Shown: positions 1 to 64,000 of the stretch, piece by piece | Layout of the letters: each line of letters begins with the position of its first letter | Numbering within the stretch: the stretch's first letter is position 1 | Origin: Massalongia carnosa | Lineage: Eukaryota | Direction: 5' to 3' | NCBI GenBank assembly: GCA_965645245.1 | Contig: OZ287080.1 | Coordinates: forward strand, 1,550,001 to 1,614,000 | Length of the DNA stretch: 64,000 nt | Notes under the pieces: model-generated | Seen by the model: the letters and a program-made list of their open reading frames with translations, nothing else | Database searches by the model: none | Told to the model about the DNA's origin: nothing | Made by a program: the position numbers and the translations under genes

Positions 1-344
1 AACATCAGTCATTAATCGTCAAACACCACACACAAGCCATGTAGGCCCCCCCTTACCTATCCTCAAACCCTCACCCCCAGGGGCGCGGTAGGTATACCTA
101 TCTTTAGGGATACCTGTTATGTCCGGCTAATTCGTTCGGTGCTTCGTCATCGCGGCGTTTTATCTTTGCTCGTCGGGCTGACCAGTTGGAGCAATTGACT
201 GATTGGGTGATTTTGTTCAACATTCAGCCAGGCTTGCTACTTCTACAGTTACATATCGGGCCCGTAGTTCCTCAACCCCCCCCCCCCCCCTTCGTCCTGG
301 AATACCTAACCCCGCCCTGATTCACCCATGCATTAGCCGATCCT

Positions 345-3026
345 CTAATCCTTGCATCCCACTCCCCTCCTTCGTGCTTCTCGCACCGCGATCAAACACC
401 TTCCCACAGCCTCCAAATCGCCCAAAAGCCCCACGTGCCCCCTTTCCGTTCTCACCCTCCCTCCCTTGGTGCACTCGTATCCAACGGGCAACATGGCTGC
501 TTTGGCTAAACACACCCCATCGCCGCTGCCAAAGGCCAGGTCGTCGTAGGCATCCGCCCGCCGGATGGCATCGCGTGACGAGACACGCGCGGCGAGCACG
601 GTGGGCACCGAGGTCGAGTAGAGGATGGAGAGCGGTGGGTACTTGTTCTGGGCGGAGAGGGATGGTTGAAAGGCAAGTTCTTGTTTGAAGGCCAGAGTGG
701 AGGCGAGGGTCCGGGTGAGGTAGGAGATAGCAGCAGGGAGTGGTATGGTGCAGTGGGTTGCAGCTGAGGCTGTGCGGGTGGAGGCGGTGATCTGGGGGTC
801 GAAAGCGCGTGAGACGGGGTGGGCGATATCATCGAGTTTGGCGGCTGCGTTAGAAGCTGCAGTCCCGGTTTGTTCGAGGAGTTCCTTATAGTGGTCTCTA
901 GATGAGTTGAATGGAAGAGAAACTCGCTTCATGGGCAACGGCAAGGAAGGTAAATTGTCCGAGACGGTTTCCAAAATGCCCTTCTTCTCAGGCTGATTGG
1001 CCGCGGCTAAAGTTGGTGCTATACACGGGGAGAAAGCATGTACTTTCCAGTCTTCCACGTTAAAAAAATCCACTGGATATTCGTCCTTGGTGTGTTTGTC
1101 GATGAAACATTTCCCGTCGTCCGGTAAGAGAAGAAAACTAGTGCGAAGTGTAAAGTTCACTTGCGGTGTGAGTACTCTCGAACTTAGAAGAACGTCGTCA
1201 CCTTTTCGTAGAGGACCGAGTATATTGATACAGTGTTGTGGTGTACCGGCGTACACGACGCTTGCAAAGAGCTCTGGCCTCTGGTTGACTGCATGCCTGG
1301 TTATTAATCCTCCCAGACTGTGCGCAATGACAGTGGCTCCTCTATCCTTCTTCGGCACACCTTGCGCATTTGATGGAAGCCTTTCCAGGAACGCAATGAG
1401 TTTCCGGCTTAAAAGATGAGGACTCAAGCGCCAGTCATATCCATAATCATGGACTCTCAGCTTCGCGCCTTGAACGTTTGGGCACCCGCGGAGGCGCTTG
1501 AGTAATCTCCTGCCCATATCTACAGGTCCGATGTGAGAAAGCATGCCAGAAGGTATGATGCTCTTTTCCATATTCTCTTCATCTTCCAGTGTCAAACCAA
1601 CCTCGAGGTTCACTTTACGGATGTTAAGGCCAACTTTGACAGGAACCCATAACTGACGATGTGGAGGCTTTGCAGATCGTAACACCGAGCCCCGATAACC
1701 GCCCATGATCACTATATCTCCAGTAAGCTGTTCTAGCGCTTGGTTAAGCTGAGAAATACTGGGTTTGGGGGATTTTTGGTTTGCAACGGAGCCATGGGAG
1801 CCAGATCCATTTGGTACACACGTCTGTGACCATCCTTCGCCACGGCCGCTATGTTTGGTGGCAACATTTAGGATCCCCTCTCCAACCGACGTCGGCTTTC
1901 TCAAGTCGCTCCAGGCTCGATTTCTCATGAAATCCGGACGAAGGCTGTTGAAGTTGATACTAGGCAGACTTGGTAAGCTAGGCAGCTTGATGGTAGAATC
2001 TTGAAGGCTATCCACAACTGCTTTGAATCGACTATTGACCTGATCCTGAACATGCTCCCACCGACTATCGTCACCCAGAGTCGAGCCCAGAGAAGTAGTA
2101 TGCCTCAGTATCAACGACTGGTCAGACTGCACTCGTCGGAGCGACGTCCCTCTTGACGGACTCTGTAAAACTAAGCCTCTACGCTCTATCGAGACCTTAC
2201 TTGAATCCTTCCCGTTAGATACTAGGGGTCTTCTCGCCGGCTCGTGCACAGTGCTACAACCAGGGACCTGACAAGCTATCGCTTCATCGTTCGTCTCGTG
2301 GGCCCACTTCCTTTCTTGAACCCCGCCAGTTACGCTTGGTGATAAAGAGAAAAGTGTGCTCGCTCTTTTTGGTCTGTTCTGCGCCCCCTGCGATTGCGAA
2401 CTGTCCTTGCTTCCGCTAAAGATAGACGAGACAGCCGGGACTGAGAAGTCTTTGAGACTCATACCCCTGGGCAACGATAATACATGAAGGCTAGGCAAGA
2501 AGCGTTTAAGGTTCAAATCGGCCAGCATACCAGTCGGTCCTGCAGACGCTCGAGCTCTGGGTACCACATTTTCTTGGCTTCCGGGGTTTGCCATCGAATA
2601 GCGCTTTGGGGAGGCAGTCCATGGAGAAGGCAGGCTTAAAACCGAAGTACCAGCGTGCCTTCTAACTGCTTCACTTTCTTCCGTAATGGCGGATGGCTCC
2701 GATAAAGCTCGACCCTCTTGCGGATCAAGGGCAGAACTTTCCGGGGGGCTTCCATCCTTGGGAGCGTCGAAAAAGCCATCAATTCCTCTGCTTTCGAGTG
2801 TGATCACATCCTCTGCTGTCTGTGTCCGTGGCGACATGAGTCGTGTCTGGGCGCGACTGATGCTGACACCGATCACCGAATGTACGTCTTCCTCGTTAAG
2901 GGTGGAGTCTCCTTGAAAGCTATCCTGATCAACTTCATCATTGAGCTGGTCCAACGGCTCGTAGGGCGAACCGAGAATATCGAGCCGTAGAGACTGAGCT
3001 GCAGAAGCGGGCTCCAAAAGACCCAT
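345..3026 (-). CDS. Alpha/beta-hydrolase fold protein (LCAT/lipase-like) with long disordered N-terminus
   Basis: 893-aa ORF; nucleophile elbow AHSLGG, GGYRGS, YGYDWR, GDGVCL and terminal HVGLL typical of the fungal YJR098C-like hydrolases. Confidence 0.8.
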   Translation of the reverse strand: MGLLEPASAAQSLRLDILGSPYEPLDQLNDEVDQDSFQGDSTLNEEDVHSVIGVSISRAQTRLMSPRTQTAEDVITLESRGIDGFFDAPKDGSPPESSALDPQEGRALSEPSAITEESEAVRRHAGTSVLSLPSPWTASPKRYSMANPGSQENVVPRARASAGPTGMLADLNLKRFLPSLHVLSLPRGMSLKDFSVPAVSSIFSGSKDSSQSQGAQNRPKRASTLFSLSPSVTGGVQERKWAHETNDEAIACQVPGCSTVHEPARRPLVSNGKDSSKVSIERRGLVLQSPSRGTSLRRVQSDQSLILRHTTSLGSTLGDDSRWEHVQDQVNSRFKAVVDSLQDSTIKLPSLPSLPSINFNSLRPDFMRNRAWSDLRKPTSVGEGILNVATKHSGRGEGWSQTCVPNGSGSHGSVANQKSPKPSISQLNQALEQLTGDIVIMGGYRGSVLRSAKPPHRQLWVPVKVGLNIRKVNLEVGLTLEDEENMEKSIIPSGMLSHIGPVDMGRRLLKRLRGCPNVQGAKLRVHDYGYDWRLSPHLLSRKLIAFLERLPSNAQGVPKKDRGATVIAHSLGGLITRHAVNQRPELFASVVYAGTPQHCINILGPLRKGDDVLLSSRVLTPQVNFTLRTSFLLLPDDGKCFIDKHTKDEYPVDFFNVEDWKVHAFSPCIAPTLAAANQPEKKGILETVSDNLPSLPLPMKRVSLPFNSSRDHYKELLEQTGTAASNAAAKLDDIAHPVSRAFDPQITASTRTASAATHCTIPLPAAISYLTRTLASTLAFKQELAFQPSLSAQNKYPPLSILYSTSVPTVLAARVSSRDAIRRADAYDDLAFGSGDGVCLAKAAMLPVGYECTKGGRVRTERGHVGLLGDLEAVGRCLIAVREARRRGVGCKD

Positions 3027-3838
3027 CCTAACAGACCAAACTCTCTTGCGCGGTATTGGCGGAAAAGTCGTCTAAAGACGAAGCCCGGCGATCTCAGGGT
3101 AACAAGGCCAAACGGCGCATTCTGTAGGATTTTCGGTCTCAAGATTATCTTCAAGAAGGCTGATGGAACCAACAACCAAGACAGATCAATACGGAGTAAT
3201 AAAGGCTACGATGGGACAACATGCGGTCAGCATGGTAAGACCTTCAGATAAACCGGTCCACAAGGAAGTTCCCAGTTCGTTCCTTCCTTCCGTGATCCTT
3301 CTCTTCCATCTCCGACACAGCCAAGCCCATCACCCGTAAGGCTAGCTCTAGAATCTGTCTAAGCCGTTATTCGTCAGGTAAGATGGTACTATGAAATTGA
3401 TCCTTCGACGGATGTTACGTAAATTTTTGCAGATGATGTCTATTTTTAGGTCCCTCAAAACATTCCTACGCAGCAGAGACCAAGGAGTAAGTGCTCTATA
3501 CAGCAAAATTGAAATGCTCTAGAAAACCCTGCAAAGGATGTTACAAAGGTGCAAGAGTTGTAGGTTGAATCGTGGTTTACTGCTTATGTATATTGCTACT
3601 GCCAGTTATGTGTTTCCCTCCCTTTGCGAGTGCTGGGTCCTCCTTAACGAATTTGTCATCACAACAGTACTTACACCACGTCAAAACAATACGAGCCAGA
3701 GTGAGGGTACGTAACGTCTCCAACTTCATTGAAAAGAACTCAAGACTGGACAGTTGAAGCGTCTGCTGCAGATTATATCATCGCCCGCATGAGAATGGTA
3801 ACTGACTCAACGGCAATGAAAAATCCGTTGATAAACAT

Positions 3839-6391
3839 CTACCGATACCGTTGCGACTTGTGGGCCAATGGCGACCCTGGCGCCGGGAAGGCTACTCTTG
3901 CAGGCTCACGTATGCGACCACCTCTCACGTTTGGCGTCTCGCCGGTGCAAAACACACATAGATAAATCTTGGGAAGCCTGTGGGGCTTGAGACCCACGCA
4001 CCCTACGTGAAGCCATTTTTGGCAGGAATCACTACTTGCGCTCAGCATGATTCAAACGGAAACTCGATGGTGTGCTTACCACAGTATCATAAGCTCATCG
4101 TCAGGCTCCGAGCGGTGACATACACAACGGGTAGACTCGCCAACAATGCTCCCACCCCCAGTGCTTGGAGTGGCTAGATCTGGATCCGTAATCGTGGTTG
4201 GCGAGATGCTGTCATAAACATGCCGTGCTCGTCCATGATCACCAGGGAAAGAGTCGCAGTGGCCATGGGTCATTTGCTGTCCACGCACCACATTTAGTCT
4301 TCCTTCCCCTCCTTGTCGCTTTTTCTGTCCTGAACGTAAAGCTGGTCCAGCCTGCCCTCTGCTTCTCACAATTTTTTTCAACTCAAACTGAGCGTCGCCC
4401 TTGTCCTCATCCGAACTTATCGCTGTCTCGGTTTCGCTTCCGGGTCCAAACCCTATCATTTGACCTCTCCTATGATCCACGTCTTCTGGTGTTTGAAGGG
4501 TCGAAGGCATTTGGTTAAGGACATTTTGAGAATGTGTTCGTTCAAGGAGACCGATCCCAGAGGCTAAACTTGGGATCCTTGGGCGATGCTGTGTTCCCCC
4601 GCCTGACAAGCTGATCGCGGAGTTACTTGATGCCATCGTAGACGCATAGGATGATCGCTGAGAATGTGTCCGAGAATTAGTGGCAAACCGCGCTAATTTC
4701 GGGTTCCGATGCTTGTTTTGTGGCAATGTAAAGGATTGAGGCTGACTGAGGATCATCACCGTGCTGCCAGAAGAAGATGTCGTCTCGCTATCTTCTGATG
4801 GGCTATCCAATTCCATCCTTGCGTGAGAGAATGACTCGTCATCGTCACAGACACTTTTCGTTTCTGTCTTGGCTCTCCCATCTGCATCAATGGTTAAAGT
4901 CACAACAGGTCGCTTCTTTGCCTTCCTGACTGTTTTACGAGGATGGACGCTATTCTTTATCTGTCGACCCCTAAATGATTGTTTGGATGCATCCGACGCT
5001 TGAAACAAGACATGGCTGGCTCCTGCATGACGTAATAAGGCGGCAGCGCGATCTGTAGCTGTTTCGTTGTCATCGGACTGTAGATCCTTCTCATCACGTA
5101 AAGTTTGCAGAGCTGCCTTGACCGCCGGAGAGTCTGTTGCCGGTTTTCGCCTCTTCTTTGCTCGTCGATCCAAGGCTAGCTCGTTCTCTATTTGAGCTTC
5201 TCGAATCTGATGCGCATATGGTTGAAGCGTATCGTTGTGGTGAGCTTGTGTAGATGGGAGCTGGGTTGGTTGCCGACCTGGAGAGCTAAATAGCAGACTA
5301 GGATTCACCCCTTTTCCCGGGAGTTTCGTCGAAGTGCTGCCCTGAATCATCAACCCACATGCTGGGAGGAAATCTGTTTGGCTGGTAGGGTCAAGATCTC
5401 CATTGAGCACCGCGTCCGTCATACTGCCAACCCTGTTATTAAAGTCGTTGAACGACGAAGATGGTGGCAATTGAGACGCCGAGGGTTGCTCAGCAGTAGA
5501 TACAAACGTGTCCAGCTCCTTCTGGCTACCAAGGCTAAAGGTGAATGGATCATCGGTTGGGAAATCGATGCTCATCCCATCTGTACTTTGTTCAGGATCC
5601 CAGAAGAGTTTGTGTTGAGGATATACTGGAGCAGTCGACGGGCCGGATAACGGAAAACCAAAGGCATCTGGGGAAAATTGGAGGTCACCTAGCTGGAGGG
5701 GAGACTCCTCAATCTGCGATATCAATGCGTCTGTATTTTTCTTCCTTGGAACCGTTGGTGTGGACATTCGCCTTGTACCCACAGATGATTGATGGGCAAA
5801 TTTAGCTGCTTGAGCTTGTTGGGTCTTCCTTCTAGAAGCAGAGGTACTCGTTGGGGGCGGAGTCTGCATCGAACCAGCTGAACGCATACTAGTTTCAAGC
5901 TCCTCGTCCACGCTCAGCTTCAATGGCGTCGATGCGGGTTTTGAAGCGCGCTGACCACTACGTTTGGTCGAGGACGACGACAAAGAGGGATTCGGAGATG
6001 ATGAGAGTTGGCGTGATGGTTCTACTGGGGGCAGAGTAAGGGTGGGATTGGGCGACAAATGGTGGACATGAGAAGCTATCTCGTCCTCGATATTGTGCCC
6101 TGACCAACGTCTCTTGCGGCTGAATCCTGCCCCCAAAGGGCTTCCCTTGGGGGTTGCAAAGGTCAGATATTTTGGAGTCTTGAGGAAATCTGGGCTTGCG
6201 GCACATGGATTCGCAGTATCCCAAGTTACCCGGGGATCATAGAAGCTAGATTCTTGCTTTGGAGTTTCGAAGGAAGCTTGTAGAAAATTTGCAGATGTTG
6301 GTGTCTTGGTCGGTGTTGGAGGTTCCCCGCCTCGTTCGCTGAAGCTTAAGTGATGGAGCATGTTAGCATGAAGCCAACGAGACTCCTCCAC
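3839..6391 (-). CDS. PHD-finger protein; 5' end uncertain
   Basis: 771-aa ORF ending RCVC...ELMIL(C), GTAAGC intron, then last exon DSCQKWLHVGCVGL...YLCVFC completing a C4HC3 PHD. A branch/acceptor (GCTAAC...CAG) near 6340 suggests further upstream exon(s), perhaps 6640-6822. Confidence 0.75.
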
Positions 6392-8336
6392 ATCATGTAG
6401 GTGTTCATGTTAAGCAGGGGGTTGAGGAAAGATTATAGGGAGTGTGTGCTGGGGCGGGTTGAGTGCCCATTAACTCAGAGATTGTTCATACCTGTAGACT
6501 GGTTGATCCCAATTCATAGCAGGTTATCCAAGCGTATAGCAAGATGGATGCCCCAAACACCTGGTGGAAGAGTAGCCCTGTCAATTAAAGAAGATGTTGA
6601 TTGGGCCTTTTTCCCGACGCCCTTAGAGTTGGTTGCTTCTTACTTGAACTCTTCCTGAGTGGCACCGTTGGGCTCGTCTGTGATCAGGCACAAGCGTAGA
6701 TTTCTCGAAGCAGCTTTCAACGTAGCGAAATATGGATGTACAACTGAGTTTGTTGAAGAAGGGGGGATGGCGGAAATACAACCAGAGCACAGTCTCGGAA
6801 CGGCTAAATCCACAGTCTGCATGGAAGAGCTACTAAGGATTGAGAAGCTGGCTTCGAGCCTGAATTGTTGACAGCTTTGCCTACTCCGAGGTATTTCAGC
6901 ATTCAGCTATCAGCATTCCAAGAACGAGCAACGTTTGAGATGGATCAATCATGAACAGGAGAACATGCGTAGCTGGTATAAGATGAAGCCCAGTTCAGCC
7001 GAGAAAAAGCATACAAGGAGCTACGGTGGGGTTCGGAAACATCCTAGTGGTCCGCTACATTTTTTTCGGGTGGCATTCCAAGTATATAGTACAAGGTAGG
7101 GAGTGCTAAAATCTAGAGTTTTAAAATGTGTTTGGTTCAGTGGGAAACGAGCGGCATGTACAATACTGAGTACGGAATACGAGTACGATTGTGTACGGAG
7201 TACTCTGTATTCTGTACTGGCCCCTTCTGGACGAAAAGTGGCTAGTGAAGTATGAGTGGCACGCTTGATTCGACTATCAGTACTCTGTAAAACTAGTCTC
7301 CAATCTCCAGTCTCCAATAGCGATCCCAATCCCATCCCATCATAGGTTCATGCCCTATTTGACACCCATCTTCAATTCAATACAAAGATCCAAGGAAGCA
7401 ACTGTGAGAGTCCCACGAGGTTGCCATCAAGTGCCGACACATGGCTATGCTACTTCAGTCACTTCATCACCTACTAAACGCTTGATACTCGGTACATGCC
7501 ATTGCTATCATTAGCCTTGAGGATTCTCGCTACTCTACTCCCGAGAGACCTTCCCCTGAGGCTAACATCTGCAGGCACACATCAAAAGGTAATGTATCAA
7601 CAGCATGCCTTGGAAGTGACAAATCACGGACCGATTCGGCTAGAGATGGAAGTCATTCCATCATCAATAAACGGGTCGTGTTGTATATAGCGTGGGTGCG
7701 GGTACGGAGTACAGGAGTGCTCTATACCTTACCAGGTACAGAGCAGTTGCCCCTCGTTCCTATCCATCGACGGCACGACTTCAAGGTTTCAGCTCGGAGT
7801 CATACCTACTTCATAGCCGCTTACTGGTGGAGATAAAGCCAATCAGCGATCGGATCAAATGTTCTCGCTTAGGCGCCAATTTGACCCCTAACGCATTGAT
7901 TGCCGCCGGGGAGGGGATGGAGTCTAACGTGGGATTTTGTCACGTCATTACTCTAAAGAGTACCGGTCGAGATGGCCATAGGCTATCAACCTATGCCATC
8001 CAGTAAGCTTAGACTCGTTGGCAAGTAGCTGATAACTAGATACCTTCTCCAGTGATACAGAGTAAGTTACTCGGTACAGAAAACGATACGCACATCTTGA
8101 GACTTTTTCAGGAGAATACATACCTACAGAGTACTTGGTTGCCATTGGTAAAAAGAAAAACATGTGCTCGGTACGGAGTACTCCGTACTCCGTACTCCGT
8201 AACTAGGTATTTCCGTTTGCCGATAATCGCCCTGTAAGGCGGGTGGGTGGCCATAATTAGGGCTATGGAATATAAACTTCATCGAGGCCTCCGCCAACGA
8301 TTTCTAAGCATCTTAGACATCACCCATCCTCGTATA

Positions 8337-9774
8337 ACGTAATTCACCGCTATTCGGAACACCCGCTTATTCGGAACTAACAAATTTGATACCAACCTTC
8401 GTAATTTTTTATCACCGCCGCATCCGCAAAATTTCTAGCACATGTACTCGGGAATTGATCAGCAGGTTCTAGTGAATATATATAGCTAGGCATAAGCTTG
8501 TAGAGCTACATTTTACGAGTGTTACAGATGACACGACCGCGCGAGCTAACCCGAACCTCTAAAACTTCCTACTTCTACCCCTTTCCTACCATTTCCACAT
8601 CACCTTGTACCAACCTAGTGATATTTTTCTTTCTTGGTATACCTTTTCCTTTATTTTGAGCAGTTTTTTTAAACCCTATGTCACCCTCAACTGTCTCCTT
8701 AAAAATATAAGGTGTAATCTGAATAAGATCGTGAAAAGCGTTTTGAAAGATAGAATCGTCTCGTTTCTTATTTTTAAGTAAAGATCAAGATGTTACAAGA
8801 TCAGGCACGTATATTAGGTCGGGTTCAGGTTCAAATCGCATTAGGTCTTTAGATACCTGAAAAAATAGTCGATCGTTCTGTTTTTCTTTCCTTACCTGTG
8901 ATCTAGCCTCTTTCTCCTTTTTCTTATTTTCAGCTGGTTGTCTTCTTTTCTCCACATCTTCTAAACTCAATACGCGATCCCCTTGAACATCATATTGAGT
9001 GCCCGTACGTTGAGCTCGTTGTTTTTTTTTGTGTATTGGCTGCTAAAAGCTCCGTATTAGTACGATCCAAGACAATACGATCAGTCATAGCAAGCCCAGC
9101 TGCTTTAAGGGTTTTTTGTAGAAGAGTAAGCTTAGAGGAATCAAGAGTCTGATGGCGAAATAGTATATAAACTCCTCAACCTTTGAGACTTGTTCTATGT
9201 TTCCTGATATTGGTGATATTTGGCCTGAAAGATAACGCGTTTGAATAAGAGTACTAGCGCTAGGTAGAGTGTCATCGTCCGTTTAAGGCTTGCTGATATT
9301 TTGTCAAATGGCGGAGTATAGTAGCTCTAGTTAACCTAGCTCTGAAGAGATCCCTCCTCCTCGGGCGTTAACCTCTGCTTTGAAGTAACGTACGATACCT
9401 GGTCCTGGCGACCGTTTATTCTGTGATACAATGTTGTTTTCGGTACCGCATGAAGTCAAGCAGCTTGCGTAATAGACAACGACCCTTCTGCCTTCTCATA
9501 GACCTTAACTGCCTATTTTAAACGTTCTCTAACCTCGTCTTTCAAGGTAGTACGCAATCCCGATTTTGTAACTCGAAACTGCCGGGAAGAAGCCATTTCA
9601 GCGGTGTAATTTATCGATAATCAGCTATTATGATAATTATAATACCCTTTACCTTATTAAATCAGTTTTAGGGTTTTTCTTCAATAAGTTGTAGAAGAGA
9701 TAATGGTTGAAAGTAAGTTTCGTGGTTTTGTTAGTTCCGAATAAGCGGGTGTTCCGAATACAGGTGAATTACGT
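8337..9774 (-). mobile_element. Non-autonomous, internally deleted Fot1/pogo (Tc1/mariner superfamily) DNA transposon
   Basis: ~48-bp TIRs starting ACGTAATTCACC with 2 mismatches; TA on both sides (8335-8336, 9775-9776). Minus-strand transposase remnant has an HTH (SITQAA*LHAVPKTTLYHRINGR, QRLTPEEE) joined directly to the C-terminal coiled coil; no DDE domain seen; in-frame stops. Confidence 0.9.
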
Positions 9775-10143
9775 TAGCTAAATACCAGAGGCAGAGACTC
9801 CGTGGTGTTTGATCAACGACGACCTTTCCTTTCCCTATACACTCATGATACTCTTATCATAGTACTCGACGAAGCTTCTCGCGGATTCTTGGGAGGTGAC
9901 GCGACGTAGCAGATACTTTGTAACTCGGCTTAGCGCTTAATCTCCACAGAGGTACGTATGATGCACTCCATTTTAGCGATTGCTGCCAAGGCATTATTCG
10001 TGGTCTTCCGAGTTCGAATGACTTATCTAACGTTCGCAACAGGCCCGAATGTTAGGCAGCTTGATGACAAACTTCAAGTCCACCGTCCACGAAATCGAAC
10101 TCTGTGCCTCTTACACATCGCTGGTAGGAAATCTGTATTCAAG

Positions 10144-11179
10144 ATGAACGGGGTTCGAACAAGGAAGCAGATCCCAAAAACGGCCAAAGCCACAGAATCG
10201 AAGCCTGCGCTCAATGGCGACGCAAATACCACAGCAAACGGCTATATAAGAACGGGTGGACTGGCTACAAAAAGAACAGAACCATCGGAGAATATCTTTC
10301 TTTTCTACCCAAATATCATCGGTATTTAGATCTCGAGAGTCGTCCCATTCCGCCGTGCTGCGTGCTGACCAGATTAGGTTACTCCCGTATCGTTCTTGCC
10401 ATTGCCTCGCTGTACTATATGCCCCTTCACCCAAGAACATGTTCACTCCTCTACAGCATTTCATGCCTGCTCGATGCACTTGACGGGGTAGCTGCCCGGT
10501 ACTTTCACCAATCTACTCACTTCGGTGCTGTATTGGACATGGTTACGGACCGGTGCACAACCGCCTGTTTGTTGGTGTTCTTGAGCTCCGCCTGGCCTCG
10601 ATGGGCGCTTTTGTTCCAGGGCCTGATTAGCTTAGACTTGGCAAGCCATTACATGCATATGTATGCAACGTTGACCATGGCGGGATCGGGGCAGAGTCAT
10701 AAAAAGGTGGATCAGAGCAGGAGCCGGATCTTGCACCTTTATTACAACAACAAGGTAATCTATCCAAGATCTATCCTTGGAGCTGGCTCTGACCACTTCC
10801 CGAGAACGTCTTGTTCGTATTCTGCGCTTTTAACGAGCTCTTCTTCATCGCCCTTTACCTCCTCTCCTTTTCCTCCCCAATCCTATCACCGTCGCTGCTT
10901 CCGGTAGACAACACCCCGGGATCATCTGCGCAGCCAGGTAGTCCCTCGCTCCCGTCGTCTACCTTCTTCGCGGCTCCCGGAAGTGCATGGGCCATGGAGC
11001 TAGCCCGGGCGAACAAGATGGACAGTTTCTGGCCTTGGGTCATCGCCGGTGTCTCGTTCCCTGTCATGGCTGGCAAGCAGTTTCTGAATGTGGTGCAATT
11101 AGTCAAGGCTAGCAAGTGGCTAGCAGAAGGTGACCTCGAAATGAGACGCGCTCAATGCCTCCCGAAGAAGAAGAGCTGA
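10144..11179 (+). CDS. PIS1: CDP-diacylglycerol-inositol 3-phosphatidyltransferase (phosphatidylinositol synthase), 3 exons
   Basis: ENIFLFYPNIIG|YSRIVLA; CDP-alcohol phosphotransferase motif DALDGVAARYFHQSTHFGAVLDMVTD; introns about 10322-10377 and 10755-10805. Confidence 0.93.
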
Positions 11180-11939
11180 TGGGATCGGGCGGATGTGTGC
11201 TAGGTGTGTGTTGCGTGAACGCCGGTTGGCCATCTACCTTTCCCTTCGGCGCCTTTAATATAGTCTAGTTTTTCCTAGTATTTTGCGAAGCGCGGTGTTG
11301 ATGAATTACCCAGTCATTGACTTGGAACGTGTAATAGGTAGGTATTTGGATCGCTTGGGGGGTGGGGGGTGTTCTACGTTCATATAGGTATCTGGGCAGC
11401 GTCGTCAGCACGGCCGGGGGGGGTTTTGCATAACGTTACATACCTTCGTTTTCTGTGCTTTCATATCTCCTCCCAAGGAATCGAGGGGGGATTTTTTTTA
11501 AGGTATTCTTTTTCTTCATGTTATTATCTAAAGTTCTGGAAACGATCAGCTTGCCACCTTCTCCACTCTTATGATACAATGGAAAAGCTTGATAGTAAAC
11601 GATCTTGCACTCGAGAGCAATGCAGTTAAATATCATTTCCTAAACAGTGCTCCTGATATTCTGAGCTCTTTTCACCGCTGAATATCAGAACTCGATACAG
11701 ATAAGACTCGAGACGGACGAGCCTACACCATCGGTCCTCCTCCTTCTACACCATCGGTCCTCACCACGGAGACGCCAAAGGCCTCACCGTGGGGCGACCG
11801 TCAAACATAGATTTGCTCCTATCTCTTCGCATCAAAACAATGCTAATTTAACGCGTTCACACGCGTCGCAGACGTACGTACGGAAGAGGATACGAAGGCC
11901 AACCGCCGGGGGGTAGAATGCGCGCGTCCCTGCACCATG

Positions 11940-12659
11940 CTTCTAAGGGTTCAAGTCCCTTCATGCAGTCATCAGCTGGAAGAAGATGTGGACCAAAGGA
12001 GCCGCATCATCCCCCACCCGGGCACAGTCGACACGCGTTCTAGCTCCTGAGAGTTCAAGTCTCCCCATGCAGTCATCAGCTGGGATCAACAGAACGCGTA
12101 AAGGCACCGGGGCGAATGCTGTCACCTCAAGAAAACTCCATCTCGGAGCAGAATAACAATATCCCATTTAATAGGCCCGGCCTGTTAAATAAAATCGAGG
12201 AAAACAAAGTCACAAAACACATAGTCATCAATCACACGTTGTACAAAGCACACAGTCACAAAGCACACAGTCACAAACATACAGTCACAAACACACAGTC
12301 ACAAAACACACAGTCACAAAAAACACAGTCACAAACCAATAACACGTCCCTGTGAAGGGGGTTCTGCGGGGGCTCGTTAAGACAGATCTGCACCCCGTTA
12401 ATATCGGAGTACATATTTTTAGAGGTTCAAGTCCTTTCTAGCAGTCATCAGCTGAAAATAATGTATTTTGACACGGGCATGGTGTGGATTTGACACGGGT
12501 AGACCTCGATGGATCACAAAACGAATGAAAAGAGTTCAGCGGAACTTCGTTAATATTGTTCTCGAAGACCTCGTTAATAAGATTTTCATAGACCTCGTTA
12601 ACAACGTTCGGTCATACTCTTAAAGGTTCAAGTCCTTTCATGCAGTCATCGGCTGAGAG
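11940..12659 (+). ncRNA. Four dispersed copies of a ~43-nt structured RNA motif (P1 stem, 5-bp stem with TTCAAGT loop, 16-nt conserved bulge)
   Basis: Copies at 11940-11982, 12045-12085, 12415-12459 and 12617-12659; loop invariant, bulge nearly invariant, stems differ in sequence but stay paired. Confidence 0.65.
12205..12335 (+). repeat. Minisatellite (ACACAGTCACAAA-like, 13-16-bp units) inside the retroelement
   Basis: About 7-8 imperfect tandem copies of CACAGTCACAAA. Confidence 0.85.
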
Positions 12660-13020
12660 CTAAAGACGTACGACACGGGTCAGCTATGTCTATCACACGG
12701 GTCTCCTTCGTCTACAACACGGAGCCCTCCGGCTGAAAGAAATAAAACATATAGACACATAGTGTAGGGTCACACCCTACACGATACAAGGGATTTGGGT
12801 TATGAAAACCATCCGATTGATGGCTACCGTGAGCAACACGGCCCGAACCGGAGTCGTACCGGGGATGGTGGAGGCAACCTAGTCATCAAATAGGACACCC
12901 TTGGGACAAGAAGAGGGCAATATACGAGGAACCCGTTAATTGATAACAGTCTAGGCCCTGAGCTAATAGACGAATTTCAAACGAGCACCCCTCCGAGTTG
13001 TCCTCGACTTGTTTTGGTTA

Positions 13021-13390
13021 GTAGGGACGGAAATCGATACTATACTGCCTGGTCAGGAGCATAGCTGTCGAAATCCCTGCGAGACATGGTCGGTTCATAA
13101 ACGGGAGACCTTTATGAATAACGCGAAGTGGGCGTAAAAAACCCGTGAGGCGTGGTATGCAATGGCGGCCACCGTACGGAGACCGTCTGCATAGCCCGAG
13201 AGGACAGTATGCGCATGTCGGTGTATATAGAGCAGGGAATGTCTATCTCGCTCGTAACGAGACCCCGTCGGTTCGCCGGCGCATGGGCTACGGCTAGACT
13301 CGCCCTTGATATATGCTTAAGGAGTAAACTGGGTTTGACCTGGGCGAAAGGGACGTCGTTCACCCCAATCGTAGAATTCATCAATAGTCT
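13021..13390 (+). ncRNA. Large multi-hairpin structured block inside the retroelement
   Basis: GTAGGGA/TCCCTGC long hairpin (13021-13080); TTCATAAA..GG-GAGA-CC..TTTATGAA (13094-13118); CGTCGG-TTCG-CCGGCG (13266-13281); TAGCCC/GGGCTA long-range pair; G-U wobbles favour the + strand. Confidence 0.5.
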
Positions 13391-13481
13391 TGGGCCGTAA
13401 AACGCACCAGTGAGATGAACGAAAACTGGGATAGAGACTTCACGAAGGAGATGTCAACTCTATTTTATCATTCTTAGTCTG

Positions 13482-14585
13482 ATTGAACCAAAAACGGACA
13501 TAAGAGTACTGGGCCTACAAATCGACACAAAACTAAAATGGGGAGCTCATATACGGAAGACGCAGGAAAAGATGACGTCGCAGTCGCTAGCGCTCACAAA
13601 AATCTCGGCATCCACCTGGGGAGCATCCTTCGCAAAGGCCCGGCAGGTCTACACCTCCGTCGTCCGCCCGGCAATGACATACGGAAGCGCCGTGTGGCAC
13701 ACGCCCAAGGAAATCAAGAAAAACAAGGCCACGATGTCCAAACTCAGTGTCATGCAGAACAAATGCCTACGCACTGTGGCAGGAGCGTTTAAAGCAACAC
13801 CCGTCGAGGTTCTCGAAGCGGAAACTTTCATCGCCCCTATGGAGCTACACTTGGATCATCTGCAGATGAAAGCAAGATACCGCCTACGGGCCTCAGGGCA
13901 AGCGAAACTGATCACCACTGCCTGCAGCACAATAGCGAACAAGCTACGAGGCAAGGCAGGACGCAAAAGAATACAACGCCCCACCCTAGGAGATTTAAAA
14001 CACGAATGGGCCAGCAAGATGCTAAACAACGAAGCCCCAGCCGCAATACCGCCGCCGCCCCGACCCTGGTCAGGACCCGACCCTGTCCGTCTCGAGAAAT
14101 ACATCACGGCACGCCGAATTATCGGAAAGCACGCAAAGACCATTACAGTACGAATCAAGGAGCGTTGGGAGACCAGGTGGAAGGCGTATCAGGACCGCGT
14201 TCCCTACCCAACAGAGGCACAGCTCGGACCACTCAACAGAACTAGATTGAAGATTCATGACAACTTGATGAAGGCGGAAAGCGCGCTAACCACGCAAATC
14301 CGCACTGAGAAAATAGGTTTGGCAAACTTCCTGTTCAATCGTCGGGTTCCGGGAGCTATGACTCCAGCTTGCTCGTGTGGCTGGCAGAAACAGACTGCCA
14401 AACACATCATATTACACTGCAGACTAATCGAAGGCAGATATGAGCTGCTCAGACAATTGGGCACCCACGACTACCGGACGATTACGCGTTCGTCGAAAAT
14501 GCTGAAAAAGCTAACTGCATGGATAATAAAAGCAAACTTGTTAACACAGTTCTCACTAGCATCGCAAATGTTATACGAGATATAA
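13482..14585 (+). CDS. 5'-truncated LINE ORF2: end of RT (thumb) plus C-terminal CCHC zinc finger; no endonuclease or RT catalytic core
   Basis: IRVLGLQIDTKLKW...STWGASFAKARQVYTSVVRPAMTYGSAVW...QNKCLRTVAGAFKATP...LEAET and CSCGWQKQTAKHIILHC, typical of fungal Tad-clade LINEs. Confidence 0.85.
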   Translation: MEPKTDIRVLGLQIDTKLKWGAHIRKTQEKMTSQSLALTKISASTWGASFAKARQVYTSVVRPAMTYGSAVWHTPKEIKKNKATMSKLSVMQNKCLRTVAGAFKATPVEVLEAETFIAPMELHLDHLQMKARYRLRASGQAKLITTACSTIANKLRGKAGRKRIQRPTLGDLKHEWASKMLNNEAPAAIPPPPRPWSGPDPVRLEKYITARRIIGKHAKTITVRIKERWETRWKAYQDRVPYPTEAQLGPLNRTRLKIHDNLMKAESALTTQIRTEKIGLANFLFNRRVPGAMTPACSCGWQKQTAKHIILHCRLIEGRYELLRQLGTHDYRTITRSSKMLKKLTAWIIKANLLTQFSLASQMLYEI

Positions 14586-15384
14586 CTTCTCATTTTCGTC
14601 AAGGATTCTAAAGAAAAACGATCACAGAGAGCAGCCTGTTGCCAGCGAGGCTCCGGAGGTAGTGCGTAGTCTACGGGGTTTTTATTCCCAAGAAGGGTTT
14701 TCCTTGTATGATAAACATAGACAGCCCGCATGGGCCGGCCTTCGGCCGGTGTCATATCGGAATAAGAATAAATCAATCAATCAATCAATCAATCTAAAGT
14801 TCTGCATGCATACATACTTACCGACCCTCCACATAAAATACCCACCTACCTAACTCACCACCCCTACGGCAAACCCTCCCCCCCAACCAACAAACCAACT
14901 AGCCATTCATCCATCCTTCCGTCTTCCCCCCCCCCCTCCCCTAACTAAACTACCTACATAACATATCTCAAACAACCAAGCCAGGCCAAAGCTTACAGAG
15001 GTGGGACGAACTGCTGCAAAGCCTAAGGGGGGGGGGGCTGCGAACTACCGAATATTCGAACGAACGAATAAATGAATGAAAAGATGGGGAAAAGGGGAAG
15101 AGTGTTTCGGAATGGAGTGGAAAATAGGGGTATACTGAATATGAGCCGGGCCGTGCTTTCTGTTCTTTTTCATTACTATTCAATTCATTTATTCATCCGT
15201 TCGTGCGTGCGTGCGTGCAAGGGGGAAGGGAAGAGGAAAAAGGAAAGGAGAGAAGGGAGCGGTAGACGCGTAGAGTATGTATATCATATGTGTATTTACA
15301 CTAAACCTATTACTCAACTAAACACCACCACCACCTCCTCTTTTTCTCTCCACTTCCCTTCCTCCCCCGCCTTAAACCAATCCC

Positions 15385-17019
15385 CTAAGTCCTTCTCCCC
15401 CTCGGATCTGCCGCTTCCCGTTTCCTCCACTCCCTCCTCTCCCTCGTCCTCCACCCACCGCCCCCACCCTCGCTCCGGCGCTCCCAACCCCCAAGCCTGA
15501 TGACAAGACACGTGGCATTGTCGCCCCCCTCGCCCACCTCCTCGGCGTAGGCGACCACATCCCCGGCCGCCCCCGCGGGCGTCTTGGCCTCCTTGACCAC
15601 GTCCGCAATCTCCTGGTCGCTCACGCATCCACTCACCCCGTCGCTCACCAGCACGAGGAAGCTATACTCCCCCGGTGCCAGCTCTATGCGACGCACCTCG
15701 GGCTCCGCGCTCACACCCACGCGCTTGGAGCCCATGTCGCCGAAGCTGCGCGTGTTGGCCAGGCCGCCGAGCCGCTCCTCGCCGAAGCTGTCGGTCACGA
15801 AGCTGGCGCCCCAGCGGCGGAGGCGTGCCGTTTCCACGGGCGCGCTGGGGTGGTGGTCCGTGGTTAAAGGGACGGCAAGGCCATCCGAAGCCCGGCAGAG
15901 GAGGATACGCGTGTCGCCGCAGTGAGCGGTCAGCAGCGTTGATGGCGCGGAGGGGTGCCAAAACGGAGTTGGGGTCGGGGTGGAGATGAGGGCAATGGAG
16001 GCGGTGGAGCCGCCGACAAAGGGCTTTTGCGGGGGCTGATGTACTTCTGTTGCGTTCAGCGGGGCGTCAGCGAGGACGTGATCTGTGGCGAGGAGGGAGA
16101 GGCGCAGTTGGGTGGTGATGAAGTGGAGGTCCGCGGCCAGGAAGGCGTGGGTGAGGATTGTGGGCGAGGACGGTGGAGAGGCGGGATTGGTGAAGGCCGG
16201 GGGGTTGAAGCGGCGGAAGTAACCGCCTACTGTGTTTCGCCAGGATTTGAGGAGTGTGGATTGCAAGGTAGAGGCAACTTGAGTCGAGGTTAAATGTGGA
16301 GAGAATCCGTCGCCTGGCGGGGGTTTTGGCTGGTCGATGGAGGCACCTGTAAACGCTACATCAAACGCATTGGTCCTCCCATTTAGGCTCGATTCGAGGC
16401 CGTATTGCCGCGCCGCATCCTCAATGTACTCGTGTAGTCTCTCCCTTAGGAAGCTGCTGCACTCGCTGCCGCCGTGCCCGTCAAAGACGCCAAAGTAAAA
16501 GACCTGTGGGTCTCCACTCGCGCTTTCAGCGGCTGTAATCTCACCATTGCCCTGCCCCTGCTGTTCTTGCTGGCCATGCTCGTACGCTTTCAACGGGCTG
16601 CTGGCTGGAGCCCGTGTGAGATTGAGGGGCGCACGCTTGGCGAAGGCGGGGAGCTCGATCACGCCGGCTTGGTAGGTGTCTTCGTTGTAAGGACGGGTGC
16701 CGCGCGAAACGGCCACGCCAAAATGATGTTTAGCGCTGCGGAGTGGGATCCGCACCACCGTCGTGTCGCGCGTTACGCCGAGTAGCGGAGCGGGGGAAGG
16801 GCCACCTCGCTGGGAGGACGAGGAATTCGAGGTGTGAGGTTTGGACGCCGAGCGGGGAAGGTGGTGGAGGGGGCCGATAGAGGAGCGGGAGTCGGGATGC
16901 AGTGACGACGAAGGAAGGTGGGTTACAAAGTAATCGTGGAACGGCCGGCGGGGGAGGAGGGGTTTGGTGCGGAAGGAGGCGATGCGGTATCCCGTTCTCG
17001 GTGACATCGAGCTACACAT
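15385..17019 (-). CDS. PTC6: PP2C-family protein phosphatase, mitochondrial PTC6/AUP1-like
   Basis: SRGTRPYNED, FGVFDGHGG, GSTAS, AHCGDTR, LANTRSFGD, VSDGVS, DNAT motifs; Arg/Ser-rich N-terminus resembling a targeting peptide. Confidence 0.85.
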   Translation of the reverse strand: MCSSMSPRTGYRIASFRTKPLLPRRPFHDYFVTHLPSSSLHPDSRSSIGPLHHLPRSASKPHTSNSSSSQRGGPSPAPLLGVTRDTTVVRIPLRSAKHHFGVAVSRGTRPYNEDTYQAGVIELPAFAKRAPLNLTRAPASSPLKAYEHGQQEQQGQGNGEITAAESASGDPQVFYFGVFDGHGGSECSSFLRERLHEYIEDAARQYGLESSLNGRTNAFDVAFTGASIDQPKPPPGDGFSPHLTSTQVASTLQSTLLKSWRNTVGGYFRRFNPPAFTNPASPPSSPTILTHAFLAADLHFITTQLRLSLLATDHVLADAPLNATEVHQPPQKPFVGGSTASIALISTPTPTPFWHPSAPSTLLTAHCGDTRILLCRASDGLAVPLTTDHHPSAPVETARLRRWGASFVTDSFGEERLGGLANTRSFGDMGSKRVGVSAEPEVRRIELAPGEYSFLVLVSDGVSGCVSDQEIADVVKEAKTPAGAAGDVVAYAEEVGEGGDNATCLVIRLGGWERRSEGGGGGWRTRERREWRKREAADPRGRRT

Positions 17020-17259
17020 CTTGATTCCATCCCTCGTGGAATGAGCGAGCGTTTATCGCCCGCGATGGGTGTTTGAATAAGTAGAGAAGTGGGATTTGTT
17101 GGGACGTCGTTCTTTTAAGATAAAACGCACATTTTGGCGGGAACTCTTCACTAAGTTATTGATTTCCACTCCAATGCAACTCGACTTTTTTTATTTCCTT
17201 TTCCTATTCCTTTTCCTTTTTCCTTTAATTCATCGCCATCAAAAGACATTAAAGCAGCG

Positions 17260-18734
17260 ATGATTGATACGGAGTCATCGATTCTTCGAACGGATCTACA
17301 GGACCATCTCCCTCTCATTGCGAGTGGCAAAGTACGAGAAATCTACGAATTGGACCATTCAACCCTCCTTTTTGTCACCACGGATAGGATTTCGGGTATG
17401 GCAGTTTCTCCAACCAGCAATTGCTGACTGATTTCGTGAAATAGCCTACGATGTGGTCATGAAAAACGTAAGTCTTACGACAGTTTATTAGAAACAAAAC
17501 TCCCGTCGGTCATCATCCTCCGCGAGGCAAGAATCTGACGTTGGCTCTGGAAATCATCAGGGTATACCCCAAAAGGGAGCTCTTCTTACATACATTTCTT
17601 GTGCATGGTTCAATCTGTTACAATCTCTGATACCTACCCTTCGCACCCATTTTGTTTCTCACTCTATTCCAATCGCGATTCAGCAGAAGTTGCCATCACC
17701 ACTACTCTTACAACTAGAGCATCGTTGCATGCAAGTCCACCGTTTGAAGGTGTTTCCAAGTATTTCCTTGCTCCCGCTTATAAGTTTCCAACGGTCTCAT
17801 TCTTCGATTAGTCGAGGCTATCGTGCGAGGTTATATAACCGGCAGCGCGTGGAAGGAGTACGTTGAGAAAGGCACGGTACATGGAGTTTTAGTTTCAGGA
17901 CCCGACGGTGGGAAATTGGTCGAGAGCGAGAAGTTTGAGAAGCCGCTTTATACACCCTGTAAGCCGGAGGAAAGTGGCAACCGACATTCTAGCCACATTG
18001 CTTCGTCGGGTACAACATCTGATTATACTGTTCAGCAACAAAGGCAGAAGCAGGCTACAAGGATGAAAATATTCACCCAGATCGCGGTAGGAACCAAATG
18101 CGGCGATTCTACTTCCAGGACCTATTGACTGAACATTGGATAGCGGCAGAGCTTATAGGTTTGAAATACGCGAAACGAATCGAAGAGCTGAGTCTGGAGC
18201 TCTACATCAAGGTACACTTTCGGTCCACTCATCCTCTCCGAAACTCATACTCATCTAATGGGTGGATTCGTCCTAAAGGCATCCGAACACGCCTTGTCGA
18301 CAGCAGGTATCATAATTGCCGATACAAAATTCGAGTTTGGCCTAGACGACTCCACGGACGAAGTAGTCTTGATTGATGAGGTGCTGACGCCGGATAGCAG
18401 CCGCTTCTGGTCCGCTGCGTCGTATCGACCCGGCATTTCCCAAGAGAGTTATGATAAGCAGCACTTGAGAGGTAATTTATCCTCTCTTCTATGTGGCTTT
18501 CTTCGTCTCCTTGCGTAATGATTTCTCTCTATGCCTACGTCTTTCCCTCATTGAAATTGTAAATTGTCAAGGATTAACGGTGTGGTACTAGACTGGTTGA
18601 CGAGTAGTGAGTTAAAGGGAAAGGAGGGTGTAGAGTTACCGTTTGAGGTAGTGAGGCGGACGAAGGAGAAGTACGTCGAAATCTTCGAGAAGTTGATGGG
18701 GCGGTCCTGGGATGAGACGATGGCGTCGAGATGA
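17260..18734 (+). CDS. ADE1: SAICAR synthetase, multi-intron (about 7-8 introns)
   Basis: Spliced exons give [74 protein letters not shown]. Confidence 0.92.
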
Positions 18735-19887
18735 GCTTCATGGGTTTTATTTGCACGTTTAATGCCAAGTGCTGGAGTTACTTGTATTCACCCCCAATTG
18801 CACAAGGTTAGGTGACATTGGTCCGTGCAAAAACAGTCACAAAACACGCACGTACTTTTTTATATTCACTGTTTTGTTAATCTATTTTTTGTCCATACAT
18901 TGCTTTATACGAAATGACATTACTATCATCGAGTGTCCGAGTTCTTTTGTTTTATTTAGTCGTTATGTGCGGAGAATGTCTTCACGTAACTCATGTGAAG
19001 TACGAGGGAATTTTGTAACGACACACAACGATTGCCATGCATTCATACGATCGTAGCACAAGATTTGGGTTGAGCTATTTCATCCTAAATCACGATAATC
19101 ACCTCGTTTACGACCGTTTACGAAAGCTTCGACTCTGTAAAACAAAACTATGATCGATAGATGAATGATGTAAAATAGTAGGAATAAAAACCCATATGCA
19201 GCGAAACTGCGAAGATCGTGCATTTAATAGCTTATCACATATGTAGATATGACTGCTGTAGTCGGGACTTCAAAGATCTGGAAGCCCAAAGAGGAAAATA
19301 AGTAGGTACGCAGAATGTTGGTGAAACAAAAGCAATGTACGAGATTCAAACTCATAGTAATGAAACCGGAAATTTCCAAGAAGGGACTGGCTGAAAGCGT
19401 CATAACTGGCCGGAGAGGAAAGCTATTGGGGAGGGAAGAAGGTTCTCGTACATAAGTATAAACGGTGAAGTGGAGACGAAAGGGCAGGAAACGAACCTTT
19501 CCCCAACTCATTAGCCAGAGGATTGCTTTGAAAATTTTAGCCTCATAAACACTTTTGATTTGCTATGAAAGGATAAGCGTGCAAGTTTATGCTTACGACC
19601 TGACAAAATAAAGAAAGCCCAGACCAGATTCTGCCGCTACCGCCAGATCTTTAAACTTTATTACCAGCGCAACACAATACCATCCCATTCTATGATGCAA
19701 AATCTCGTCGAAGGAATGTTGTTCCTACTGCGAAGGTGAGGAAGCAAAGAACGCCGTTGCTAAAGACAAAAGTCGTAGTGATTATTCGTGAAGCAGACGT
19801 GGGGGTAACGGAAAGCAAGTGAGACCTAAGTAGTTCTAGTTAGTGACATGTATGACTCGCGCTAGGAAGTATATCTTCAGCTTACCT

Positions 19888-22240
19888 CTATCGCATTAGT
19901 AATACGTTGGAGAAATGTACGGTTTGTGGTACGACGGAAGGGGTCATGTAGTTGGTGATGACAATAATTGGTGTGATACCAAGACGAACCCGTAAATCCT
20001 GACGCTTGAGTGACAACGGATCTCCTTTGAATGAGATATCCCGATTGAGCATACACGATGGATTAAAGAAGGTGTTTACGCTCACGTGAGGATACGTAAA
20101 GTTGTGGCCAAGAGGAGTGCACATCATTAGAATAGCGATGCGATAAGATTCCTGATGGATATGGCTCAAATCATCCCAGGCTTGAGATTGCAGAACACCA
20201 GGAGCGACGAGGTAGGTGAGGCGATCCCAGAGATTACTTGTTTTCGATGAGACTTGTCCTTCGACGTATTTATAGAAGCCGGGAACTTCTTTCATCTCCT
20301 TAGCCGTGTCTGCAATGGCTACCATCAAGGCGAAGCGTAGATGAGGGGGAATGCCAGGCTGAATCTGATGTCTGAGCTCGCTGATTTTGTTGTCATGAGT
20401 CCTTGAAAATCCTCGCAGTGCCTGGGGTCGGAAGATGTCGTTGGTGATCCATGAATTGATAAGCTTTGCAACCAAGAAGTATCGAGTAGCACCAGAGCCG
20501 AGAAGAGGCATTACTTGTGAAATATCAGAATGTTTGGCAAAGGCTGATATAAGGCCTTCTGGTAGTCCCTTGTCGCGCTCCTGATCCGGGACGTTTGTGT
20601 AGTTGCGCGCCCACTCTTCCGTCAGCTTGAAAAATTGGCTGAATTCTGTTGACCAAGCGACTTTGGATGAGTCATCTCCATGTATAGACAAAGCGCGAGA
20701 CTCTGCGGCGACGTCATGCTGGAATTGAGGAGTAGTAGGATCAGCTAGCCATCCGGAGGACTTCGTAGAGTGGTGACCATAGGGAAATCCTGAGGTCCCT
20801 GACGAAAATTGGTATGGCGGGCCTGGTGCATAAGGAGCCACGCGCTGGCCCTGCACCGGGGTCACAAAACTTCCGGACCGAAAAGAGACTTGACTTTGGG
20901 CTGGCTGCCCAAATGATTCAGTCCGAAACGCTGTTTGCGGCCGTTCCGGAGGGTTGAAGGAAGGGGGAGGAAATGCATTTAGCTGTGGCGTTGGAGCCAC
21001 GAAAGATTTCGAGCGGTGATGAACCGCTGGGGGAGGTATCGCCGAATGATTAACCGTCTGAAGACCCGGAAAGACCGGCGGAGCCTGTTTATAGGCAGGT
21101 GGCCGCCAATAGGCACCAGCTGCCCCACCCCGGTGTGGGGTGTTGGTCTCCCGCGGTCCTTGGATTTGGTCGCTTTGGACCCGAATTGTCGTCTTCAGCT
21201 GGTTTATCCTCCTCTCCAGCTCTCCAATCCTCTCCCCCTTCTCTTTGAGTTGGGCCTCCGCCGTCTCCAACTCCCTCCTCGTCTCCGCAACCGCGGAGAG
21301 GGCCTCATCCCTCTCCGCGCGTAGACGGGACACCTCCTGTGACATCCCGTGGCCTGTGGTAGAGAAAGGTGAATGTTAGTTTAATTATCTTCACTGCTTA
21401 TCTGTTCGAAAAGAATAGATAGTAGTAAAAGCGAGCAAAATTTTCGGAATTATGCCAATTAGGAGGATGAAGAAAGTGAGTCAAGCCTTAAGGCACGATG
21501 TCTAAGGCGAATAAATGTGTAGAGTAGAGAGTTGGATAAAAGGAGCTTATTCTAGACGCGAGGTCATAAGGCAAATAGATCATGGATTGTCTTTGAAAAG
21601 AAATTATGTGCAGATGAACTTGCAAATGACCTGACGAAAACAGCTATGCCAGCCTTCAAACAAGAGACACAAGATACGAGATCTGCTCTCTGTGTGTTAT
21701 AGCCGTGATAAATTATGATGAGTCTGCTTTGCGATATGGAATGGTGGACTTGTGCAGGAGGGATCAGGGGAAGATTCCAAATAGGTTGAGGATGATACTT
21801 CTTCTTGAGGTAAGAAGATACAAAGAGGTAGATCGCCAAAGTTGTTTGAAGAGAGCTCGGATTGAAGGAGAGAGCGCTGTAAATGTGGCCGGGGAACAAT
21901 AGTGAATTTTTGTACAGTAGGGTGAAGATGAAAGGTCCTGGTGCCTCCAGATAGTGACGATAGGGTGAAGGTGAGAGATCTAATGCTTTGGAATAGTGAT
22001 GATGGATCTGAGCTAAGAAACAAGGGTGATGACTCTACTCTATAACTATAGAAATAGAAGGTGATAGTTTTTCTTAGGTGAGACGTAGGAAGAGAGTGAA
22101 GAAGTGATTGTGAAAAGAAAATAAAGAGGACTAGGTGAATGTGGTGTTGTGGGCGAGAAAAAATGCTAAATAAGCGAAGGGTAGAATAAAGAAATCTCTA
22201 GAAACTCACTACATGGGCCATTGGATGGCAATTCACGCAT
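19888..22240 (-). CDS. Hypothetical protein with N-terminal coiled coil and Pro-rich linker; probable small upstream exon
   Basis: 485-aa ORF 19888-21345; canonical acceptor at 21354 and GTGAGT donor at 22209 join an in-frame upstream exon with an ATG at 22240. Confidence 0.6.
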
Positions 22241-24199
22241 CAGCGCGACTTTTGGGGATCAAATCCCCTTTGGAGGGAGCACGCTAGAGAATGAAGTTAG
22301 CATATATTTGCTCTATGCCACACTGATACTATTTCGTGGTGGTTGTAGATGATGGGTTAGATGTAAAATAGGGGTAGAATGATGACGACGAGGGAAGAAG
22401 ACTTCAATGAAAAGGAGGGTACATCAAAACTAGTAGTATATATCATAGAAGGGCAATAAAACTGCAAGACTTACTGTTGTGCTCCCAGAAATGCATAATC
22501 TTCGATGATGTTTTTCATCCCTACTCCCCCTACCCTCCCGGCCACCCTCTCGCCCACCATCCATCATATCTCCGTCTACCATCCCTAGCTCCACGGATTC
22601 CTCGAACCCCGCCTCCGCCACACTTCATTCTTCCAAAGGTAAAGCTTCGCTCTCCCCTTCCGATTTTCCTTTGTTTTTATTTTATTTATTTGACACTTTG
22701 TGTTTTGATAGCCCCCTTATCAACATGCACCCTTCATAGGTAAGTCTCCAACATCTCATCCTTCCCTTCATCTTTTCTTTCTACTTTGTTTGATTGTGAC
22801 TTATGCTAAGAAAACCCTTCTCTCGATAGCGTCCACTTTATATATACCTCTCGCTCGCTCTCTACACTTGGGTTTAATTCCTTTTCTTTTGTGTGCAGCG
22901 CCCGTAATCTTAATCCGTCCGGAGATAGATATCTCTAATTATGTGGAGATATACTGTGCTAAATCGGACAGCAGGCAACTGCCGTTTCATACTCTGCTAT
23001 GCTGTACATCGAGGCCTAAGATTCTGCCTCTTTTCGTGGTGTTCCAGCCTGTTTATTTAGCCAACGATGAATGAAAAAATGGTTATCCTAAGAGCCAAGG
23101 CCAATTATGTACGCCTTCCATCATAATCATCGAATATCCTGTAAAAGCTCACATTTCTTATTAGCATATCTTTCCTCAGGAATCCCATAATTCAAAAACT
23201 ATGTCTTCTACGCCAAAATTAAAGAAACACTTGCCAGTACCTAAAAAAACCGCATGATGATTCCAGTTGCCATCCAACGCAATACATAGCTTGAACCTTT
23301 ACAAGAATGAGGCCGGTAGTATCTGTGCCATAGATAGGGCAGCTCTTGCAATACTCAGCGAATATGGGCAGTCTCGTCCGCTGCGATGAGTTAATGGATA
23401 TCATCCCTTGTCTTTGAATGAGGCTGACGCTTCGGACTGCTGTGTGCTAAATACGCCTTGTTCGGAATTAGCTCTACTGGCCAAGCTTAAAAACAACGCT
23501 CTCTTGGTATTGGATGCATTCTCAGTTCGTTGATAGACTATGATTAATGTCCGCAGTTTGAATCATGTCGAGTAGTCATCAAGGTATATGCAACGAACAT
23601 ATGCAAGTTGATCAGTGGATAGATTTGACCCCTTGCCCTTAACCTAGCGCAAGCTATAAACAATTCTCCACAAGTTGGTCCAGCCTACTCTGGGCTAAGA
23701 GGAGGGCAAGACTATTGGCTCACCGGGAGCCTTGATGCCTCCGGTTTGTAGTAAGCTCCACGTTAGAGCCAACTTGGGAGCTCTCAAGCTTCGGCGACAT
23801 TAAGTCGATCTAAGGCAGCATGTCCCGACAGACGCCACAGTATCTATCGTTACCTAATTACACCCCACGAAGTGACACGAAAAACTTATATCGCGCGCTG
23901 GTGGGAAGGGCCTCTGCTGCAGTACAAATCACTTACAAGGCTCCTAATAGGTACTTTGTTTTCACTTCGCTAGTCTGTTAAATAGTTTATATATAAGAAA
24001 GAATGGTAAAGGTTAAAAACGCAGAAAAAAGGAAAAAGGAAACAGGAAAGCCATATATTTGAAGGAAGCAGAGAAAGGAGCAAGAAAGAGAAGCAGAATT
24101 TGAAGTCTGGGCACACGATTATCCCTGGAAGGCGAGGACAATCGCCGAAGACTACTGTTGGGCTAAAGGCCCTTTCTCGCTCTCGAGCAAGATCGGTCA

Positions 24200-27100
24200 A
24201 TACCAATCTACTCAATATCAATTAAACGAACTATTAAGCCCTGTAGAGGCGGATCCAAGAACGGCCATTCTTAGTGCATCGGAAAACGCTTTGGAGTTGA
24301 AGAATTCAGTGGACTCTATAGTATACTTCTGTTTTGACATCTGGCAGCTGTCGCGGCCAAACGAAGCCACCGGGATTGGTTTCGAGAGTCAAGGGACCGC
24401 TCCCTGCAAAGTTTTTCATATCAGCCGCGTCGGACAAATCATTTTGGAAAAGTAGATGACTGGATTCGACAAACCTTAACGTGGGTTAGTAGTTGATCCT
24501 ATGCAAAGGAATTAGCAGAACCGAATGGTAGATGATTTCAAGGAGTATAAACCCCTATTCCCGTGTCAGCTCACGGCCCCATGAAAATCGAATGGTGCTA
24601 GCGCGTTTTCCTAGATGGTAGAAATCCTAACGCACCAAAACACCTGCAAGCGATTAGTTATGAAATGATCGGCCAAAAACCTTGGTCGACCGTTTTTAAT
24701 ATTATCAGATTATGCAGCACAGACTTACGTAACCGATCCTCTAATCGCAGCTATTATCCGGCTCCTCGATAGGGGTTTGGCCCTCCAAAAGGTGGTCTAA
24801 AAGCGCTCTCTACTGGCTAGCTCGAACCCTTTCTCACCGATAGCTCGGTGCTCTCCTCAAGTTGGGCTAAAATTTCTACAAGAGTATGAGTACCACCTTT
24901 CTAAAGAATCAGCAAAAATGCCCTCTTTCAGGGATGATAGTATCGTGTCACAATTGTCAATAAGGAGTAATAGCAAAAAGAAAGCTTCTACTTCCTTGCA
25001 ACACCCACAAACCAGCTCGACAAGGACTAGGATTGGCTTTCCATTGCCGTTTCACCTATCAAGAGGTCATTTTCCATGACAGTTTGATTATATGCTGTGC
25101 AACAGCGGTACATGAAAAATCATGTCCTTAGCTCGTTCGGCCCACTCAAGATTAGGATTAGCTAGATGCTTGAAGATGGTCTCTTGGCTCAGTCATTGTA
25201 AAAAGACTTGTATAAGACTGTCATATGCTCTGAAAAATGTCGGTTAGTGCCTGGATTACAATAATGAAAGTGGGGGAAACCTTTGTCGGGCATAGAGCAC
25301 CTAATCAGCTGTTCCCTTGCGTTGCGATAGAGCCCATATTACCAGACCCCATAGGTTTTCAGAAAACGACCAAACCGAATGATTGAATCTAGACGGTTCG
25401 TAGAAAAGAGTGAAGAAATCTATCGTGATGTTTCTGGGGGGGGGGTATAAGGGCGGATCTACCTTGAGGATAACGGAATGATCTTATCGAAGAGAGGGTA
25501 CCTGTACCATGCCTCAATCTGAAAATTAGACTCATTAGTCCAACAATCTATCAACAGACCTGTCATACAATGTTAAGTCTGAACTTCACACGATAAATCA
25601 GACTATGATTGGCGCGCTTATCAGCAGTCTGTGGCGCAGCGGGCAACAGTCAGCGCATCTTCAACGTATTTCTGACAGGCCTATTAGGATGAGAACTTTC
25701 AGGCAGTCGGTATGTAAGAGAAAGGAACCGAGTTTTCCATTTTCGAGAACCACTACCAAGGCTGGTCTTAGAGTAGATACCCTACCCAAAAATTTGGGCC
25801 CATCATTCCTTTCCTGCTGGAAAACGATACCACGAGTAGGAAGATGCGTTGGAGCATAGAGACCTTTCTGTGCCACAGCACGAGACGTGGTTAAGAGATA
25901 AGCAAAGTCCTTGGCCGTTTATGAGAACTACGCAGATTGAGCTTTGGTGAAGACAGGGCCCTTAGAGCTATACGCAGAATTTTGGCCTGCATTGTTACAC
26001 TATCACCTTTAGAAAGTTTGGCTCGCGACTCTTAAGGTCAAAAATTCTTAACCCTCCGTCAACCCCTTTGGGGTACCATTGTTTGAACATTATTATGGAG
26101 CGAGCTCACGCGTGCATACCGGGAAGAAAGCAATGCTGATCCCTTTCATAGACTAGTAATATCACCCGAGAGTTGAAGTGAAGCCCGATCTGATATATGG
26201 ATAGTGTCCTTCATCCGTACCCTTTCGTCTTCCTGGTGCCTGTCGACGGATTTGTATTAATTGAAGAAATAGTTGATGCATCTAAAAGAAACAAGCAGCG
26301 AGGAAATCCACGGAGAATTTTACGACTTTTCGTCATTTTCTGCAGTTTACCACACGGGAAGCTAATGGCACAGTTTTATCTTTTGATCTGCAGGAGCGCC
26401 TTTCGATTTAAGATCGACATTCGGCATGAGGACGTTGAAGTCAGACCAAGGACTCCTAATATAGTACTTGAACATTATCTGATGATCTTGAGAAAGATGA
26501 GAAAGATATTGGGAAATACGAATAAGAGGAGCTTAAGGAATCTTCATTTGGGATTCTTCCTATAAGAGATGTATACAAGCTAGGTTAGCATAAGCACTGT
26601 TTGAGAGACTCGAGTTCGATAATAGAAAGAAATAACTGATCTAAGTAGGAGAAATCAAGGGTCTATCTCAAAAGATCCATGAAGCTTCGACCTCTGCTTT
26701 CTCGTACAGATTTTATACACATACCTCGCTCAGCTTGGGGGAAAGTAAAACACGTACTTACTGGAGACCATACCCTATTACAAAACCTAGTTCTCGTATA
26801 CAGGGCGACATTCATCAATAAACTTTGAAAAAATGTAGCAGAAAACTAGCTTTGATGTCGGCGAGGTCGAGAACTGGAGCCCTTGAAGCAGAAGAAAACT
26901 CCCACAAAGCAGAATATTAGCAAGCCTAAACGCCTCTAGATATATGTCAAAGAGAACTATACACATACTCTGTGAATATATTCTAAGATATATGGCCATG
27001 GTTGTTCTTGATGCTAGGTTTGGAGGTAGAAAGGTGAAAGTTGTGAAAAATGGGGTGAGTGCACCTTGGGGCAAAACAAAATTGGAAGATTTTGACCATC

Positions 27101-27650
27101 AGCCAGATCAAAGATGTTCATTCATACACGTCGTCGCTTGTGATGGTGATACTTCTAATATATAATGTCGAGTTAGTAGGCGCGGTGTTGGTGAGGAAGA
27201 TGGAGGTGGTGAAAAACGGGTTTGGTTGAACTTAGCTGGACAGTGCCAAATCCCTCGATCTTGATCGCCAGGAAGCTCCAATGCGTTGAATAACTTACGT
27301 CGTCGCTAGTCATATATCCACTAAAGCTCCTCCTCAATGATAAAAATAAGTACTTGTCGTTAATGATGATGGTTGACGATGAAGCTGACATAGCGCCATG
27401 AATCTTGATCTCAAAAGATCACGAACTCCCACCTCCAACATGGTAAAACCGATCAAGGAAAAGCCGTCGTCGCCTATTATAGACATGATTACGTTTTTAT
27501 TCGACGATGGAAGGAACAGCTTGATGATAGCGTACACGGTGGACAAAGAGGGAGGAAAGACATACTTGTGGAAAAGGAGGAGCATCATCCAGTTCACTCA
27601 CAGGAATAATTCACAACTGTGAATCGGCCTTTCCACCGCCATTACTGATC
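24200..27650 (-). pseudogene. Heavily decayed multi-exon gene of unidentified family
   Basis: Protein-like minus-strand frames broken by many stops and frameshifts (e.g. IP*APLIRISQYLSHLSQDHQIMFKYYIRSPW); residual intron signals; boundaries approximate. Confidence 0.3.
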
Positions 27651-28320
27651 ATCATAAATAATCTACGCATCTAATCAACGATTAGTGAGGGTAAGGGAGA
27701 TGGGGGAGATGGGGCTGTTTAGTTTTCTGCGGTTTTTCCTTACGAAATCCCCCACCGATTCCGTAATTTTAGCGCACGTCTGACGCTGTGGACATAAGAT
27801 ATAGTGCGATTCAATGGGTGTCCCGTTCGACAAAGACTATGAGGTTATTGTTACTGTACATTCGTCACACCTGCGCGGTCACGGAGGACTAGACATTAGA
27901 TTAACATATTGCCGGTCCACCCTATCAGCTATTTAGATGCATCAGCGTTATACAATCACAAGGAAAAATAAAATTTACAATGTCAAGCACTCGATAGCAT
28001 GGAATGAGATTTCAGTAGAGTATCTCTTTGGATTGCTATGAAAAACAAAGGGGAACTAAGCCGCATGGAGGCGACCAAATACCACATAGGAGACTTTACA
28101 GCACGTGCTTGGCTTATGTGACGTTTCAAACCTAAGTTTACCGTCTTCCCCGAACCGATCTGGCTGGAAAACTCCGCGCCTCTGGTCCGATCTAAGAACC
28201 CTCTTTGGAAATGTTGTAGCATCCAAACGCAAGTTCGTCTCGCACAGATACCGATATTAATTCCAGCAAATGCTCGCCACTCACAGCGAACGAGACTACT
28301 AGGAAAGCGCCATTAGCAAA

Positions 28321-30295
28321 CTAAAGCGCCGAAGTGCGCGAAAACAAAGAACTATAGACTGCATCGACGACAGGCTGAGCGCTGATCTGGCGTCCGCCGA
28401 AGAAGCGGCCGTTGAGGCCCTTGATGGCGTTCTCGCCACCCTGAACGCGGTCGAACTTCAGGTAGATGTCGCCTTGGGTATTCGGATCTAAAGCAGCGTG
28501 AACGACTTTCCCATACTTTTCGTTACACTCAGCTCGAACGTCTTCCTCAAGCTCTTTAATCCAAGCCTCCCCTTCCTCCCTAATGGACAAGTTAGCATAA
28601 GCCTACACTTGCGAAAACTAAATACATACTCTGCAGGGTTGAACATGTTTCTAAGCAAAACACATCGACTGGCTTGGTTGACGCTGATAGGCAGAGGTTT
28701 GGCCTCAACCTTTGGCTTAATGACCTTGCGCTTCTCATCAGCCCCATTGGTGTCGGGTGCAGGTTCATCTGTTCTGGCAAGTTTCCTCATCAATGCATCT
28801 CTGCTATAATTATTGAAATTCACACCAGCAACGTCAGTGTCGTCGAGGGCGCTGGCACCCCCCCCGCCTTTCTCATTATCACGGCCTCCAGCACGGTCAA
28901 AGGCACCGCCAGCTCCGCCAGCTTGAGAACCCCGGCCGCCGTGTCCAGAAAAGGCAGATCCCTGATAGTTGCGTTGGTGTTCTTGTCCGTGGAACCTTTG
29001 AAGAAGATTCGCAGTGGATTCAGGGGTAAACTTATCGTTACCGAGGCCAACCCTAATGGGACGCCCAGCAAGATCAAATCCATTCATTTTCTCCAATGCT
29101 TCTCTAGCTTGGTTGGGGTCTCGAAACCTGAAGATAAGCGTTAACAAAAGACCGATAGGCACTCTTAGGAAAACCCACTGAACAAAACCATAGCCACGAC
29201 TACGTCCTTGCTCTTCCTTCTGCAATTGAACGAACTCGAGTTCACCGAATGGCTCAAAGACATTTTGCAAATCACTTTCTGTAATGCTGAAATGTATGTT
29301 TCCTACATACAACCTATGAAATGGGATCTGGTTAGGGTTGGTGGTGGTTGCCTCTGGGTTTCGAGCTTGGCGATTCTTCTCCGCTTCCGTAAGTTGGGCA
29401 ATGATAGGAATTCCTAGAAGCTTTTGGCCTGTAAGCTGAATAGCCTGAGCAACCGACTCCTCTTGCTTGAATTCAACATATCCAACTCTAAAAATCCTTG
29501 TTAGCGATCCACGAAGATTGAGCCCTGAGAACATTACCCTTTTGATCTTCCGCTGACCCTGTCCTTCACAATTTGAGCCTCTTTCACCGGACCAATCTTT
29601 TCGAAGAACGCAATTAGCTCTTTAGTCCTTAACCTAGCAGCAAGCTGTTGAACGAAGACTGTCCGACGATCACGCTCGTCTTCCGTGGGCTGAGGTGTTG
29701 GGGATTTACTTTTGGGGCGCTTGGGGCTTGGTGTTCGTTTGTGGCCGATATTGCGGTCACGACGGGGGCTTCTATCACGAACTCTGTCATCTTCATCTCG
29801 ACGGCTTCTACCGCCAGGTCGGTAATATCTATCATCTTCGGGGGATCTTGAGCGAGTACGGATACGTCCACCGCCACGATAGTAATCGCCGCCAGAGGCG
29901 CGGAAAGAATCATCAAGATCAGCTGAGTCCCTATGACGGCGTAAGTGACGTCTATCGCTGTCTCTACTACGGCTTCTCCTCCTGCTTCGATGACCATCCT
30001 GGGCGCTGCCTCGCTCACTAGGACTCTTCATTATTTCATCGCCATCCACAGCTTTTTCCCTCTTACTCTTATCCCTGCTTCGATCACGGCGCTTACGGTC
30101 TCTATCCCGATCCCGATCCCGATCCCGATCCCTCTCACGGCTCCCATCTCGATGACGTTCGCGATCGCGTTCACGGCGATCGCTCCGGTCGTTCTTTGGT
30201 TTACCATCGCGGTCCTTCGACCGAGCATCTTTCGCGTTAGAGGGTGCTGCAACGGCGGTGGAATCTAAAAGCGCCTCCACGTCAAGGCCTGACAT
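28321..30295 (-). CDS. pad-1: RBM39/CAPER-like splicing factor (fungal PAD-1): RS-rich region plus 3 RRM/UHM domains
   Basis: [14 protein letters not shown] repeats, [46 protein letters not shown]; 3 introns. Confidence 0.9.
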
Positions 30296-31055
30296 GATTG
30301 CGATAAGAAGGTGCCTTTGTGCGGCTTCGAACGCGCACGGTAAAAGAGATTCTTCACTTGGGTTGGTCAGACAGATCACCGATGGTGTGACGTTTGAGCG
30401 AACCCTTTTGATATGCGTTATGTGATTCGGACCCGGCTCTCAGAATACTCTGACCAAGCAAGTGGCCATCTCTAGTTGATATGGTACATAAAATGAGTGA
30501 GCGAGTAAGAAGTGTTATATGGATTGAAGGAATAGAGATTGAGACTTTATCAAAGTCCGTGCGGAGTACTACTTATTAGGTAATAGGACACTAATCACTT
30601 AAGGCAAAGCGTAATTAAGATACCTACACCAAGATCATCGGATCTTTCTTCCAACCATAATATTAAACACCACCCGGTTCCTTGAGACTACAGAACCTGG
30701 ACTCGAAGTTCTTACACCCAGCAAGGCAATAATTGAATAAACGCCGCAGTGATAAAAGAATATTTTAATGATTTTGATGGGAGAAACTTTTGGTGTAGAA
30801 TTTGTTTTGTCGCGTAGCTAGGTAGTTCGGCGCATTTGTACTGACCAGGCGCTTGTGTTAAGTATCAAAGGTACAATCAGCTGCTCATAAATAGATATTC
30901 AGTAATATAGACCGACAAATATGAAATTCATCCGAATGCTGGCATTCGTAGTGTACAGGTTACTACTTAATTTTACAACAGCCTATATAAAGTTGGTCAA
31001 TACAGCTAACAATGCCGATAACAATATAAAAAAGGCTCAGAAGTTGCTTGACAGT

Positions 31056-32312
31056 TTAAGCAGCCTTAGCAGCCTTAGTAAGTGCAATCTCAGTTCCAAA
31101 AACACGATCCCAGAATCGGCTGGTAACACCGAATCCATTCTGGAAATCGTCGTAATGATGTAGAAGGTGATACCTCTTCAGGTCCCGGTAGTAGGAAGGG
31201 ACTCTTCAATGGCTGTCAGTTGGACGGCAAGGAGAGAAGTTTGAAGATGCTTACGATTTATGATGGAGGAAATAATGGGTGAGGTCGTAGCAGATGTAGC
31301 CGAAAATTCCTCCACAGAAAACGGCCGTTGCGGCGAACCAGTCCCAATAGAATACTGTGTGCGCAAGCTTGTAGAACGGCGTTGCAAGCGCAATGAATAG
31401 CGTAGGAGGCATGACGAGACGCAATTTGTCCATGGGAAGGTAGTGATGTATGCCGTGAAGAAGGAAATGCGCCGTAATACCCACACGATTATCTGGTAAA
31501 TATCTGATGAGGTATTTAGCAATGCACTATTACTGGCAGCATCGCATGACGAACTTATCCACATGAAAGAGACCTCTGTGCATCCCGTATTCCACCAGTG
31601 TCCACAACCCGAGTCCAGTAAGCCAATAGAGCACGAATTGAAAGACCGAAGGTAAACCATTGCATGCGAGGAAGGATCCGTAGGCAACAGGCGGTAACCA
31701 GACGATGGGTATCACGTACCATGCGGTCTTGCTGAGCGGCTCGAGGAAATTTCCGAACAAAGGCGCTGACTCGCCATCCTTGTGTTTGGCTTGATGGACT
31801 TGCTCCAAGTAGAAATCCTTGCTAAAGCCGCCATTCCATACTTGCATAAGTAAAGGCTTGTTAAGATCGAGGAATTTATGTTTATCGGTCTTCACCGAGA
31901 GGTCCGCAGCCGATGACATTCCTGTTTGTTTATAGGCTGCAACTTCCCTAGTCACCCCCATGTCTTTTACTTCGCGTATACCTTTATCTTTTGAAGCGAG
32001 TTGGGGAATGCTTTCTGGTAGTTCACTTTGCCTTGCGCTTTTCAGGAGGGGTTCAGTAACCACAAACCCAATCAGACGTTCTTCGAGTATTTCATTGGCC
32101 GCTTCTGAGTGCGAGTGGGATATTTCGTCGCCCATAATCACCTCCACGTCTTTCCCCCCATATGCTAGTATCAAGTCTCCGCCTCCAGGATGCGCATCAA
32201 GGAAGGATGTAACATCATAGACCTTGGTCCCGATCGTCACGTAGCAGGAAGCCGTGGTATTCCGTGAGGCCACCTCGCATGCAGGAATATTAGGAAGTGT
32301 TCGGCCAGGCAT
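31056..32312 (-). CDS. SCS7: Sphingolipid fatty-acid alpha-hydroxylase (cytochrome b5 plus FA hydroxylase)
   Basis: HPGG b5 motif; His boxes HRGLFH, HGIHH, HYFLHH, HLLHH; GFGVTSRFWDRVFGT; 2 introns. Confidence 0.92.
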
Positions 32313-33162
32313 GGTTACAAGGTAAAAGTTAATCGGGATGGCCTTGATGATAAGGTAGTTATGTATGAAAAGATGGGGCTGTGCCCAAAAGGAAATTGTA
32401 TAAATAGTCAAATAAATTGAGGCTGAGACCACAAAACAAGGCAGAAAATGTCTGGAGTAAGCGCGGGTGGCGGCGGATGCAGGGAAAAGCCCCTAATTTA
32501 ACCTCACTTCTACTTCAGGAGAGATCCAAAACAATCCTCAACGTCGCTCAGATATGTAAGTTGTAGTTTTCAGAAGGCAGGCTAGCGTTCACGTTTCGAT
32601 ACAAGTTGGCAACTCCTTTTACTTGGCCTATGTCCCTCTTCCACGGTCGGGTATGATGTCTCCTCCACTTATTTGGACAATGATGGCATGCCTCTTTTGA
32701 TGATTATCTCCCTCACTCTCGTCTCGTATGCTGTTGTATCTAGCAAGTTTGGAGCGAGTCTTCCTTTCGAATGATCTAGATCGCGGTTGGTATTTTCGTT
32801 AATCTATTTACATGACATCTACGGAGTAAATGCCGCCCTTCTTGCAAATTTTAATTGTAGTGGGCATAGACGAATGAATCATCTATGGCTTGGGCCGGCC
32901 AAAAGAGTCAATAACTCCAAAGATATTCTTAGAGAAATGCCGTAGGTCCTCTCTAGCAACTTTTCCATGACAGACACTGATTAATCCTTGCTGTTTGCAC
33001 TAATTTCCTTGACAGAAGTGAAATATATTGAGAGATTTCCAGTTTGTAGTTTACATGATATTTACGTGTCACTTAATATTTTCTTTGTGGAAAGGTATCA
33101 AGGTATATTACTTCTTTGATATTCGTACAAGTATTAAATTACATCACTTATAATTTATCAAA

Positions 33163-33460
33163 GGGCGACATGGCGTAGTTGGTTAGAGCCTTCATTGGCT
33201 TTATTCAGTTTGCATTATGTCTATAGAATCCCCCTTTAAACGATTAGTAACTTGCTTATGGGTTTCCCTATTCAGCGTTACTTAGGTTTAGCGGCTCTCC
33301 TCGAGGAAGCGCAGCGCCCGAAGCTTTGAGTTGGATGGGGGTTTGCTAGTCAAATGAAAATCCTGAGAGAGAGGTTTCGTAGAATTCTCTTCACAAAGAG
33401 TCTGAGCTTTTGCCATCTTAACCTCCTAGGTTTGAGACCCGGTGAGCGCAGTCTTTTTTT
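33163..33460 (+). other. tRNA-like / Pol III-type locus (pseudo-tRNA with long insert, or tRNA-derived SINE)
   Basis: A-box-like TGGCGTAGTTGGTTAG near the 5' end, B-box-like GGTTTGAGACCC at about 33429, tRNA-Gly-like 3' half (TTGCCATC...GCGCA) followed by a T7 run; acceptor stem pairs poorly. Confidence 0.35.
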
Positions 33461-35699
33461 CATTATTTTTAAAATTTAAATAAAGAAATTTACTTACGCG
33501 CATTTTTTTCAATCTCGGACACTGAGAATTTACCACCACTCTTTAGCACTTTTTCAAGATTCATACTTTACTTTCTCTAATCATCATTATACTTTGGTAT
33601 CAACACCTGCCAGTCGGAGATGTCCACGTCCGGGGAGGAAAATACAATGAGAATGCGATGGGGCAGGACTGGTTTCGTCATGACGTATCTGACCCCTTAG
33701 GCTTTCAGACTCCGTGCGCCTACAGAACTACTACTACCAGTGATATTGGCTAGATTACCGGGGTGAAGGATTGAGAAGGGGTGGTTTCTGAGTCACATAG
33801 GGAACTGTTACCCGCTTCCAGATCCCCCTCCCACCCAACACCGGTCGATAATCTCAGACTCGCAGGCACGATTCAGGAGAAAGCGCATATATCTCTCATT
33901 TCGATAAGGGTTGATGAGTATGTATGAGATGAAATCTTTGCGTGAGCGGCACTAATGGAGAAGCAAAGCGAAGAGTTTATACGTTGTATTTTTCTCCTCC
34001 CCCTTTTCATATCGGGTCAGCCAGCACACCCGCTCGACTATTCTGTTTCCTTTTCTTTCCTTTTCGTCCGCTCACGTTTGCAAACCGGCAGAACCCCAGC
34101 TCTCCCCAACTATGTACATATACATACACCCTTCCTTCCCCTCCCTCCCCTCCCTTTTCCGGACACACTCTCGACATAATAAAATACAATAAAATAACAA
34201 ATCTTTAAGAAACATGGTAATTTTTTCTTTATCTATCTATCCTTCCAACAAATCGAGGGGAATATACTCAACCCAACATCATCATTTTTATTCATTATTT
34301 ACCTATGTACTTACCTACCTACCTACCTACATACCTACATACAGAGCACGCTTCACGAACACTTCCCTCCGCAAAAGGGAAAGACAATGAATGAACGAAC
34401 GAATGAATGAAAAATGAGCAGTTGCGTAAAGGAATTCACGGAGAAATCATCATCTACCTATCTATCTAGTTATTTATCTACGGGGGAACCGTCAGGGGGG
34501 TGGGGGTGTGTGGCCTGCGGAAACAAAATATGGATGGGGCTATTGTGCATCGTATTTCTTCCCACGCACAAAAACAGACAATTGTGCGGCGCGGGTTCAA
34601 TGAACGTTGTTGGTGGCAAGGATTTGGGAGGGGGGGGCGAAGCTCTTCGATACTCGTAAAATACCTAGTGTGGAGCAGATGGATCCAGCCAGATAGAACT
34701 CGCTTGAAATGCTTTTCCCCCCCGGAACCGAAACTGATGGATGGATGAATAAAGGCAAGCAAGGAATGAAAGGAAAGGAGAGGAAGGGAGAAACAACGAG
34801 ACACGAATGGTCGTCATTCGTTTAGGCTTGGTGGGTGGTGGTGGATGGGAGGTTGGAGGAGAGCTAAATACCTTAAGGGCGGTTGGGGGTATTCGGACAT
34901 GATCTTGAGATGGTCTCAAGATCCCGGACATGTCTTCGCTAAACTAGATACACCGGAAGGTTCCCGGTTTGTATGCTTTTTTGAGCGCTTTCGTGATTGA
35001 GATGATTCAACATTGTCCTGCACGTGTAAGATAGCTTAAAATTCGACTTGTGTTTGATGAGAAATATCTGCAGATCATATAAAGTCTGATATTATTTGAG
35101 AAATACGATAGTCTTGAAAAGAATATATCTCAGTGAACATTCATATTGATATGAATAGTGCTTTCCATTAAAGAGCACCTGAAAATGATTTAAAGATCGT
35201 CTCAGTTTTGACAAGATCTCAAGACCTTCAAGATCGTATTCAGGATAAAACGATCAGAAAACAATCCTATAAAAGAGATATCATGTCCATGCAACCTCGT
35301 TACAGCTGAGTTGTATTCGAGTTCACATGCTGTATTCGCCCAAATGATGATTAGGGAAACAAGTTATTGATTTAGTGACAGCTTCTAATTTACAGCTCTA
35401 TGAATGCTATCATCCTCATGCCATGTTTCCCGTTCTCGTTGCTGTCTCGCACGATCTAGTCTTGAATGGCTTCATCGATTCATTCCCGTACCTCCTCTCA
35501 CAACATGTATGAAACCGATGAAACAAGGCAGATAAGAGACGTGCCTTGAGGACCTGCAGAATAAGACTGTTAGCTTGAATTGCAATATGCGCAGAGAACA
35601 CAACGTATCAAGCGACCATGTAGAAGAAAGGGCAGCCTGACGCAATAAATAAATTAGTCTCAGTTCTTTCATACAAGTTTGAATGCGATAGATCAATCA

Positions 35700-36417
35700 C
35701 CGAATTTATGATGGGGAGTGTCGGCAAAACTCAGCTGTTCTGACCTGACAAACCCTTCTCGCCTGAGAAGATTCCAGAGAAGATTTCTAAAACGGCCTCC
35801 TGGGAAACGTCCTTCTCGGAGACGTCCTTCTTGGAGACGTCCTTCTCGGAAATGGCCTTCTCGGAAACGGCCTTCTCCAAGAGAGTCTGCTTTGGCATGA
35901 CTCTAGGTTCTCTATCGTCTGCTAGCTGTAGTTGCATCATCATTGTCAGCAGAATGGGAAGAACTCTCACAAAAATTCAGCAGCATTGAGTATGCTCAAA
36001 CATTGCTTGACATGTTATTCTTCCACCCGCAATTTAGCTTTGATGGCATTCGACACTTTGCTTGATAATTTATCGTAAGTGACGTGAGGACTAATCCTCA
36101 TATATTGCTGAGCTTGATCAAACCGAGCATGAAAGAGTAGCCTCAACGCTCGATCAAGTATTTCAACGTCTTAAGTCCTCGACAGTGTAGATTCTTGTCG
36201 GTGACAAGCTCAACAAGTGTCGCAAGTTCATTTCATCTTGATTGTATTGCTCCTGCTCGATTGAAGTTAGTTTGCTGTAATTTTGTCTCAACTTCTTGAT
36301 CGTTGTCGTCTCCAAAACAATATCTTTCAAGGCAGTTATCTCATCTCCGTCTTCATCACTTTGAAAAGCATCACTATCATCCGATGTCACCTCGAATTCT
36401 TCGTCATCTTGCAGCAT
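35700..36417 (-). CDS. Transposon accessory ORF (acidic N-terminus, EKDVS-type repeats), probably disrupted
   Basis: ORFs 36163-36417 and 35731-35970 directly downstream of the transposase, inside the TIRs. Confidence 0.35.
35803..35880. repeat. 15-bp tandem repeat, about 5 copies (GARACGTCCTTCTCG-like)
   Basis: Seen directly; encodes EKAVS/EKAIS/EKDVS on the minus strand. Confidence 0.85.
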
Positions 36418-39400
36418 TGTATCCGCGAATCTGTGTACAATGTAACAAATCTATATCTGATTCTTTGTTACTGTTTGAACTTATTGTCGACACGACGACA
36501 TGTGAGGATACTGGCTCATTGAGCGTACGATTAACAGGAACAGTTTAGATCTTATCTGGATCAACAAAGAATAACGGGATCACTCTATCCGTGTCTGTCA
36601 GTTGAAAGATGCTCAATTTAGGACCTCGTCTTTATAGGAAGCGGTCTTTAGCAGTCGAATCCAAAGGAACACTCGCTGAATATTCTCAAATGATAGACAG
36701 TGAGTATAAATTTGTCGAAGCTGAGCACATGTGCCAGAGCGGAGTCGAAGAAAGTCGCCAATATGCAATGAGAAACGTTTGCCGGTTGACCTGACAGTAA
36801 AGGAGCATTGTTCATACCAGTATAAAGGCTTGTTTCCCCATTGAACGCCATTAAGGCCATACCCGGTCATAGCAGTTTGCAGCAGTTGCCTAAATCGGAG
36901 CTCTGTGGAGTTGATTATTCTGATAGGAAGACCTTGATTTGGTGCATAGGAAAGTTTGAGCTTTCCCCGCACTGCAGGTTTTAAATGTGAGGGAGATTCT
37001 AATAGACAGTCATTTGTCGACTCCTGATCGTCTGTTTGTGGGCGATCCCCGTGAAATAATAGACTTTCAAGGAGAGCCGGGCAGTTCCGCTTCAAACGAA
37101 TCATTTGTAGAATGATCTCCGGATCGGTATGACGAAATGAGCCATTCAAAAGAGCGACGACAGTGAAGATGATAGCGGCTTTCACTAAAAGCTGTCGCTC
37201 TGGCTTTCGATGATTTGTTAACAATACGGCTTGCTTAAAAAAGCGATGTCTGTCTCCTCCAAAGAGAACATTAACGTTCCACAGAACACCATACTCCTGC
37301 ATGACTCTTTCGAAATGCATACCGATATGAAAGTTTGGCAGCTTATCGGCCTCGCCATTCCGAGTAGTCACTGATGCAGAAAGTCTCATGTCGGGATCTG
37401 CCACAAGATTACCAATGGACGCCTCTTCAAATGGAGTGTCTATATCACCAATAAGGGACTTTATGGATGTTTCAGAAATCGATGCTCGTCTAAAACTGAA
37501 AGATAACTCCTCAGTGACAGACTCACTTTTCTCGTTATCTTTCTTCTTTTCTTGTCGTTTTGGATTTTGTGCTGCATTCATCAGACCTAGATAACATCGT
37601 CGAGCATTGACGATTTGACTGTGAAATTCTTGACGATCTTTGAGGGATAATTCGAAAGACGAGATTAACGTGTTACTCCATGCGAGTTTGCCAAAGCAAA
37701 ACACTATCAAATCTTCATCTGAAGCGCAATGGCGACGTTCTTGAGGAAACTGAACTTTCAATCCATTTCGAAAAGGCTGTCGTACATGACGATTTCTTAA
37801 CCAACAGCGAAGAAGTAGAGGTATTACGACTGAGGCACGAGCGCATTCACTCATACTCCATGGGGCCATATGAATAGCCGGAGTCTCTATTCGGCCCTAG
37901 CCAGGTGGAAACGGAAAACAGTGCAAGGCAGCTGTAAACTCTTCAGCAGCTCATTTCGTGAGTATTTTCGTGTAAAGAAAAGGGTACAATCTTCGTACTA
38001 GGCCGTAATACTCGCTATGAGCCGGATCCGGTGGACAACTCATGATAAGATCAAGCGCCGGGGTTAATGTCTGAAGCGCAGAAGATTCGGGTTTGAGCCC
38101 ATTTCGTGTAAGATATGCCAGTCTCTTTGTCTTTCCTTTTATTGCTAGGCTTTTTTTTCGTATAGCCAACACCTCATGATGATAACGACTATGAAGTAGA
38201 ATATCCCGCTGTAAATCTCCTCGATTATGGAGGCCCGCATCACAAAAGCGACAACAATAGTTGGCACGTGGCCCAAGAAACCCTCCGGAGGCTTGCTGCT
38301 GCTTCATATCACCAAGATATGCTAGAATCGGGGCCCAAGCCGCTTATTTCTGTCCATTTATTTCAAGAATGCAATCACGATCCATGTTTCCCAAACTGGT
38401 ATGAAGACAGTTCATCACATCGTTAAACTCGGATCCGTGCGGGTCAAGAGCAATGGTGTAAGCATTAAAACTCTTTTGACGTTCCGAAGCGGGCAAGCCT
38501 GCTGGCATGGCATAGACACCAGTGATGGAACGATACATGTTTCGATATAACCCGAAATCGTCGATAAAAATGACAAGGGGACATGACTGAACTCCTTTAA
38601 TTAGCTATGAGATTAGGTACTCTCGACCAAAGACTTCTAATTCTAATTCCGCTCGAATCGATGATGAAAGATTGATTGATCTAAGATCTCCTCGCGTGAC
38701 GTTGAATATCTGACGAATTAAGACAGGCGTTGTAGACCGTACCTGATCATTCCTACAAATTGCAACATCGAAACGGCGAGCTAGAACATGCTCGGATAAG
38801 ACCTCTTGATCCGCGTCTTCTATCAAAAGCAACTGATCTTCGGGCCAGTCAAACGTGACCGGAACTGAATATTCGTTGACGTTCTTTCTACTATCAAAGG
38901 ACGAATCCTGACAAGAGTTTGACCTAGGGTCAAAGATCGCGATCTTTGATCACGTCCAAAAAATATGACCTGTCCGCAGTGACTGTCATGAATAATCCCA
39001 CATTTATCATTGCCACAGCGATACTGCACAATGTCAGAGGGGAAAATAGGGGATGAATCGGGAAATCTCGCAAAATTAGTGGAACATGTACGAATAGAAG
39101 AACCCCAACTGTTTGAATGCCAGTATTCCGAAGGATTATCAACGATCTCTGTCATACCGATATGAATGTTTCGTTGAGTTCTGGCTGAAAGTAAGATATT
39201 GATAATAATTCGAGCATCGAAGTAATAGACGTTGGCTTGAGCCGGTCTTGGTGTCCGGTGGGTTGTTTTTCTCGTCGTACTGGTACCGCTGCCTTCTGAA
39301 TGGATGGAAGGGGAAGGCGCTTACGGCAACAGGATTGCAAAGTTGATAGTCGCTTTGGCAAATTTCGCACTTCATGAGTGTCTAGCAATTGCAAAACTTC

Positions 39401-39862
39401 GAGTAGGACATCATAGGTGCGTCGCTTGATGCCTTCTTTATCACACCAGAGACCGAGAGCCAGGCAGAAATCCGATATTTCTCCTCGTACTGGGCGGGAG
39501 GGCACCCGGATCTCATCATCAATCGTGCTTTCAGGAGCAGAAGGGCCAAACTCGTTGAAAGACTCACCGGTGTCTATGCTATCTATATCAAATTCCGTGA
39601 GTTGATTGGATGGCAATGTCATGATAGCATTTGAAGAAATTAAGCTGACAGCAAAGGCCGATGTATCAGCGATTGAAGCAGGCCGAGTATGAACTTTTTG
39701 AAACTCTTCATCAGTTTCCCGCTCATAATCACTATTTTGATTGAATGCCGTCTCTATATCGGCTGGCAAATTGCCTTGAACGTGTTGTTCAGGAACTTGG
39801 TTTGACGATGGTTGGATTTTATTGAGATTCTCTATGGTTCGCTTCTTATGCGCCATTGTCAT
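36410..39862 (-). pseudogene. Inactivated large transposase, CACTA/EnSpm-Plavaka-like (CMC-type RNase H fold), with BAH-like C-terminal region
   Basis: Reassembled frame: EYWHSNSWGSSIR, IFPSDIV, IFIDDFGLYRNMYRSITGVY, LAYLGDMKQQ, CRFC, PDPAHSEYYG, LPNFHIGMH, HRFFK, IGDFL; at least 3 frameshifts and 4 in-frame stops. Confidence 0.75.
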
Positions 39863-40417
39863 TCGTTCTGAACTCTGGATCTGCTTTTGCTTCTCATGAA
39901 TATGTACAGAATTTTGTTGCTATGAAGAACCGGCTTGCGTAGACCCGTGGCCAGGGAAGTCTATCGGTTGACTTATGAAAGGCAGTGAGTTGACCCGTGG
40001 GACACTGCTCTGAACAGTGGATGCTGAAACAATCAATGTCTTTTCCACAAGAGGAGGATCCTGAAAACTGAAATCATCAAGGTCGGGTTTATTCAGACTG
40101 ATATGAAGCAGGCTTACTGCTGGAACGGTTGAAGCAGTGTCGATGATTTATGCTTTCTTCTCTTTCTCAAAACATGACGTTCGTCGAGCATCATAGTCTC
40201 CGTCGCATCATCCTGATATTCGCGACGAGGCATCGTGTCTCATAACTGAATTTAGTTCTGTGCGCAGGTGAGATATTCTCATGAAGAATCACTTGTGCGT
40301 TGATATTTTAGTTCTTAGGGCTTTAGCACACTATTTCAGAACATTAGCATTCGTCTTTACTGCTTCGCGCTTTCTTTCGATTGCACTATCATTAGTGCTG
40401 GTATCAAAAATACAATC

Positions 40418-41338
40418 ATGAACGAATCATCGTCAAATGAAGAGGTCCTTAAACCTTTAACGCAAGCCGAAACACAATCAGGATCAACAGCGGCAGAAAT
40501 ATCTACCAAAAAGACGCGGAGAAGACAGGCCATTACCTTCGAATGGAAACTAATAGTCATGCGAATGAAGGCTTCTTTGCGGCCATTTGCGCTTCGTTAT
40601 GACAAGTTGAACGCAGATCAAATAGCGCATATCGTTCGAAATACAATAAGAGAAGATGTGGATGAGGAAGATATTTATTTCAGGAAGGGAGTCACCAAGG
40701 TGCAATCCAACGTTTCAACGTGGAAACATCGCTCTCTAGCGTGTATGAAAGTATGTAGCTTGCTATTAGCGTTTATACTCGACTTCTGATTGTTTTTAGG
40801 ACTACATACAGTCTGCTATCATGAGAGACAACCTAAGGCTGCTGGAATCCGAACATGACTCGAGCAGGCTATTCAAAGCCTTTGCACAGCAATATGATCA
40901 TCATGATGCTGAGACAGTCTTTCCATGGGCAGCCAAAACTTTGATGTTCCACGAGTCTTCAAAGAAGGGTGCAATGCCTCGAGGGCCCTATTGGATTAAA
41001 GGTAAGTGACAAGGCATACGAGAACTGATGGAATTTACATATTGATATGAAAAAAGTATATTTTTTAAATTTAGCGGTCAAGACGAAATTGTACTTAGAC
41101 GCCCCCAGAGCCGAAGGCACAGATCGAACCTCTCTTCTAGAGAATTTTACGATACATTTCCTCAAATGGCAAAATATCAAAACATTAAGCCATATCATTT
41201 AAAATTGAAACCAGCTCGGGCAAAATGCCTGAGCAAGGGATCGGCGAATAATCTAGAGATGGAGGAATTTGGCGCTATCATGGATGAAATGGAGGTCACC
41301 GAGGCCGAGGACGAAGATGAGGACGGGCTTAGTTCGTG
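40418..41338 (+). CDS. Divergently transcribed transposon accessory gene of unknown function, intron-containing, possibly disrupted
   Basis: MNESSSNEEV... exon, GTATGT..TAG intron (about 40751-40799), further exons ending in acidic EAEDEDEDGLSS*. Confidence 0.5.
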
Positions 41339-42020
41339 AATGTTTGCTTTTTTGTACTGGTATGAAGAAAAGATGTTTTGCTTAGAGTTGTTGATGCAGC
41401 CACATTTAGCCTCAGGTTTGTTCTAGATAGGTGATAGCTTGACCGAAGAAAATGTTTTATTTGCACTCGACTCTAACAAAACTTGAGATCACGTCGACCA
41501 GATATTACACTGTTTAAAGCATTCCTGATTCAGAAGAATCTTTGAGCTAATCCAATGAAAATCTTCAAACCATGATCGTCTTGAGATTCTGTTGTTAAAA
41601 ACATCCATTCCATGTTATAAGATATTTTACTTATGATAAAGTTATGAGATTGTCTTTAAAACAGAATATCTGAACACTGTTCACAGTTTGCTTTCTTGAC
41701 TGACGTAATCACTTAATAGATAGACTATGACAAGAACATTCTAGTGGATAATAGCTTGAGACCATCTCAAGACCATGTCCGAATACCCCCAACCGCCCTT
41801 AAGGTACCTATATAATTTTGCGAGCTAGCTTGCGCTTAGATGGTAAGTGACGGGTACATAGGTGCTTATATTTTACATTCACATGATCTCGTATGTAAGG
41901 AATCCATCCAGCCGTGCGTGCCAGCCTGTCGTCTCTTCATCAGCATATCTAGTAATGCATGCCACGCTCCACCCACGCCCCTTGCGAGACCCACCCTTCA
42001 GCACGTAGACTGACCCCGAT

Positions 42021-43266
42021 TCAAGTCCCCTCGTCTCTATCCTTCCGCCCAATTCGCTCCTCATAAGCCTCCCAGGCTCTATTTCGATACCTTTCAGCCT
42101 CCGCTCTCCGATCCTTAGCCCCCAGCACTCCTCTCCCAACAATGATCACATCCGCCCCGTCCCCGCCCACCACATCCCTTGGCGACCGCCAATTCTGCCC
42201 TAATCCATCGCCCCTCTTCCCTCCCTCCTCGCCATCGGGGGGCAGGTTGACTCCTGGGGTAAAAGTCAGGAAGCCGTCTTTGGGCGTTGAGTTCAGCGAT
42301 CGCTGCGCTACGAAGCCCATCACAAATTCCGGGTGTGCGCGCGCGACGGAGACACAGGTGGATGTGTACGCGGGCGTTAGTAGATTGCCTTCGCTGCTCA
42401 TTTCTGCGAGGAGCAGTAAACCCCGACTGTGCGGGGGGGGGCCTAGTTCCTGCAACGCCTGTTCTCGATCCTGGGCGCTGGAATCGCCAGAGGAGAGTGA
42501 TCGTGTCCAAAGGATCGGGGGCGAGGGTTCGAAGGTCTGCGAGATGGTGGTGGTGGCGGTAACGACGCTACCTTTACGGGCGAAAGCATCTGGAGGCCCG
42601 TAGTCGTCGTCGTCGCCGTCGTTGGCCTCATTGTTGATGGTACCACCGTTCTCGCCTGCCTCGGTAGCTTCTTCGCCCGAAGAACAGCTGTCCAGGGAGG
42701 CGCGTGGAGAGCCAGTAGATATCTCGGTGAAAACGGATTGGTTTAGGGAGATTAGAGTTGCAGTGGCGGCGGAATGGAGGGCGGACACTATGGAAGGGCC
42801 CGGGAAAAGGTGGGCGTTCGTAATGTGTGCCCAGGTTGCTATGGCGAGAGGGCCGCGTGTGTACTGGGATTGGACTGTGCCTATGGGATTGAGAAATATT
42901 TTCGATTAGCCACGTGCTCGAGATGAGTGGAAATGTAGTTTGGCGCGTACTTCCTATATCGCCGAATTTCCTGTCTTCAAAGAGCAGAAAGGCCTTCCTC
43001 CTTGAAATTTCCTTGAGCCCCCTAATTGTTCGCTCCGAGAAGTCATCGATCATGTCCACGTGGGTTTTCAGAACGCATATATAGTCACCGACTTCCTCAG
43101 CAAGACGCAGGAGGGCGGAGGTGGTGTGCACATCAGCAGAAACACAAAGATTGGACCGTTTAATCGAGATCAGGTGGAGAAGATAACTTGTGAGTGGTGC
43201 TATACTGGGTCGCTCAGCGCGCACAGAGAAAGAGAGTGACAAGATTGCATGTGATTTTGCGGTCAT
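42021..43266 (-). CDS. URA3: Orotidine-5'-phosphate decarboxylase, 2 exons
   Basis: SNLCVSADV, LKTHVD, FEDRKFGDIG, RGLLLLAEMSSEG, TPGV, GDGLGQ, DVIIVGRG; one intron about 42882-42951. Confidence 0.95.
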
Positions 43267-44300
43267 GTTGGAACAACACCAACAACACGATGCGGAAGCC
43301 TTAGTTAACTAGCGCCAGAAGTCAAGACGACAAGTATGCCAGAGTATACAGAGTAGCTATCATTCAATCTCAAACGTTCACTTCTTTGCCCATCAAGACG
43401 AATAGTACTTTACGATAATGAAGAGAGAACAGTAGGGAGATATTCTGCATCTGTAAGGGGACTGAATTTGAGATATTCTATAGAGTCGAGAGTGAATTAT
43501 ACATAGAGGCTGGTTAGATATACGAAGGTGAGACATCTAAGGAGTACTTAGAGGTACTTGATAGTTATATACTCCGTATTTAAGGTAGTACCTTTGCGGG
43601 TGGAGGCTAATGTGGCTAACTGATCGGATGGGGCACGCTTTGCCGAATGTAGTAACCCAGAGTGCTTCGGTAAGACCGGATTGGGATGGCAAGGATACAC
43701 GATACTAGCGCTAATATCAGGCATGGATTAGCAAGAAAGAAACCTAAGCACAGGTCGCACCGCTTTCCCCAATTCTAGATACTGGGAATACTTGGGTACC
43801 TTAGGGACCTGTACATTTGCCTGTGTACCTCGGTAGTTACACAGACGGTGGAGAACGTCTCCGAATGAAGAAATATCGGTGTCTTTACCACCGATCGGGC
43901 CGTGATAATCCGTACAGATGTAAGCTATTTATCTCATCTCATCTTATCTTATCTTAGACGCTATATTCTTCGCAAGGCGGATTGGGAACCCGCGGTTTAG
44001 CAACAAAAAACATCTTAAAAGTGCCCAATGAGCGTGTTGAATCTCAAATGATTGAACCTCGTGATGACGACTTCTACTAATGTTGACGAACAGCACACAC
44101 GAAATGATTAACGCTGTTGACATGTGTTTCGCCAACATTAGCATCAATAAAATCCAACCTTTACTTATGTGGATTTTGAACCCATCGGCATCCCTCCCTT
44201 CTTGTACTGGCTATGCCGTGCTGGACTTAGCGGCCGGTGGCTGATAGCAGACTTAGCGAAGAAAGCATGATAGGTGTAGAAACATAACGGTAGCCATAAG

Positions 44301-47300
44301 ATGACAGTCACCGCCATTAGACCAAAAACCGAACTCTCCAAAGTCGACAGCACGAGGGAACGGGAGTTGTACCGTTATTATCAACCATCGGATTCAAAAG
44401 TCGAGAGATCTACTCAAGGTCGGCGTAACCTTGCAGCGCTTGCTGATAACACCCTGAGCGTCGATGCTGCATCCTCTCCGGATACTACATTAACAGCTTT
44501 AGCACAGCTATGTGCACTTCGACTGAATGCCTCACGGGCAATGGTCAGGTATGTCTCGAGCTCAGATGGGTGTACATGAGTACTGACTTGATTTAGCGTG
44601 ATTGGAAAGGAAATCCAGTATTTTATTGCCGAGTCGACCAAATCCTTGAATCTTATAGACAATCAAAAGTCAGAGGTGGAAGGGGATGGATTATGGATTG
44701 GCTGTACAGAGGTCCAAAAAGAAGGGAGACTCTGTGAGGTACGTCCTGAGGGCAGCGTCGCAGAAATGAATGTTTGCTCACCTCGATAGAAAACGATCGA
44801 GCTCGCCCCTGTGCCAGGGAGATTCCCATGCTTTACTGTCACGGATCTCACTATGGACAGCCGCTTTAATCAGCTACCGTTTGTCACAGGTCCTCCTTTC
44901 TTTAAGTTTTATGCTGGCACGCCCTTGACTACCAAAAAGGGAATCAATATTGGTAGCCTATTCATTGTGGACACTGTCGTAAGGCCGGTGTTGAACACAG
45001 ACCAGCAAGAGTTTCTCGGATCCGTTGCTCAGATCGTCATGGGCCATATGGAGGTGTCTAGAGAAGCCCAAGAACGAAGAAAGGTGATGAGAATGTCAAG
45101 AGGGTTGAACGCGTTTGTGGAAGGCAAAGATAGATTTGATGCCGAAGAACTCTTATCTACAAAGCCAATCTCTGGCTACAGTGAAGATGAACTATCTACT
45201 TCAACCACACGTAGAACATCAAACGTATCTGGTAGAGAAAACGCCATTGTAGAAAAACCTTCAAGTCAAGAAGAGGCTGAACCTCATACCACATCCGCTA
45301 GCTCCCCTGCAGCTAGCTTGATTGATCCAAAGAGCGAGTTTTCCGCCAATGTACCTGGCTTGAAACAAGTAAGAGACCCAACTACGAAGACAAAGCCTCC
45401 GGCATACCGAGATTCTTCCCAAAGTGGATCGGAAGCTGGGACATACAAAGAAAATAAGGATACTGGCTATCAGTCGACTTTTGTACGAGCAGCCAAACTC
45501 CTTCGCCAGTCCCTGGATCTTCATTCTGGAGGGGTTGTTTTTTTTGATACTACAACTGGGTTTCGCAGCCACGATGACGATTTGCCTACTAGCCCGGTCA
45601 ACCAAGACGGTACCGTAAGAAGAGAATTTACGGCTGACAATGACAATCAATCTCCAATCCTACAGCAACCCCCAATTGTCTTGGTTGAGACAGGGCTAAG
45701 ACGTGACAGTTTCGGCGGTCGATTGGAGAAAGTCCAAAAGCTGGCCGAGATCATAAGCTTCTCTACGAGTGAAGAAACTCTATATTTGCCAAATCTAGGC
45801 CAGCGACTGAACTCTTTTAGCCAATTGGGCGAAGATTCACTCCAATATCTTCTGCATAAATATCCCCGCGGGAAGCTCTGGTCATTCGATGAGGACGGAA
45901 GTTTCTCATCATCCGAGGAAGAGGTCGCCCAAAACAAGGGAAATTTAGCAACTAACAGACAGTCTTCAACTCAGAGAAAACTGTTGGTTGCACTGATGCT
46001 CCAAGGACATTTCCCTAGTGGTGAGCACGTAAAATCTATTGCCGTGGACACAGAGTACTACTTATATACTCAATAGTTCGTCAATTACTATTTGCACCAT
46101 TATGGGATTCGGGAGCATCACGATGGTTTTCTGGCTGTTTCGTCTTCAGTCCTTCAAGTGAACAGATGTTTTCCCCCGAGGCTGAGCTTAACTTTGTTAC
46201 AGCGTTTAACAACAGTGTCATGGCCGAAGGTAAAGAGAATTCCCTACCTTTATGAATGATTCCTCATACTGAGTCCATTCTGGCAGTTTCGAGGCTAGCT
46301 TCTGTAGCTGCAGACCGCCAGAAAGGTGATTTTATTGGGTCTATTTCCCATGAACTCAGGTCACCATTGCATGGCATACTTGCCAGCGCAGAGTTTCTAT
46401 CGGAAACCGAGTCAGATGCGTTCCAAGACAGCCTGGTTAACACCATTCTAAGCTGCGGGCGTACGCTCCTCGATACGATTGACCATATATTAGACTTTAG
46501 TAAGATAAACTCATTTGAAAGGAACTGGCGAAACGCCCAAAAACCCGGATTCAGACCCCGAGGAACGGGAACTATCGGCCAATCCGTGAGTAAAGAGGCA
46601 CTTCCATTGATGAATATTTTCGCAATCACCAATGTAGCAGCCGTGGCTGAAGAGGTGATCGAGGGTGTCTATGCAGGCCAGATCTACCAGAACATCAGCT
46701 CTTCCGACATGACAAATCCTACCCCCGGATTCAGAAACAGGCGTCAAGAAAGTAGATCTAGTTCTGGGTTTGCATCGATAATGAGCGGACCCTATCCCGA
46801 AGGAATTGCGTTAAACGGAATCGAGGTTATCTTGGATATTGCCCCTGAGGACTTTACCTTCACCACGCAGCCCGGTGCGCTTCGGCGTATTATCATGAAT
46901 CTGTTCGGCAATGCTTTGAAGTACACCACAAAAGGTACAATCACGGTCCAACTTGCGCTCTGTGATATAGACACCAGCGTTGAAATGAATCCCGCGGCCA
47001 GAGTGCTCGAAATAAAGATTAAAGACACCGGCAAAGGTATCTCCAGCGAATATCTCCGGACCAAGCTTTACACCCCCTTCTGCCAGGAAGATACACTCGC
47101 AAGTGGGACCGGACTAGGTCTCTCCCTTGTTCGGTCCATCGTTAACATGCTTGGAGGTTCCATCGCTATTCGCAGTCAAGTAGGAGCAGGCACAGAAGTC
47201 ACGATCTGCCTTCCATTATTGCGAGCATCCGAAAAAGATTCCCAAGCTTCAACCCCCAGCAGCGCAGAGACCTTCGAGGCGTCACATGCTGACTCAATCA

Positions 47301-48725
47301 ATGCCTTACGTGCGGACTATTCTGATAAAACTGTAGCTCTTTATGGGATGGCTGAGGGAGCTGAGCTAGCCCGTGTAATCAAGCGGTACATCTATGACTG
47401 GTTTGGTCTTAAAATCCTTTCGTCGTGGTCAAACGCACACCCTCCAGATGTAATTATGGTTGATGAGCAGGCCCTCCCAGCCTTATCGAAAAAGGAAACT
47501 ATCGCCACTTCAATTGTCGTGATATGCAGTAACTCTTCAAACTATGGTCAGCGGCCACCTTCTGTTGGGGGTAGCTTTGCCGTAGAGTATCTGTCAAAGC
47601 CGTTTGGACCATATAAGCTCGCCAAAGCATTGCGACTCTGCCTAGAAAATGCCAGAGACATTGATTCGAGGTTAAGATCTCACTTTATAACCGAAAATAT
47701 TCTAGGAGAATCAGCTTTCGGCACAGTGGTGTCAGGCTTCCAGGCTCTTGCTCTGAAACCTGAAACTGGAGTTGCAATCCTTTCAACGAAGCCAGAGGGA
47801 ATTGTAACAGCAACCGGGTCTATCAATGCACAGATGGTGGTTGGTGTATCTCCGACCTTACCCAAGAAGGAAGGATTCATCAATAATGCTGAAGAATATC
47901 CTTTTCCGGGCTCGGACGCTAATCTAGCAAAGGCCTCTGATCAAAACCAAGACAAGTTTACCAGCTATGACTCAATGCATCCAAAAACAATCCATAAAGT
48001 CACAGAGTCACCAGAGAAACCTCCCTTCGCCTCCTCTTCTACCATTACAAACAAAGACAAACTTACGGCGGATACTGCCCAGGATTCACGTCGAGAGAGT
48101 ATCACTCCCATAGCAGCGCCATTTCCCCAAATAGAGAAACGTCCTCCAAGACTATTACTAGTGGACGACAACAGTATCAACCTTCGACTATTAGAAACTT
48201 ACATGCGGAAACGAAAGCACAAGTTCGTGGACTCGGCGGAAAATGGTCAATTGGCTGTCCAAGCGGCGGAGCGGCAGCTGGAAGGCTATGATATTATATT
48301 CATGGGTGAGTCACAAACCTGCTTTTCACTTTATCACTACTTGCTCGCTATCTACCTACTCCTTGTTCCTGTCTAACCTATCAATCTTACCCACAGACAT
48401 GAGCATGCCCGTCATGAACGGCTTCGAAGCGACACGCGCGATCCGCGAAATCGAGCGTGACCGTGGCCGAAAACGTGGAGGTGCCACTACAGTTCCCGAT
48501 CATGGCGAGAGAGCATCCCTATCATCAGCAACAAACGGATCACCGTTGTCGTCTTCGCCTCCCGCGCTGATCATTGCGCTCACAGGGCTAGCGTCGAGTA
48601 GGGACCAGAGCGAGGCATTCGCAAGCGGAATTGATCTTTTCTTAACGAAGCCAGTTTCGTTCAAGGAGGTGGGGAGGCTTTTGGATAATTGGGAGTTGCA
48701 TAGGGGCCGGGAGGAGAGCGCTTGA
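44301..48725 (+). CDS. Hybrid sensor histidine kinase (GAF, HisKA, HATPase, receiver), multi-exon
   Basis: GAF FYAGTPL; H-box ISHELRSPLHGI; N-box IMNLFGNALKYT; DTGKGIS; GTGLGLS; receiver LLVDDN...IFM|DMSMPVMNGFEATR...KP. Confidence 0.92.
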
Positions 48726-51308
48726 TTGATCCTTTTGGTTTTTTTGGGGGGTGGGGTCACGAAATGTGGTATATCGGGGCGCGTATGGTTAGATAACCAC
48801 CGTAGATTATATATATCCAGGCAGAATTCTGTACATGTCATGTCATCTTTCGATGCGACAATAGGACGATGATGGATTTTTTTTCGGGGAATTCAGCTAC
48901 TATGCTCTTGTGGAAAGAACGAAGGAAGAAAAGAAAAAAGAAAGTGTTATCGACGCTAAGGAGAATTCCAATAGCCGGGAGCTAGGAGAATTCTCTCTTC
49001 CTGTAGCAAGAAGAGCTTTTCAAAAGAAGAGGATTGGGGTTTAGGGCGGTAGGTGCCTACCTATGTATGTATGTAAATACGGATGTAGCTAGGAATGTAG
49101 GTAGTTGGGACGGTATGCGTAGTGACGGAGAAGGCTTGAGTAGAAGGATAATGGTTGGAAGAAACGGTGAGCAGATTCTGACATCCAGCGTTGGAGACAA
49201 AATAGGGGCTAATCGCAGCAACCGGGGGAGAAAGAGACCTAAAGTTCGAGATAATGAATACTGATTAACTAACTGTTAGATGATGTAGCGAACACAACTC
49301 CTGTAACTGCAAAGCCAGATGATGCTGATGTTTCTCTCATCGCCATCATGGGTGAGACGGAACCGATGTCAAGTTTAAGAGCAGCATAAACCTTTGCGTT
49401 CCCCGTGATAGAGCGCTAGTGATAGTCGGGAAAAACGTTGGCCTGGTCAAATGCCCTTGGCGCTGCATGGTGCTCGTTGATATGCTATTGCTGGTGATTT
49501 TTGGGGCGTGGGGGTGCAACAAATAGGTATGGCGAATGGGGAGGGTAGGGGGTTGTTCTAATATAAGTGGACGCCTGTTTTCGAGGCGGCTTGGGAGGTG
49601 GGTGCTGCTGGAGAGGAGTTGCTCAGTTAGCTAGTATTTTGACTGACTGACTGAATGATGGGAACAGGGGGTGGGGACAATACTGGTAGTGGTGAAGCTG
49701 AGATTGGTGGAGGACGACAGCGGAGTTGCTTAGGGGGTGCCGTACAGGTACCAGGTATCCGTTCGCGAGACTGATAAATCTCGTCGGTTGATTCAGCTTG
49801 GGCTATAGCCTAATCAACGGCTGCAAAGACCAGGGGCAAGTCTTCCAGTTTGGCCGAAATCTTGTCAATTCGATGGCATCGTGTTCCTTTGGGTATTTTG
49901 CGGCCGCACTTATCGTGAAGATAGACCCACAGAAGTGTTTCAGGCCAACCACCCACATGCCTGAAAATGGTCGGCTGGCCAAGTCTTCTAACAACCGAAA
50001 TTGTTGCGTTGACGCATGAGCAAGCTTTAGGTCAAGGTATGACTGAACTGCTTGGATGGGGTCAAGATGGCGTTTGGCGCACGCCTAAATGGTCGTACGG
50101 AAGAGTGGTTCAGGCTGTCTAACATGAACGGTTCGGGACTTGCGGGTGATTTCCTGATCAGAAGCGTAACGATGCTTCGAGTCCATGCTGTAAGTGCCGA
50201 TCTCTTCCTGGCGCTAAGGGGTTGGGGTAGCTTGGAGTAGCTCTGCGCTGATGTGCTTGATCTAGGAGCTCTGGAGAAGGGAGCTTTCGTTCATAAAAGG
50301 TGACGGTGACAGTGATGACGACGTCTACTTTGCGGGCTGACTTTCTCCCTGGAAGAGAGGTTGAAAATCCTGTCATTAGGGGAGAAGGTTGATGCTGAAG
50401 TACGCGGCATTATCAGCCATCAAGAAGGCCAGGAAAAAGGAGATAGAGTACTTACTACCAGACTCCTGTGAACAAACTATAATTTGATTCTTTCGGCTGA
50501 ACGATAGTGTCTCGTGGCGAAGAGCAGGATTTGTTGAGGATGAATACTGCGGTTCTCTTCAAGGAAGACAGGATATATCTAGATTTTCAGGTCACTTCTT
50601 CCGAAGAACAGCGAGCTGCTGCTGCATCTTTACTTACATCCAAAATGCAACATTAAAACATCAAATATCCTGCACAACATATATAGAATCGGAGAGTGAT
50701 GACTCGATCGACGCAATTGCTTGACGAAAGAAAAGCGAGATCCTGAGCAACGTGTGTTCGTTCATTACCTTATCCAACCAGCCAGCCTTTGATGCCTAAC
50801 TCGGCGAATATTTACCACGAGGCTTTTAGCTATACATTAGCCCAGCTGCCAGCAATCGCCGGATTTGCTTATGAAAGATGAACTGAAAGTAATAAAAAAT
50901 AGCGTAGACTACTATTTCCATATCCTCTCAAAGTCTCGCTCTCAAAGCAAAACAAGCATTGTATGGAATGAATGCTTTGTTTTTCTCCACCACGAACCAT
51001 AAACATTACCCTTCTTTCCAACCCTCTGATTAGTCGCTCGACGGCATCGGTCGATCTCCTACAGACAAGAAAGTGCTAACTTCGGATCCAACGCTATTAC
51101 AAGCTAAAAAGACCGTGAGAGAACAAAAAGACCCAAGCAAGCCCTAGCCTATTTGCCTCATTCCCATCCAAAACGCACCCCTAAATCCCATGTAACAAGT
51201 TTTTCCACCGCCCCCACCACTACCAGGAACTGTTCACCCAAACGGACCCATTGTGGAAGCGGGCACCCTCGCATTGCCGGGGAGGCTTGGTCCGTAACGT
51301 GCGGGCGC

Positions 51309-51798
51309 TCAGAGCACGATTTGGGCGTTGTTGAGGCAGACTTGAACGCTCTGTGTTTGTATCGTAAGTGCGAAGGCCAAGGGAAGGGAGGAAGGTGAAG
51401 GATCAAATATGGACGTACATTGTTCGCGTTGCAGCACACAGTTGTGCTGGAGCATTGAGAGCCGAGGCCTATTTTGGAGGGGGAAATTTGATTAGTAAGT
51501 CTCATAAATAAGAGGCCCAAGCACTCTTTGCCTATATGGGCCAGTTGGAAAGGAGGGGGGAATAGGAAAGAAAATCGGGTCGGGTCGGGTCCCTACTTAG
51601 GGCCTTGCAGGTCGTGAAAATGCCCTCATTGTCCGTGTTACAGCAATAAGGGGTGGCACCGTTCCCGCACTGATTGCTTTGGTTCACGGGAGACGGCTGC
51701 GGGGGCGAGGGGTGGGAGGGCTTCTCATGGGCAGTCGGGACGGAGACAGCGGCAGTTGCCATCATAGCAATAATGGCAAAGACACTGGTGAGCTGCAT
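51309..51798 (-). CDS. Hydrophobin, 97 aa, 3 exons
   Basis: Signal peptide; exons 51798-51597, 51468-51419 and 51350-51309 give C-X7-CC-X10-C-X8-C-X5-CC-X8-C. Confidence 0.85.
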
Positions 51799-52928
51799 CT
51801 TGGATGATTGGGTTTTAGAGCTTGGAGTTCTGATAGCGAGAGAAGAGGGTTTGGGTGCGGATTGGTAGTTGCTTTGAATGTTGGATTGGCAGATAGATGG
51901 AAGGCTGGGTGATGAGAAAGATGTGGGGATCTTGAAGATATTATATAGATTTCGGACTCCTCTCTTTCAGAGGCTGACTGCACTGTTGACCACTGTTAGC
52001 CACTGTTGACCACAGGGCAGAGACTCCAATAATGCTCTTGCTAACCCCGCAGAATATCTAAATCCCAATCGAGTAAGAAAACGAAAGCCAGCCTGATCTC
52101 CTTCCATCCATAGTGGCAAAAGACTAGTCATCAGCCGATAATGCATGCATTGGGAACAGGCTACGCCAGCATTTAGAGTCTAGAGCGCTACTACCAAGAG
52201 AAGCCACCGCCTCAATGGAAACGCATCCTTAACTCGGCGTTTCTCCGCAATATTGATTCGAAGGAGTTTGAGACATGGCCAAATCTGGAGTACTCGGCAG
52301 ACCAGCGCTGATTTGCTGTTCCGTGTTGGGAAGATTTGGATAGGCATTAGGGACATAGAGAGACTCAATGAACCATGGAGCTAACTTTCGATAAGGTAAG
52401 GGACCGTAAGAAAGAGCTTGGGACGTGAAAGCATGACGTCCAAATGTCGATCTACACAATCCAGAGACAGGCAAAACCAACAAAAAAACCGCGGCTAGAA
52501 CGGGAGATTTGAGCATGATTGTTACAAATCAATAATAGATGAAAGCGCCAAGTGACTAGAAGTCTGGGTTGACGACGACGACTACAGCTGTGTTGTCCAG
52601 ATCCAGGCTCAAACGATGAAGCGAAGGCAAAGCGATGCAACACGAGATGGAATGCATCGTTGTACAGAGTACGTAAGATACCTTCAGGACGCGATAACAA
52701 AAGGAGGGATCACTCAGAGGACAAGGTATCTGTGGTGCCGATTCACAGACGTGCCGAGTGGGTGCCAGAAACTTGTGCTCTAAGCGGAGAAAACAACTAA
52801 GGAAAAAGCAAGGACCAACTAGAGAACATGATATGTGATGAGTGGATGATGGCGCGACGCAATGGAACCTTCCTCATTCTTCATACCTAGAAACGCCACA
52901 TTCAAGGCGTCTCTGAGTACCTCGATGA

Positions 52929-53092
52929 CATGCATTGCATGATTGTCATAGTTAAGGCTGAAAAGCTTAGGAAGCCTGGTCACCCTTCAAATTCCTTCGT
53001 ACTCACGGGGCATGCATTGCATGATTGTCATAGTTAAGGCTGAAAAGCTTAGGAAGCCTGGTCACCCTTCAAATTCCTTCGTACTCACGGGG
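52929..53092. repeat. Perfect 82-bp tandem duplication
   Basis: 52929-53010 is identical to 53011-53092; each unit starts with CAT and another CAT follows. Confidence 0.95.
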
Positions 53093-53672
53093 CATCAATC
53101 GCCTCCAATTCTTTGATGTTGAAGTATCCGTATGTAGTACGGATACTTTGAAACTTCCTGGTAGTTCAGCATCCAACAAGACAGACAGAAAAACGGCAAA
53201 CTTCATTAATCGGGGACCGGATTGAGGGATGAAAAAGATGCAGTTACCATCAACGGCATTTCCCGTTCCAGGTTCCCCATTCCCCGTTCCCCGCAATGCT
53301 TCGCTCTGCTTATGGTTTAGTGATTATCCTCTTTGGGTTAGATAGACGCGTGGGATCCTAGCTCGGTAAGCCCCGTCAAGGGTTTCCCACCATTCATTAG
53401 ACTGAGACCGAGTTTGCCGGCAGGTCATACCATCTTCGGAGACCCAGATGATGATAGTCCCAGCACCCGTTTGATCTTGCCTCAGTACTTCAGACATGCG
53501 TGGCTCTACGAGCCGTCTAAGCCCTTCCGGGATAGCCTAATTTCGTTAAGCTTCTTCGGACTAGCGTTTTAACTGATTAACGTGGCTGCTATAGCACGTC
53601 TGAGCGCAAAACTCAATGATACGGTCAGCTATTCGTAATAAATCATGTATTATTGCGATTTTTCGACATTTT

Positions 53673-53761
53673 TGTAATGGTTCGACCATGCGTGGTCCGG
53701 ACGGCAGGACCGAACCACTAATTATAGTGGAGTAGATTGTTCAATGATAGAAATCTATTCA
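53673..53761. mobile_element. Short, deleted solo-LTR-like relative of the 55701 LTR
   Basis: TGTAATGGTTCGACCATGCGTGGTCCGGACGGCAGGACC matches the 55701 LTR start; shares TAGAAATCTATTCA; TG...CA flanked by ATTTT on both sides. Confidence 0.55.
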
Positions 53762-55700
53762 ATTTTGACGTCTTGTTTTTTGGTTTGCACGGGCTGTTTT
53801 CTCGAAAGCATTCGAAGAGAAGTTTTAAAGAAAGTCTCTTGAAATTCCAGTTCGTTGCAAAGTTCATGTAAAGGCAATCTGATTGCACTTCGCATAAAAA
53901 TCGAGAATCGATAAAATTAAGACTGAAATTTATGACGAAAAATCAAAAATATATTGATCATAATTATATCAAGCGACGACGACTTTACAGACTTGAAAAT
54001 AATGAAAATATGACATTATTCTACGAGTTCGAAATCGTCGTCGTCTTGATCGTAATCTTGATAGCCAGTCTGTTAACCCGAAGGGACGTTACGTTCTGTA
54101 AGGCTAGCCCAGTACGTCTGAGGTATTGAGTCAAGTTTGATCGGCGTCTTTCTGATCAGGGATAATGGAGCTACTAGCAAAATGCCTTCCTTTAAACACT
54201 TTAGCCTCTAGTCTTCCTATCGCATATTAGCCATGTGTCCCTTAAGCCCGGTGGTCCTATGCACCTCGACGATCATGGAACCAAAAGTTAGGAGCAGCGA
54301 TCTTACCATGCATAGGTATCGTGGTGAAATGGGAAATCCTGACGTCCGGATATAGAATTCGATGCGGTTCCGATACGGTTCCCTCGACACGATCACTGAG
54401 ACAAACAGTCTTAGGTATTGGCTGGCGGGTAACTAACTTCAACCTACTTTGAGAAGTCTGAGAGGCTTGACTACGCTCAAGCATATCAATAACAACGCAC
54501 CTTGACGAATCCCACTTATAATATTCCCTGGCAAAGAGACGCATGAGCAGGCTCGTCACCTACCAGGTGCTTTGAACTTATCGCTAACGCGATTCCCCAC
54601 GAGTTGAGCCCTGCTCGGCGACAAGATGCCAAGGCACTTGCCCGCCTTGTACTTCTGACAGTGCACAGGCGGTTACGTTAGTCGTCGCAGTCCTGGCTTT
54701 CATTTCAGAATATCGTTTTCAAACGTTGTGGTTAGAGATGTTTTCCGGGACTGGCGACTTCGTGCGATGATTAATCTGCTCCGGCCAAAGAAAGGGTTGA
54801 GAAAGGTTGGACGTCACAACCTAAAAGTTAATTCGCATGACTGGACCGACTTGACCGCACACACGGAATAGGAGGTGCAAACGCGCTAATCAGCACAGCG
54901 CGATTTCTGGCCCCAAAGGTTCTATCGTCGGCTTATGCATCCCTACTATGCCAGGTAATAAAAAATTGAGGCCATACTTTCCCTCAGTCAGTGGCTTCGA
55001 CATCATACCTCACAAAGGCCTTACCCCTAATGCACAGTTCCCAGCTGAAGCAAGCTTTCCATGCCGCTTCAATTCATTCGATCCAAAACTCTCAAAGGCT
55101 TCGGTAGCTGGCGTCGGCGCAGTTGGAAGAGAAGTATTACCCTCGCGGCGAGGCACAAGGGCATTGGGGTAGAGGTCTTAATCCCCACCCCGGTGGCCTG
55201 TGCGGGCTATTTATAGAAAGAAATATCCTATATATAGTATATTTCCTAGTTTCCAAGTCAAATTTTCAGATTTCCCCCCGAAACCCCACCCCGTTGCGCA
55301 AGCGTACGGGCCTCGCGCCTCGACTAGCAGGAATCAGAAGATCTCTTACATTAACGAATAAAACGTTGCATGGATTCGGTTGAGCAATCTTGAATCTGTG
55401 GAGTAAGCTGTTCAAACCCTAATTGCTCGGAAGGTTAGAGACGAATGTAACTCAATCTCCTTTGATTCATTTGCTGCTGCAATGATTACACCGCCTAGTG
55501 GTGTGTAACGAAAAGTTTTAGGGATTTAGCGAATGTTGTTAAGCTTTGATCGCGGGTTTATCTTTTCATGAAACATCGAGTGAGGAACCGGAGCGGTTTC
55601 CTAGGCCAGATCTAAATCAGCAAGGTATCTATCACTAGTTATTTGTTGTGGACACCAGAAGGTTTTTTTGCAGAATGAGAAGGGAATAATTAGTTCGTAT

Positions 55701-55870
55701 TGTAACGGTTCGACCAAGCGTGGTGCGGACGGCAGGACCTACAGCGAACATAGCAGGAGTCCCAGTTATAGTAGAATAGAGCTTGGTCTGCGGACTAAGT
55801 ATTGTGCCTTTTGGTCGGGACGACAGGTGGCGCAAGGGTAGAAATCTATTCACTATCTCGCTTCGTCACA
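55701..55870. mobile_element. Solo LTR, 170 bp, with 5-bp TSD
   Basis: TGTAACG...CGTCACA termini; CGTAT at 55696-55700 and 55871-55875. Confidence 0.85.
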
Positions 55871-57859
55871 CGTATAACTTAGCCAAGCGAATGAATCTGC
55901 AGTTTCTCTTTTCTTAGTTGCTTTTCGATTAAACTCGCCAACCGATGAGCCAAAAACCAAAAAAAAAACTTCTTCTACCATTATCGGGGCGGCTGGCATT
56001 TTCTACTTCTTTGCTGTTGCGTATTAATGGCTATAGTTAACGCGATAGTCCATAGTAAGACATATAAGATGAAGGTTAAATATTGGTATGTAGAGGAACC
56101 AAATTAGGCCGTACTCTGGCACTGATATAGATCTTAGAAAGTTAAAGACTAATGGATTTACAGATAGTATTGACTGCGGTGTTTTTATAGTGAGCTCATT
56201 GTCCAGACAAGTCGAACAAAGAACAGATAAGCCGAAATTTCACATACGCGCTGATTGCTACAGACATGGTATTAGAGATCATGAGTTGATGAGCAAAGTC
56301 CTCCTGATGATTTCGTCAACATGGGAGTGTATATATTTTGCACGCCGAGGATTAAAGGCGACGATGAATTAGCGGGATGCGCTGCATTTACTCTGATCCA
56401 CAAGCAAGACCGTTTTGGTAAACTAAGAGCTTTTGATCATAGATATTTTAGTGATATTTCCACCATTATTCTACAGCGGTCAATCCTTGATTCTGGTAAC
56501 ACATAAGTGAACTACTTAGTAGTTGAAGCACAGGGAGGTCTGTAGCCAACTTTGTCAATCCGATAGCGTGGAAAGGTTATTAACAGTGGTTTTAGACGTA
56601 CTAAAACGCTCGCATCCTCCAACATAACAGAATAAACCCAAACACCTACATCCAAAGCCACCCCTCGAGACCTCTTAGGCATCGCGCCGAGTACAAGGTG
56701 TATTTCACCGATTCATCTACTCTAGTATGTCAGTTTGAGCAGAGTATTTGAACTCAAGCCCAGGTCCATGTATTACCAAAGCAGAGTGATTGGAACATCG
56801 TGCTGAAGGAGATTTTCAAAACAGAGACTACTGCCTTAAAGCATAGATTGAGATCCAAGTCCTCTGATTCCGATCAGACATACCAAAGTGTAGAGATTAA
56901 GCCTTCTCCATTACTTGACATAGTCTGTATCGTCCTGCGCAAAAATCTCATGGATTTTATAATTGCAATAAAAGGTTATCTTCGGAACAAGCGGTTGGTA
57001 AAGCATCATATCCGTCACCAGCCTGGGCCTAGTTAAGCACCTTCTGGAATTCCACCTACATGAAGCTTTCTCAGTCATGCAGAAGCTTGCAAGACCTGCA
57101 AAATTTAGTACATTTCTGGCCTTGGAGGAGAATAGATTAAAAGTCTGGTGGAGACTTTGGTTATTTGTTGGTCATAGGCTGAAGGACAAAACCAGTAAAT
57201 TGATCTCTAACCATACCAAATTCATGTTCTTCTGGCCTAGCTCGCAAGAGGAACAGCAGAAGTATGGGAACAACAATTAAGCAAGTTTGAAAGTTGAGAT
57301 TATAGGTACCAGACTTTCCATGCAACATGAAGAGATACTCTATCTTGCTATGTAGTAGATTGTAGACTACGATTACTTAGCTAAGCCCTTTGGTACTCAA
57401 AATTAGGAATTCGCAGGCTATACTCATCGGAAAGTGGTTTCCACCTTGAAAACCTAGAAAGGAGATGAAGAAGCCTGAATTTATTTAAAAAGAAGAAGTC
57501 ACGCTTTTGTGATTAATTACTAATCTATTTAAGAAGATGCTTCCAGAACACCTCGACAATCGTGTGGACTAAATAAATTATTATACTGGAATTACACCCG
57601 TAGTCTTCTAGCCTCCTTCATATTTTCATTGCGATTCGGTTGTCAGCTAGACGGTGAAAATGTTATAGGGATGGTGCCCTCTGATGGATAGTAAGTACAT
57701 CATGTCTTCTCTATCACGTTTAGACTCATGAGGACTTTTCTTTGTTGTTCTGTTTTTTCTTACCAAGCCTTAAATAAAGCTTGCTTTCGCTTGGTCGCAT
57801 ATGTTCATACTAGTTGTTCCACAAACTGCTACTACATTTTGCAGCAGGGACTGAAGATT

Positions 57860-59860
57860 ATGGCTAATCGTGTTTAGTAATACTCGTAGTAGGCGACTCG
57901 ATTACTAGTTTCTTGACGCGATTACCAAGAAGAGTGCGATTTCCCTCTGGAAGCTACGGAAAATGTGTCATCCCTTTGTCTTTGGCTGCAGGCCGCTTAA
58001 TAACTTACAAGCAATTAGATTGTCGAGTGGCTTAAGATGGAGTTATTGATCTTCTCGGAACAGCAAAGTTGGAGGGCCTTAATGAATTTCTACAATGGAC
58101 CTTGGATAATATACCAAAGTGAGCCCAAACTCGAGTCTATCATACTACTGACGAGTTCTGAAAATGAACTATGTTGAGCTCACTTGTCATATTGTTGACG
58201 ACAGAGCCATAGGAGATGTAACAAATGTAACTGATTGTGTACATTTAAATTGAGATAGGACTAACTTTTCGATCACATGCAATAAAGAAAGTCCTAGAGA
58301 AGGAGTATAGTCTTCGCAAACCCCCACGGTGAGGCCAGTGATAATTGCTGATGACTTATACCATATTCTCTCCGTCCACTGGGTTTATGGCGATTCGACG
58401 TATCCTGACAAACGGCAGAGAATTCGGGTCGCTACAGCAATGCTCCTAGCTGTATTCGCTGGGTGCAGACCTTGCTTATTTCTTGACACAAGATTAAGAT
58501 TTGGAGACGATGTAGATAAGGTCTTGAGCAAGTAAGCCTGTCATATCAAGATTGATATCAGTCAGAGAGTGGTGACGGTGACCTGGAGATAATAGCTCTA
58601 AAGAGCAAGAGCGATGGGCAAGCCAATCTAGCTTATACGAGTCCGACCCTTAGACAGATGATGAAACTAAGGGTATTGACGCAACTACATACTATGACAG
58701 CGATGATGGTACCAAGGATGGCTACGATGCGGGTCCCTAAGAGACTAAGTTAGTTCTTTATAAACATAACAGCATCATCGATGCTTGCAACCCGACTCCA
58801 GGAATCCCAACATTATCTTTGCACACAAAGGGAAGAGAGTCGCCATTAAGAGCAGCAGCTGATTCATGAGCCCACCATAGCCTTGCAACAGACATCTAGG
58901 CATCTAGGAAAACTTTATTACTAAGGAATAGAACAATCAGTCTTTTATCTCCTTGACTATAACCCTGATCACAATTATAACTGAATACCAGCGATCGATG
59001 GTTTTAAAATGGGCCGGGAATGCATTCTTGCATTGCAGTCTACAGCGTATATACTCTTCTTCCGGCCAATCCACTCTCCTATCTTTTGCTAAGTTTGCTC
59101 AGCTCAAAGTAGATTCCCCTCAACAACCTTTGCTTATCTTTGCATTTATCATATAATGACCCTTGTTGACATGAAATCCAGCTAGTTCTACTCACCAACT
59201 TCGACAAAGGCATATCAACTCAGATTAGGCGGTTTACAGCTTCAAGCGCTCAAGCCTTATAGGGAGGTGGAGGCTTTACGGCTTGTTAAGCTGTCAGTCC
59301 AAGCTATGAACCGAGAAATACTTTCCAAAGCTTTAAAGCATATTTGCTCAGCGCCAGCAGACAACTAGAAACTGAACACATTCCAGTGCATCGCTTGAAA
59401 GCGAGTCGGCTTGTTGTCCACGGTCTAGTGCCAAGACGTTTAAGAGGTCTCCTTGGCATCTGGAAGGTTGGTGCTAGTTAAGAATCGTACATTAAACTAT
59501 CTGAGTGCCTGCTCAAATCCCCTGGGAAGATGGACAGTTGCGATAAGTTTATACAAAAGGTGGCCTTTATGTATATTTCGGCATACATTTTTTTAACTAA
59601 TAGTTTCCAAAGACAAAACCACCTGCAAATTATCGAGATTTTGTTCATCTCTTGTTAGTCTTCTTGCATCTTACACTGAGCTTGCTAAATACAAGTCCCT
59701 TGCAACTATATTGCAACTATATGGACCTCAGCTTTGAGCTCGATGCCATTCTGGGTCCCTTATGGGAAAGCGATATGTTGAAGTATATAGAAGGCCATCT
59801 TCTTACTTGCGCGTTATATACGCTTAGGACGAATCTGGGGTACGTTGTATGCATACTTTA
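57860..59860 (+). pseudogene. Decayed DUF3435 tyrosine recombinase (Starship captain-like)
   Basis: LNEFLQWTLDNY...SSLSYY*RVLKMNY; RPVIIADDLYHILSVHWVYGDSTYPDKRQRIRVATAMLLAVFAGCRP (catalytic Arg motif, 58458-58472); acidic linker; HTKG at 58822; many stops and frameshifts; 3' end approximate. Confidence 0.75.
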
Positions 59861-59918
59861 GATTACTGACAAACTTCCATCTGAACCGCCACATGTGCAT
59901 ACGTGGCTGTTTTGCCAT

Positions 59919-60680
59919 CTAACGGCAGAACAAAGTCGATTTTAAAGCATTCTCCGAAACAGTTACAGTCTTTGACCGATTTCTTGCCATTATGGATAAA
60001 GCCATAACTCTGATAGGCCTTGAAGCTCTTTCAACCTCCGATGCTAGCCCTCGGGGCATTTGCTCGAGATGTCCTTTGTATCGAGAGCGAAAGTCCTTCA
60101 TAACCTCCGCTCACACTTTTTGATGTGAGTTTTTTGAGGGCTGATCAGATATTCGCTGGCGACTTCGAGGTAGAAGAGATAATGTTGTTCACATCACCAT
60201 CTGAATTGCTGAATGAGCTCGAAATGGTAGAGCTTTGTCACACCTCCAGCTAAGCGATTACGATATAACCCTATTCACTGTATGTTAGCTCTGCCAGCTT
60301 CTTCAAAAATCGTAGCTGTCTTTTGTTCGTATCTCGTGTAGCCACCGGGTTGATCAGAACATTGCATTTCAAAGCATTGCCAAAATATTTCTAGGTTTGG
60401 CTTGTTCTGACCGGAGAAGCTGGTACTGCTCAATCGTACCGAACCGAACCGACTTCCCGGATGATTCTGTCAGCTCTGGAACCTCCAGAGCTTGATCATT
60501 TTGCTTCAGCACCAAGGTCTATGCTATGCTTCGTCTGGCTCTACTTTGGCTTCTTACTAGATTTCTATTCTTTCTGCTTGCTCTTCCTAGGGCTTGTCGT
60601 ACAAGCGCTTCTTGATACTGTCAACGGTCGCCTGCTTCGATTCCTGATCCTTTGGACCGCTTTATACTCTTGTTTGTAAT
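59919..60680 (-). pseudogene. Decayed Lys/Ser-rich hypothetical gene
   Basis: Long minus-strand frame interrupted by in-frame TAG/TGA stops (KQKE*KSSKKPK*SQ...RYD*AVP), followed by ORF 59919-60101. Confidence 0.3.
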
Positions 60681-61115
60681 GATGTTTGGAAAGACAGCTT
60701 ACATGATTGATTCTAGAGAACTCAACGTGCTCATCAACCTGATATACTTTCCTAGGTTATGATAAAGCATGACATCATGATGGAGCAATTGCATATGTAC
60801 AGACCCTGAAGTGTAACATTGCTAATGGACGCCATGGCTACTTTTGAGCAACGATCTTCACAATTAGATATACAAGTCCGATTGCGATTGTGACACCGTC
60901 AATAAAGAAAAACCTCAATTGCGTTTTAATTTGTTTGTCCCGAAACAAATTAACGTACTGTGTGAATATTCGTGATAGTAGCTTTCGAAACAACCCAGGT
61001 TTATCAAGTAGGATCTTGATAGTGAATTCGTTATCGCGGGTATTTGGAATGAAGAGAAAGGTCATTCTCCTGGAAGATAAGATCCGGAACGCTAATGCCA
61101 CCTTGTGCTCAAGAA

Positions 61116-62800
61116 TCACAAATCAAAATCCACAGTGACGTTCCTGCTCGTTATCCATGGGTTACCCGCACGTTTAGGCACAGTCCACTCCTCAACCTGC
61201 GGGCCGTTTCCGGAGTCAAACATGATGTACACATTTCCGTCCCCTGTCACTCTATCGCTCATAGCTGCTAGAGAGAGATATGTCGTGTTCGTCTTCTGAA
61301 GAGGCTTGATCTCGGACGTGTGATCTACGAAGCCCGTCGTGCAATTCCACGCGCTCAAAACTAGAGAGCTGCGGTCCGGAACTGCGAAAATAATTAGGTT
61401 GGTCAAGGGTGTATTGTGCGTGCACTCCGGCAATGTGTTAGTTTTATACAAAGGCTGGTTGTCTTGCGCAACGACTGCGAGAGGGGATCGCGGTTCGACG
61501 GTTAGGCCGGTTGCTAATTTACGGTGTTAGAGGACTAAAGGTGACCATAGGGATCGAGACTGCGCTAGGTATTTACCAGATTCAGAGGTCAGGGAAACGA
61601 CGTTCTTGGGATCAAGATCAGTGTCACTGATTGTGTATTCATGCTGCCGCAAATTCTTGCCGTCATCAACTGTGTATAGCATGAGGTGCTTTCCGCTTCG
61701 ATAGCTCACGAGGGACATAGCGAACGTCGACCCTTTAGGATGTGAGAATCCGAAATTATTAGCAACCCACGGCTTGCTTGTCGTGCTGTTGCTGGTATAG
61801 CGTCCTTGAGTAAGGCCATCGACGAAATTTTCTTCCTGGAACAAAACAACCAGTTCTTGTGATACGTTTTGAATGTTCTGATTCCAGTAGGCAGTGAGAA
61901 AAGTAGAATTACCACCGGTATAGAGTCCGCTGAAATTATCATCTTCCCAGGCTTGGGAATCATTAGAGGGAGCCTGACGCTCGAAGAGCTCATCGTTAGT
62001 TGACATATAGTACACATTCTTGGCCTATGGATTGTTTATTAGCCAATAGCAGAGAATAAGAGATATGCGATACACACCAATGAGTAATTATAGCTAGCAT
62101 GGGGGTATCCGGCCGCTGCTGCGATAGGTGTACCGGGCTTGACAGCATTGCTGATCGCATTAACCTTCCATGCAGCACCGAAAGCAGTGCTGTTATCCCA
62201 AGCAGATTCTCGGATCTTGTCGCTGTTGTCTTGGTAATAGAGTCTTTTGTGCAATGTGCCATTGAGATCAGTCCATTGCATGGCTGCCAGGCCTGTATTC
62301 GCGTAATGTACTCGAGTCGTTGTTGGTGCTTGAGGAGCTGTTGAAGATGGAATATTTGTGGGAACAGTAGCATTCTGTTTTCTATTACGCACAGCGATAG
62401 TTCCACCGATACCACCACCTACTACACCTGCTATTAGGAGGACGAGTACCACGGGTAACAGTACAAAGAACGTCTTGCTCCTCAGGCCAAAGATTCTGCG
62501 CTCCTCTGTAGGACGTGATAATTCCGATTCCGATTCCACGTCATGTGCATCGACAACGACTGCTTGCTTGCCCACATCGTTGAAGCTGATGATCTTTTCC
62601 GATTGCGAGTCATATGCATCGACAACGACTGCTTGTTTGCCAACATCGTTGTAGCTGATGATCTTTTCATCCTTGGGATCTTGACCCACGATAGGAGCAG
62701 CCTTGCCATCATTCTCCAGGCAACAGTTGTAGTTTACCTCCAGAGTACTATATTTTGTGTTTCCTGGTGCCGGCACCAACAATGGCATCGAGCCTGCCAT
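61116..62800 (-). CDS. Type II membrane-anchored fungal fucose-specific-lectin-like beta-propeller protein, 3 exons
   Basis: RRIFGLR + TM helix + GGGIGG; blades such as TGLAAMQW..RLYYQDNSDKIRESAW..GTPIAA; introns about 62077-62025 and 61576-61514. Confidence 0.7.
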
Positions 62801-63750
62801 GAGATTTTTTGAACTAGCTACTCAACTGCCGGAAGTCTCTCGTTTCCTTCTCTAGTGAAGCGTGCCTAGGCAAACATGAACATACCGACTCCCTAAAACC
62901 ACTTTTTTCCTTCATCAAATTGAAAAAGTCATTATGACGGTACTAAAATATGTATCAAGCTGTAGTCATTATGATGGGATTGTAAACGAAAGAATGCTTC
63001 AATTTGACTATTTAAATGTGGGATGAGGATTGGGATGAAGAGATTCTGTTGGTCAAAGACCCTGCAATAAACATACTAATTAACGCAAAAGTGAAACAAC
63101 AGACATCGGGGCTACATGATTAGAACGGGTCGAGGACTGGCACAGTAAGCCTTGAAATCCGTAAAGCGATGTAGAGATTAGAGTAGATGTACGATGGTTG
63201 GCAGATATTTCTGTCTCCCTCTCTCAGGCTAACACAATCCGGCTTGATATCTTTTGTCAGATCACTATTATTAGTAAGCCTTCAAACTGATATCAAGCCG
63301 GATTTGATCGTCCCGAGAGGGGGCCAGTTCACCAGGCGAAAGGGAAAGGGACAAGACATTGTACTAGTAAGTATTGTAGTGCTTTAACTTCGACTCCGCG
63401 CGCCAAAGCCCAACATCGCGCTCATTAGCAAGCTTAAGTGAAACAGAAATTAAACCGATGCAAGGAATATCCACGCGCGGGATCCTGCAGGATCAGCCTC
63501 AAAAATTCCTAAACATAGAACAGGTTTCCGAGAGTTCACCTGGACCCTACCCAGTGGAGTTAAGTAAAGTCCGAAATTGGGCACTTTTTACTCGGCGATG
63601 AGGCTTCGTCGATCAAATACGTTGCGTATCAAACCTTCAGATATCGCCATGATGCAGTGTGTCATGCGGAAAACAAGGTGAAGCCAGCTGCTGTCTCTTG
63701 CGGCTCCGACAGTACGGGACTTGGAAATACACGCCCAAGTGCATCTCGCT

Positions 63751-64000
63751 ATGTTACTACTCATCCTACTCAATATCTGTGCCTTGATTGAGGCATTCCC
63801 GACAACATCCGAAGAGGTGTCGACTTCGAGCAACGCATCACTACTATGGGGCCCATATCGCCCCAACTTGTACCTTGGTATACGGCCACGAATACCAAAT
63901 TCGTTGCTTATAGGCTTGATGTGGTCCAATGCCGATAATCCTTCAGATATCTCGAAAAGTACGCATCGAGAAGACTCCAATCGCATTATTCTATCTACTA
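63751..64000 (+). CDS. Mannosyl-oligosaccharide glucosidase I (GH63, CWH41-like), 5' part, runs off the window
   Basis: Signal peptide MLLLILLNICALIEA then SNASLLWGPYRPNLYLGIRPRIPNSLLIGLMW; intron donor GTACGC at about 63959; absent from the ORF track because it is truncated by the window. Confidence 0.85.
   Translation, partial: MLLLILLNICALIEAFPTTSEEVSTSSNASLLWGPYRPNLYLGIRPRIPNSLLIGLMWSNADNPSDISKSTHREDSNRIILST

Follow-up and report, generated by a model that had tools for sequence, protein, structure and literature searches.

Sequence of a non-coding LINE passenger in Massalongia carnosa suggests a possible self-splicing genetic parasite of a new kind

How does non-coding DNA come to be joined, at a clean boundary, to the 3' part of a LINE? 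In the window, the 64-kb stretch of DNA analysed here, a single 13-bp target-site duplication (TSD) encloses 1.94 kb of non-coding DNA and the 3'-terminal 1.31 kb of a LINE that is active; the two meet at 13477|13478 (Table 1). A preliminary description, made from these letters by themselves, had proposed that the whole was inserted as one unit, and the identical TSD copies at its two ends, the second immediately behind the (AATC)n tail, agree with this. As that description also stated, the insertion contains no ORF1, endonuclease or RT core, and its ORF2 portion is free of stops: the frame at 13419-14585 matches residues 785-1153, towards the C-terminus, of an APE-RT ORF2 that is intact at another genomic locus. 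By tblastn, the 64-kb window holds no LINE ORF2 besides that of the insertion. Two boundaries had to be moved. The LINE sequence starts at 13478, not near 13482, and of the 5' part, previously taken whole, only 11663-13477 is an element (hereafter E), as 11541-11662 is flank carried from a parent locus. The proposal that the insertion is recent holds, with both halves 100% identical to other genomic loci; in older E copies C>T changes are in mild excess (4.0% per site vs 1.5-2.0%), with a bias towards CpA.

Table 1. Parts of the insertion, in coordinates of the window
Feature	Position	Strand	Remarks
5' TSD copy, 13 bp	11526..11538	+	repeat of ATCTAAAGTTCTG
GA dinucleotide, unlike TSD and parent locus	11539..11540	+	probably untemplated; CC in other copies
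122-nt 5' flank from parent locus L064 (G000:C9)	11541..11662	+	last part is L064's 12-nt TSD copy, 11651-11662
Non-coding element E as present in parent locus	11663..13477	+	invariant 3' end ...CATTCTTAG
Two 23-nt repeats	11723..11762	+	up to ~26 at start of other copies
T-arm/B-box-like module 1	11949..11978	+	5-bp stem, TTCAAGT loop, then GCAGTCATCAGCTG
T-arm/B-box-like module 2	12053..12082	+	
Tandem array, 15-nt unit, 8.9 copies	12204..12335	+	
T-arm/B-box-like module 3	12425..12454	+	
T-arm/B-box-like module 4	12626..12655	+	
Conserved structured core, ~710 nt	12764..13477	+	24 helices as modelled; ribozyme candidate
Candidate internal guide TGGGTTA	12796..12802	+	complements LINE -3..+4 around cut
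Terminal helix, 5' strand	13329..13338	+	partner is E's last 10 nt, 13468-13477
E/LINE junction	13477..13478	+	CCAA|TCTG in donor LINE; no microhomology to E end
3' 1314 nt of active APE-RT LINE, family A	13478..14791	+	ORF2 C-terminal 369 codons to 14585, 3' UTR, (AATC)n tail 14771-14791
3' TSD copy	14792..14804	+	repeat of ATCTAAAGTTCTG

A family of copies with one fixed end

The window insertion is a member of a family and not a one-off chimera. Collecting copies through the 3' end of the element, we fetched 76, and in all 76 the 3' boundary of E falls at the identical base, which is a G in 75. Sense-oriented LINE sequence from several families follows directly in 74/76, and no solo E was present among the 76. 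When the two halves were searched for, as the preliminary description had suggested, the window's own junction recurred nowhere, whereas the 5' part recurred with its invariant end on many LINE tails. The 23-nt repeats stand in the same phase at the start of many other copies, and their start is likely the usual 5' end of E. An exact pattern for the core found 45 matches in the genome, all but one of them copies already listed, and no diverged second family. Four contig sets from sequencing runs gave the same 3' boundary and one additional junction, starting CCC; none of their contigs spans an empty site. Two copies differ in kind: L089 is an 80-nt fragment, and in L099 E is joined to a SINE-like repeat.

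The 64 junctions with a close donor fall at 53 distinct LINE sites, in two distant LINE clades. Aligned, these sites give the consensus UAA|CCC(G/A), A-rich upstream and with a CC(C/T)G motif downstream. The bases behind the junction are templated by the LINE, the majority donor being mismatched within +1 to +4 at only 6/63 junctions, and the donor base just before it is A in 35/53 sites; consequently, E's terminal TTAG shares no microhomology with the donor. A CCCG microhomology supplied by the acceptor was considered and rejected on the same LINE templating, with one exception, L056, which carries a C where 25 donors do not. In copies with clear TSDs the stolen tails are 0.6-5.9 kb long, and 16 copies beyond the window copy have TSDs of 12-16 nt adjoining the tail.

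Several copies carry the flank of another copy in front of E. Flank of L095, including its TSD, is found in L098, L108 and L110 (39, 27 and 21 nt, respectively). The first two have their own TSDs immediately outside the carried flank, and all three have tails from a LINE clade other than that of L095. Likewise, 122-523 nt of L064 flank precede E in seven copies, the window copy included, and none of them has L064's tail family; the placement of L064 as parent rests on a 12-nt TSD that partly overlaps the tail, and random 12-mers match in 60 of 15000 cases. Across the reconstructed empty site of L064 there is no ORF of a length that would allow its continuity to be judged. The LINE sites of daughter copies fit the global consensus rather than the parent's word. 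These shared flanks show that new copies arise from chimeric ones already in the genome, and the window copy is a daughter of this kind.

A covarying core and a candidate guide

The last ~710 nt of E keep a covarying structure in metagenome homologues. In the core alignment 96% of cells are paired and 74/142 pairs are compensatory, a level reached by 0/500 shuffles, with slid controls at 36-45%. The preliminary description had called this RNA structured. Folding a single sequence did not bear this out (z -0.47 for 12950-13490, not significant), whereas covariation supports it strongly across 12764-13477. Stems in all four T-arm/B-box-like modules covary too; ARAGORN called no tRNA. Homologues end in ..CTTG. 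With the LINE-templated G set aside, their last base is G, except in three copies where a G>A mutation has left an A.

Scanned against Rfam, the window region, the longest E copy and eight homologue loci gave chance matches or none; group I and group II models did not match even at E<=5-10, nor did E match the small self-cleaving ribozyme families in Rfam. The core pattern, searched for exact matches only, had 0 matches in viral contigs and 0 in prokaryote genomes. A hammerhead on the minus strand of the repeated module was rejected by eye, its core being broken in 3/4 window copies.

Near the start of the core lies the heptamer TGGGTTA. We initially chose it by eye and then tested it on the same data: it ranks first of 1808 7-mers for complementarity to the LINE sites of its own genome, although a second 7-mer, at 13330, nearly equals it there (471 vs 476). 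At least 5 of its 7 positions pair with 43/53 sites, compared with 16% of background. U is the base accepted in place of C at +1, +2 and +3 of the LINE site (p 0.009, 0.005 and 0.018), in line with G-U pairing. At +4, G (27/53) is commoner than A (11/53), a preference not predicted by the guide's U.

Homologues from other organisms carry ..GC in the guide column, and their sites open with GC. Guide and site covary, reading GG/CC in this genome and GC/GC in the homologues, with the change from GC to GG a single evolutionary event. Homologue guides pair with their sites at 51/64 positions, where the null mean is 25 and the maximum 40 in 20000 draws, and wherever a homologue junction has a close donor (6/6), A|G is the donor sequence. 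In L161 the guide is CGCC, for which the pairing would predict sites that start with GGCG. Across lineages the guide column ranks first of 638 (5.91), with column 132 a close second (5.52). In eight copies with off-consensus site words the guide is unaltered, and a guide mutation behind the A at +1 in one clade was looked for and not found.

Resemblance to known elements

The closest known system is the set of MINE chimeras of Magnaporthe grisea, each a WEIRD sequence joined to a 5'-truncated MGL LINE (Gogvadze et al., 2007, PMC2104539). As described there, MINE and E share a non-coding 5' part with a fixed end on LINE 3' fragments of variable length within one TSD, the lack of a solo copy, junctions that are site-specific, free of microhomology and marked by a short motif in which C and U are both tolerated, and the occasional capture of a SINE (for E, L099). 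In MINE the motif, GCC, lies upstream of the junction, whereas that of E is mostly downstream. The same account gives WEIRD as 1.1 kb long, in one species with no homologues reported, on one LINE family, and takes it for a housekeeping RNA acquired through a template switch; E, by comparison with that description, uses two distant LINE clades, has chimeric parents, and has a covarying core and guide in other organisms. Chimeric U6/L1 pseudogenes, in which RtcB joins the RNAs before reverse transcription, likewise place an exact RNA 3' end on variably truncated LINE RNA, and the product retrotransposes and gains a TSD (Moldovan et al., 2019, PMC6789731). Unlike E, they derive from a host gene and are dead ends, and their description includes no guide-directed choice of site. 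The account of Li and Breaker (2017; PMC5640933), for its part, describes no retrotransposon-linked motif.

Elsewhere in the literature searched, most of it open-access, neither E RNA nor such a mechanism is described. SINEs are tRNA-derived, non-autonomous and non-coding elements with a fixed LINE-like tail, mobilised by LINE ORF2. E resembles them in being non-autonomous and non-coding, in its B-box-like T-arm motifs and in its mobilisation by LINE ORF2, but it has no fixed tail, acquiring a new one from any LINE that happens to be active.

The core itself invites comparison with group I introns. The order of its helices can, as we take it, be mapped onto P2.1-P3-P4/5/6-P7-P3'-P8-P7'-P9.0-P9.x. 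For a conserved P7 with its G-binding site and a P3-P7 pseudoknot, the positions and invariant G-C and U-A pairs fit, but the P7 equivalent is weak, forming only 2-4 of 5 pairs, none of which covary. Group I introns usually have a U-G pair at -1; in E this pair is A-U, and the guide's target is a foreign RNA. E also differs in lacking both a 5' splice site and a 5' exon, in having no case as an intron inside a gene, in carrying extra hairpins where group I has short joiners, and in that only half of the reaction would be used. Common to both, by the published description of group I introns, are a terminal G beside a closing helix, target words of 4-6 nt, and a single internal guide that pairs with both sides of the target bond in a P1 + P10 arrangement (Hausner et al., 2014, PMC3984707). 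According to that review, no experiment directly supports the idea that group I introns move through reverse splicing followed by reverse transcription. From group II introns E differs in ending in G rather than AY and in matching no Rfam model; it does have a DVI-like hairpin, ending CCCUAC, 13-15 nt before its end.

How E may acquire its tails

The preliminary description had left two alternatives, a non-autonomous parasite family or an RT template-switch chimera of an ncRNA or SINE with a LINE. The first stands. A plain switch does not suffice, because the parents are themselves chimeric, the tail is swapped at one exact base, and the guide covaries with the LINE site. We favour, at a probability of roughly 0.55, a reading in which E is a self-propagating, non-coding LINE parasite without a 3' tail of its own, whose ribozyme-like RNA would attach the G at its end to LINE RNA. 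A chimeric copy, of the kind seen to give rise to new copies, would provide a transcript that is cut exactly behind the last G of E, at a position set by the terminal helix. The guide, whose pairing and covariation are described above, would hold a LINE RNA across UAA|CCC(G/A), and the 3' end of E would be joined to the downstream LINE fragment. LINE ORF2 then primes on the stolen tail and integrates the chimera, often 5'-truncated, as the TSDs and family-specific tails show. The likeliest catalyst of the joining is the RNA, which would act as a group I-type ribozyme, though a highly diverged one, and perform the first step of reverse splicing: the 3'-OH of the terminal G would attack the guide-bound phosphodiester, the old tail having been released by the forward reaction or by hydrolysis. 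The RNA is probably ribozyme-like and derived from group I; that it is catalytic, we infer.

The junctions could instead arise during reverse transcription, if guide-bound E RNA stalled ORF2 and presented its boundary so that the cDNA jumped to E, with the fold as a scaffold and no joining of RNAs. We consider this structure-guided template switch unlikely. It would explain guide pairing at the site equally well, needs no new chemistry and has a precedent in the published model for MINE (PMC2104539), yet E would have to be cut at its end beforehand, or the jump would have to land internally on one exact base, in 76/76 copies and across junctions without microhomology or untemplated bases. Moreover, the guide pairs on both sides of the cut, a better fit to a scissile bond than to a pause, and a conserved multi-helix core of ~710 nt would be left unexplained.

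Slightly less likely still is that proteins do the joining, with E or a recruited host nuclease cleaving the two RNAs so as to leave a cyclic phosphate and a 5'-OH, which a host tRNA ligase would seal. RtcB ligation makes U6/L1 chimeras before retrotransposition (PMC6789731), and such a route would yield the exact 5'-part end and clean junctions of E copies. Those chimeras are, however, guide-free and of host-gene origin by that description, whereas E has chimeric parents and a site chosen by pairing; nor did any small self-cleaving ribozyme family match, as noted above.

It is very improbable that E copies a single-locus host RNA, or a spliceosomal intron, absent from the assembly, with the chimeras as dead-end template-switch products. 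WEIRD was published as such a case, with no solo copy found (PMC2104539), and the pyrimidine-rich ...TTAG end of E resembles a 3' splice site. This reading is largely refuted by daughters, above all in the L095 family, that bear flank and TSD sequence traceable to particular chimeric loci; several E lineages also have near-zero terminal branches, none of the 76 copies is solo, and a spliceosomal 3' splice site was rejected since homologue ends are not YAG. Least probable of all is insertion of E into LINE copies as DNA, Helitron-like or other, followed by truncating retrotransposition: donor-like LINE sequence lies directly 5' of E in L059 alone of 67 copies tested, where the TSD is ordinary and tail-adjacent, 66/67 lack the LINE 5' part, no assigned junction has an antisense LINE partner, and G-U tolerance and covarying helices indicate RNA.

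Returning to the reading in which E RNA joins itself to LINE RNA, we regard an extension of it as tentative, at a little under even odds. E would belong to a widespread class of fungal mobile ribozymes, former group I introns that trans-splice their 3' G onto guide-selected LINE RNAs, destroying the message, taking its tail and possibly recombining LINE RNAs through the reverse reaction; WEIRD would be a member with a different guide. If true, E would be a ribozyme that trans-splices in nature, and a present-day example of ribozymes moving through reverse splicing and then reverse transcription. The architecture reported for MINE/WEIRD has lacked an explanation since then, and E provides it with an identity that can be tested. 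It points to a strategy for a non-autonomous retroelement without its own tail, in which a LINE RNA is selected by base pairing and its 3' end taken in each generation, and the parasite can therefore switch between unrelated LINE families. Were the RNA the catalyst, it would found a new class of large ribozymes with a reprogrammable 7-nt guide and provide a natural system for the long-proposed spread of introns by reverse splicing and reverse transcription. Should the joining prove to be the work of a protein, an RNA conserved over ~710 nt, absent from Rfam and with guide-target covariation, is still new. For the genome that carries it, E relocates host flanks, and it may restrain LINEs, since every event cuts one LINE message.

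The E family and its LINE tails

The 13-bp repeat ATCTAAAGTTCTG brackets the window insertion, its second copy directly following the (AATC)n tail; the unit integrated as a single piece, in the manner of a LINE. By base-by-base comparison its LINE part is identical in three of four other copies, and it is 98.9-100% identical to 19 other fetched copies, where it makes up the end of an intact ORF2 that has endonuclease and RT but lacks RNase H. Contig sets from sequencing runs did not show the empty site. The insertion is real and recent, one of a family of 76 copies for which other organisms have homologues.

Features in and around the insertion (window coordinates)
Feature	Position	Remark
CDP-alcohol phosphatidyltransferase gene	ends 11179	convergent neighbour, one side
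Window copy	11526-14804	whole insertion
13-bp repeat	11526-11538; 14792-14804
Element E	11663-13477	non-coding 5' part
Modules outside core	11949-12655
Structured core	12764-13477
Candidate guide segment	12796-12802	TGGGTTA
LINE part	13478-14791
PP2C gene	ends 15385	convergent neighbour, other side
Tandem duplication	52929-53095	two copies, unit 82 nt
Tandem duplication	62528-62668	two copies, unit 69 nt

The genome comprises 52 Mb in 25 contigs and, to judge from its genes and the type of LINE, is probably that of a filamentous fungus. A DNA search of it with the 5' part, element E, returned 124 candidates, of which 40 were scored (92-100% identity). A 24-nt pattern set 7 nt before the end of E gave 76 matches and none in the control. 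All 76 were fetched and constitute the family count; the pattern is blind to earlier-ending copies, and three of the 40 scored hits end earlier and lie outside this set. Every one of the 76 copies stops at the identical base, with no common sequence beyond it. Sense LINE sequence follows in 74, the exceptions being copies L099 and L089, and the tails fall into about nine groups, one clade being only 22-35% identical in ORF2 and possessing RNase H. The 5' part of the LINE is absent from 66 of 67 copies tested.

In L099 (0-930 nt past the junction), the joint A|CCTC links E to a non-coding repeat that is SINE-like and has an A-rich tail of LINE type; another LINE 3' end lies beyond it, giving a tripartite unit like WEIRD-MgSINE-MGL. 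L051, L052, L077, L085, L087, L092, L104 and other copies begin at the 5' end with between 2 and 26 tandem 23-mers that share one phase. Several of them have a single additional G outside the TSD, such as a capped start or the addition of a G would leave. In L112, some 60 nt upstream of E match window ~12430-12490 in reverse-complement orientation, which makes a short 5' inversion.

With a donor threshold of at least 90% identity, 64 junctions could be used and the other 12 were excluded from site counts. The 64 represent 53 distinct sites. A fixed-junction reading does not hold. The LINE templates the bases that follow the junction, the majority donor differing within +1 to +4 in only 6 of 63. 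The sites share a consensus of A at -1 (35/53), C at +1 (39/53), +2 (42/53) and +3 (28/53), and G at +4 (27/53); where C is replaced, T is favoured. Only 6 of 53 sites have G just before the cut, so there is no microhomology with the end of E. One copy of 67 tested, L059 (G000:C8 ~1590.4-1595.8 kb), has its 12-nt TSD inside a LINE copy, at the position homologous to its own junction, which may reflect homology-guided homing or near-complete reverse splicing.

Chimeric copies give rise to new copies

In one copy, L095, the TSD measures 16 nt and the tail 590 nt. Three others, L098, L108 and L110, start with the final 39, 27 and 21 nt of the L095 upstream flank, including its TSD, and L098 and L108 have TSDs of their own (15 and 14 nt) exactly outside the L095-derived piece. 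All three are placed in the L095 clade; their tails come from another LINE clade and their junction words differ too. Chimeric copies are thus a source of new copies, and the tail is replaced at an exact base. The one-off template switch considered in the preliminary description does not hold; its other option, a parasite family, was right in kind.

A second parent, L064, is assigned more weakly. Its tail end has a 12-nt match to a point within the apparent leader of the element (60 hits in 15000 with random 12-mers), and the 122-523 nt upstream of that point are carried by seven copies, none with the L064 tail family. The window copy is one of the seven, with 1937 nt identical to L064, 122 nt of L064 flank and a different tail. 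Some copies have a junction in common, probably through copying of the entire unit or duplication together with the flanks; tail replacement is therefore frequent, not obligatory.

Three groups of copies (L058/L069/L075, L049/L093 and L052/L057) share 52-450 nt of 5' flank at different junctions, and further parent loci likely exist. L095 (G000:C1 ~3.28-3.29 Mb) lies just upstream of an ORF that by eye resembles a DNA transposase start; the promoter of that ORF may drive the daughters.

The RNA core, its terminal helix and its candidate guide

Searching metagenome contigs with a pattern built on the fourfold T-arm-like module yielded 39 stretches. They represent 38 distinct loci, some of which overlap; about 28 of these show additional blocks with 67-88% identity to 12760-13477. 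In 20, LINE ORFs match downstream from varying start positions; L136 and L145 gave no LINE match. L130 and L146 look like chance hits. No Rfam model matched E, and in an exact-match search the core pattern was absent from the viral contigs and prokaryote genomes covered.

We built an alignment of the window core and 11 selected homologues, excluding near-duplicates and partial ones (mean column identity 63%). RNAalifold predicted 157 pairs, 79 of them compensatory. In a trimmed model of 142 pairs plus one pseudoknot, 96% of cells are paired and 74 pairs show double changes; slid controls gave 36-45% and 0 of 500 shuffles reached the value, a count that is not a probability, the structure being drawn from the same alignment and the sequences from some six lineages. 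Covariation thus shows a conserved predicted fold. The T-arm-like stem covaries as well, 36-39 of 39 distinct motifs being paired at each position. Outside the core, recurrent modules (T-arm plus CAG-loop-CTG hairpin, ACACRGG, YCGTTAA) are also conserved in the homologues, where their number varies; they may be ORF1/ORF2 or TFIIIC binding sites.

An invariant GTAAA is followed by 10 nt that pair with the last 10 nt of E: 8 of 10 positions pair in the window and 8-10 of 10 in 19 homologues, among which L135, L136, L138 and L166 show compensatory changes. The homologues have one additional G directly after this terminal helix. Their donors read A then G in 6 of 6 distinct junctions with at least 84% donor identity, all from one lineage and with two 71-72% donors uncounted; the extra G therefore belongs to the LINE, and one rule applies throughout: E ends at the last helix pair, with target A at -1. 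L145 and L157 have an inserted hairpin of ~55 nt, after the last core hairpin and ahead of the terminal helix strand, which leaves the rule undisturbed.

A segment outside the modelled helices, the guide, reads TGGG-TTA in the window and ..GC-TTA in homologues, complementary to UAA|CCC and A|GC, respectively. Picked by eye before the tests, it ranked best of 1808 7-mers in the own genome, with significant pairing at each position from -3 to +4; over 16 junctions in homologues, 51 of 64 positions are paired with the respective guide (null mean 25), and across lineages its column is first of 638. Several points count against the guide besides its choice by eye: in each scan on its own the runners-up score nearly as high, the change of guide between lineages is one event, sites favour G over A at +4, and the guide is unchanged in eight off-consensus copies. 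At the level of sequence, complementarity between guide and site is shown. The window guide also reads as a permutation of a telomere repeat (GGGTTA; GGCTTA in homologues), probably by coincidence.

Mechanism and known systems

We favour RNA-guided tail capture by a self-propagating element, whatever the catalyst (probability about 0.85). Cutting and joining would take place on RNA. The catalyst would be the E RNA itself, a reading somewhat more likely than not. A structure-guided jump of the RT in place of RNA catalysis is unlikely, and joining by a host ligase slightly more so.

The order of helices in E can be mapped onto that of group I introns: GACAG precedes a P3-like strand, and UAAGGAG-UAAAC follows a P8-like helix. 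In reverse splicing, group I introns use a terminal G next to the closing helix and a single guide that reaches across the target bond (PMC3984707), and E too has both. However, its P7 equivalent pairs at only 2-4 of 5 positions, and E, with 66 of 67 copies lacking the LINE 5' part, is never an intron. E may therefore work like a half reverse-splicing group I ribozyme and is not classed as a group I intron.

By its description, MINE of Magnaporthe has the same architecture as E; solo WEIRD copies are likewise absent and a motif is C/U-tolerant, but that motif lies upstream of the junction, and MINE was explained by a template switch onto a housekeeping RNA (PMC2104539). U6/L1 chimeras show that joining at the RNA level can precede retrotransposition (PMC6789731). 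The literature searched, with incomplete coverage, gave no description of the E RNA, its guide or tail swapping; the sequence may stand in repeat databases as an unclassified repeat. The proposed mechanism of E would be new in kind, with MINE a likely unrecognised precedent.

Follow-up and report, generated by a model that had tools for sequence, protein, structure and literature searches.

A conserved T-arm-like RNA junction repeated in the structured leader of a non-LTR retroelement

The window, by which we mean the whole stretch of 64,000 nucleotides analyzed here, contains four repeats of a conserved and previously undescribed RNA fold that imitates the T-arm of tRNA. The fold is under selection as sense-strand RNA and travels with the non-coding leader of a non-LTR retroelement. 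Regarding its role we are more tentative: judging from the sequence, this T-arm mimic may serve the leader RNA as a repeated module for protein docking and folding, a reading to which we give slightly less than an even chance. A literature search on the 11-mer GGTTCAAGTCC, on tRNA-like structures, T-loops, or ribozymes in combination with non-LTR elements, and on MINE/WEIRD did not turn up a description of the module.

The four copies were found on the plus strand at the places and with the letters that the first-pass annotation had quoted, by reading the sequence as well as by repeat search and with a covariance model built from 35 representatives (Table 1). According to the repeat search, they form one 44-nt repeat family with 61–100% identity in the window. 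The covariance model scores them at 63.7–65.8 bits (E about 1e-16, 64 kb searched), and the next-best match in the 64 kb reaches 12.4 bits (E 0.57); the recurrence of the four repeats is far beyond chance. Taken alone, the 11-mer GGTTCAAGTCC lacks significance (four matches with at most one mismatch versus 1.14 expected; 6 of 100 shuffles reach four), and self-BLAST revealed no further copies in the window. The extra outer stems described for two copies are present as well, namely, ACGCGTTCT/AGAACGCGT (12034–12042 and 12091–12099), which extends the outer stem of copy 2, and TACAT/ATGTA in copy 3.

Each repeat would represent one copy of a 55–90-nt module of the sense-strand RNA, and we propose that a three-way junction of an outer helix (P1), a T-arm mimic (P2), and a mini-hairpin (P3) describes its fold better. 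In this model, P1, with its variable sequence, would be followed by an invariant U and then by P2, a stem of 5 bp closed by G-C and carrying the 7-nt loop UUCAAGU. On the 3' side of P2, a 4-nt linker (CNNG) would lead to P3, a 4-bp mini-hairpin (CAGU/GCUG) with the loop CAUCA, which leads directly back into P1; copy 4 has the variant loop CAUCG. RNAalifold recovers P2, the proximal part of P1, and P3 unaided. The near-invariance initially claimed for the T-arm loop holds (UUCAAGU in 34 of 35 representatives, the exception being a RIP-like C>U), whereas the stretch described as a 16-nt bulge would accommodate the mini-hairpin. Likewise, the U-G pair believed to close the outer stem is probably no pair, as RNAalifold places that G with the C of GCAG, inside the mini-hairpin.

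That a conserved, covarying fold with a T-arm-like hairpin exists is borne out by strong covariation in both stems among the 35 representatives. Paired cells amount to 83.5% versus 72.0 ± 1.0 in shuffles and doubly changed cells to 131 versus 56.5 ± 8.1, with 0 of 500 shuffles reaching either observed value; these shuffle statistics are inflated, as the copies share descent and many carry RIP-like transitions, which could yield some C>U/G>A double changes without selection. Slid-register controls on the same set give only 39.5–53.2% paired. The T stem (P2) is paired in 96.6% of the cells and has compensatory changes in four of its five pairs, its closing G-C pair is found in 35/35 sequences, and GUUCAAGUC lies within a 5-bp/7-nt hairpin in 34/35, all in agreement with the T-arm geometry originally noticed. 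The outer stem indeed varies in sequence yet keeps its pairing, since the four P1 pairs adjoining the junction are doubly changed in 6–15 sequences each; distal P1 is irregular, and five of its pairs have 45–70% unpaired cells in the ungapped register. P3 shows one compensatory pair (C-G to G-C) in 2/35 sequences, both from locus L030, and its other three pairs never vary.

The fold is assigned to the sense strand because wobble pairs appear as 31 G-U-type cells versus 5 A-C-type cells, and the hairpin has the same sense as the ORF in all 18 loci with an ORF match. Folding energy alone is unremarkable (sense-strand z-scores of -0.05, -2.80, -1.78, and +0.16 for copies 1–4, with copies 1 and 4 no better than shuffles), so that the argument for structure is one of covariation. 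Mutual information over 60 nt on each side of the motif is dominated by subfamily signal and gave no extra pairing partner. As a long-range partner of the conserved GCAGUCAUCAGCU, we rejected AGCUGAUG in region A, which occurs in one subfamily only and pairs locally.

Beyond the window, 31 metagenome loci on eukaryotic contigs of fungal type contain 83 occurrences of the module, whose pattern was searched for in 596 Gb of prokaryote genomes, as well as in viral contigs, with no match in either. Loci with sufficiently long flanks on both sides carry 2–4 modules, at spacings of 51 to 730 nt, and in one subfamily the modules sit in tandem 183-bp monomers. The subfamilies that share the module have ORFs that are only 35–57% identical. 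As had been suspected, the fold matches no known family in Rfam: at gathering and permissive thresholds, searches of the window and six loci returned chance-level traces, the only one of another type being to the tmRNA model, matched in its T-arm part (E 0.58). The Rfam tRNA model gave no match in the window even at E up to 10, and ARAGORN found no tRNA gene or cloverleaf in the window or in the 31 loci.

The repeats had been placed in the leader of a non-LTR retroelement, which is correct; the leader is, however, no simple 5' UTR but a discrete RNA unit joined to a LINE at a fixed point. Its 5' end is set by the position of the target-site duplication, and it comprises, besides the four hairpins, three conserved regions (A–C) and a terminal helix module (Table 1). 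RNAalifold predicts 60 pairs for region B, and compensatory changes are seen at 25 of these; in the terminal module the last 6 nt (UCUUAG) pair with an upstream CUGGGA, the end being the fixed junction. The copy number of the 23-nt repeat differs among other copies of the element (contig joints going back 34/40; loose ends at 11723/11762), and other repeated boxes that look like factor sites, CGTTAATA and ACACGGGCA, flank the modules. The LINE part was identified with P0002 (1120 aa, endonuclease and RT), and a contig running on upstream of it encodes aa 743–751. Leader and ORF differ in depth, but these are contig depths and are not counted as evidence.

Table 1. Features of the composite element in the window (positions refer to the window).
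Feature	Position	Strand	Evidence
Upstream target-site duplication ATCTAAAGTTCTG	11526..11538	+	same 13 nt at 14792-14804; contigs of two runs break at 11541
Non-coding leader unit	11539..13477	+	homologous metagenome leaders; contig loose ends at 13477/13478
23-nt tandem repeat, two copies of 17-nt core	11723..11762	+	repeat search; near leader 5' end
T-arm junction module copy 1	11933..11989; core 11940-11982	+	covariance model 65.6 bits, E 1.6e-16
T-arm junction module copy 2	12037..12093; core 12047-12086	+	covariance model 63.7 bits; fold z-score -2.80
Tandem array between module copies 2 and 3, unit ~15 nt, ACACAGTCACAAA-like	12197..12340	+	repeat search
T-arm junction module copy 3	12409..12465; core 12414-12458	+	covariance model 63.9 bits
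T-arm junction module copy 4	12610..12666; core 12617-12659	+	covariance model 65.8 bits
Leader region A, covarying hairpins	12755..12911	+	blastn 71-81% identity to 26 loci; alignment
Leader region B, larger structured RNA	13010..13250	+	blastn 67-77% identity to 24 loci
Leader terminal module, nested helices	13417..13477	+	covariation in alignment of 7 leader ends
LINE ORF C-terminal third, aa 752-1120 and stop codon	13478..14585	+	tblastn P0002, 99.7% identity over aa 752-1120
LINE 3' UTR and (ATCA)n tail	14586..14791	+	sequence; depth profile
Downstream target-site duplication	14792..14804	+	identical to 11526-11538, directly after tail

In the window element and in 15 loci, the leader terminates with ...YCUURG. 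After this end, the LINE partners start at aa 483, 625, 685, 712, 717, 752, 790, 841, 972, 986, or 1001/1002 or are full length, so that the junctions involve 11–12 different LINE partners plus two full-length copies; most copies bear modules without an intact ORF. A 13-nt target-site duplication surrounds the whole composite in the window element and in locus L001, whereas the matches in L019 (8 nt) and L034 (7 nt) are both weak as target-site duplications. Site-specific insertion beside a pre-existing leader was rejected because the duplications enclose the whole composite. Splicing was also discarded as the source of internal deletions, the deleted segments having no GU...AG at their ends; close to the boundary, 'GTAAGG...CTGAC' belongs to a hairpin that covaries.

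A non-coding 5' unit with a fixed end, a variably truncated LINE, and target-site duplications around the composite are the hallmarks of the MINE type. According to Gogvadze et al. (2007, PMC2104539), the Magnaporthe MINE consists of the non-coding RNA WEIRD and a 5'-truncated MGL LINE. Our leader and LINE match that description in their architecture: the full non-coding 5' unit is joined at one fixed point to variously truncated LINEs, target-site duplications flank the whole, and no function is known for the 5' unit. The leader, here shown to be highly structured, differs in its length (~1.9 kb versus 1.1 kb), in being variably 5'-truncated too, and in its conservation across diverged LINE subfamilies. 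A fixed RNA 3' end joined to variable LINE truncation points is likewise reported for mammalian U6-L1 chimeric retrocopies (PMC4476161); here, however, the 5' partner is no known small nuclear RNA and may belong to the LINE as an integral companion.

How could such a module function? It is present 2–4 times in a highly structured, non-coding leader RNA of ~1.9 kb, which retrotransposes as a fusion with an endonuclease/RT LINE of ascomycete-type fungi. The T-loop may dock on the loop of the mini-hairpin, forming a compact, elbow-like knob, and an array of such knobs could provide docking sites for a protein that recognizes T-arms. Candidate partners are the element's own RT/RNP or a host enzyme of the Pus4/TRUB1, Trm2, or Trm6-Trm61 type. 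Once bound, the leader RNA would stay folded and stable within the LINE RNP and would thereby come to lie at the 5' end of new copies, bringing its promoter. The identity of the partner is a guess, and RNA-RNA docking or contacts with the ribosome or RNase P would suit a T-arm shape just as well.

The likeness to the tRNA T-arm extends to a covarying 5-bp stem closed by G-C and an invariant 7-nt loop, UUCAAGU, with U1 and A5, which agrees with the T-loop consensus UUCRANN; in the three-dimensional T-loop fold, U1 and A5 form a reverse-Hoogsteen pair and a base is intercalated. In contrast to tRNA, the module has no cloverleaf, acceptor end, or anticodon arm, its hairpin comes immediately after the outer helix's 5' strand (a reversed topology), and the loop of its partner hairpin is the 5-nt CAUCA instead of a D-loop. 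Pus4/TRUB1 recognize GUUCNANNC in a hairpin (PMC5340967) and the T-loop code of TRMT6/61A is GUUCRA (bioRxiv 10.1101/202747). As a match of sequence and fold, this hairpin code is present in 34/35 representatives. The same sources describe mRNA substrates of these enzymes that, like our module, present the code in a short hairpin with a 7-nt loop; those sites are single and scattered, whereas the module's hairpin is repeated, part of a conserved junction, and selected together with a second hairpin.

Among the alternatives, we deem it unlikely that the modules are purely architectural, i.e., knobs for folding or stability (e.g., against exonucleases) without a specific protein partner. T-loops are common motifs that serve tertiary contacts, and the remaining leader is also structured and covarying (regions A and B and the terminal module), as a scaffold of this kind would be. 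However, the loops stayed invariant while the stems diverged, which suggests recognition of base identity, and the freely varying copy number and spacing fit independent docking sites better than one global fold.

TFIIIC B-boxes were already named as an alternative in the first-pass annotation. On a DNA-level reading of this kind, the repeats would be an array of such boxes (or sites of another factor) acting as promoter, insulator, or anti-silencing element, and the pairing would be a by-product of tRNA ancestry. The B-box consensus is GGTTCGANNCC, and all copies contain GGTTCAAGTCC or a close variant that fits it; moreover, the tandem 183-bp monomers of one subfamily recall promoter monomers, and the neighboring repeated boxes (CGTTAATA, ACACGGGCA) resemble factor sites. 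We nevertheless hold this quite improbable, as too much is left unexplained. The outer helix is free to vary in sequence with its pairing kept, those box positions that correspond to tRNA 52/62 undergo compensated changes (G-C 22, A-U 10), the 31:5 excess of sense G-U over A-C is meaningless for duplex DNA, and the invariant 13-nt mini-hairpin is not accounted for. Type-2 Pol III promoters also have an A-box (TRGCNNAGTGG) 30–60 bp upstream, near the transcript start; with at most one mismatch, this consensus has 15 matches in the window but 0 in the leader (11539–13477), so that the B-box is present and the A-box is not, and the modules lie at least 400 nt from the 5' end of the element. In the same vein, tRNA-derived SINE heads share with the leader a B-box-like sequence in a LINE-dependent, non-autonomous unit, but the leader has no A-box, its module is repeated and not 5'-terminal, the unit measures 1.9 kb, and the constraint is on RNA pairing. 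DNA-level and RNA roles are not mutually exclusive.

Comparably improbable, in our estimation, is a tRNA-elbow mimic that addresses the translation or tRNA-processing machinery, be it the L1 stalk/E site (IRES-like help, possibly for an uncapped RNA), RNase P/Z, or tRNA export/import factors. The invariant T-loop sequence and closing pair would suit it, the three-way junction could offer an elbow-like face, and in the full-length copies (L005 and L011) the modules are upstream of the ORF. Yet the topology is opposite to that of an acceptor/T-arm minihelix, with a continuous 5' strand and the insertion on the 3' side, and there is neither an acceptor end nor an ARAGORN hit. The modules also lie 0.8–1.5 kb from the leader/LINE junction and even farther from the start codon, and an intact ORF is absent from most module-bearing copies.

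HDV-like ribozymes, nested double pseudoknots that cut at their own 5' edge, occur at the 5' ends of R2, RTE, and L1Tc elements. Hammerheads, which have three helices around a CUGAUGA ... GAAA core and a UH cleavage site on one strand, occur in Penelope-like elements, and it was tempting to regard the modules as a new class of small self-cleaving ribozyme, each cutting the leader transcript. The compact junction, the invariant loop nucleotides, the position in the 5' region of a retroelement, and the lack of a matching known family speak in its favor, as does the CUGAUGA read on the antisense strand, but we consider it very unlikely. The window copy, flanked by target-site duplications, keeps all four modules plus the 401 nt upstream of the first. 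The 183-bp subfamily has eight distinct 5' ends, which vary in position, all 370–880 nt upstream of the first module with 2–4 modules kept, and 0/8 coincide with a hairpin. As genomic copies keep modules and upstream sequence, their template RNAs were uncut at the modules; in the RNAs that yielded genomic copies, the module was not cut, and retention in retrotransposed copies argues against efficient self-cleavage, although slow or regulated cleavage would be compatible with it. The antisense CUGAUGA is irrelevant because the wobble pairs point to the sense strand, and as an antisense hammerhead it lacks helix II, the GAAA box, and the hammerhead helix arrangement. Rfam gave no hammerhead match on either strand and no HDV-like match. 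In the L1Tc reports (PMC3185411, PMC3383444), a structured, HDV-like RNA occupies the 5' part of a non-LTR element, which is the point in common with our module. The latter, however, is multi-copy, located away from the 5' end (401–1078 nt in the window element), kept with its upstream sequence in new insertions, and a simple junction without a double pseudoknot or hammerhead core.

Finally, a functionless relic of a tRNA fragment, captured by template switching and hitch-hiking in the leader, is disfavored and hardly credible: although the T-arm has a sequence usual for tRNAs, its 11-mer turns up in papers on tRNA genes or tRNALys3, and LINE RTs capture cellular RNAs (PMC2104539), a relic would not show compensation in two helices, invariant loops, and 2–4 copies persisting across subfamilies with such diverged ORFs.

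Returning to the docking module, a bolder extension, which we rate as unlikely, is that the leader is neither a 5' UTR nor a stray host RNA but the obligate companion RNA of this LINE lineage, i.e., a "two-RNA" retrotransposon. The 3' end of the leader RNA (...YCUUGG), at the foot of the conserved terminal helix, would then be set precisely by cleavage or termination, and the T-arm junctions would be handles for the LINE RT/RNP. Synthesis of each new cDNA would finish with an end-to-end template jump to the leader 3' end, so that 5'-truncated copies, otherwise dead, would regain a module that carries a promoter. If true, this would also explain WEIRD in the Magnaporthe MINE elements, a partner described in 2007 (PMC2104539) for which no function has been known.

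The tempting "new ribozyme" call is thus removed as unsupported, and experiments have become concrete: they can address the junction-binding protein, pseudouridylation or methylation, and the making of the exact leader 3' end. What takes its place is an undescribed but well-supported RNA module that joins the few conserved cis-RNAs described for non-LTR retrotransposons and that mimics the tRNA T-arm in a new topology. The non-coding 5' partner of MINE-like composites, in turn, is not an anonymous transcript but a conserved, highly structured RNA in several diverged lineages.

The four repeats that the first-pass annotation had described as covarying T-arm-plus-bulge motifs lie where it placed them and read as it quoted them when verified against the window sequence. 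A repeat search of the window, which is eukaryotic and fungal in character, groups them into one 44-nt family. A covariance model recovers all four copies at 63.7-65.8 bits, the next-best site in the 64 kb scanned reaching 12.4 bits. As the 11-mer of the motif taken alone is not significant by its count in the window, and the folding energies of copies 1 and 4 are unremarkable, the case for this module rests on comparison with its relatives.

Scanning with the invariant part of the motif yielded 35 loci from metagenome contigs, some of them 100-550 kb long; the motif pattern had 0 matches in 596 Gb of prokaryote genomes and 0 in viral contigs. Relaxed matching finds 87 occurrences (54 distinct sequences) in the metagenome loci, and the covariance model gives 83 matches across 31 loci (53 distinct). 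One subfamily (L034 2921-3469; L001, L002, L011, L013, L019, L021, and L027) carries the module in one to three tandem 183-bp monomers, resembling the promoter monomers that mouse L1 carries in tandem, with one further diverged copy (loop variant CACCG) ~330 nt downstream of them. Most differences among these copies (L001-L034) are C>T and G>A transitions, the changes that fungal repeat-induced point mutation would produce; several of them alter the otherwise invariant loop (to UUUAAGU) or the junction (to CCTTAG). Upstream of each module we observed CGTTAATA-like boxes and downstream one to three (G/C)ACACGGG(C/T)A boxes, an arrangement that related loci share; the boxes could serve the repeat unit as binding sites for proteins or transcription factors.

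Fold statistics were based on 35 representatives, the four window copies among them, any two of which are separated by over 8 differences in 94 positions. The T-arm-like stem is 96.6% paired, with four of its five pairs doubly changed in 9-10 sequences each and the fifth G-C in 35/35, and the four outer-helix pairs adjoining the junction are doubly changed in 6-15 sequences each, thus bearing out the proposed covarying fold with its T-arm-like hairpin and compensatory pairs in two helices. For the whole structure, 83.5% of cells are paired versus 72.0 +/- 1.0 in shuffles (0/500 reach 83.5%) and 39.5-53.2% in slid-partner controls; farther from the junction, the outer helix loses its regularity and varies with the subfamily. 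Without a given structure, RNAalifold recovers the T stem, the proximal outer helix, and a third element, namely a CAGU/GCUG mini-hairpin with loop CAUCA inside what had been taken for a single-stranded 16-nt bulge. Its outermost C-G pair becomes G-C in two L030 sequences, and the other three pairs are invariant. The proposed closing U-G pair is probably not a pair: the predicted mini-hairpin claims the G, which makes the invariant U more likely a junction nucleotide. The wobble pairs indicate the strand, as G-U-type cells outnumber A-C-type cells 31 to 5, and the module sense agrees with the LINE ORF sense in 18/18 loci with an ORF match. The module is therefore an RNA three-way junction on the sense strand, and its main arm mimics the T-arm of a tRNA.

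Features of the composite element, its surroundings, and the leader/LINE boundary in related loci
Feature	Position	Remarks
Neighbouring genes		CDP-alcohol phosphatidyltransferase; PP2C phosphatase
13-nt target-site duplication (TSD)	11526-11538 and 14792-14804	ATCTAAAGTTCTG; brackets the entire composite element
Leader	11539-13477	non-coding 5' unit
Module cores 1-4	11940-11982, 12047-12086, 12414-12458, 12617-12659	+ strand
CGTTAA boxes	12396-12404, 12545-12552, 12571-12578, 12594-12601	
ACACGGG boxes	12466-12474, 12489-12496, 12673-12680, 12695-12702	
Region A	12755-12911	conserved non-coding, covariation
Region B	13010-13250	conserved non-coding, 60 predicted pairs, 25 compensatory
Terminal leader module	13417-13477	nested helices ATAGAG/CUCUAU and CUUC/GAAG in closing helix of last 6 nt
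Leader/LINE boundary	13477|13478	window
Leader/LINE boundary, related loci	L034 4274; L011 4095; L007 1228; L022 1220; L035 1264	L034 in module orientation
ORF downstream of repeats	13478-14585	no Pfam match of its own

The setting in a retroelement leader also held up, as the modules lie 5' of a LINE ORF within a TSD-bounded unit. The ORF corresponds to residues 752-1120 of P0002, a 1120-aa endonuclease and reverse-transcriptase (RT) protein found elsewhere in the collection (identity 100%, 99.7% by tblastn), and in the near full-length relatives L005 and L011 the modules come first, followed by conserved non-coding regions, the endonuclease, and then the RT. Since the TSD encloses the whole and the element terminates in an (ATCA)n tail, 11539-14791 is a single retrotransposed unit, whose insertion point lies downstream of the phosphatidyltransferase gene. 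Measured from the 5' end of the element, the four modules are found at distances of 401-1078 nt. Close to that end, a 23-nt tandem repeat (11723-11762) has more or fewer units in contigs of other copies (joints stepping back 34/40), and between modules 2 and 3 (12197-12340) there are about nine ~15-nt ACACAGTCACAAA-like units, an array absent from the related loci inspected.

The leader is a discrete unit joined to the LINE. Loose contig ends (contigs of four sequencing runs) fall exactly at the window boundary; in one contig the sequence that precedes 13478 codes for ORF residues 743-751, and others depart from the leader at 13477 into different sequence. Related loci of all subfamilies end the leader at the same nucleotide, after ...YCUURG, and the start of the LINE differs in almost every locus, lying at aa 483, 625, 685, 712, 717, 752, 790, 841, 972, 986, or 1001/1002 (L001/L029 and L002/L028, identical including flanks, each counted once); in two copies the leader continues into a full-length element. 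The exception is L008 (2985-3306), where a deletion starts 3' of the first module, still within the leader, and runs to about ORF residue 310; this locus also has an RNase H domain after the RT region, absent from the Pfam list of P0002. At the 5' end, truncation varies among copies, and in L001 a 13-nt TSD encloses the entire composite. A fixed leader end with a variable LINE joint is the mark that an RT leaves when it jumps, as template, to the 3' terminus of a discrete RNA.

Beyond the modules, the final 5-6 leader nt are paired to a CCAAGG-like segment on the 5' side of the nested hairpin, and subfamilies differ there by compensatory changes; the helices of the window terminal module covary with their counterparts in other subfamilies. 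Across lineages with 33-57% ORF identity, regions A and B keep 67-81% identity as DNA, a conservation exceeding that of the ORF; they have no Rfam match and are possibly a larger novel RNA domain.

This architecture is shared with the Magnaporthe MINE composites, likewise a non-coding 5' unit plus a variably truncated LINE with a TSD around both. As described in PMC2104539, the 5' unit is a full copy of the 1.1-kb non-coding WEIRD RNA, the attached MGL LINE copies are truncated at 28 different points, TSDs flank the composite, its origin is attributed to template switching by the LINE RT, and that description knows of no solo WEIRD copies. U6-L1 chimeras, as they have been described, similarly join a fixed RNA 3' end to varying LINE points.

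What the module does was first framed as ribozyme or cis-RNA. The covarying sense-strand fold sustains the latter. In favor of a new ribozyme, Rfam indeed gave no family on either strand at permissive thresholds (window and six related loci), its sole trace being a hit to the tmRNA model in its T-arm part (E 0.58). ARAGORN found no tRNA in the window or related loci. Retrotransposed copies nonetheless retain their modules: the window copy keeps four plus 401 nt upstream of the first, and the 183-bp subfamily keeps two to four per copy, with 5' ends at 2119, 2130, 2131, 2142, 2290, 2313, 2593, and 2630 (L002 coordinates; first module core 3001). The RNAs reverse-transcribed into genomic copies thus held every module and upstream sequence, which disfavors efficient self-cleavage and leaves the ribozyme reading unsupported; slow or conditional cleavage is possible. 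An array of TFIIIC B-boxes acting at the DNA level would account for the 11-mer but leaves covariation, strand asymmetry, and the second hairpin unexplained, and an A-box search of the leader found none. An antisense CUGAUGA resembling a hammerhead is a complement coincidence on the wrong strand, without the other hammerhead parts.

The module is a real, undescribed structured RNA, a T-arm mimic within a three-way junction, and sits in the conserved non-coding leader of a composite LINE that resembles MINE. Its loops are invariant, its stems drift, spacing (51-730 nt) and number (2-4) are free, and the remaining leader consists of structured domains distinct from the modules, a pattern that would fit repeated docking sites. 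The hairpin matches the recognition codes reported for Pus4/TRUB1, GUUCNANNC within a hairpin (PMC5340967), and for TRMT6/61A, a GUUCRA T-loop (10.1101/202747); judging from these motifs, it should at minimum draw host T-arm enzymes. With the 5' unit apparently added by template jump, an attractive role for the modules would be that of a handle keeping the leader RNA within the RT particle.

Follow-up and report, generated by a model that had tools for sequence, protein, structure and literature searches.

The locus raises two questions: which superfamily of DNA transposons the element belongs to, and where the element ends and its target begins. Within the 64-kb window (the whole stretch of DNA analysed, 64,000 nucleotides), a decayed transposase gene is framed by a long inverted repeat. 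A sequence-only reading had combined a CMC/Plavaka-like enzyme with GGG termini and a TTAA target-site duplication. We therefore examined the termini, the other copies, the ends of related families and the transposase.

Inverted repeats and structure of the element

The arms of the inverted repeat (34869-34920 and 41755-41806) are 52 nt each and 98% complementary, reading TACCTTAAGGGCGG... on the left and ...CCGCCCTTAAGGTA on the right, and enclose together with the interior an element of 6938 bp (34869-41806). This 52-nt repeat is the longest inverted repeat of the window, and its first 25 nt occur at only two places in it, with no match in shuffled sequences (n=100). Counted from GGGCGG (34877) the arm is 44 nt long, and TTAA adjoins the GGGCGG-type ends directly on both sides, as had been described; TACC/GGTA follows further out. 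In addition, five of the eight matches to the subterminal TCTCAAGA/TCTTGAGA motifs in the window lie within ~350 bp of an element end, with 3.6 expected per whole 64-kb window. The features of the element are collected in Table 1.

Table 1 Features of the transposon and its transposase remnant (positions in the window).
Feature	Position	Strand	Comment
TA at the left end, probably one copy of a 2-bp target-site duplication (or the element's first two bases)	34869..34870	.
Left terminal inverted repeat, CCTTAAGGGCGGTTGGGGG...	34871..34920	+	52-nt arms, 98%; unique in window; the previously proposed TTAA duplication (34873-34876) lies inside
Left subterminal TCTCAAGA/TCTTGAGA motifs	34903..35224	.	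At 34903, 34914, 35217; right-hand partners at 41579, 41765
Transposase pseudogene	36416..39946	-	Full-length relatives ~1150-1200 aa
FIDDFG	38551..38568	-	First catalytic Asp (nearly invariant); strand beta-1 of the model
GDMKQQ	38296-38313	-	Second catalytic Asp; D invariant in 93 sequences
CRFC	38242-38253	-	C(2)C motif, putatively zinc-binding; both C invariant in 93 sequences
DPAHSE	38011..38028	-	Conserved D..H.E
NFHIGMH	37315-37335	-	H(3)H
GGDRH	37246-37260	-	GEDKH in relatives (against consensus and P0003)
In-frame stops (n=4): TAG 38605-38607, TAA 38344-38346, TGA 37951-37953, TAG 37897-37899	within 37897..38607	-
Single-base deletions, frameshifts (n=3)	~39253, ~38891, ~36614	-	From tblastn frame changes
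Right terminal inverted repeat	41755..41804	-	Loose ends seen behind 41806 in other copies
TA at the right end, probably the other copy of the target-site duplication	41805..41806	.

Other copies of the family

In four runs, drawn from three studies, contigs over the element reached a summed depth ~20-80 times the flank depth, indicating that the element is multicopy. Contigs of other copies are alike through TTAAGGTA to 41806 and diverge only after it. Among the loose ends listed, which cover the right end of the element, those behind 41806 come from at least two contigs in X1 and at least three in X5, and their flanks differ from one another (agreement 0.62). Contigs of the unique flanks end within the repeats, in the left arm at 34896-34922 in three runs; the unitig break points (34896-34922; 41779-41859) were rejected as exact repeat boundaries, being unreliable for simplified contigs. 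No joint across the element, as expected of an empty site, was found in the contigs of the four runs, where small internal joints had short sides and were left unused, and 20 nt of the repeat, searched exactly, had no match in metagenome contigs.

Ends of related families

In five related families the ends read TAC(C/T), among them TACCATGCC, TACCTTAG, TACCGT and TACTTTAAGGGCGG, and in four of these families TTAA is absent from this place. Full-element ends were obtained for L007 (TACCTTAG), L023 (TACCGT) and L026 (TACCTTA), and the end of L052, TACTTTAAGGGCGGAAGGGG, is a clear homologue of the window repeat. Furthermore, L003 and L020 are 98.8% identical, with the likeness starting exactly at TACCATGCC and the flanks unlike, which makes them two copies of one related family. 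In four families, all the ends seen have TA in front of a terminus that begins with C. The ends of L007, L023, L026 and L052 came from scans requiring the repeat to start with CC or TAC, so their CC/TAC start is partly imposed; TA on both sides in the CC scan, the L003/L020 boundary and the repeat of L020 found by BLAST are not imposed in this way. Families with TACC ends lie on separate branches of a quick unrooted tree that includes many short or RIP-degraded rows.

One branch of the protein family has other ends. A 423-bp element (MITE) with CATCGGCAA ends shows a TA duplication when the filled site in L052 is compared with the empty site in L027, and the transposase-bearing element of L061 is bounded by the same ends. 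No empty site of any TACC-type element was seen. The terminus search gave no convincing repeat pair in L019, L005, L022, L012, L004, L035, L010 and L001, most of whose contigs are too short, and L031 and L049 gave repeat pairs without a clean interpretation, that of L049 being TACTATAAC / TGCTATAGC and flanked by TA on just one side. A TAAGAC hexamer stands beside both ends of L007 at unequal offsets; it is unexplained and probably due to chance.

These data indicate that the window element is bounded by TACC...GGTA, with TTAA inside its inverted repeat. Most likely, the termini are CC...GG and a 2-bp TA duplication flanks them; for the window family, of which no empty site was seen, this duplication is suggested by the related elements. 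The earlier model (termini GGGCGG...CCGCCC, duplication of TTAA, preference for the 12-bp palindrome TACCTTAAGGTA as target) fits the single window copy, and its letters do form the palindrome, completed by TACC/GGTA, if the element is excised at GGG. Nevertheless, we consider this model very improbable. The TTAA duplication fails because the other copies are alike through 41806, GGTA included, and four related families lack TTAA, the homologous repeats having TACC instead. GGG is not supported as the terminus, and CCTTAA lies within the inverted repeat, an outcome that the sequence-only reading had itself named as contradicting it. A 12-bp preferred target would also be too rare given the ~20-80-fold flank depth, and neither a piggyBac Pfam match nor, among the structural matches listed, a piggyBac structure was found. 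With duplication, termini and target all unsupported, an undescribed superfamily with a palindromic target preference is therefore unsupported as well.

The transposase and its decay

The motifs FIDDFGLYRNMYRS, GDMKQQQ, CRFC and DPAHSE, the basis of the earlier assignment, all lie within a single minus-strand frame (36613-38949). Tblastn with P0002, P0003 and P0004 extended the remnant to four pieces (39724-39254, 39251-38871, 38895-36616 and 36616-36434) in four successive frames, and the three frame changes coincide with one extra base in other copies. At position 37898, every covering contig in all four runs has C, restoring Trp. All four stops are C>T or G>A changes; the RIP indices of the element (TpA/ApT 0.61; (CpA+TpG)/(ApC+GpT) 1.37) give no indication of RIP, and RIP is not claimed as the cause of the stops. 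The relatives have GEDKH where the window copy has GGDRH, so that Gly occupies the position of the catalytic Glu. Because of three 1-base deletions, four stops and this replacement, the window copy is dead and incapable of making active enzyme; it would be mobile only by enzyme supplied from other copies. As for a second gene, the parts 34921-36415 and 39950-41754 had no tblastx match in 65 related loci, and the ORFs 40319-40789 and 40800-41009 had no Pfam match.

The protein has 45 homologues, the best with 56% identity across 98% of the query, and the named ones are from Pezizomycotina; a profile search returned 3852 representative clusters at E<=1e-3. In an alignment of 93 sequences, conservation is complete or at least 90% at D42, D126, C145xxC148, H223, H429xxxH433 and E453 (model numbering). 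The family thus carries the signature D...D...C(2)C...H...H(3)H...E, which the available part of PMC12730594 gives, with its two Cys and three His, for the CACTA/Mirage/Chapaev/Transib (CMCT) clade. The His of DPAHSE probably represents the third His conserved in the clade, its Glu is distinct from the catalytic Glu, and the conserved Cys and His residues may bind zinc. Plavaka (PF18759) was the only recurring Pfam match, in six of 52 relatives and always under the cut-off (best 25.5 bits, in L023, against a gathering score of 26.3 bits), and spans profile positions ~187-318, corresponding to the GDM..QQ / CxxC / D..H.E stretch. The window protein itself had no such match even at E<=10.

The family profile had no match among PDB sequences at E<=10, and the fold was assessed from a structure model (pLDDT 92.2, pTM 0.89). 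Foldseek returned 44 matches at E<=1e-3, the best to RAG1 (E 9.7e-7); among the matches listed, all down to rank 44 are RAG1 or amphioxus RAG1-like, and Transib follows at rank 45. A wide structural search likewise placed RAG1 at the top (Z 17.0, 376 aligned, rmsd 4.3), followed by RAG1-like (15.9), P element (11.7) and Transib (HzTransib, 9.8). Motifs, Pfam and fold together place the transposase among the DDE enzymes of the CMCT clade and bear out the earlier description of it as CMC/Plavaka-like.

Comparison with known transposons and alternative readings

Taken together, the window element is probably a degraded copy of a multicopy CMCT cut-and-paste transposon of a lichen-associated ascomycete, with Plavaka as its nearest named family, a RAG1/Transib core, TACC...GGTA ends and most likely a TA duplication. 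By homology with RAG1/Transib, the enzyme would bind the inverted repeats as well as the subterminal TCTCAAGA motifs, nick at the terminal C, release the element through a hairpin on the flanking DNA, and join the 3' ends to TA with a 2-bp stagger.

The element resembles Plavaka (PlavakaA and PlavakaB) in its fungal host, the 2-bp duplication expected and the sole matched Pfam family, and the CATCA(G)CAAA of PlavakaB resembles the CATCGGCAA ends of one family branch (L061 and the L052 MITE; PMC12730594, available part). However, the Pfam scores stay below the cut-off, and the termini of Plavaka are TGT..ACA (A) or CATCA..TGATG (B), as opposed to (TA)CC...GG(TA) here; among consensus sequences 4-57 of 71 in the supplement of PMC12730594, none starts with (TA)CC. 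Plavaka families are almost all from mushrooms according to the available part of the same source, whereas the named homologues found here are from Pezizomycotina. The CC...GG (or TACC...GGTA) termini are in fact at odds with the wider clade, because most named CMCT relatives have 5'-CA..TG-3' termini (PMC12730594, available part), which the window element lacks.

With RAG1/Transib, the element shares the core architecture and a DDE enzyme with C(2)C and H(3)H, but the sequence identity is ~10%. Transib and RAG are characterized by 5-bp duplications and CAC termini. EnSpm/CACTA has the clade signature and subterminal repeat motifs in common with the window element, which lacks CACTA ends, a 3-bp duplication and a Transposase_21 Pfam match. 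The likeness to the TTAA-duplicating superfamilies piggyBac and Kolobok is confined to the TTAA letters by GGG in the window copy, and these lie inside the inverted repeat; the structural searches were led by RAG1, with P element, a relative of Kolobok, at lower score.

Two other readings deserve consideration. The element could be truly TACC...GGTA and insert with no or a traceless target duplication, TA being transposon sequence. A fixed terminus would equally produce TA at all examined TACC-type ends, no duplication is visible outside TACC, and DDE elements without duplication are on record (Spy, in a title cited in the available part of PMC12730594). Nevertheless, comparison with an empty site reveals a TA duplication for one element of the protein family, and the named relatives all make duplications of 2-5 bp, the range of the CMCT clade, and start with C where they are cleaved (PMC12730594, available part); the window element too starts with C if TA lies outside. 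We therefore regard an insertion without duplication as unlikely, and TA as a target duplication is preferred.

Membership in ESTA, EnSpm-like elements of rust fungi, in place of a Plavaka-side lineage would bring together the TA duplication (inferred for the window family), a RAG1-like enzyme and the CMCT clade; indeed, ESTA elements have TA duplications and transposases tied to RAG1 by HHpred (PMC12730594, available part); a RAG1-like fold is seen here as well, and a TA duplication in the related MITE. Compared by description, termini and host, however, ESTA consensus sequences start with CACCAC, CACGGC or CACACC in the part of the supplement of PMC12730594 available, not with CC/TACC, ESTA is reported from Pucciniales in the available part of the article, and the sole Pfam signal here is Plavaka. 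Assignment to ESTA is thus quite unlikely, and Plavaka remains the nearest named family.

Implications

The analysis removes a false lead, since a CMC-type enzyme is not combined with TTAA targeting of the piggyBac kind at this locus. For annotation, it describes a large fungal transposase family that has no Pfam domain and appears as 'hypothetical protein' in named ascomycete records. For this family it defines TACC...GGTA ends, makes a TA duplication probable and supplies a RAG1-like model of high confidence. We raise only tentatively the possibility that the TACC-ended elements form a separate unnamed CMCT lineage with the RAG1 fold in Pezizomycotina, including lichen fungi, of the rank of ESTA or Plavaka, which would be marked by 5'-CC after TA, strict TA integration and a transposase of ~1150-1200 aa beyond any Pfam model. 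Transib proper is reported missing from fungi in the available part of PMC5751038, and with the present family the clade that gave rise to RAG1 gains a branch in Pezizomycotina.

Ends of the element

The element at 34869-41806 is bounded by a 52-nt inverted repeat of 98% complementarity, the left arm of which starts TACCTTAAGGGCGGTTGGGGGTATTCGG... and the right arm of which is its reverse complement. Outside the two arms, the 25 nt that follow TTAA in the repeat recur nowhere in 64 kb, and 100 shuffles gave no match; there is no further copy in the window. FIDDFGLYRNMYRS, GDMKQQQ, CRFC and DPAHSE lie between the arms in a single frame. All the features noted in a sequence-only reading of this DNA, the inverted repeat and the transposase motifs, are present in the window. 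Because the junction is palindromic, a single copy cannot show which palindrome is the duplication, and from the window copy alone TA, TTAA, CTTAAG and CCTTAAGG are formally possible.

We compared window positions 33400-43300 with contigs of four public runs, which come from three studies and cover a lichen metagenome as well as two coded organisms. Summed contig depth over the element was about 20-80x that of the flanks in the four runs, and single-copy flank contigs end inside the repeats, at 34896-34922 on the left and 41779-41859 on the right. Among the matches listed, loose ends of other copies start past 41806 in two contigs of run X1 and three of run X5, all at the right end, and their continuations are unlike one another. 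Since these loose ends start only past 41806, the other copies share ...CCGCCCTTAAGGTA.

When metagenomes were scanned with the protein alignment, 65 related loci emerged. An unbiased comparison of two copies, L003 and L020 (98.8% identical), showed that their likeness starts exactly at TACCATGCCGCC, with unlike flanks; the matching right end of L020, ...GGCGGCATGGTA, lies 4919 bp off. Terminal-repeat scans gave ends at four further loci (see table). These scans imposed a CC or TAC start on the repeat; repeat length (about 27/33 matches in L007 and 26/35 in L023, counted by eye) and, in one scan, TA on both sides were not imposed. TTAA is missing at the junction in four of the five related families. 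The likeness through 41806, the L003/L020 boundary and the related TACC ends, mostly without TTAA, therefore indicate that TTAA is repeat sequence. The element accordingly ends in TACC...GGTA, and the inverted repeat runs beyond the GGG formerly taken as the terminus.

Features of the window and terminal repeats of related loci
Feature	Location	Strand	Detail
Inverted-repeat arms of the element	34869-34920; 41755-41806
Frame with transposase motifs	36613-38949	minus
Transposase pseudogene	39946-36416	minus	tblastn with full-length relatives; four successive pieces differing in frame
Cytochrome-b5-domain ORF	31530-32492	minus	one neighbour of the insertion
Orotidine-5'-phosphate decarboxylase	42021-43308	minus	two ORF pieces; other neighbour of the insertion
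Histidine kinase	46256-48376
Second inverted repeat	8335-8384; 9727-9776		50 nt, 96%, 1342 nt between arms; TAACGTAATTCACCGCTATTCGGAAC...
Dispersed repeat	11936-12656		44-nt unit ending ...GCAGTCATCAGCTG(G/A), four copies in 720 bp
Tandem duplication	52929-53092		82 nt x2, 100%
Tandem duplication	62528-62665		69 nt x2, 90%
Terminal repeat	L007		TACCTTAG(T/C)GG...; imposed start
Terminal repeat	L023		TACCGT...; imposed start
Terminal repeat	L026		TACCTTA...; imposed start
Right end	L052		TACTTTAAGGGCGGAAGGGGGG, clearly a homologue of TACCTTAAGGGCGGTTGGGGG in the window; imposed start

Probable target-site duplication

L052 and L027 share a near-identical stretch (97%) that is interrupted in L052 by a 423-bp insert, which has ends (T/C)ATCGGCAA... 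and TA on each side; at the corresponding point of L027 there is one TA. The CATCGGCAA ends also bound a transposase-bearing element of the same protein family in L061 and were found at further places. The PMC12730594 supplement has PlavakaB consensus sequences with a similar start, CATCA(G)CAAA. If TA is counted as flanking DNA, C is the first base of the window element, as it is in all named relatives (CAC..., CATCA..., CACCAC...). We hold a TA duplication with CC...GG ends to be quite probable. The five related families show no direct repeat outside TACC, and insertion without any target-site duplication is a rather unlikely account beside the single TA of L027. The TTAA duplication claimed in the sequence-only reading had the TTAA flanks of the window copy in its favour and is now very improbable, as other copies stay alike past TTAA and most related families are without it. 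The GGG termini and the 12-bp palindromic target proposed with it are refuted too: that reading had itself named, as evidence against it, other copies showing CCTTAA to be part of the repeat.

Transposase family and fold

A search with P0001, the read-through translation of the window transposase, scored 7999 candidates, of which 45 proteins passed E<=1e-3; the top match has 56% identity at 98% query coverage, and full-length family transposases have about 1150-1200 aa. The named matches are all from ascomycetes (Chaenotheca, Pleopsidium, Trichoderma, Morchella, Xylaria, Thermomyces, Zymoseptoria and Achaetomium), and none carries a precomputed Pfam domain. At E<=1e-3 a 23-member profile retrieved 3852 representative clusters, of which 987 remain at E<=1e-30. 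The Pfam scan of the window protein gave no match even at E<=10. Plavaka PF18759 was matched by 6 of the 52 relatives scanned (the 23 of family alignment A1, 19 further representatives and 10 locus translations), always below the 26.3-bit cut-off (best 25.5 bits, L023), and no other Pfam family recurs. A language-model atlas also has Plavaka clusters among its nearest, which is no more than a lead.

In 93 aligned sequences, D (F.D.FG), D (GDM), CxxC, H (D..H.E), HxxxH and E (GE.KH) are invariant or >=90% conserved. An AlphaFold2 core model was computed for 516 aa of L019 (L019:3976-5523), the 93-row alignment serving as input, and reached pLDDT 92.2 and pTM 0.89. Its first D is on a strand and its second just past one; the E is carried by a helix situated behind a large helical insertion. 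Foldseek against PDB gave 44 matches at E<=1e-3 (best 9.7e-7, TM about 0.48); the rows listed to rank 44 are all RAG1 or amphioxus RAG1-like, and HzTransib is at rank 45. A wide structural search was led by RAG1 (Z 17.0, 376 aligned, rmsd 4.3), with RAG1-like at Z 15.9, P element at 11.7, HzTransib at 9.8 and Hermes at 7.3. The family sequence profile had no match in PDB. The conserved signature and the RAG1-led fold matches therefore indicate a DDE transposase of the CACTA/Mirage/Chapaev/Transib (CMCT) type, which supports the CMC-type class proposed from sequence. The catalytic Glu is the E of GE.KH, not that of DPAHSE.

Decay of the window copy

The pseudogene changes frame at about 39253, 38891 and 36614. 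At each site contigs of other copies have one extra base, and the reading frame is open at all three in the family consensus. Its long frame has four stop codons, and position 37898 is a Trp-encoding base in all covering contigs of all four runs. The window copy has GGDRH where relatives have GEDKH, so the catalytic Glu is lost. The window copy is dead. RIP indices computed for the element were negative. In all four runs, contigs of other copies part from the window copy just upstream of 36434, where the transposase reading frame is near its end; there is a structural difference across 34921-36433 in the window copy or in a subfamily.

Surroundings and other repeats

The insertion site is intergenic. 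G+C is 42.7% in the element versus 46.9% in the flanks, and five of the eight TCTCAAGA motifs in the window lie within the outer ~350 bp of the element. The second inverted repeat is probably that of a 1.4-kb non-autonomous element, for which a TA duplication is possible if its ends are ACGTAATT; it holds TATTCGGAA twice, close to TATTCGGAC in the repeat of the 34869-41806 element. The tandem duplications are exact or near-exact.

Other insertions were seen in the metagenome loci. L058:7522-7681 is an insertion of roughly 160 bp with repeats TACGCTGCGGAA(T/C)AGGGAAGGG and an 8-bp duplication, ATTAAGAT; L057, 98% identical apart from this stretch, lacks it. The insertion is a MITE unrelated to the window element and hAT-like by duplication length. 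Relative to L043, a same-family transposase gene in L004 is interrupted at L004:1785-5350 by 3.5 kb of inserted DNA with a 3-bp duplication (TTC). The left-end region of a related element holds a perfect inverted duplication at L010:172-418 (arms about 104 nt, 39-nt spacer), seen through L009, which may be an assembly artefact.

Comparison with known transposons

According to PMC12730594, PlavakaA has 2-bp duplications and TGT..ACA ends, PlavakaB has 2-3-bp duplications and CATCA..TGATG ends, and ESTA has TA duplications, with the consensus sequences shown starting CACCAC. A CC or TACC start, as in the window element, is absent from the Plavaka consensus sequences at places 4-57 of 71. No description of (TA)CC-type ends was found in the literature on Plavaka, Lanisha and fungal CACTA/RAG1, a scope outside which Repbase Reports and subscription journals lie. 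In a quick unrooted tree of the family, TACC-ended elements are spread over several separate branches, which is weak evidence. The transposon family to which this dead copy belongs is Plavaka-side and RAG1-fold, with (TA)CC ends.
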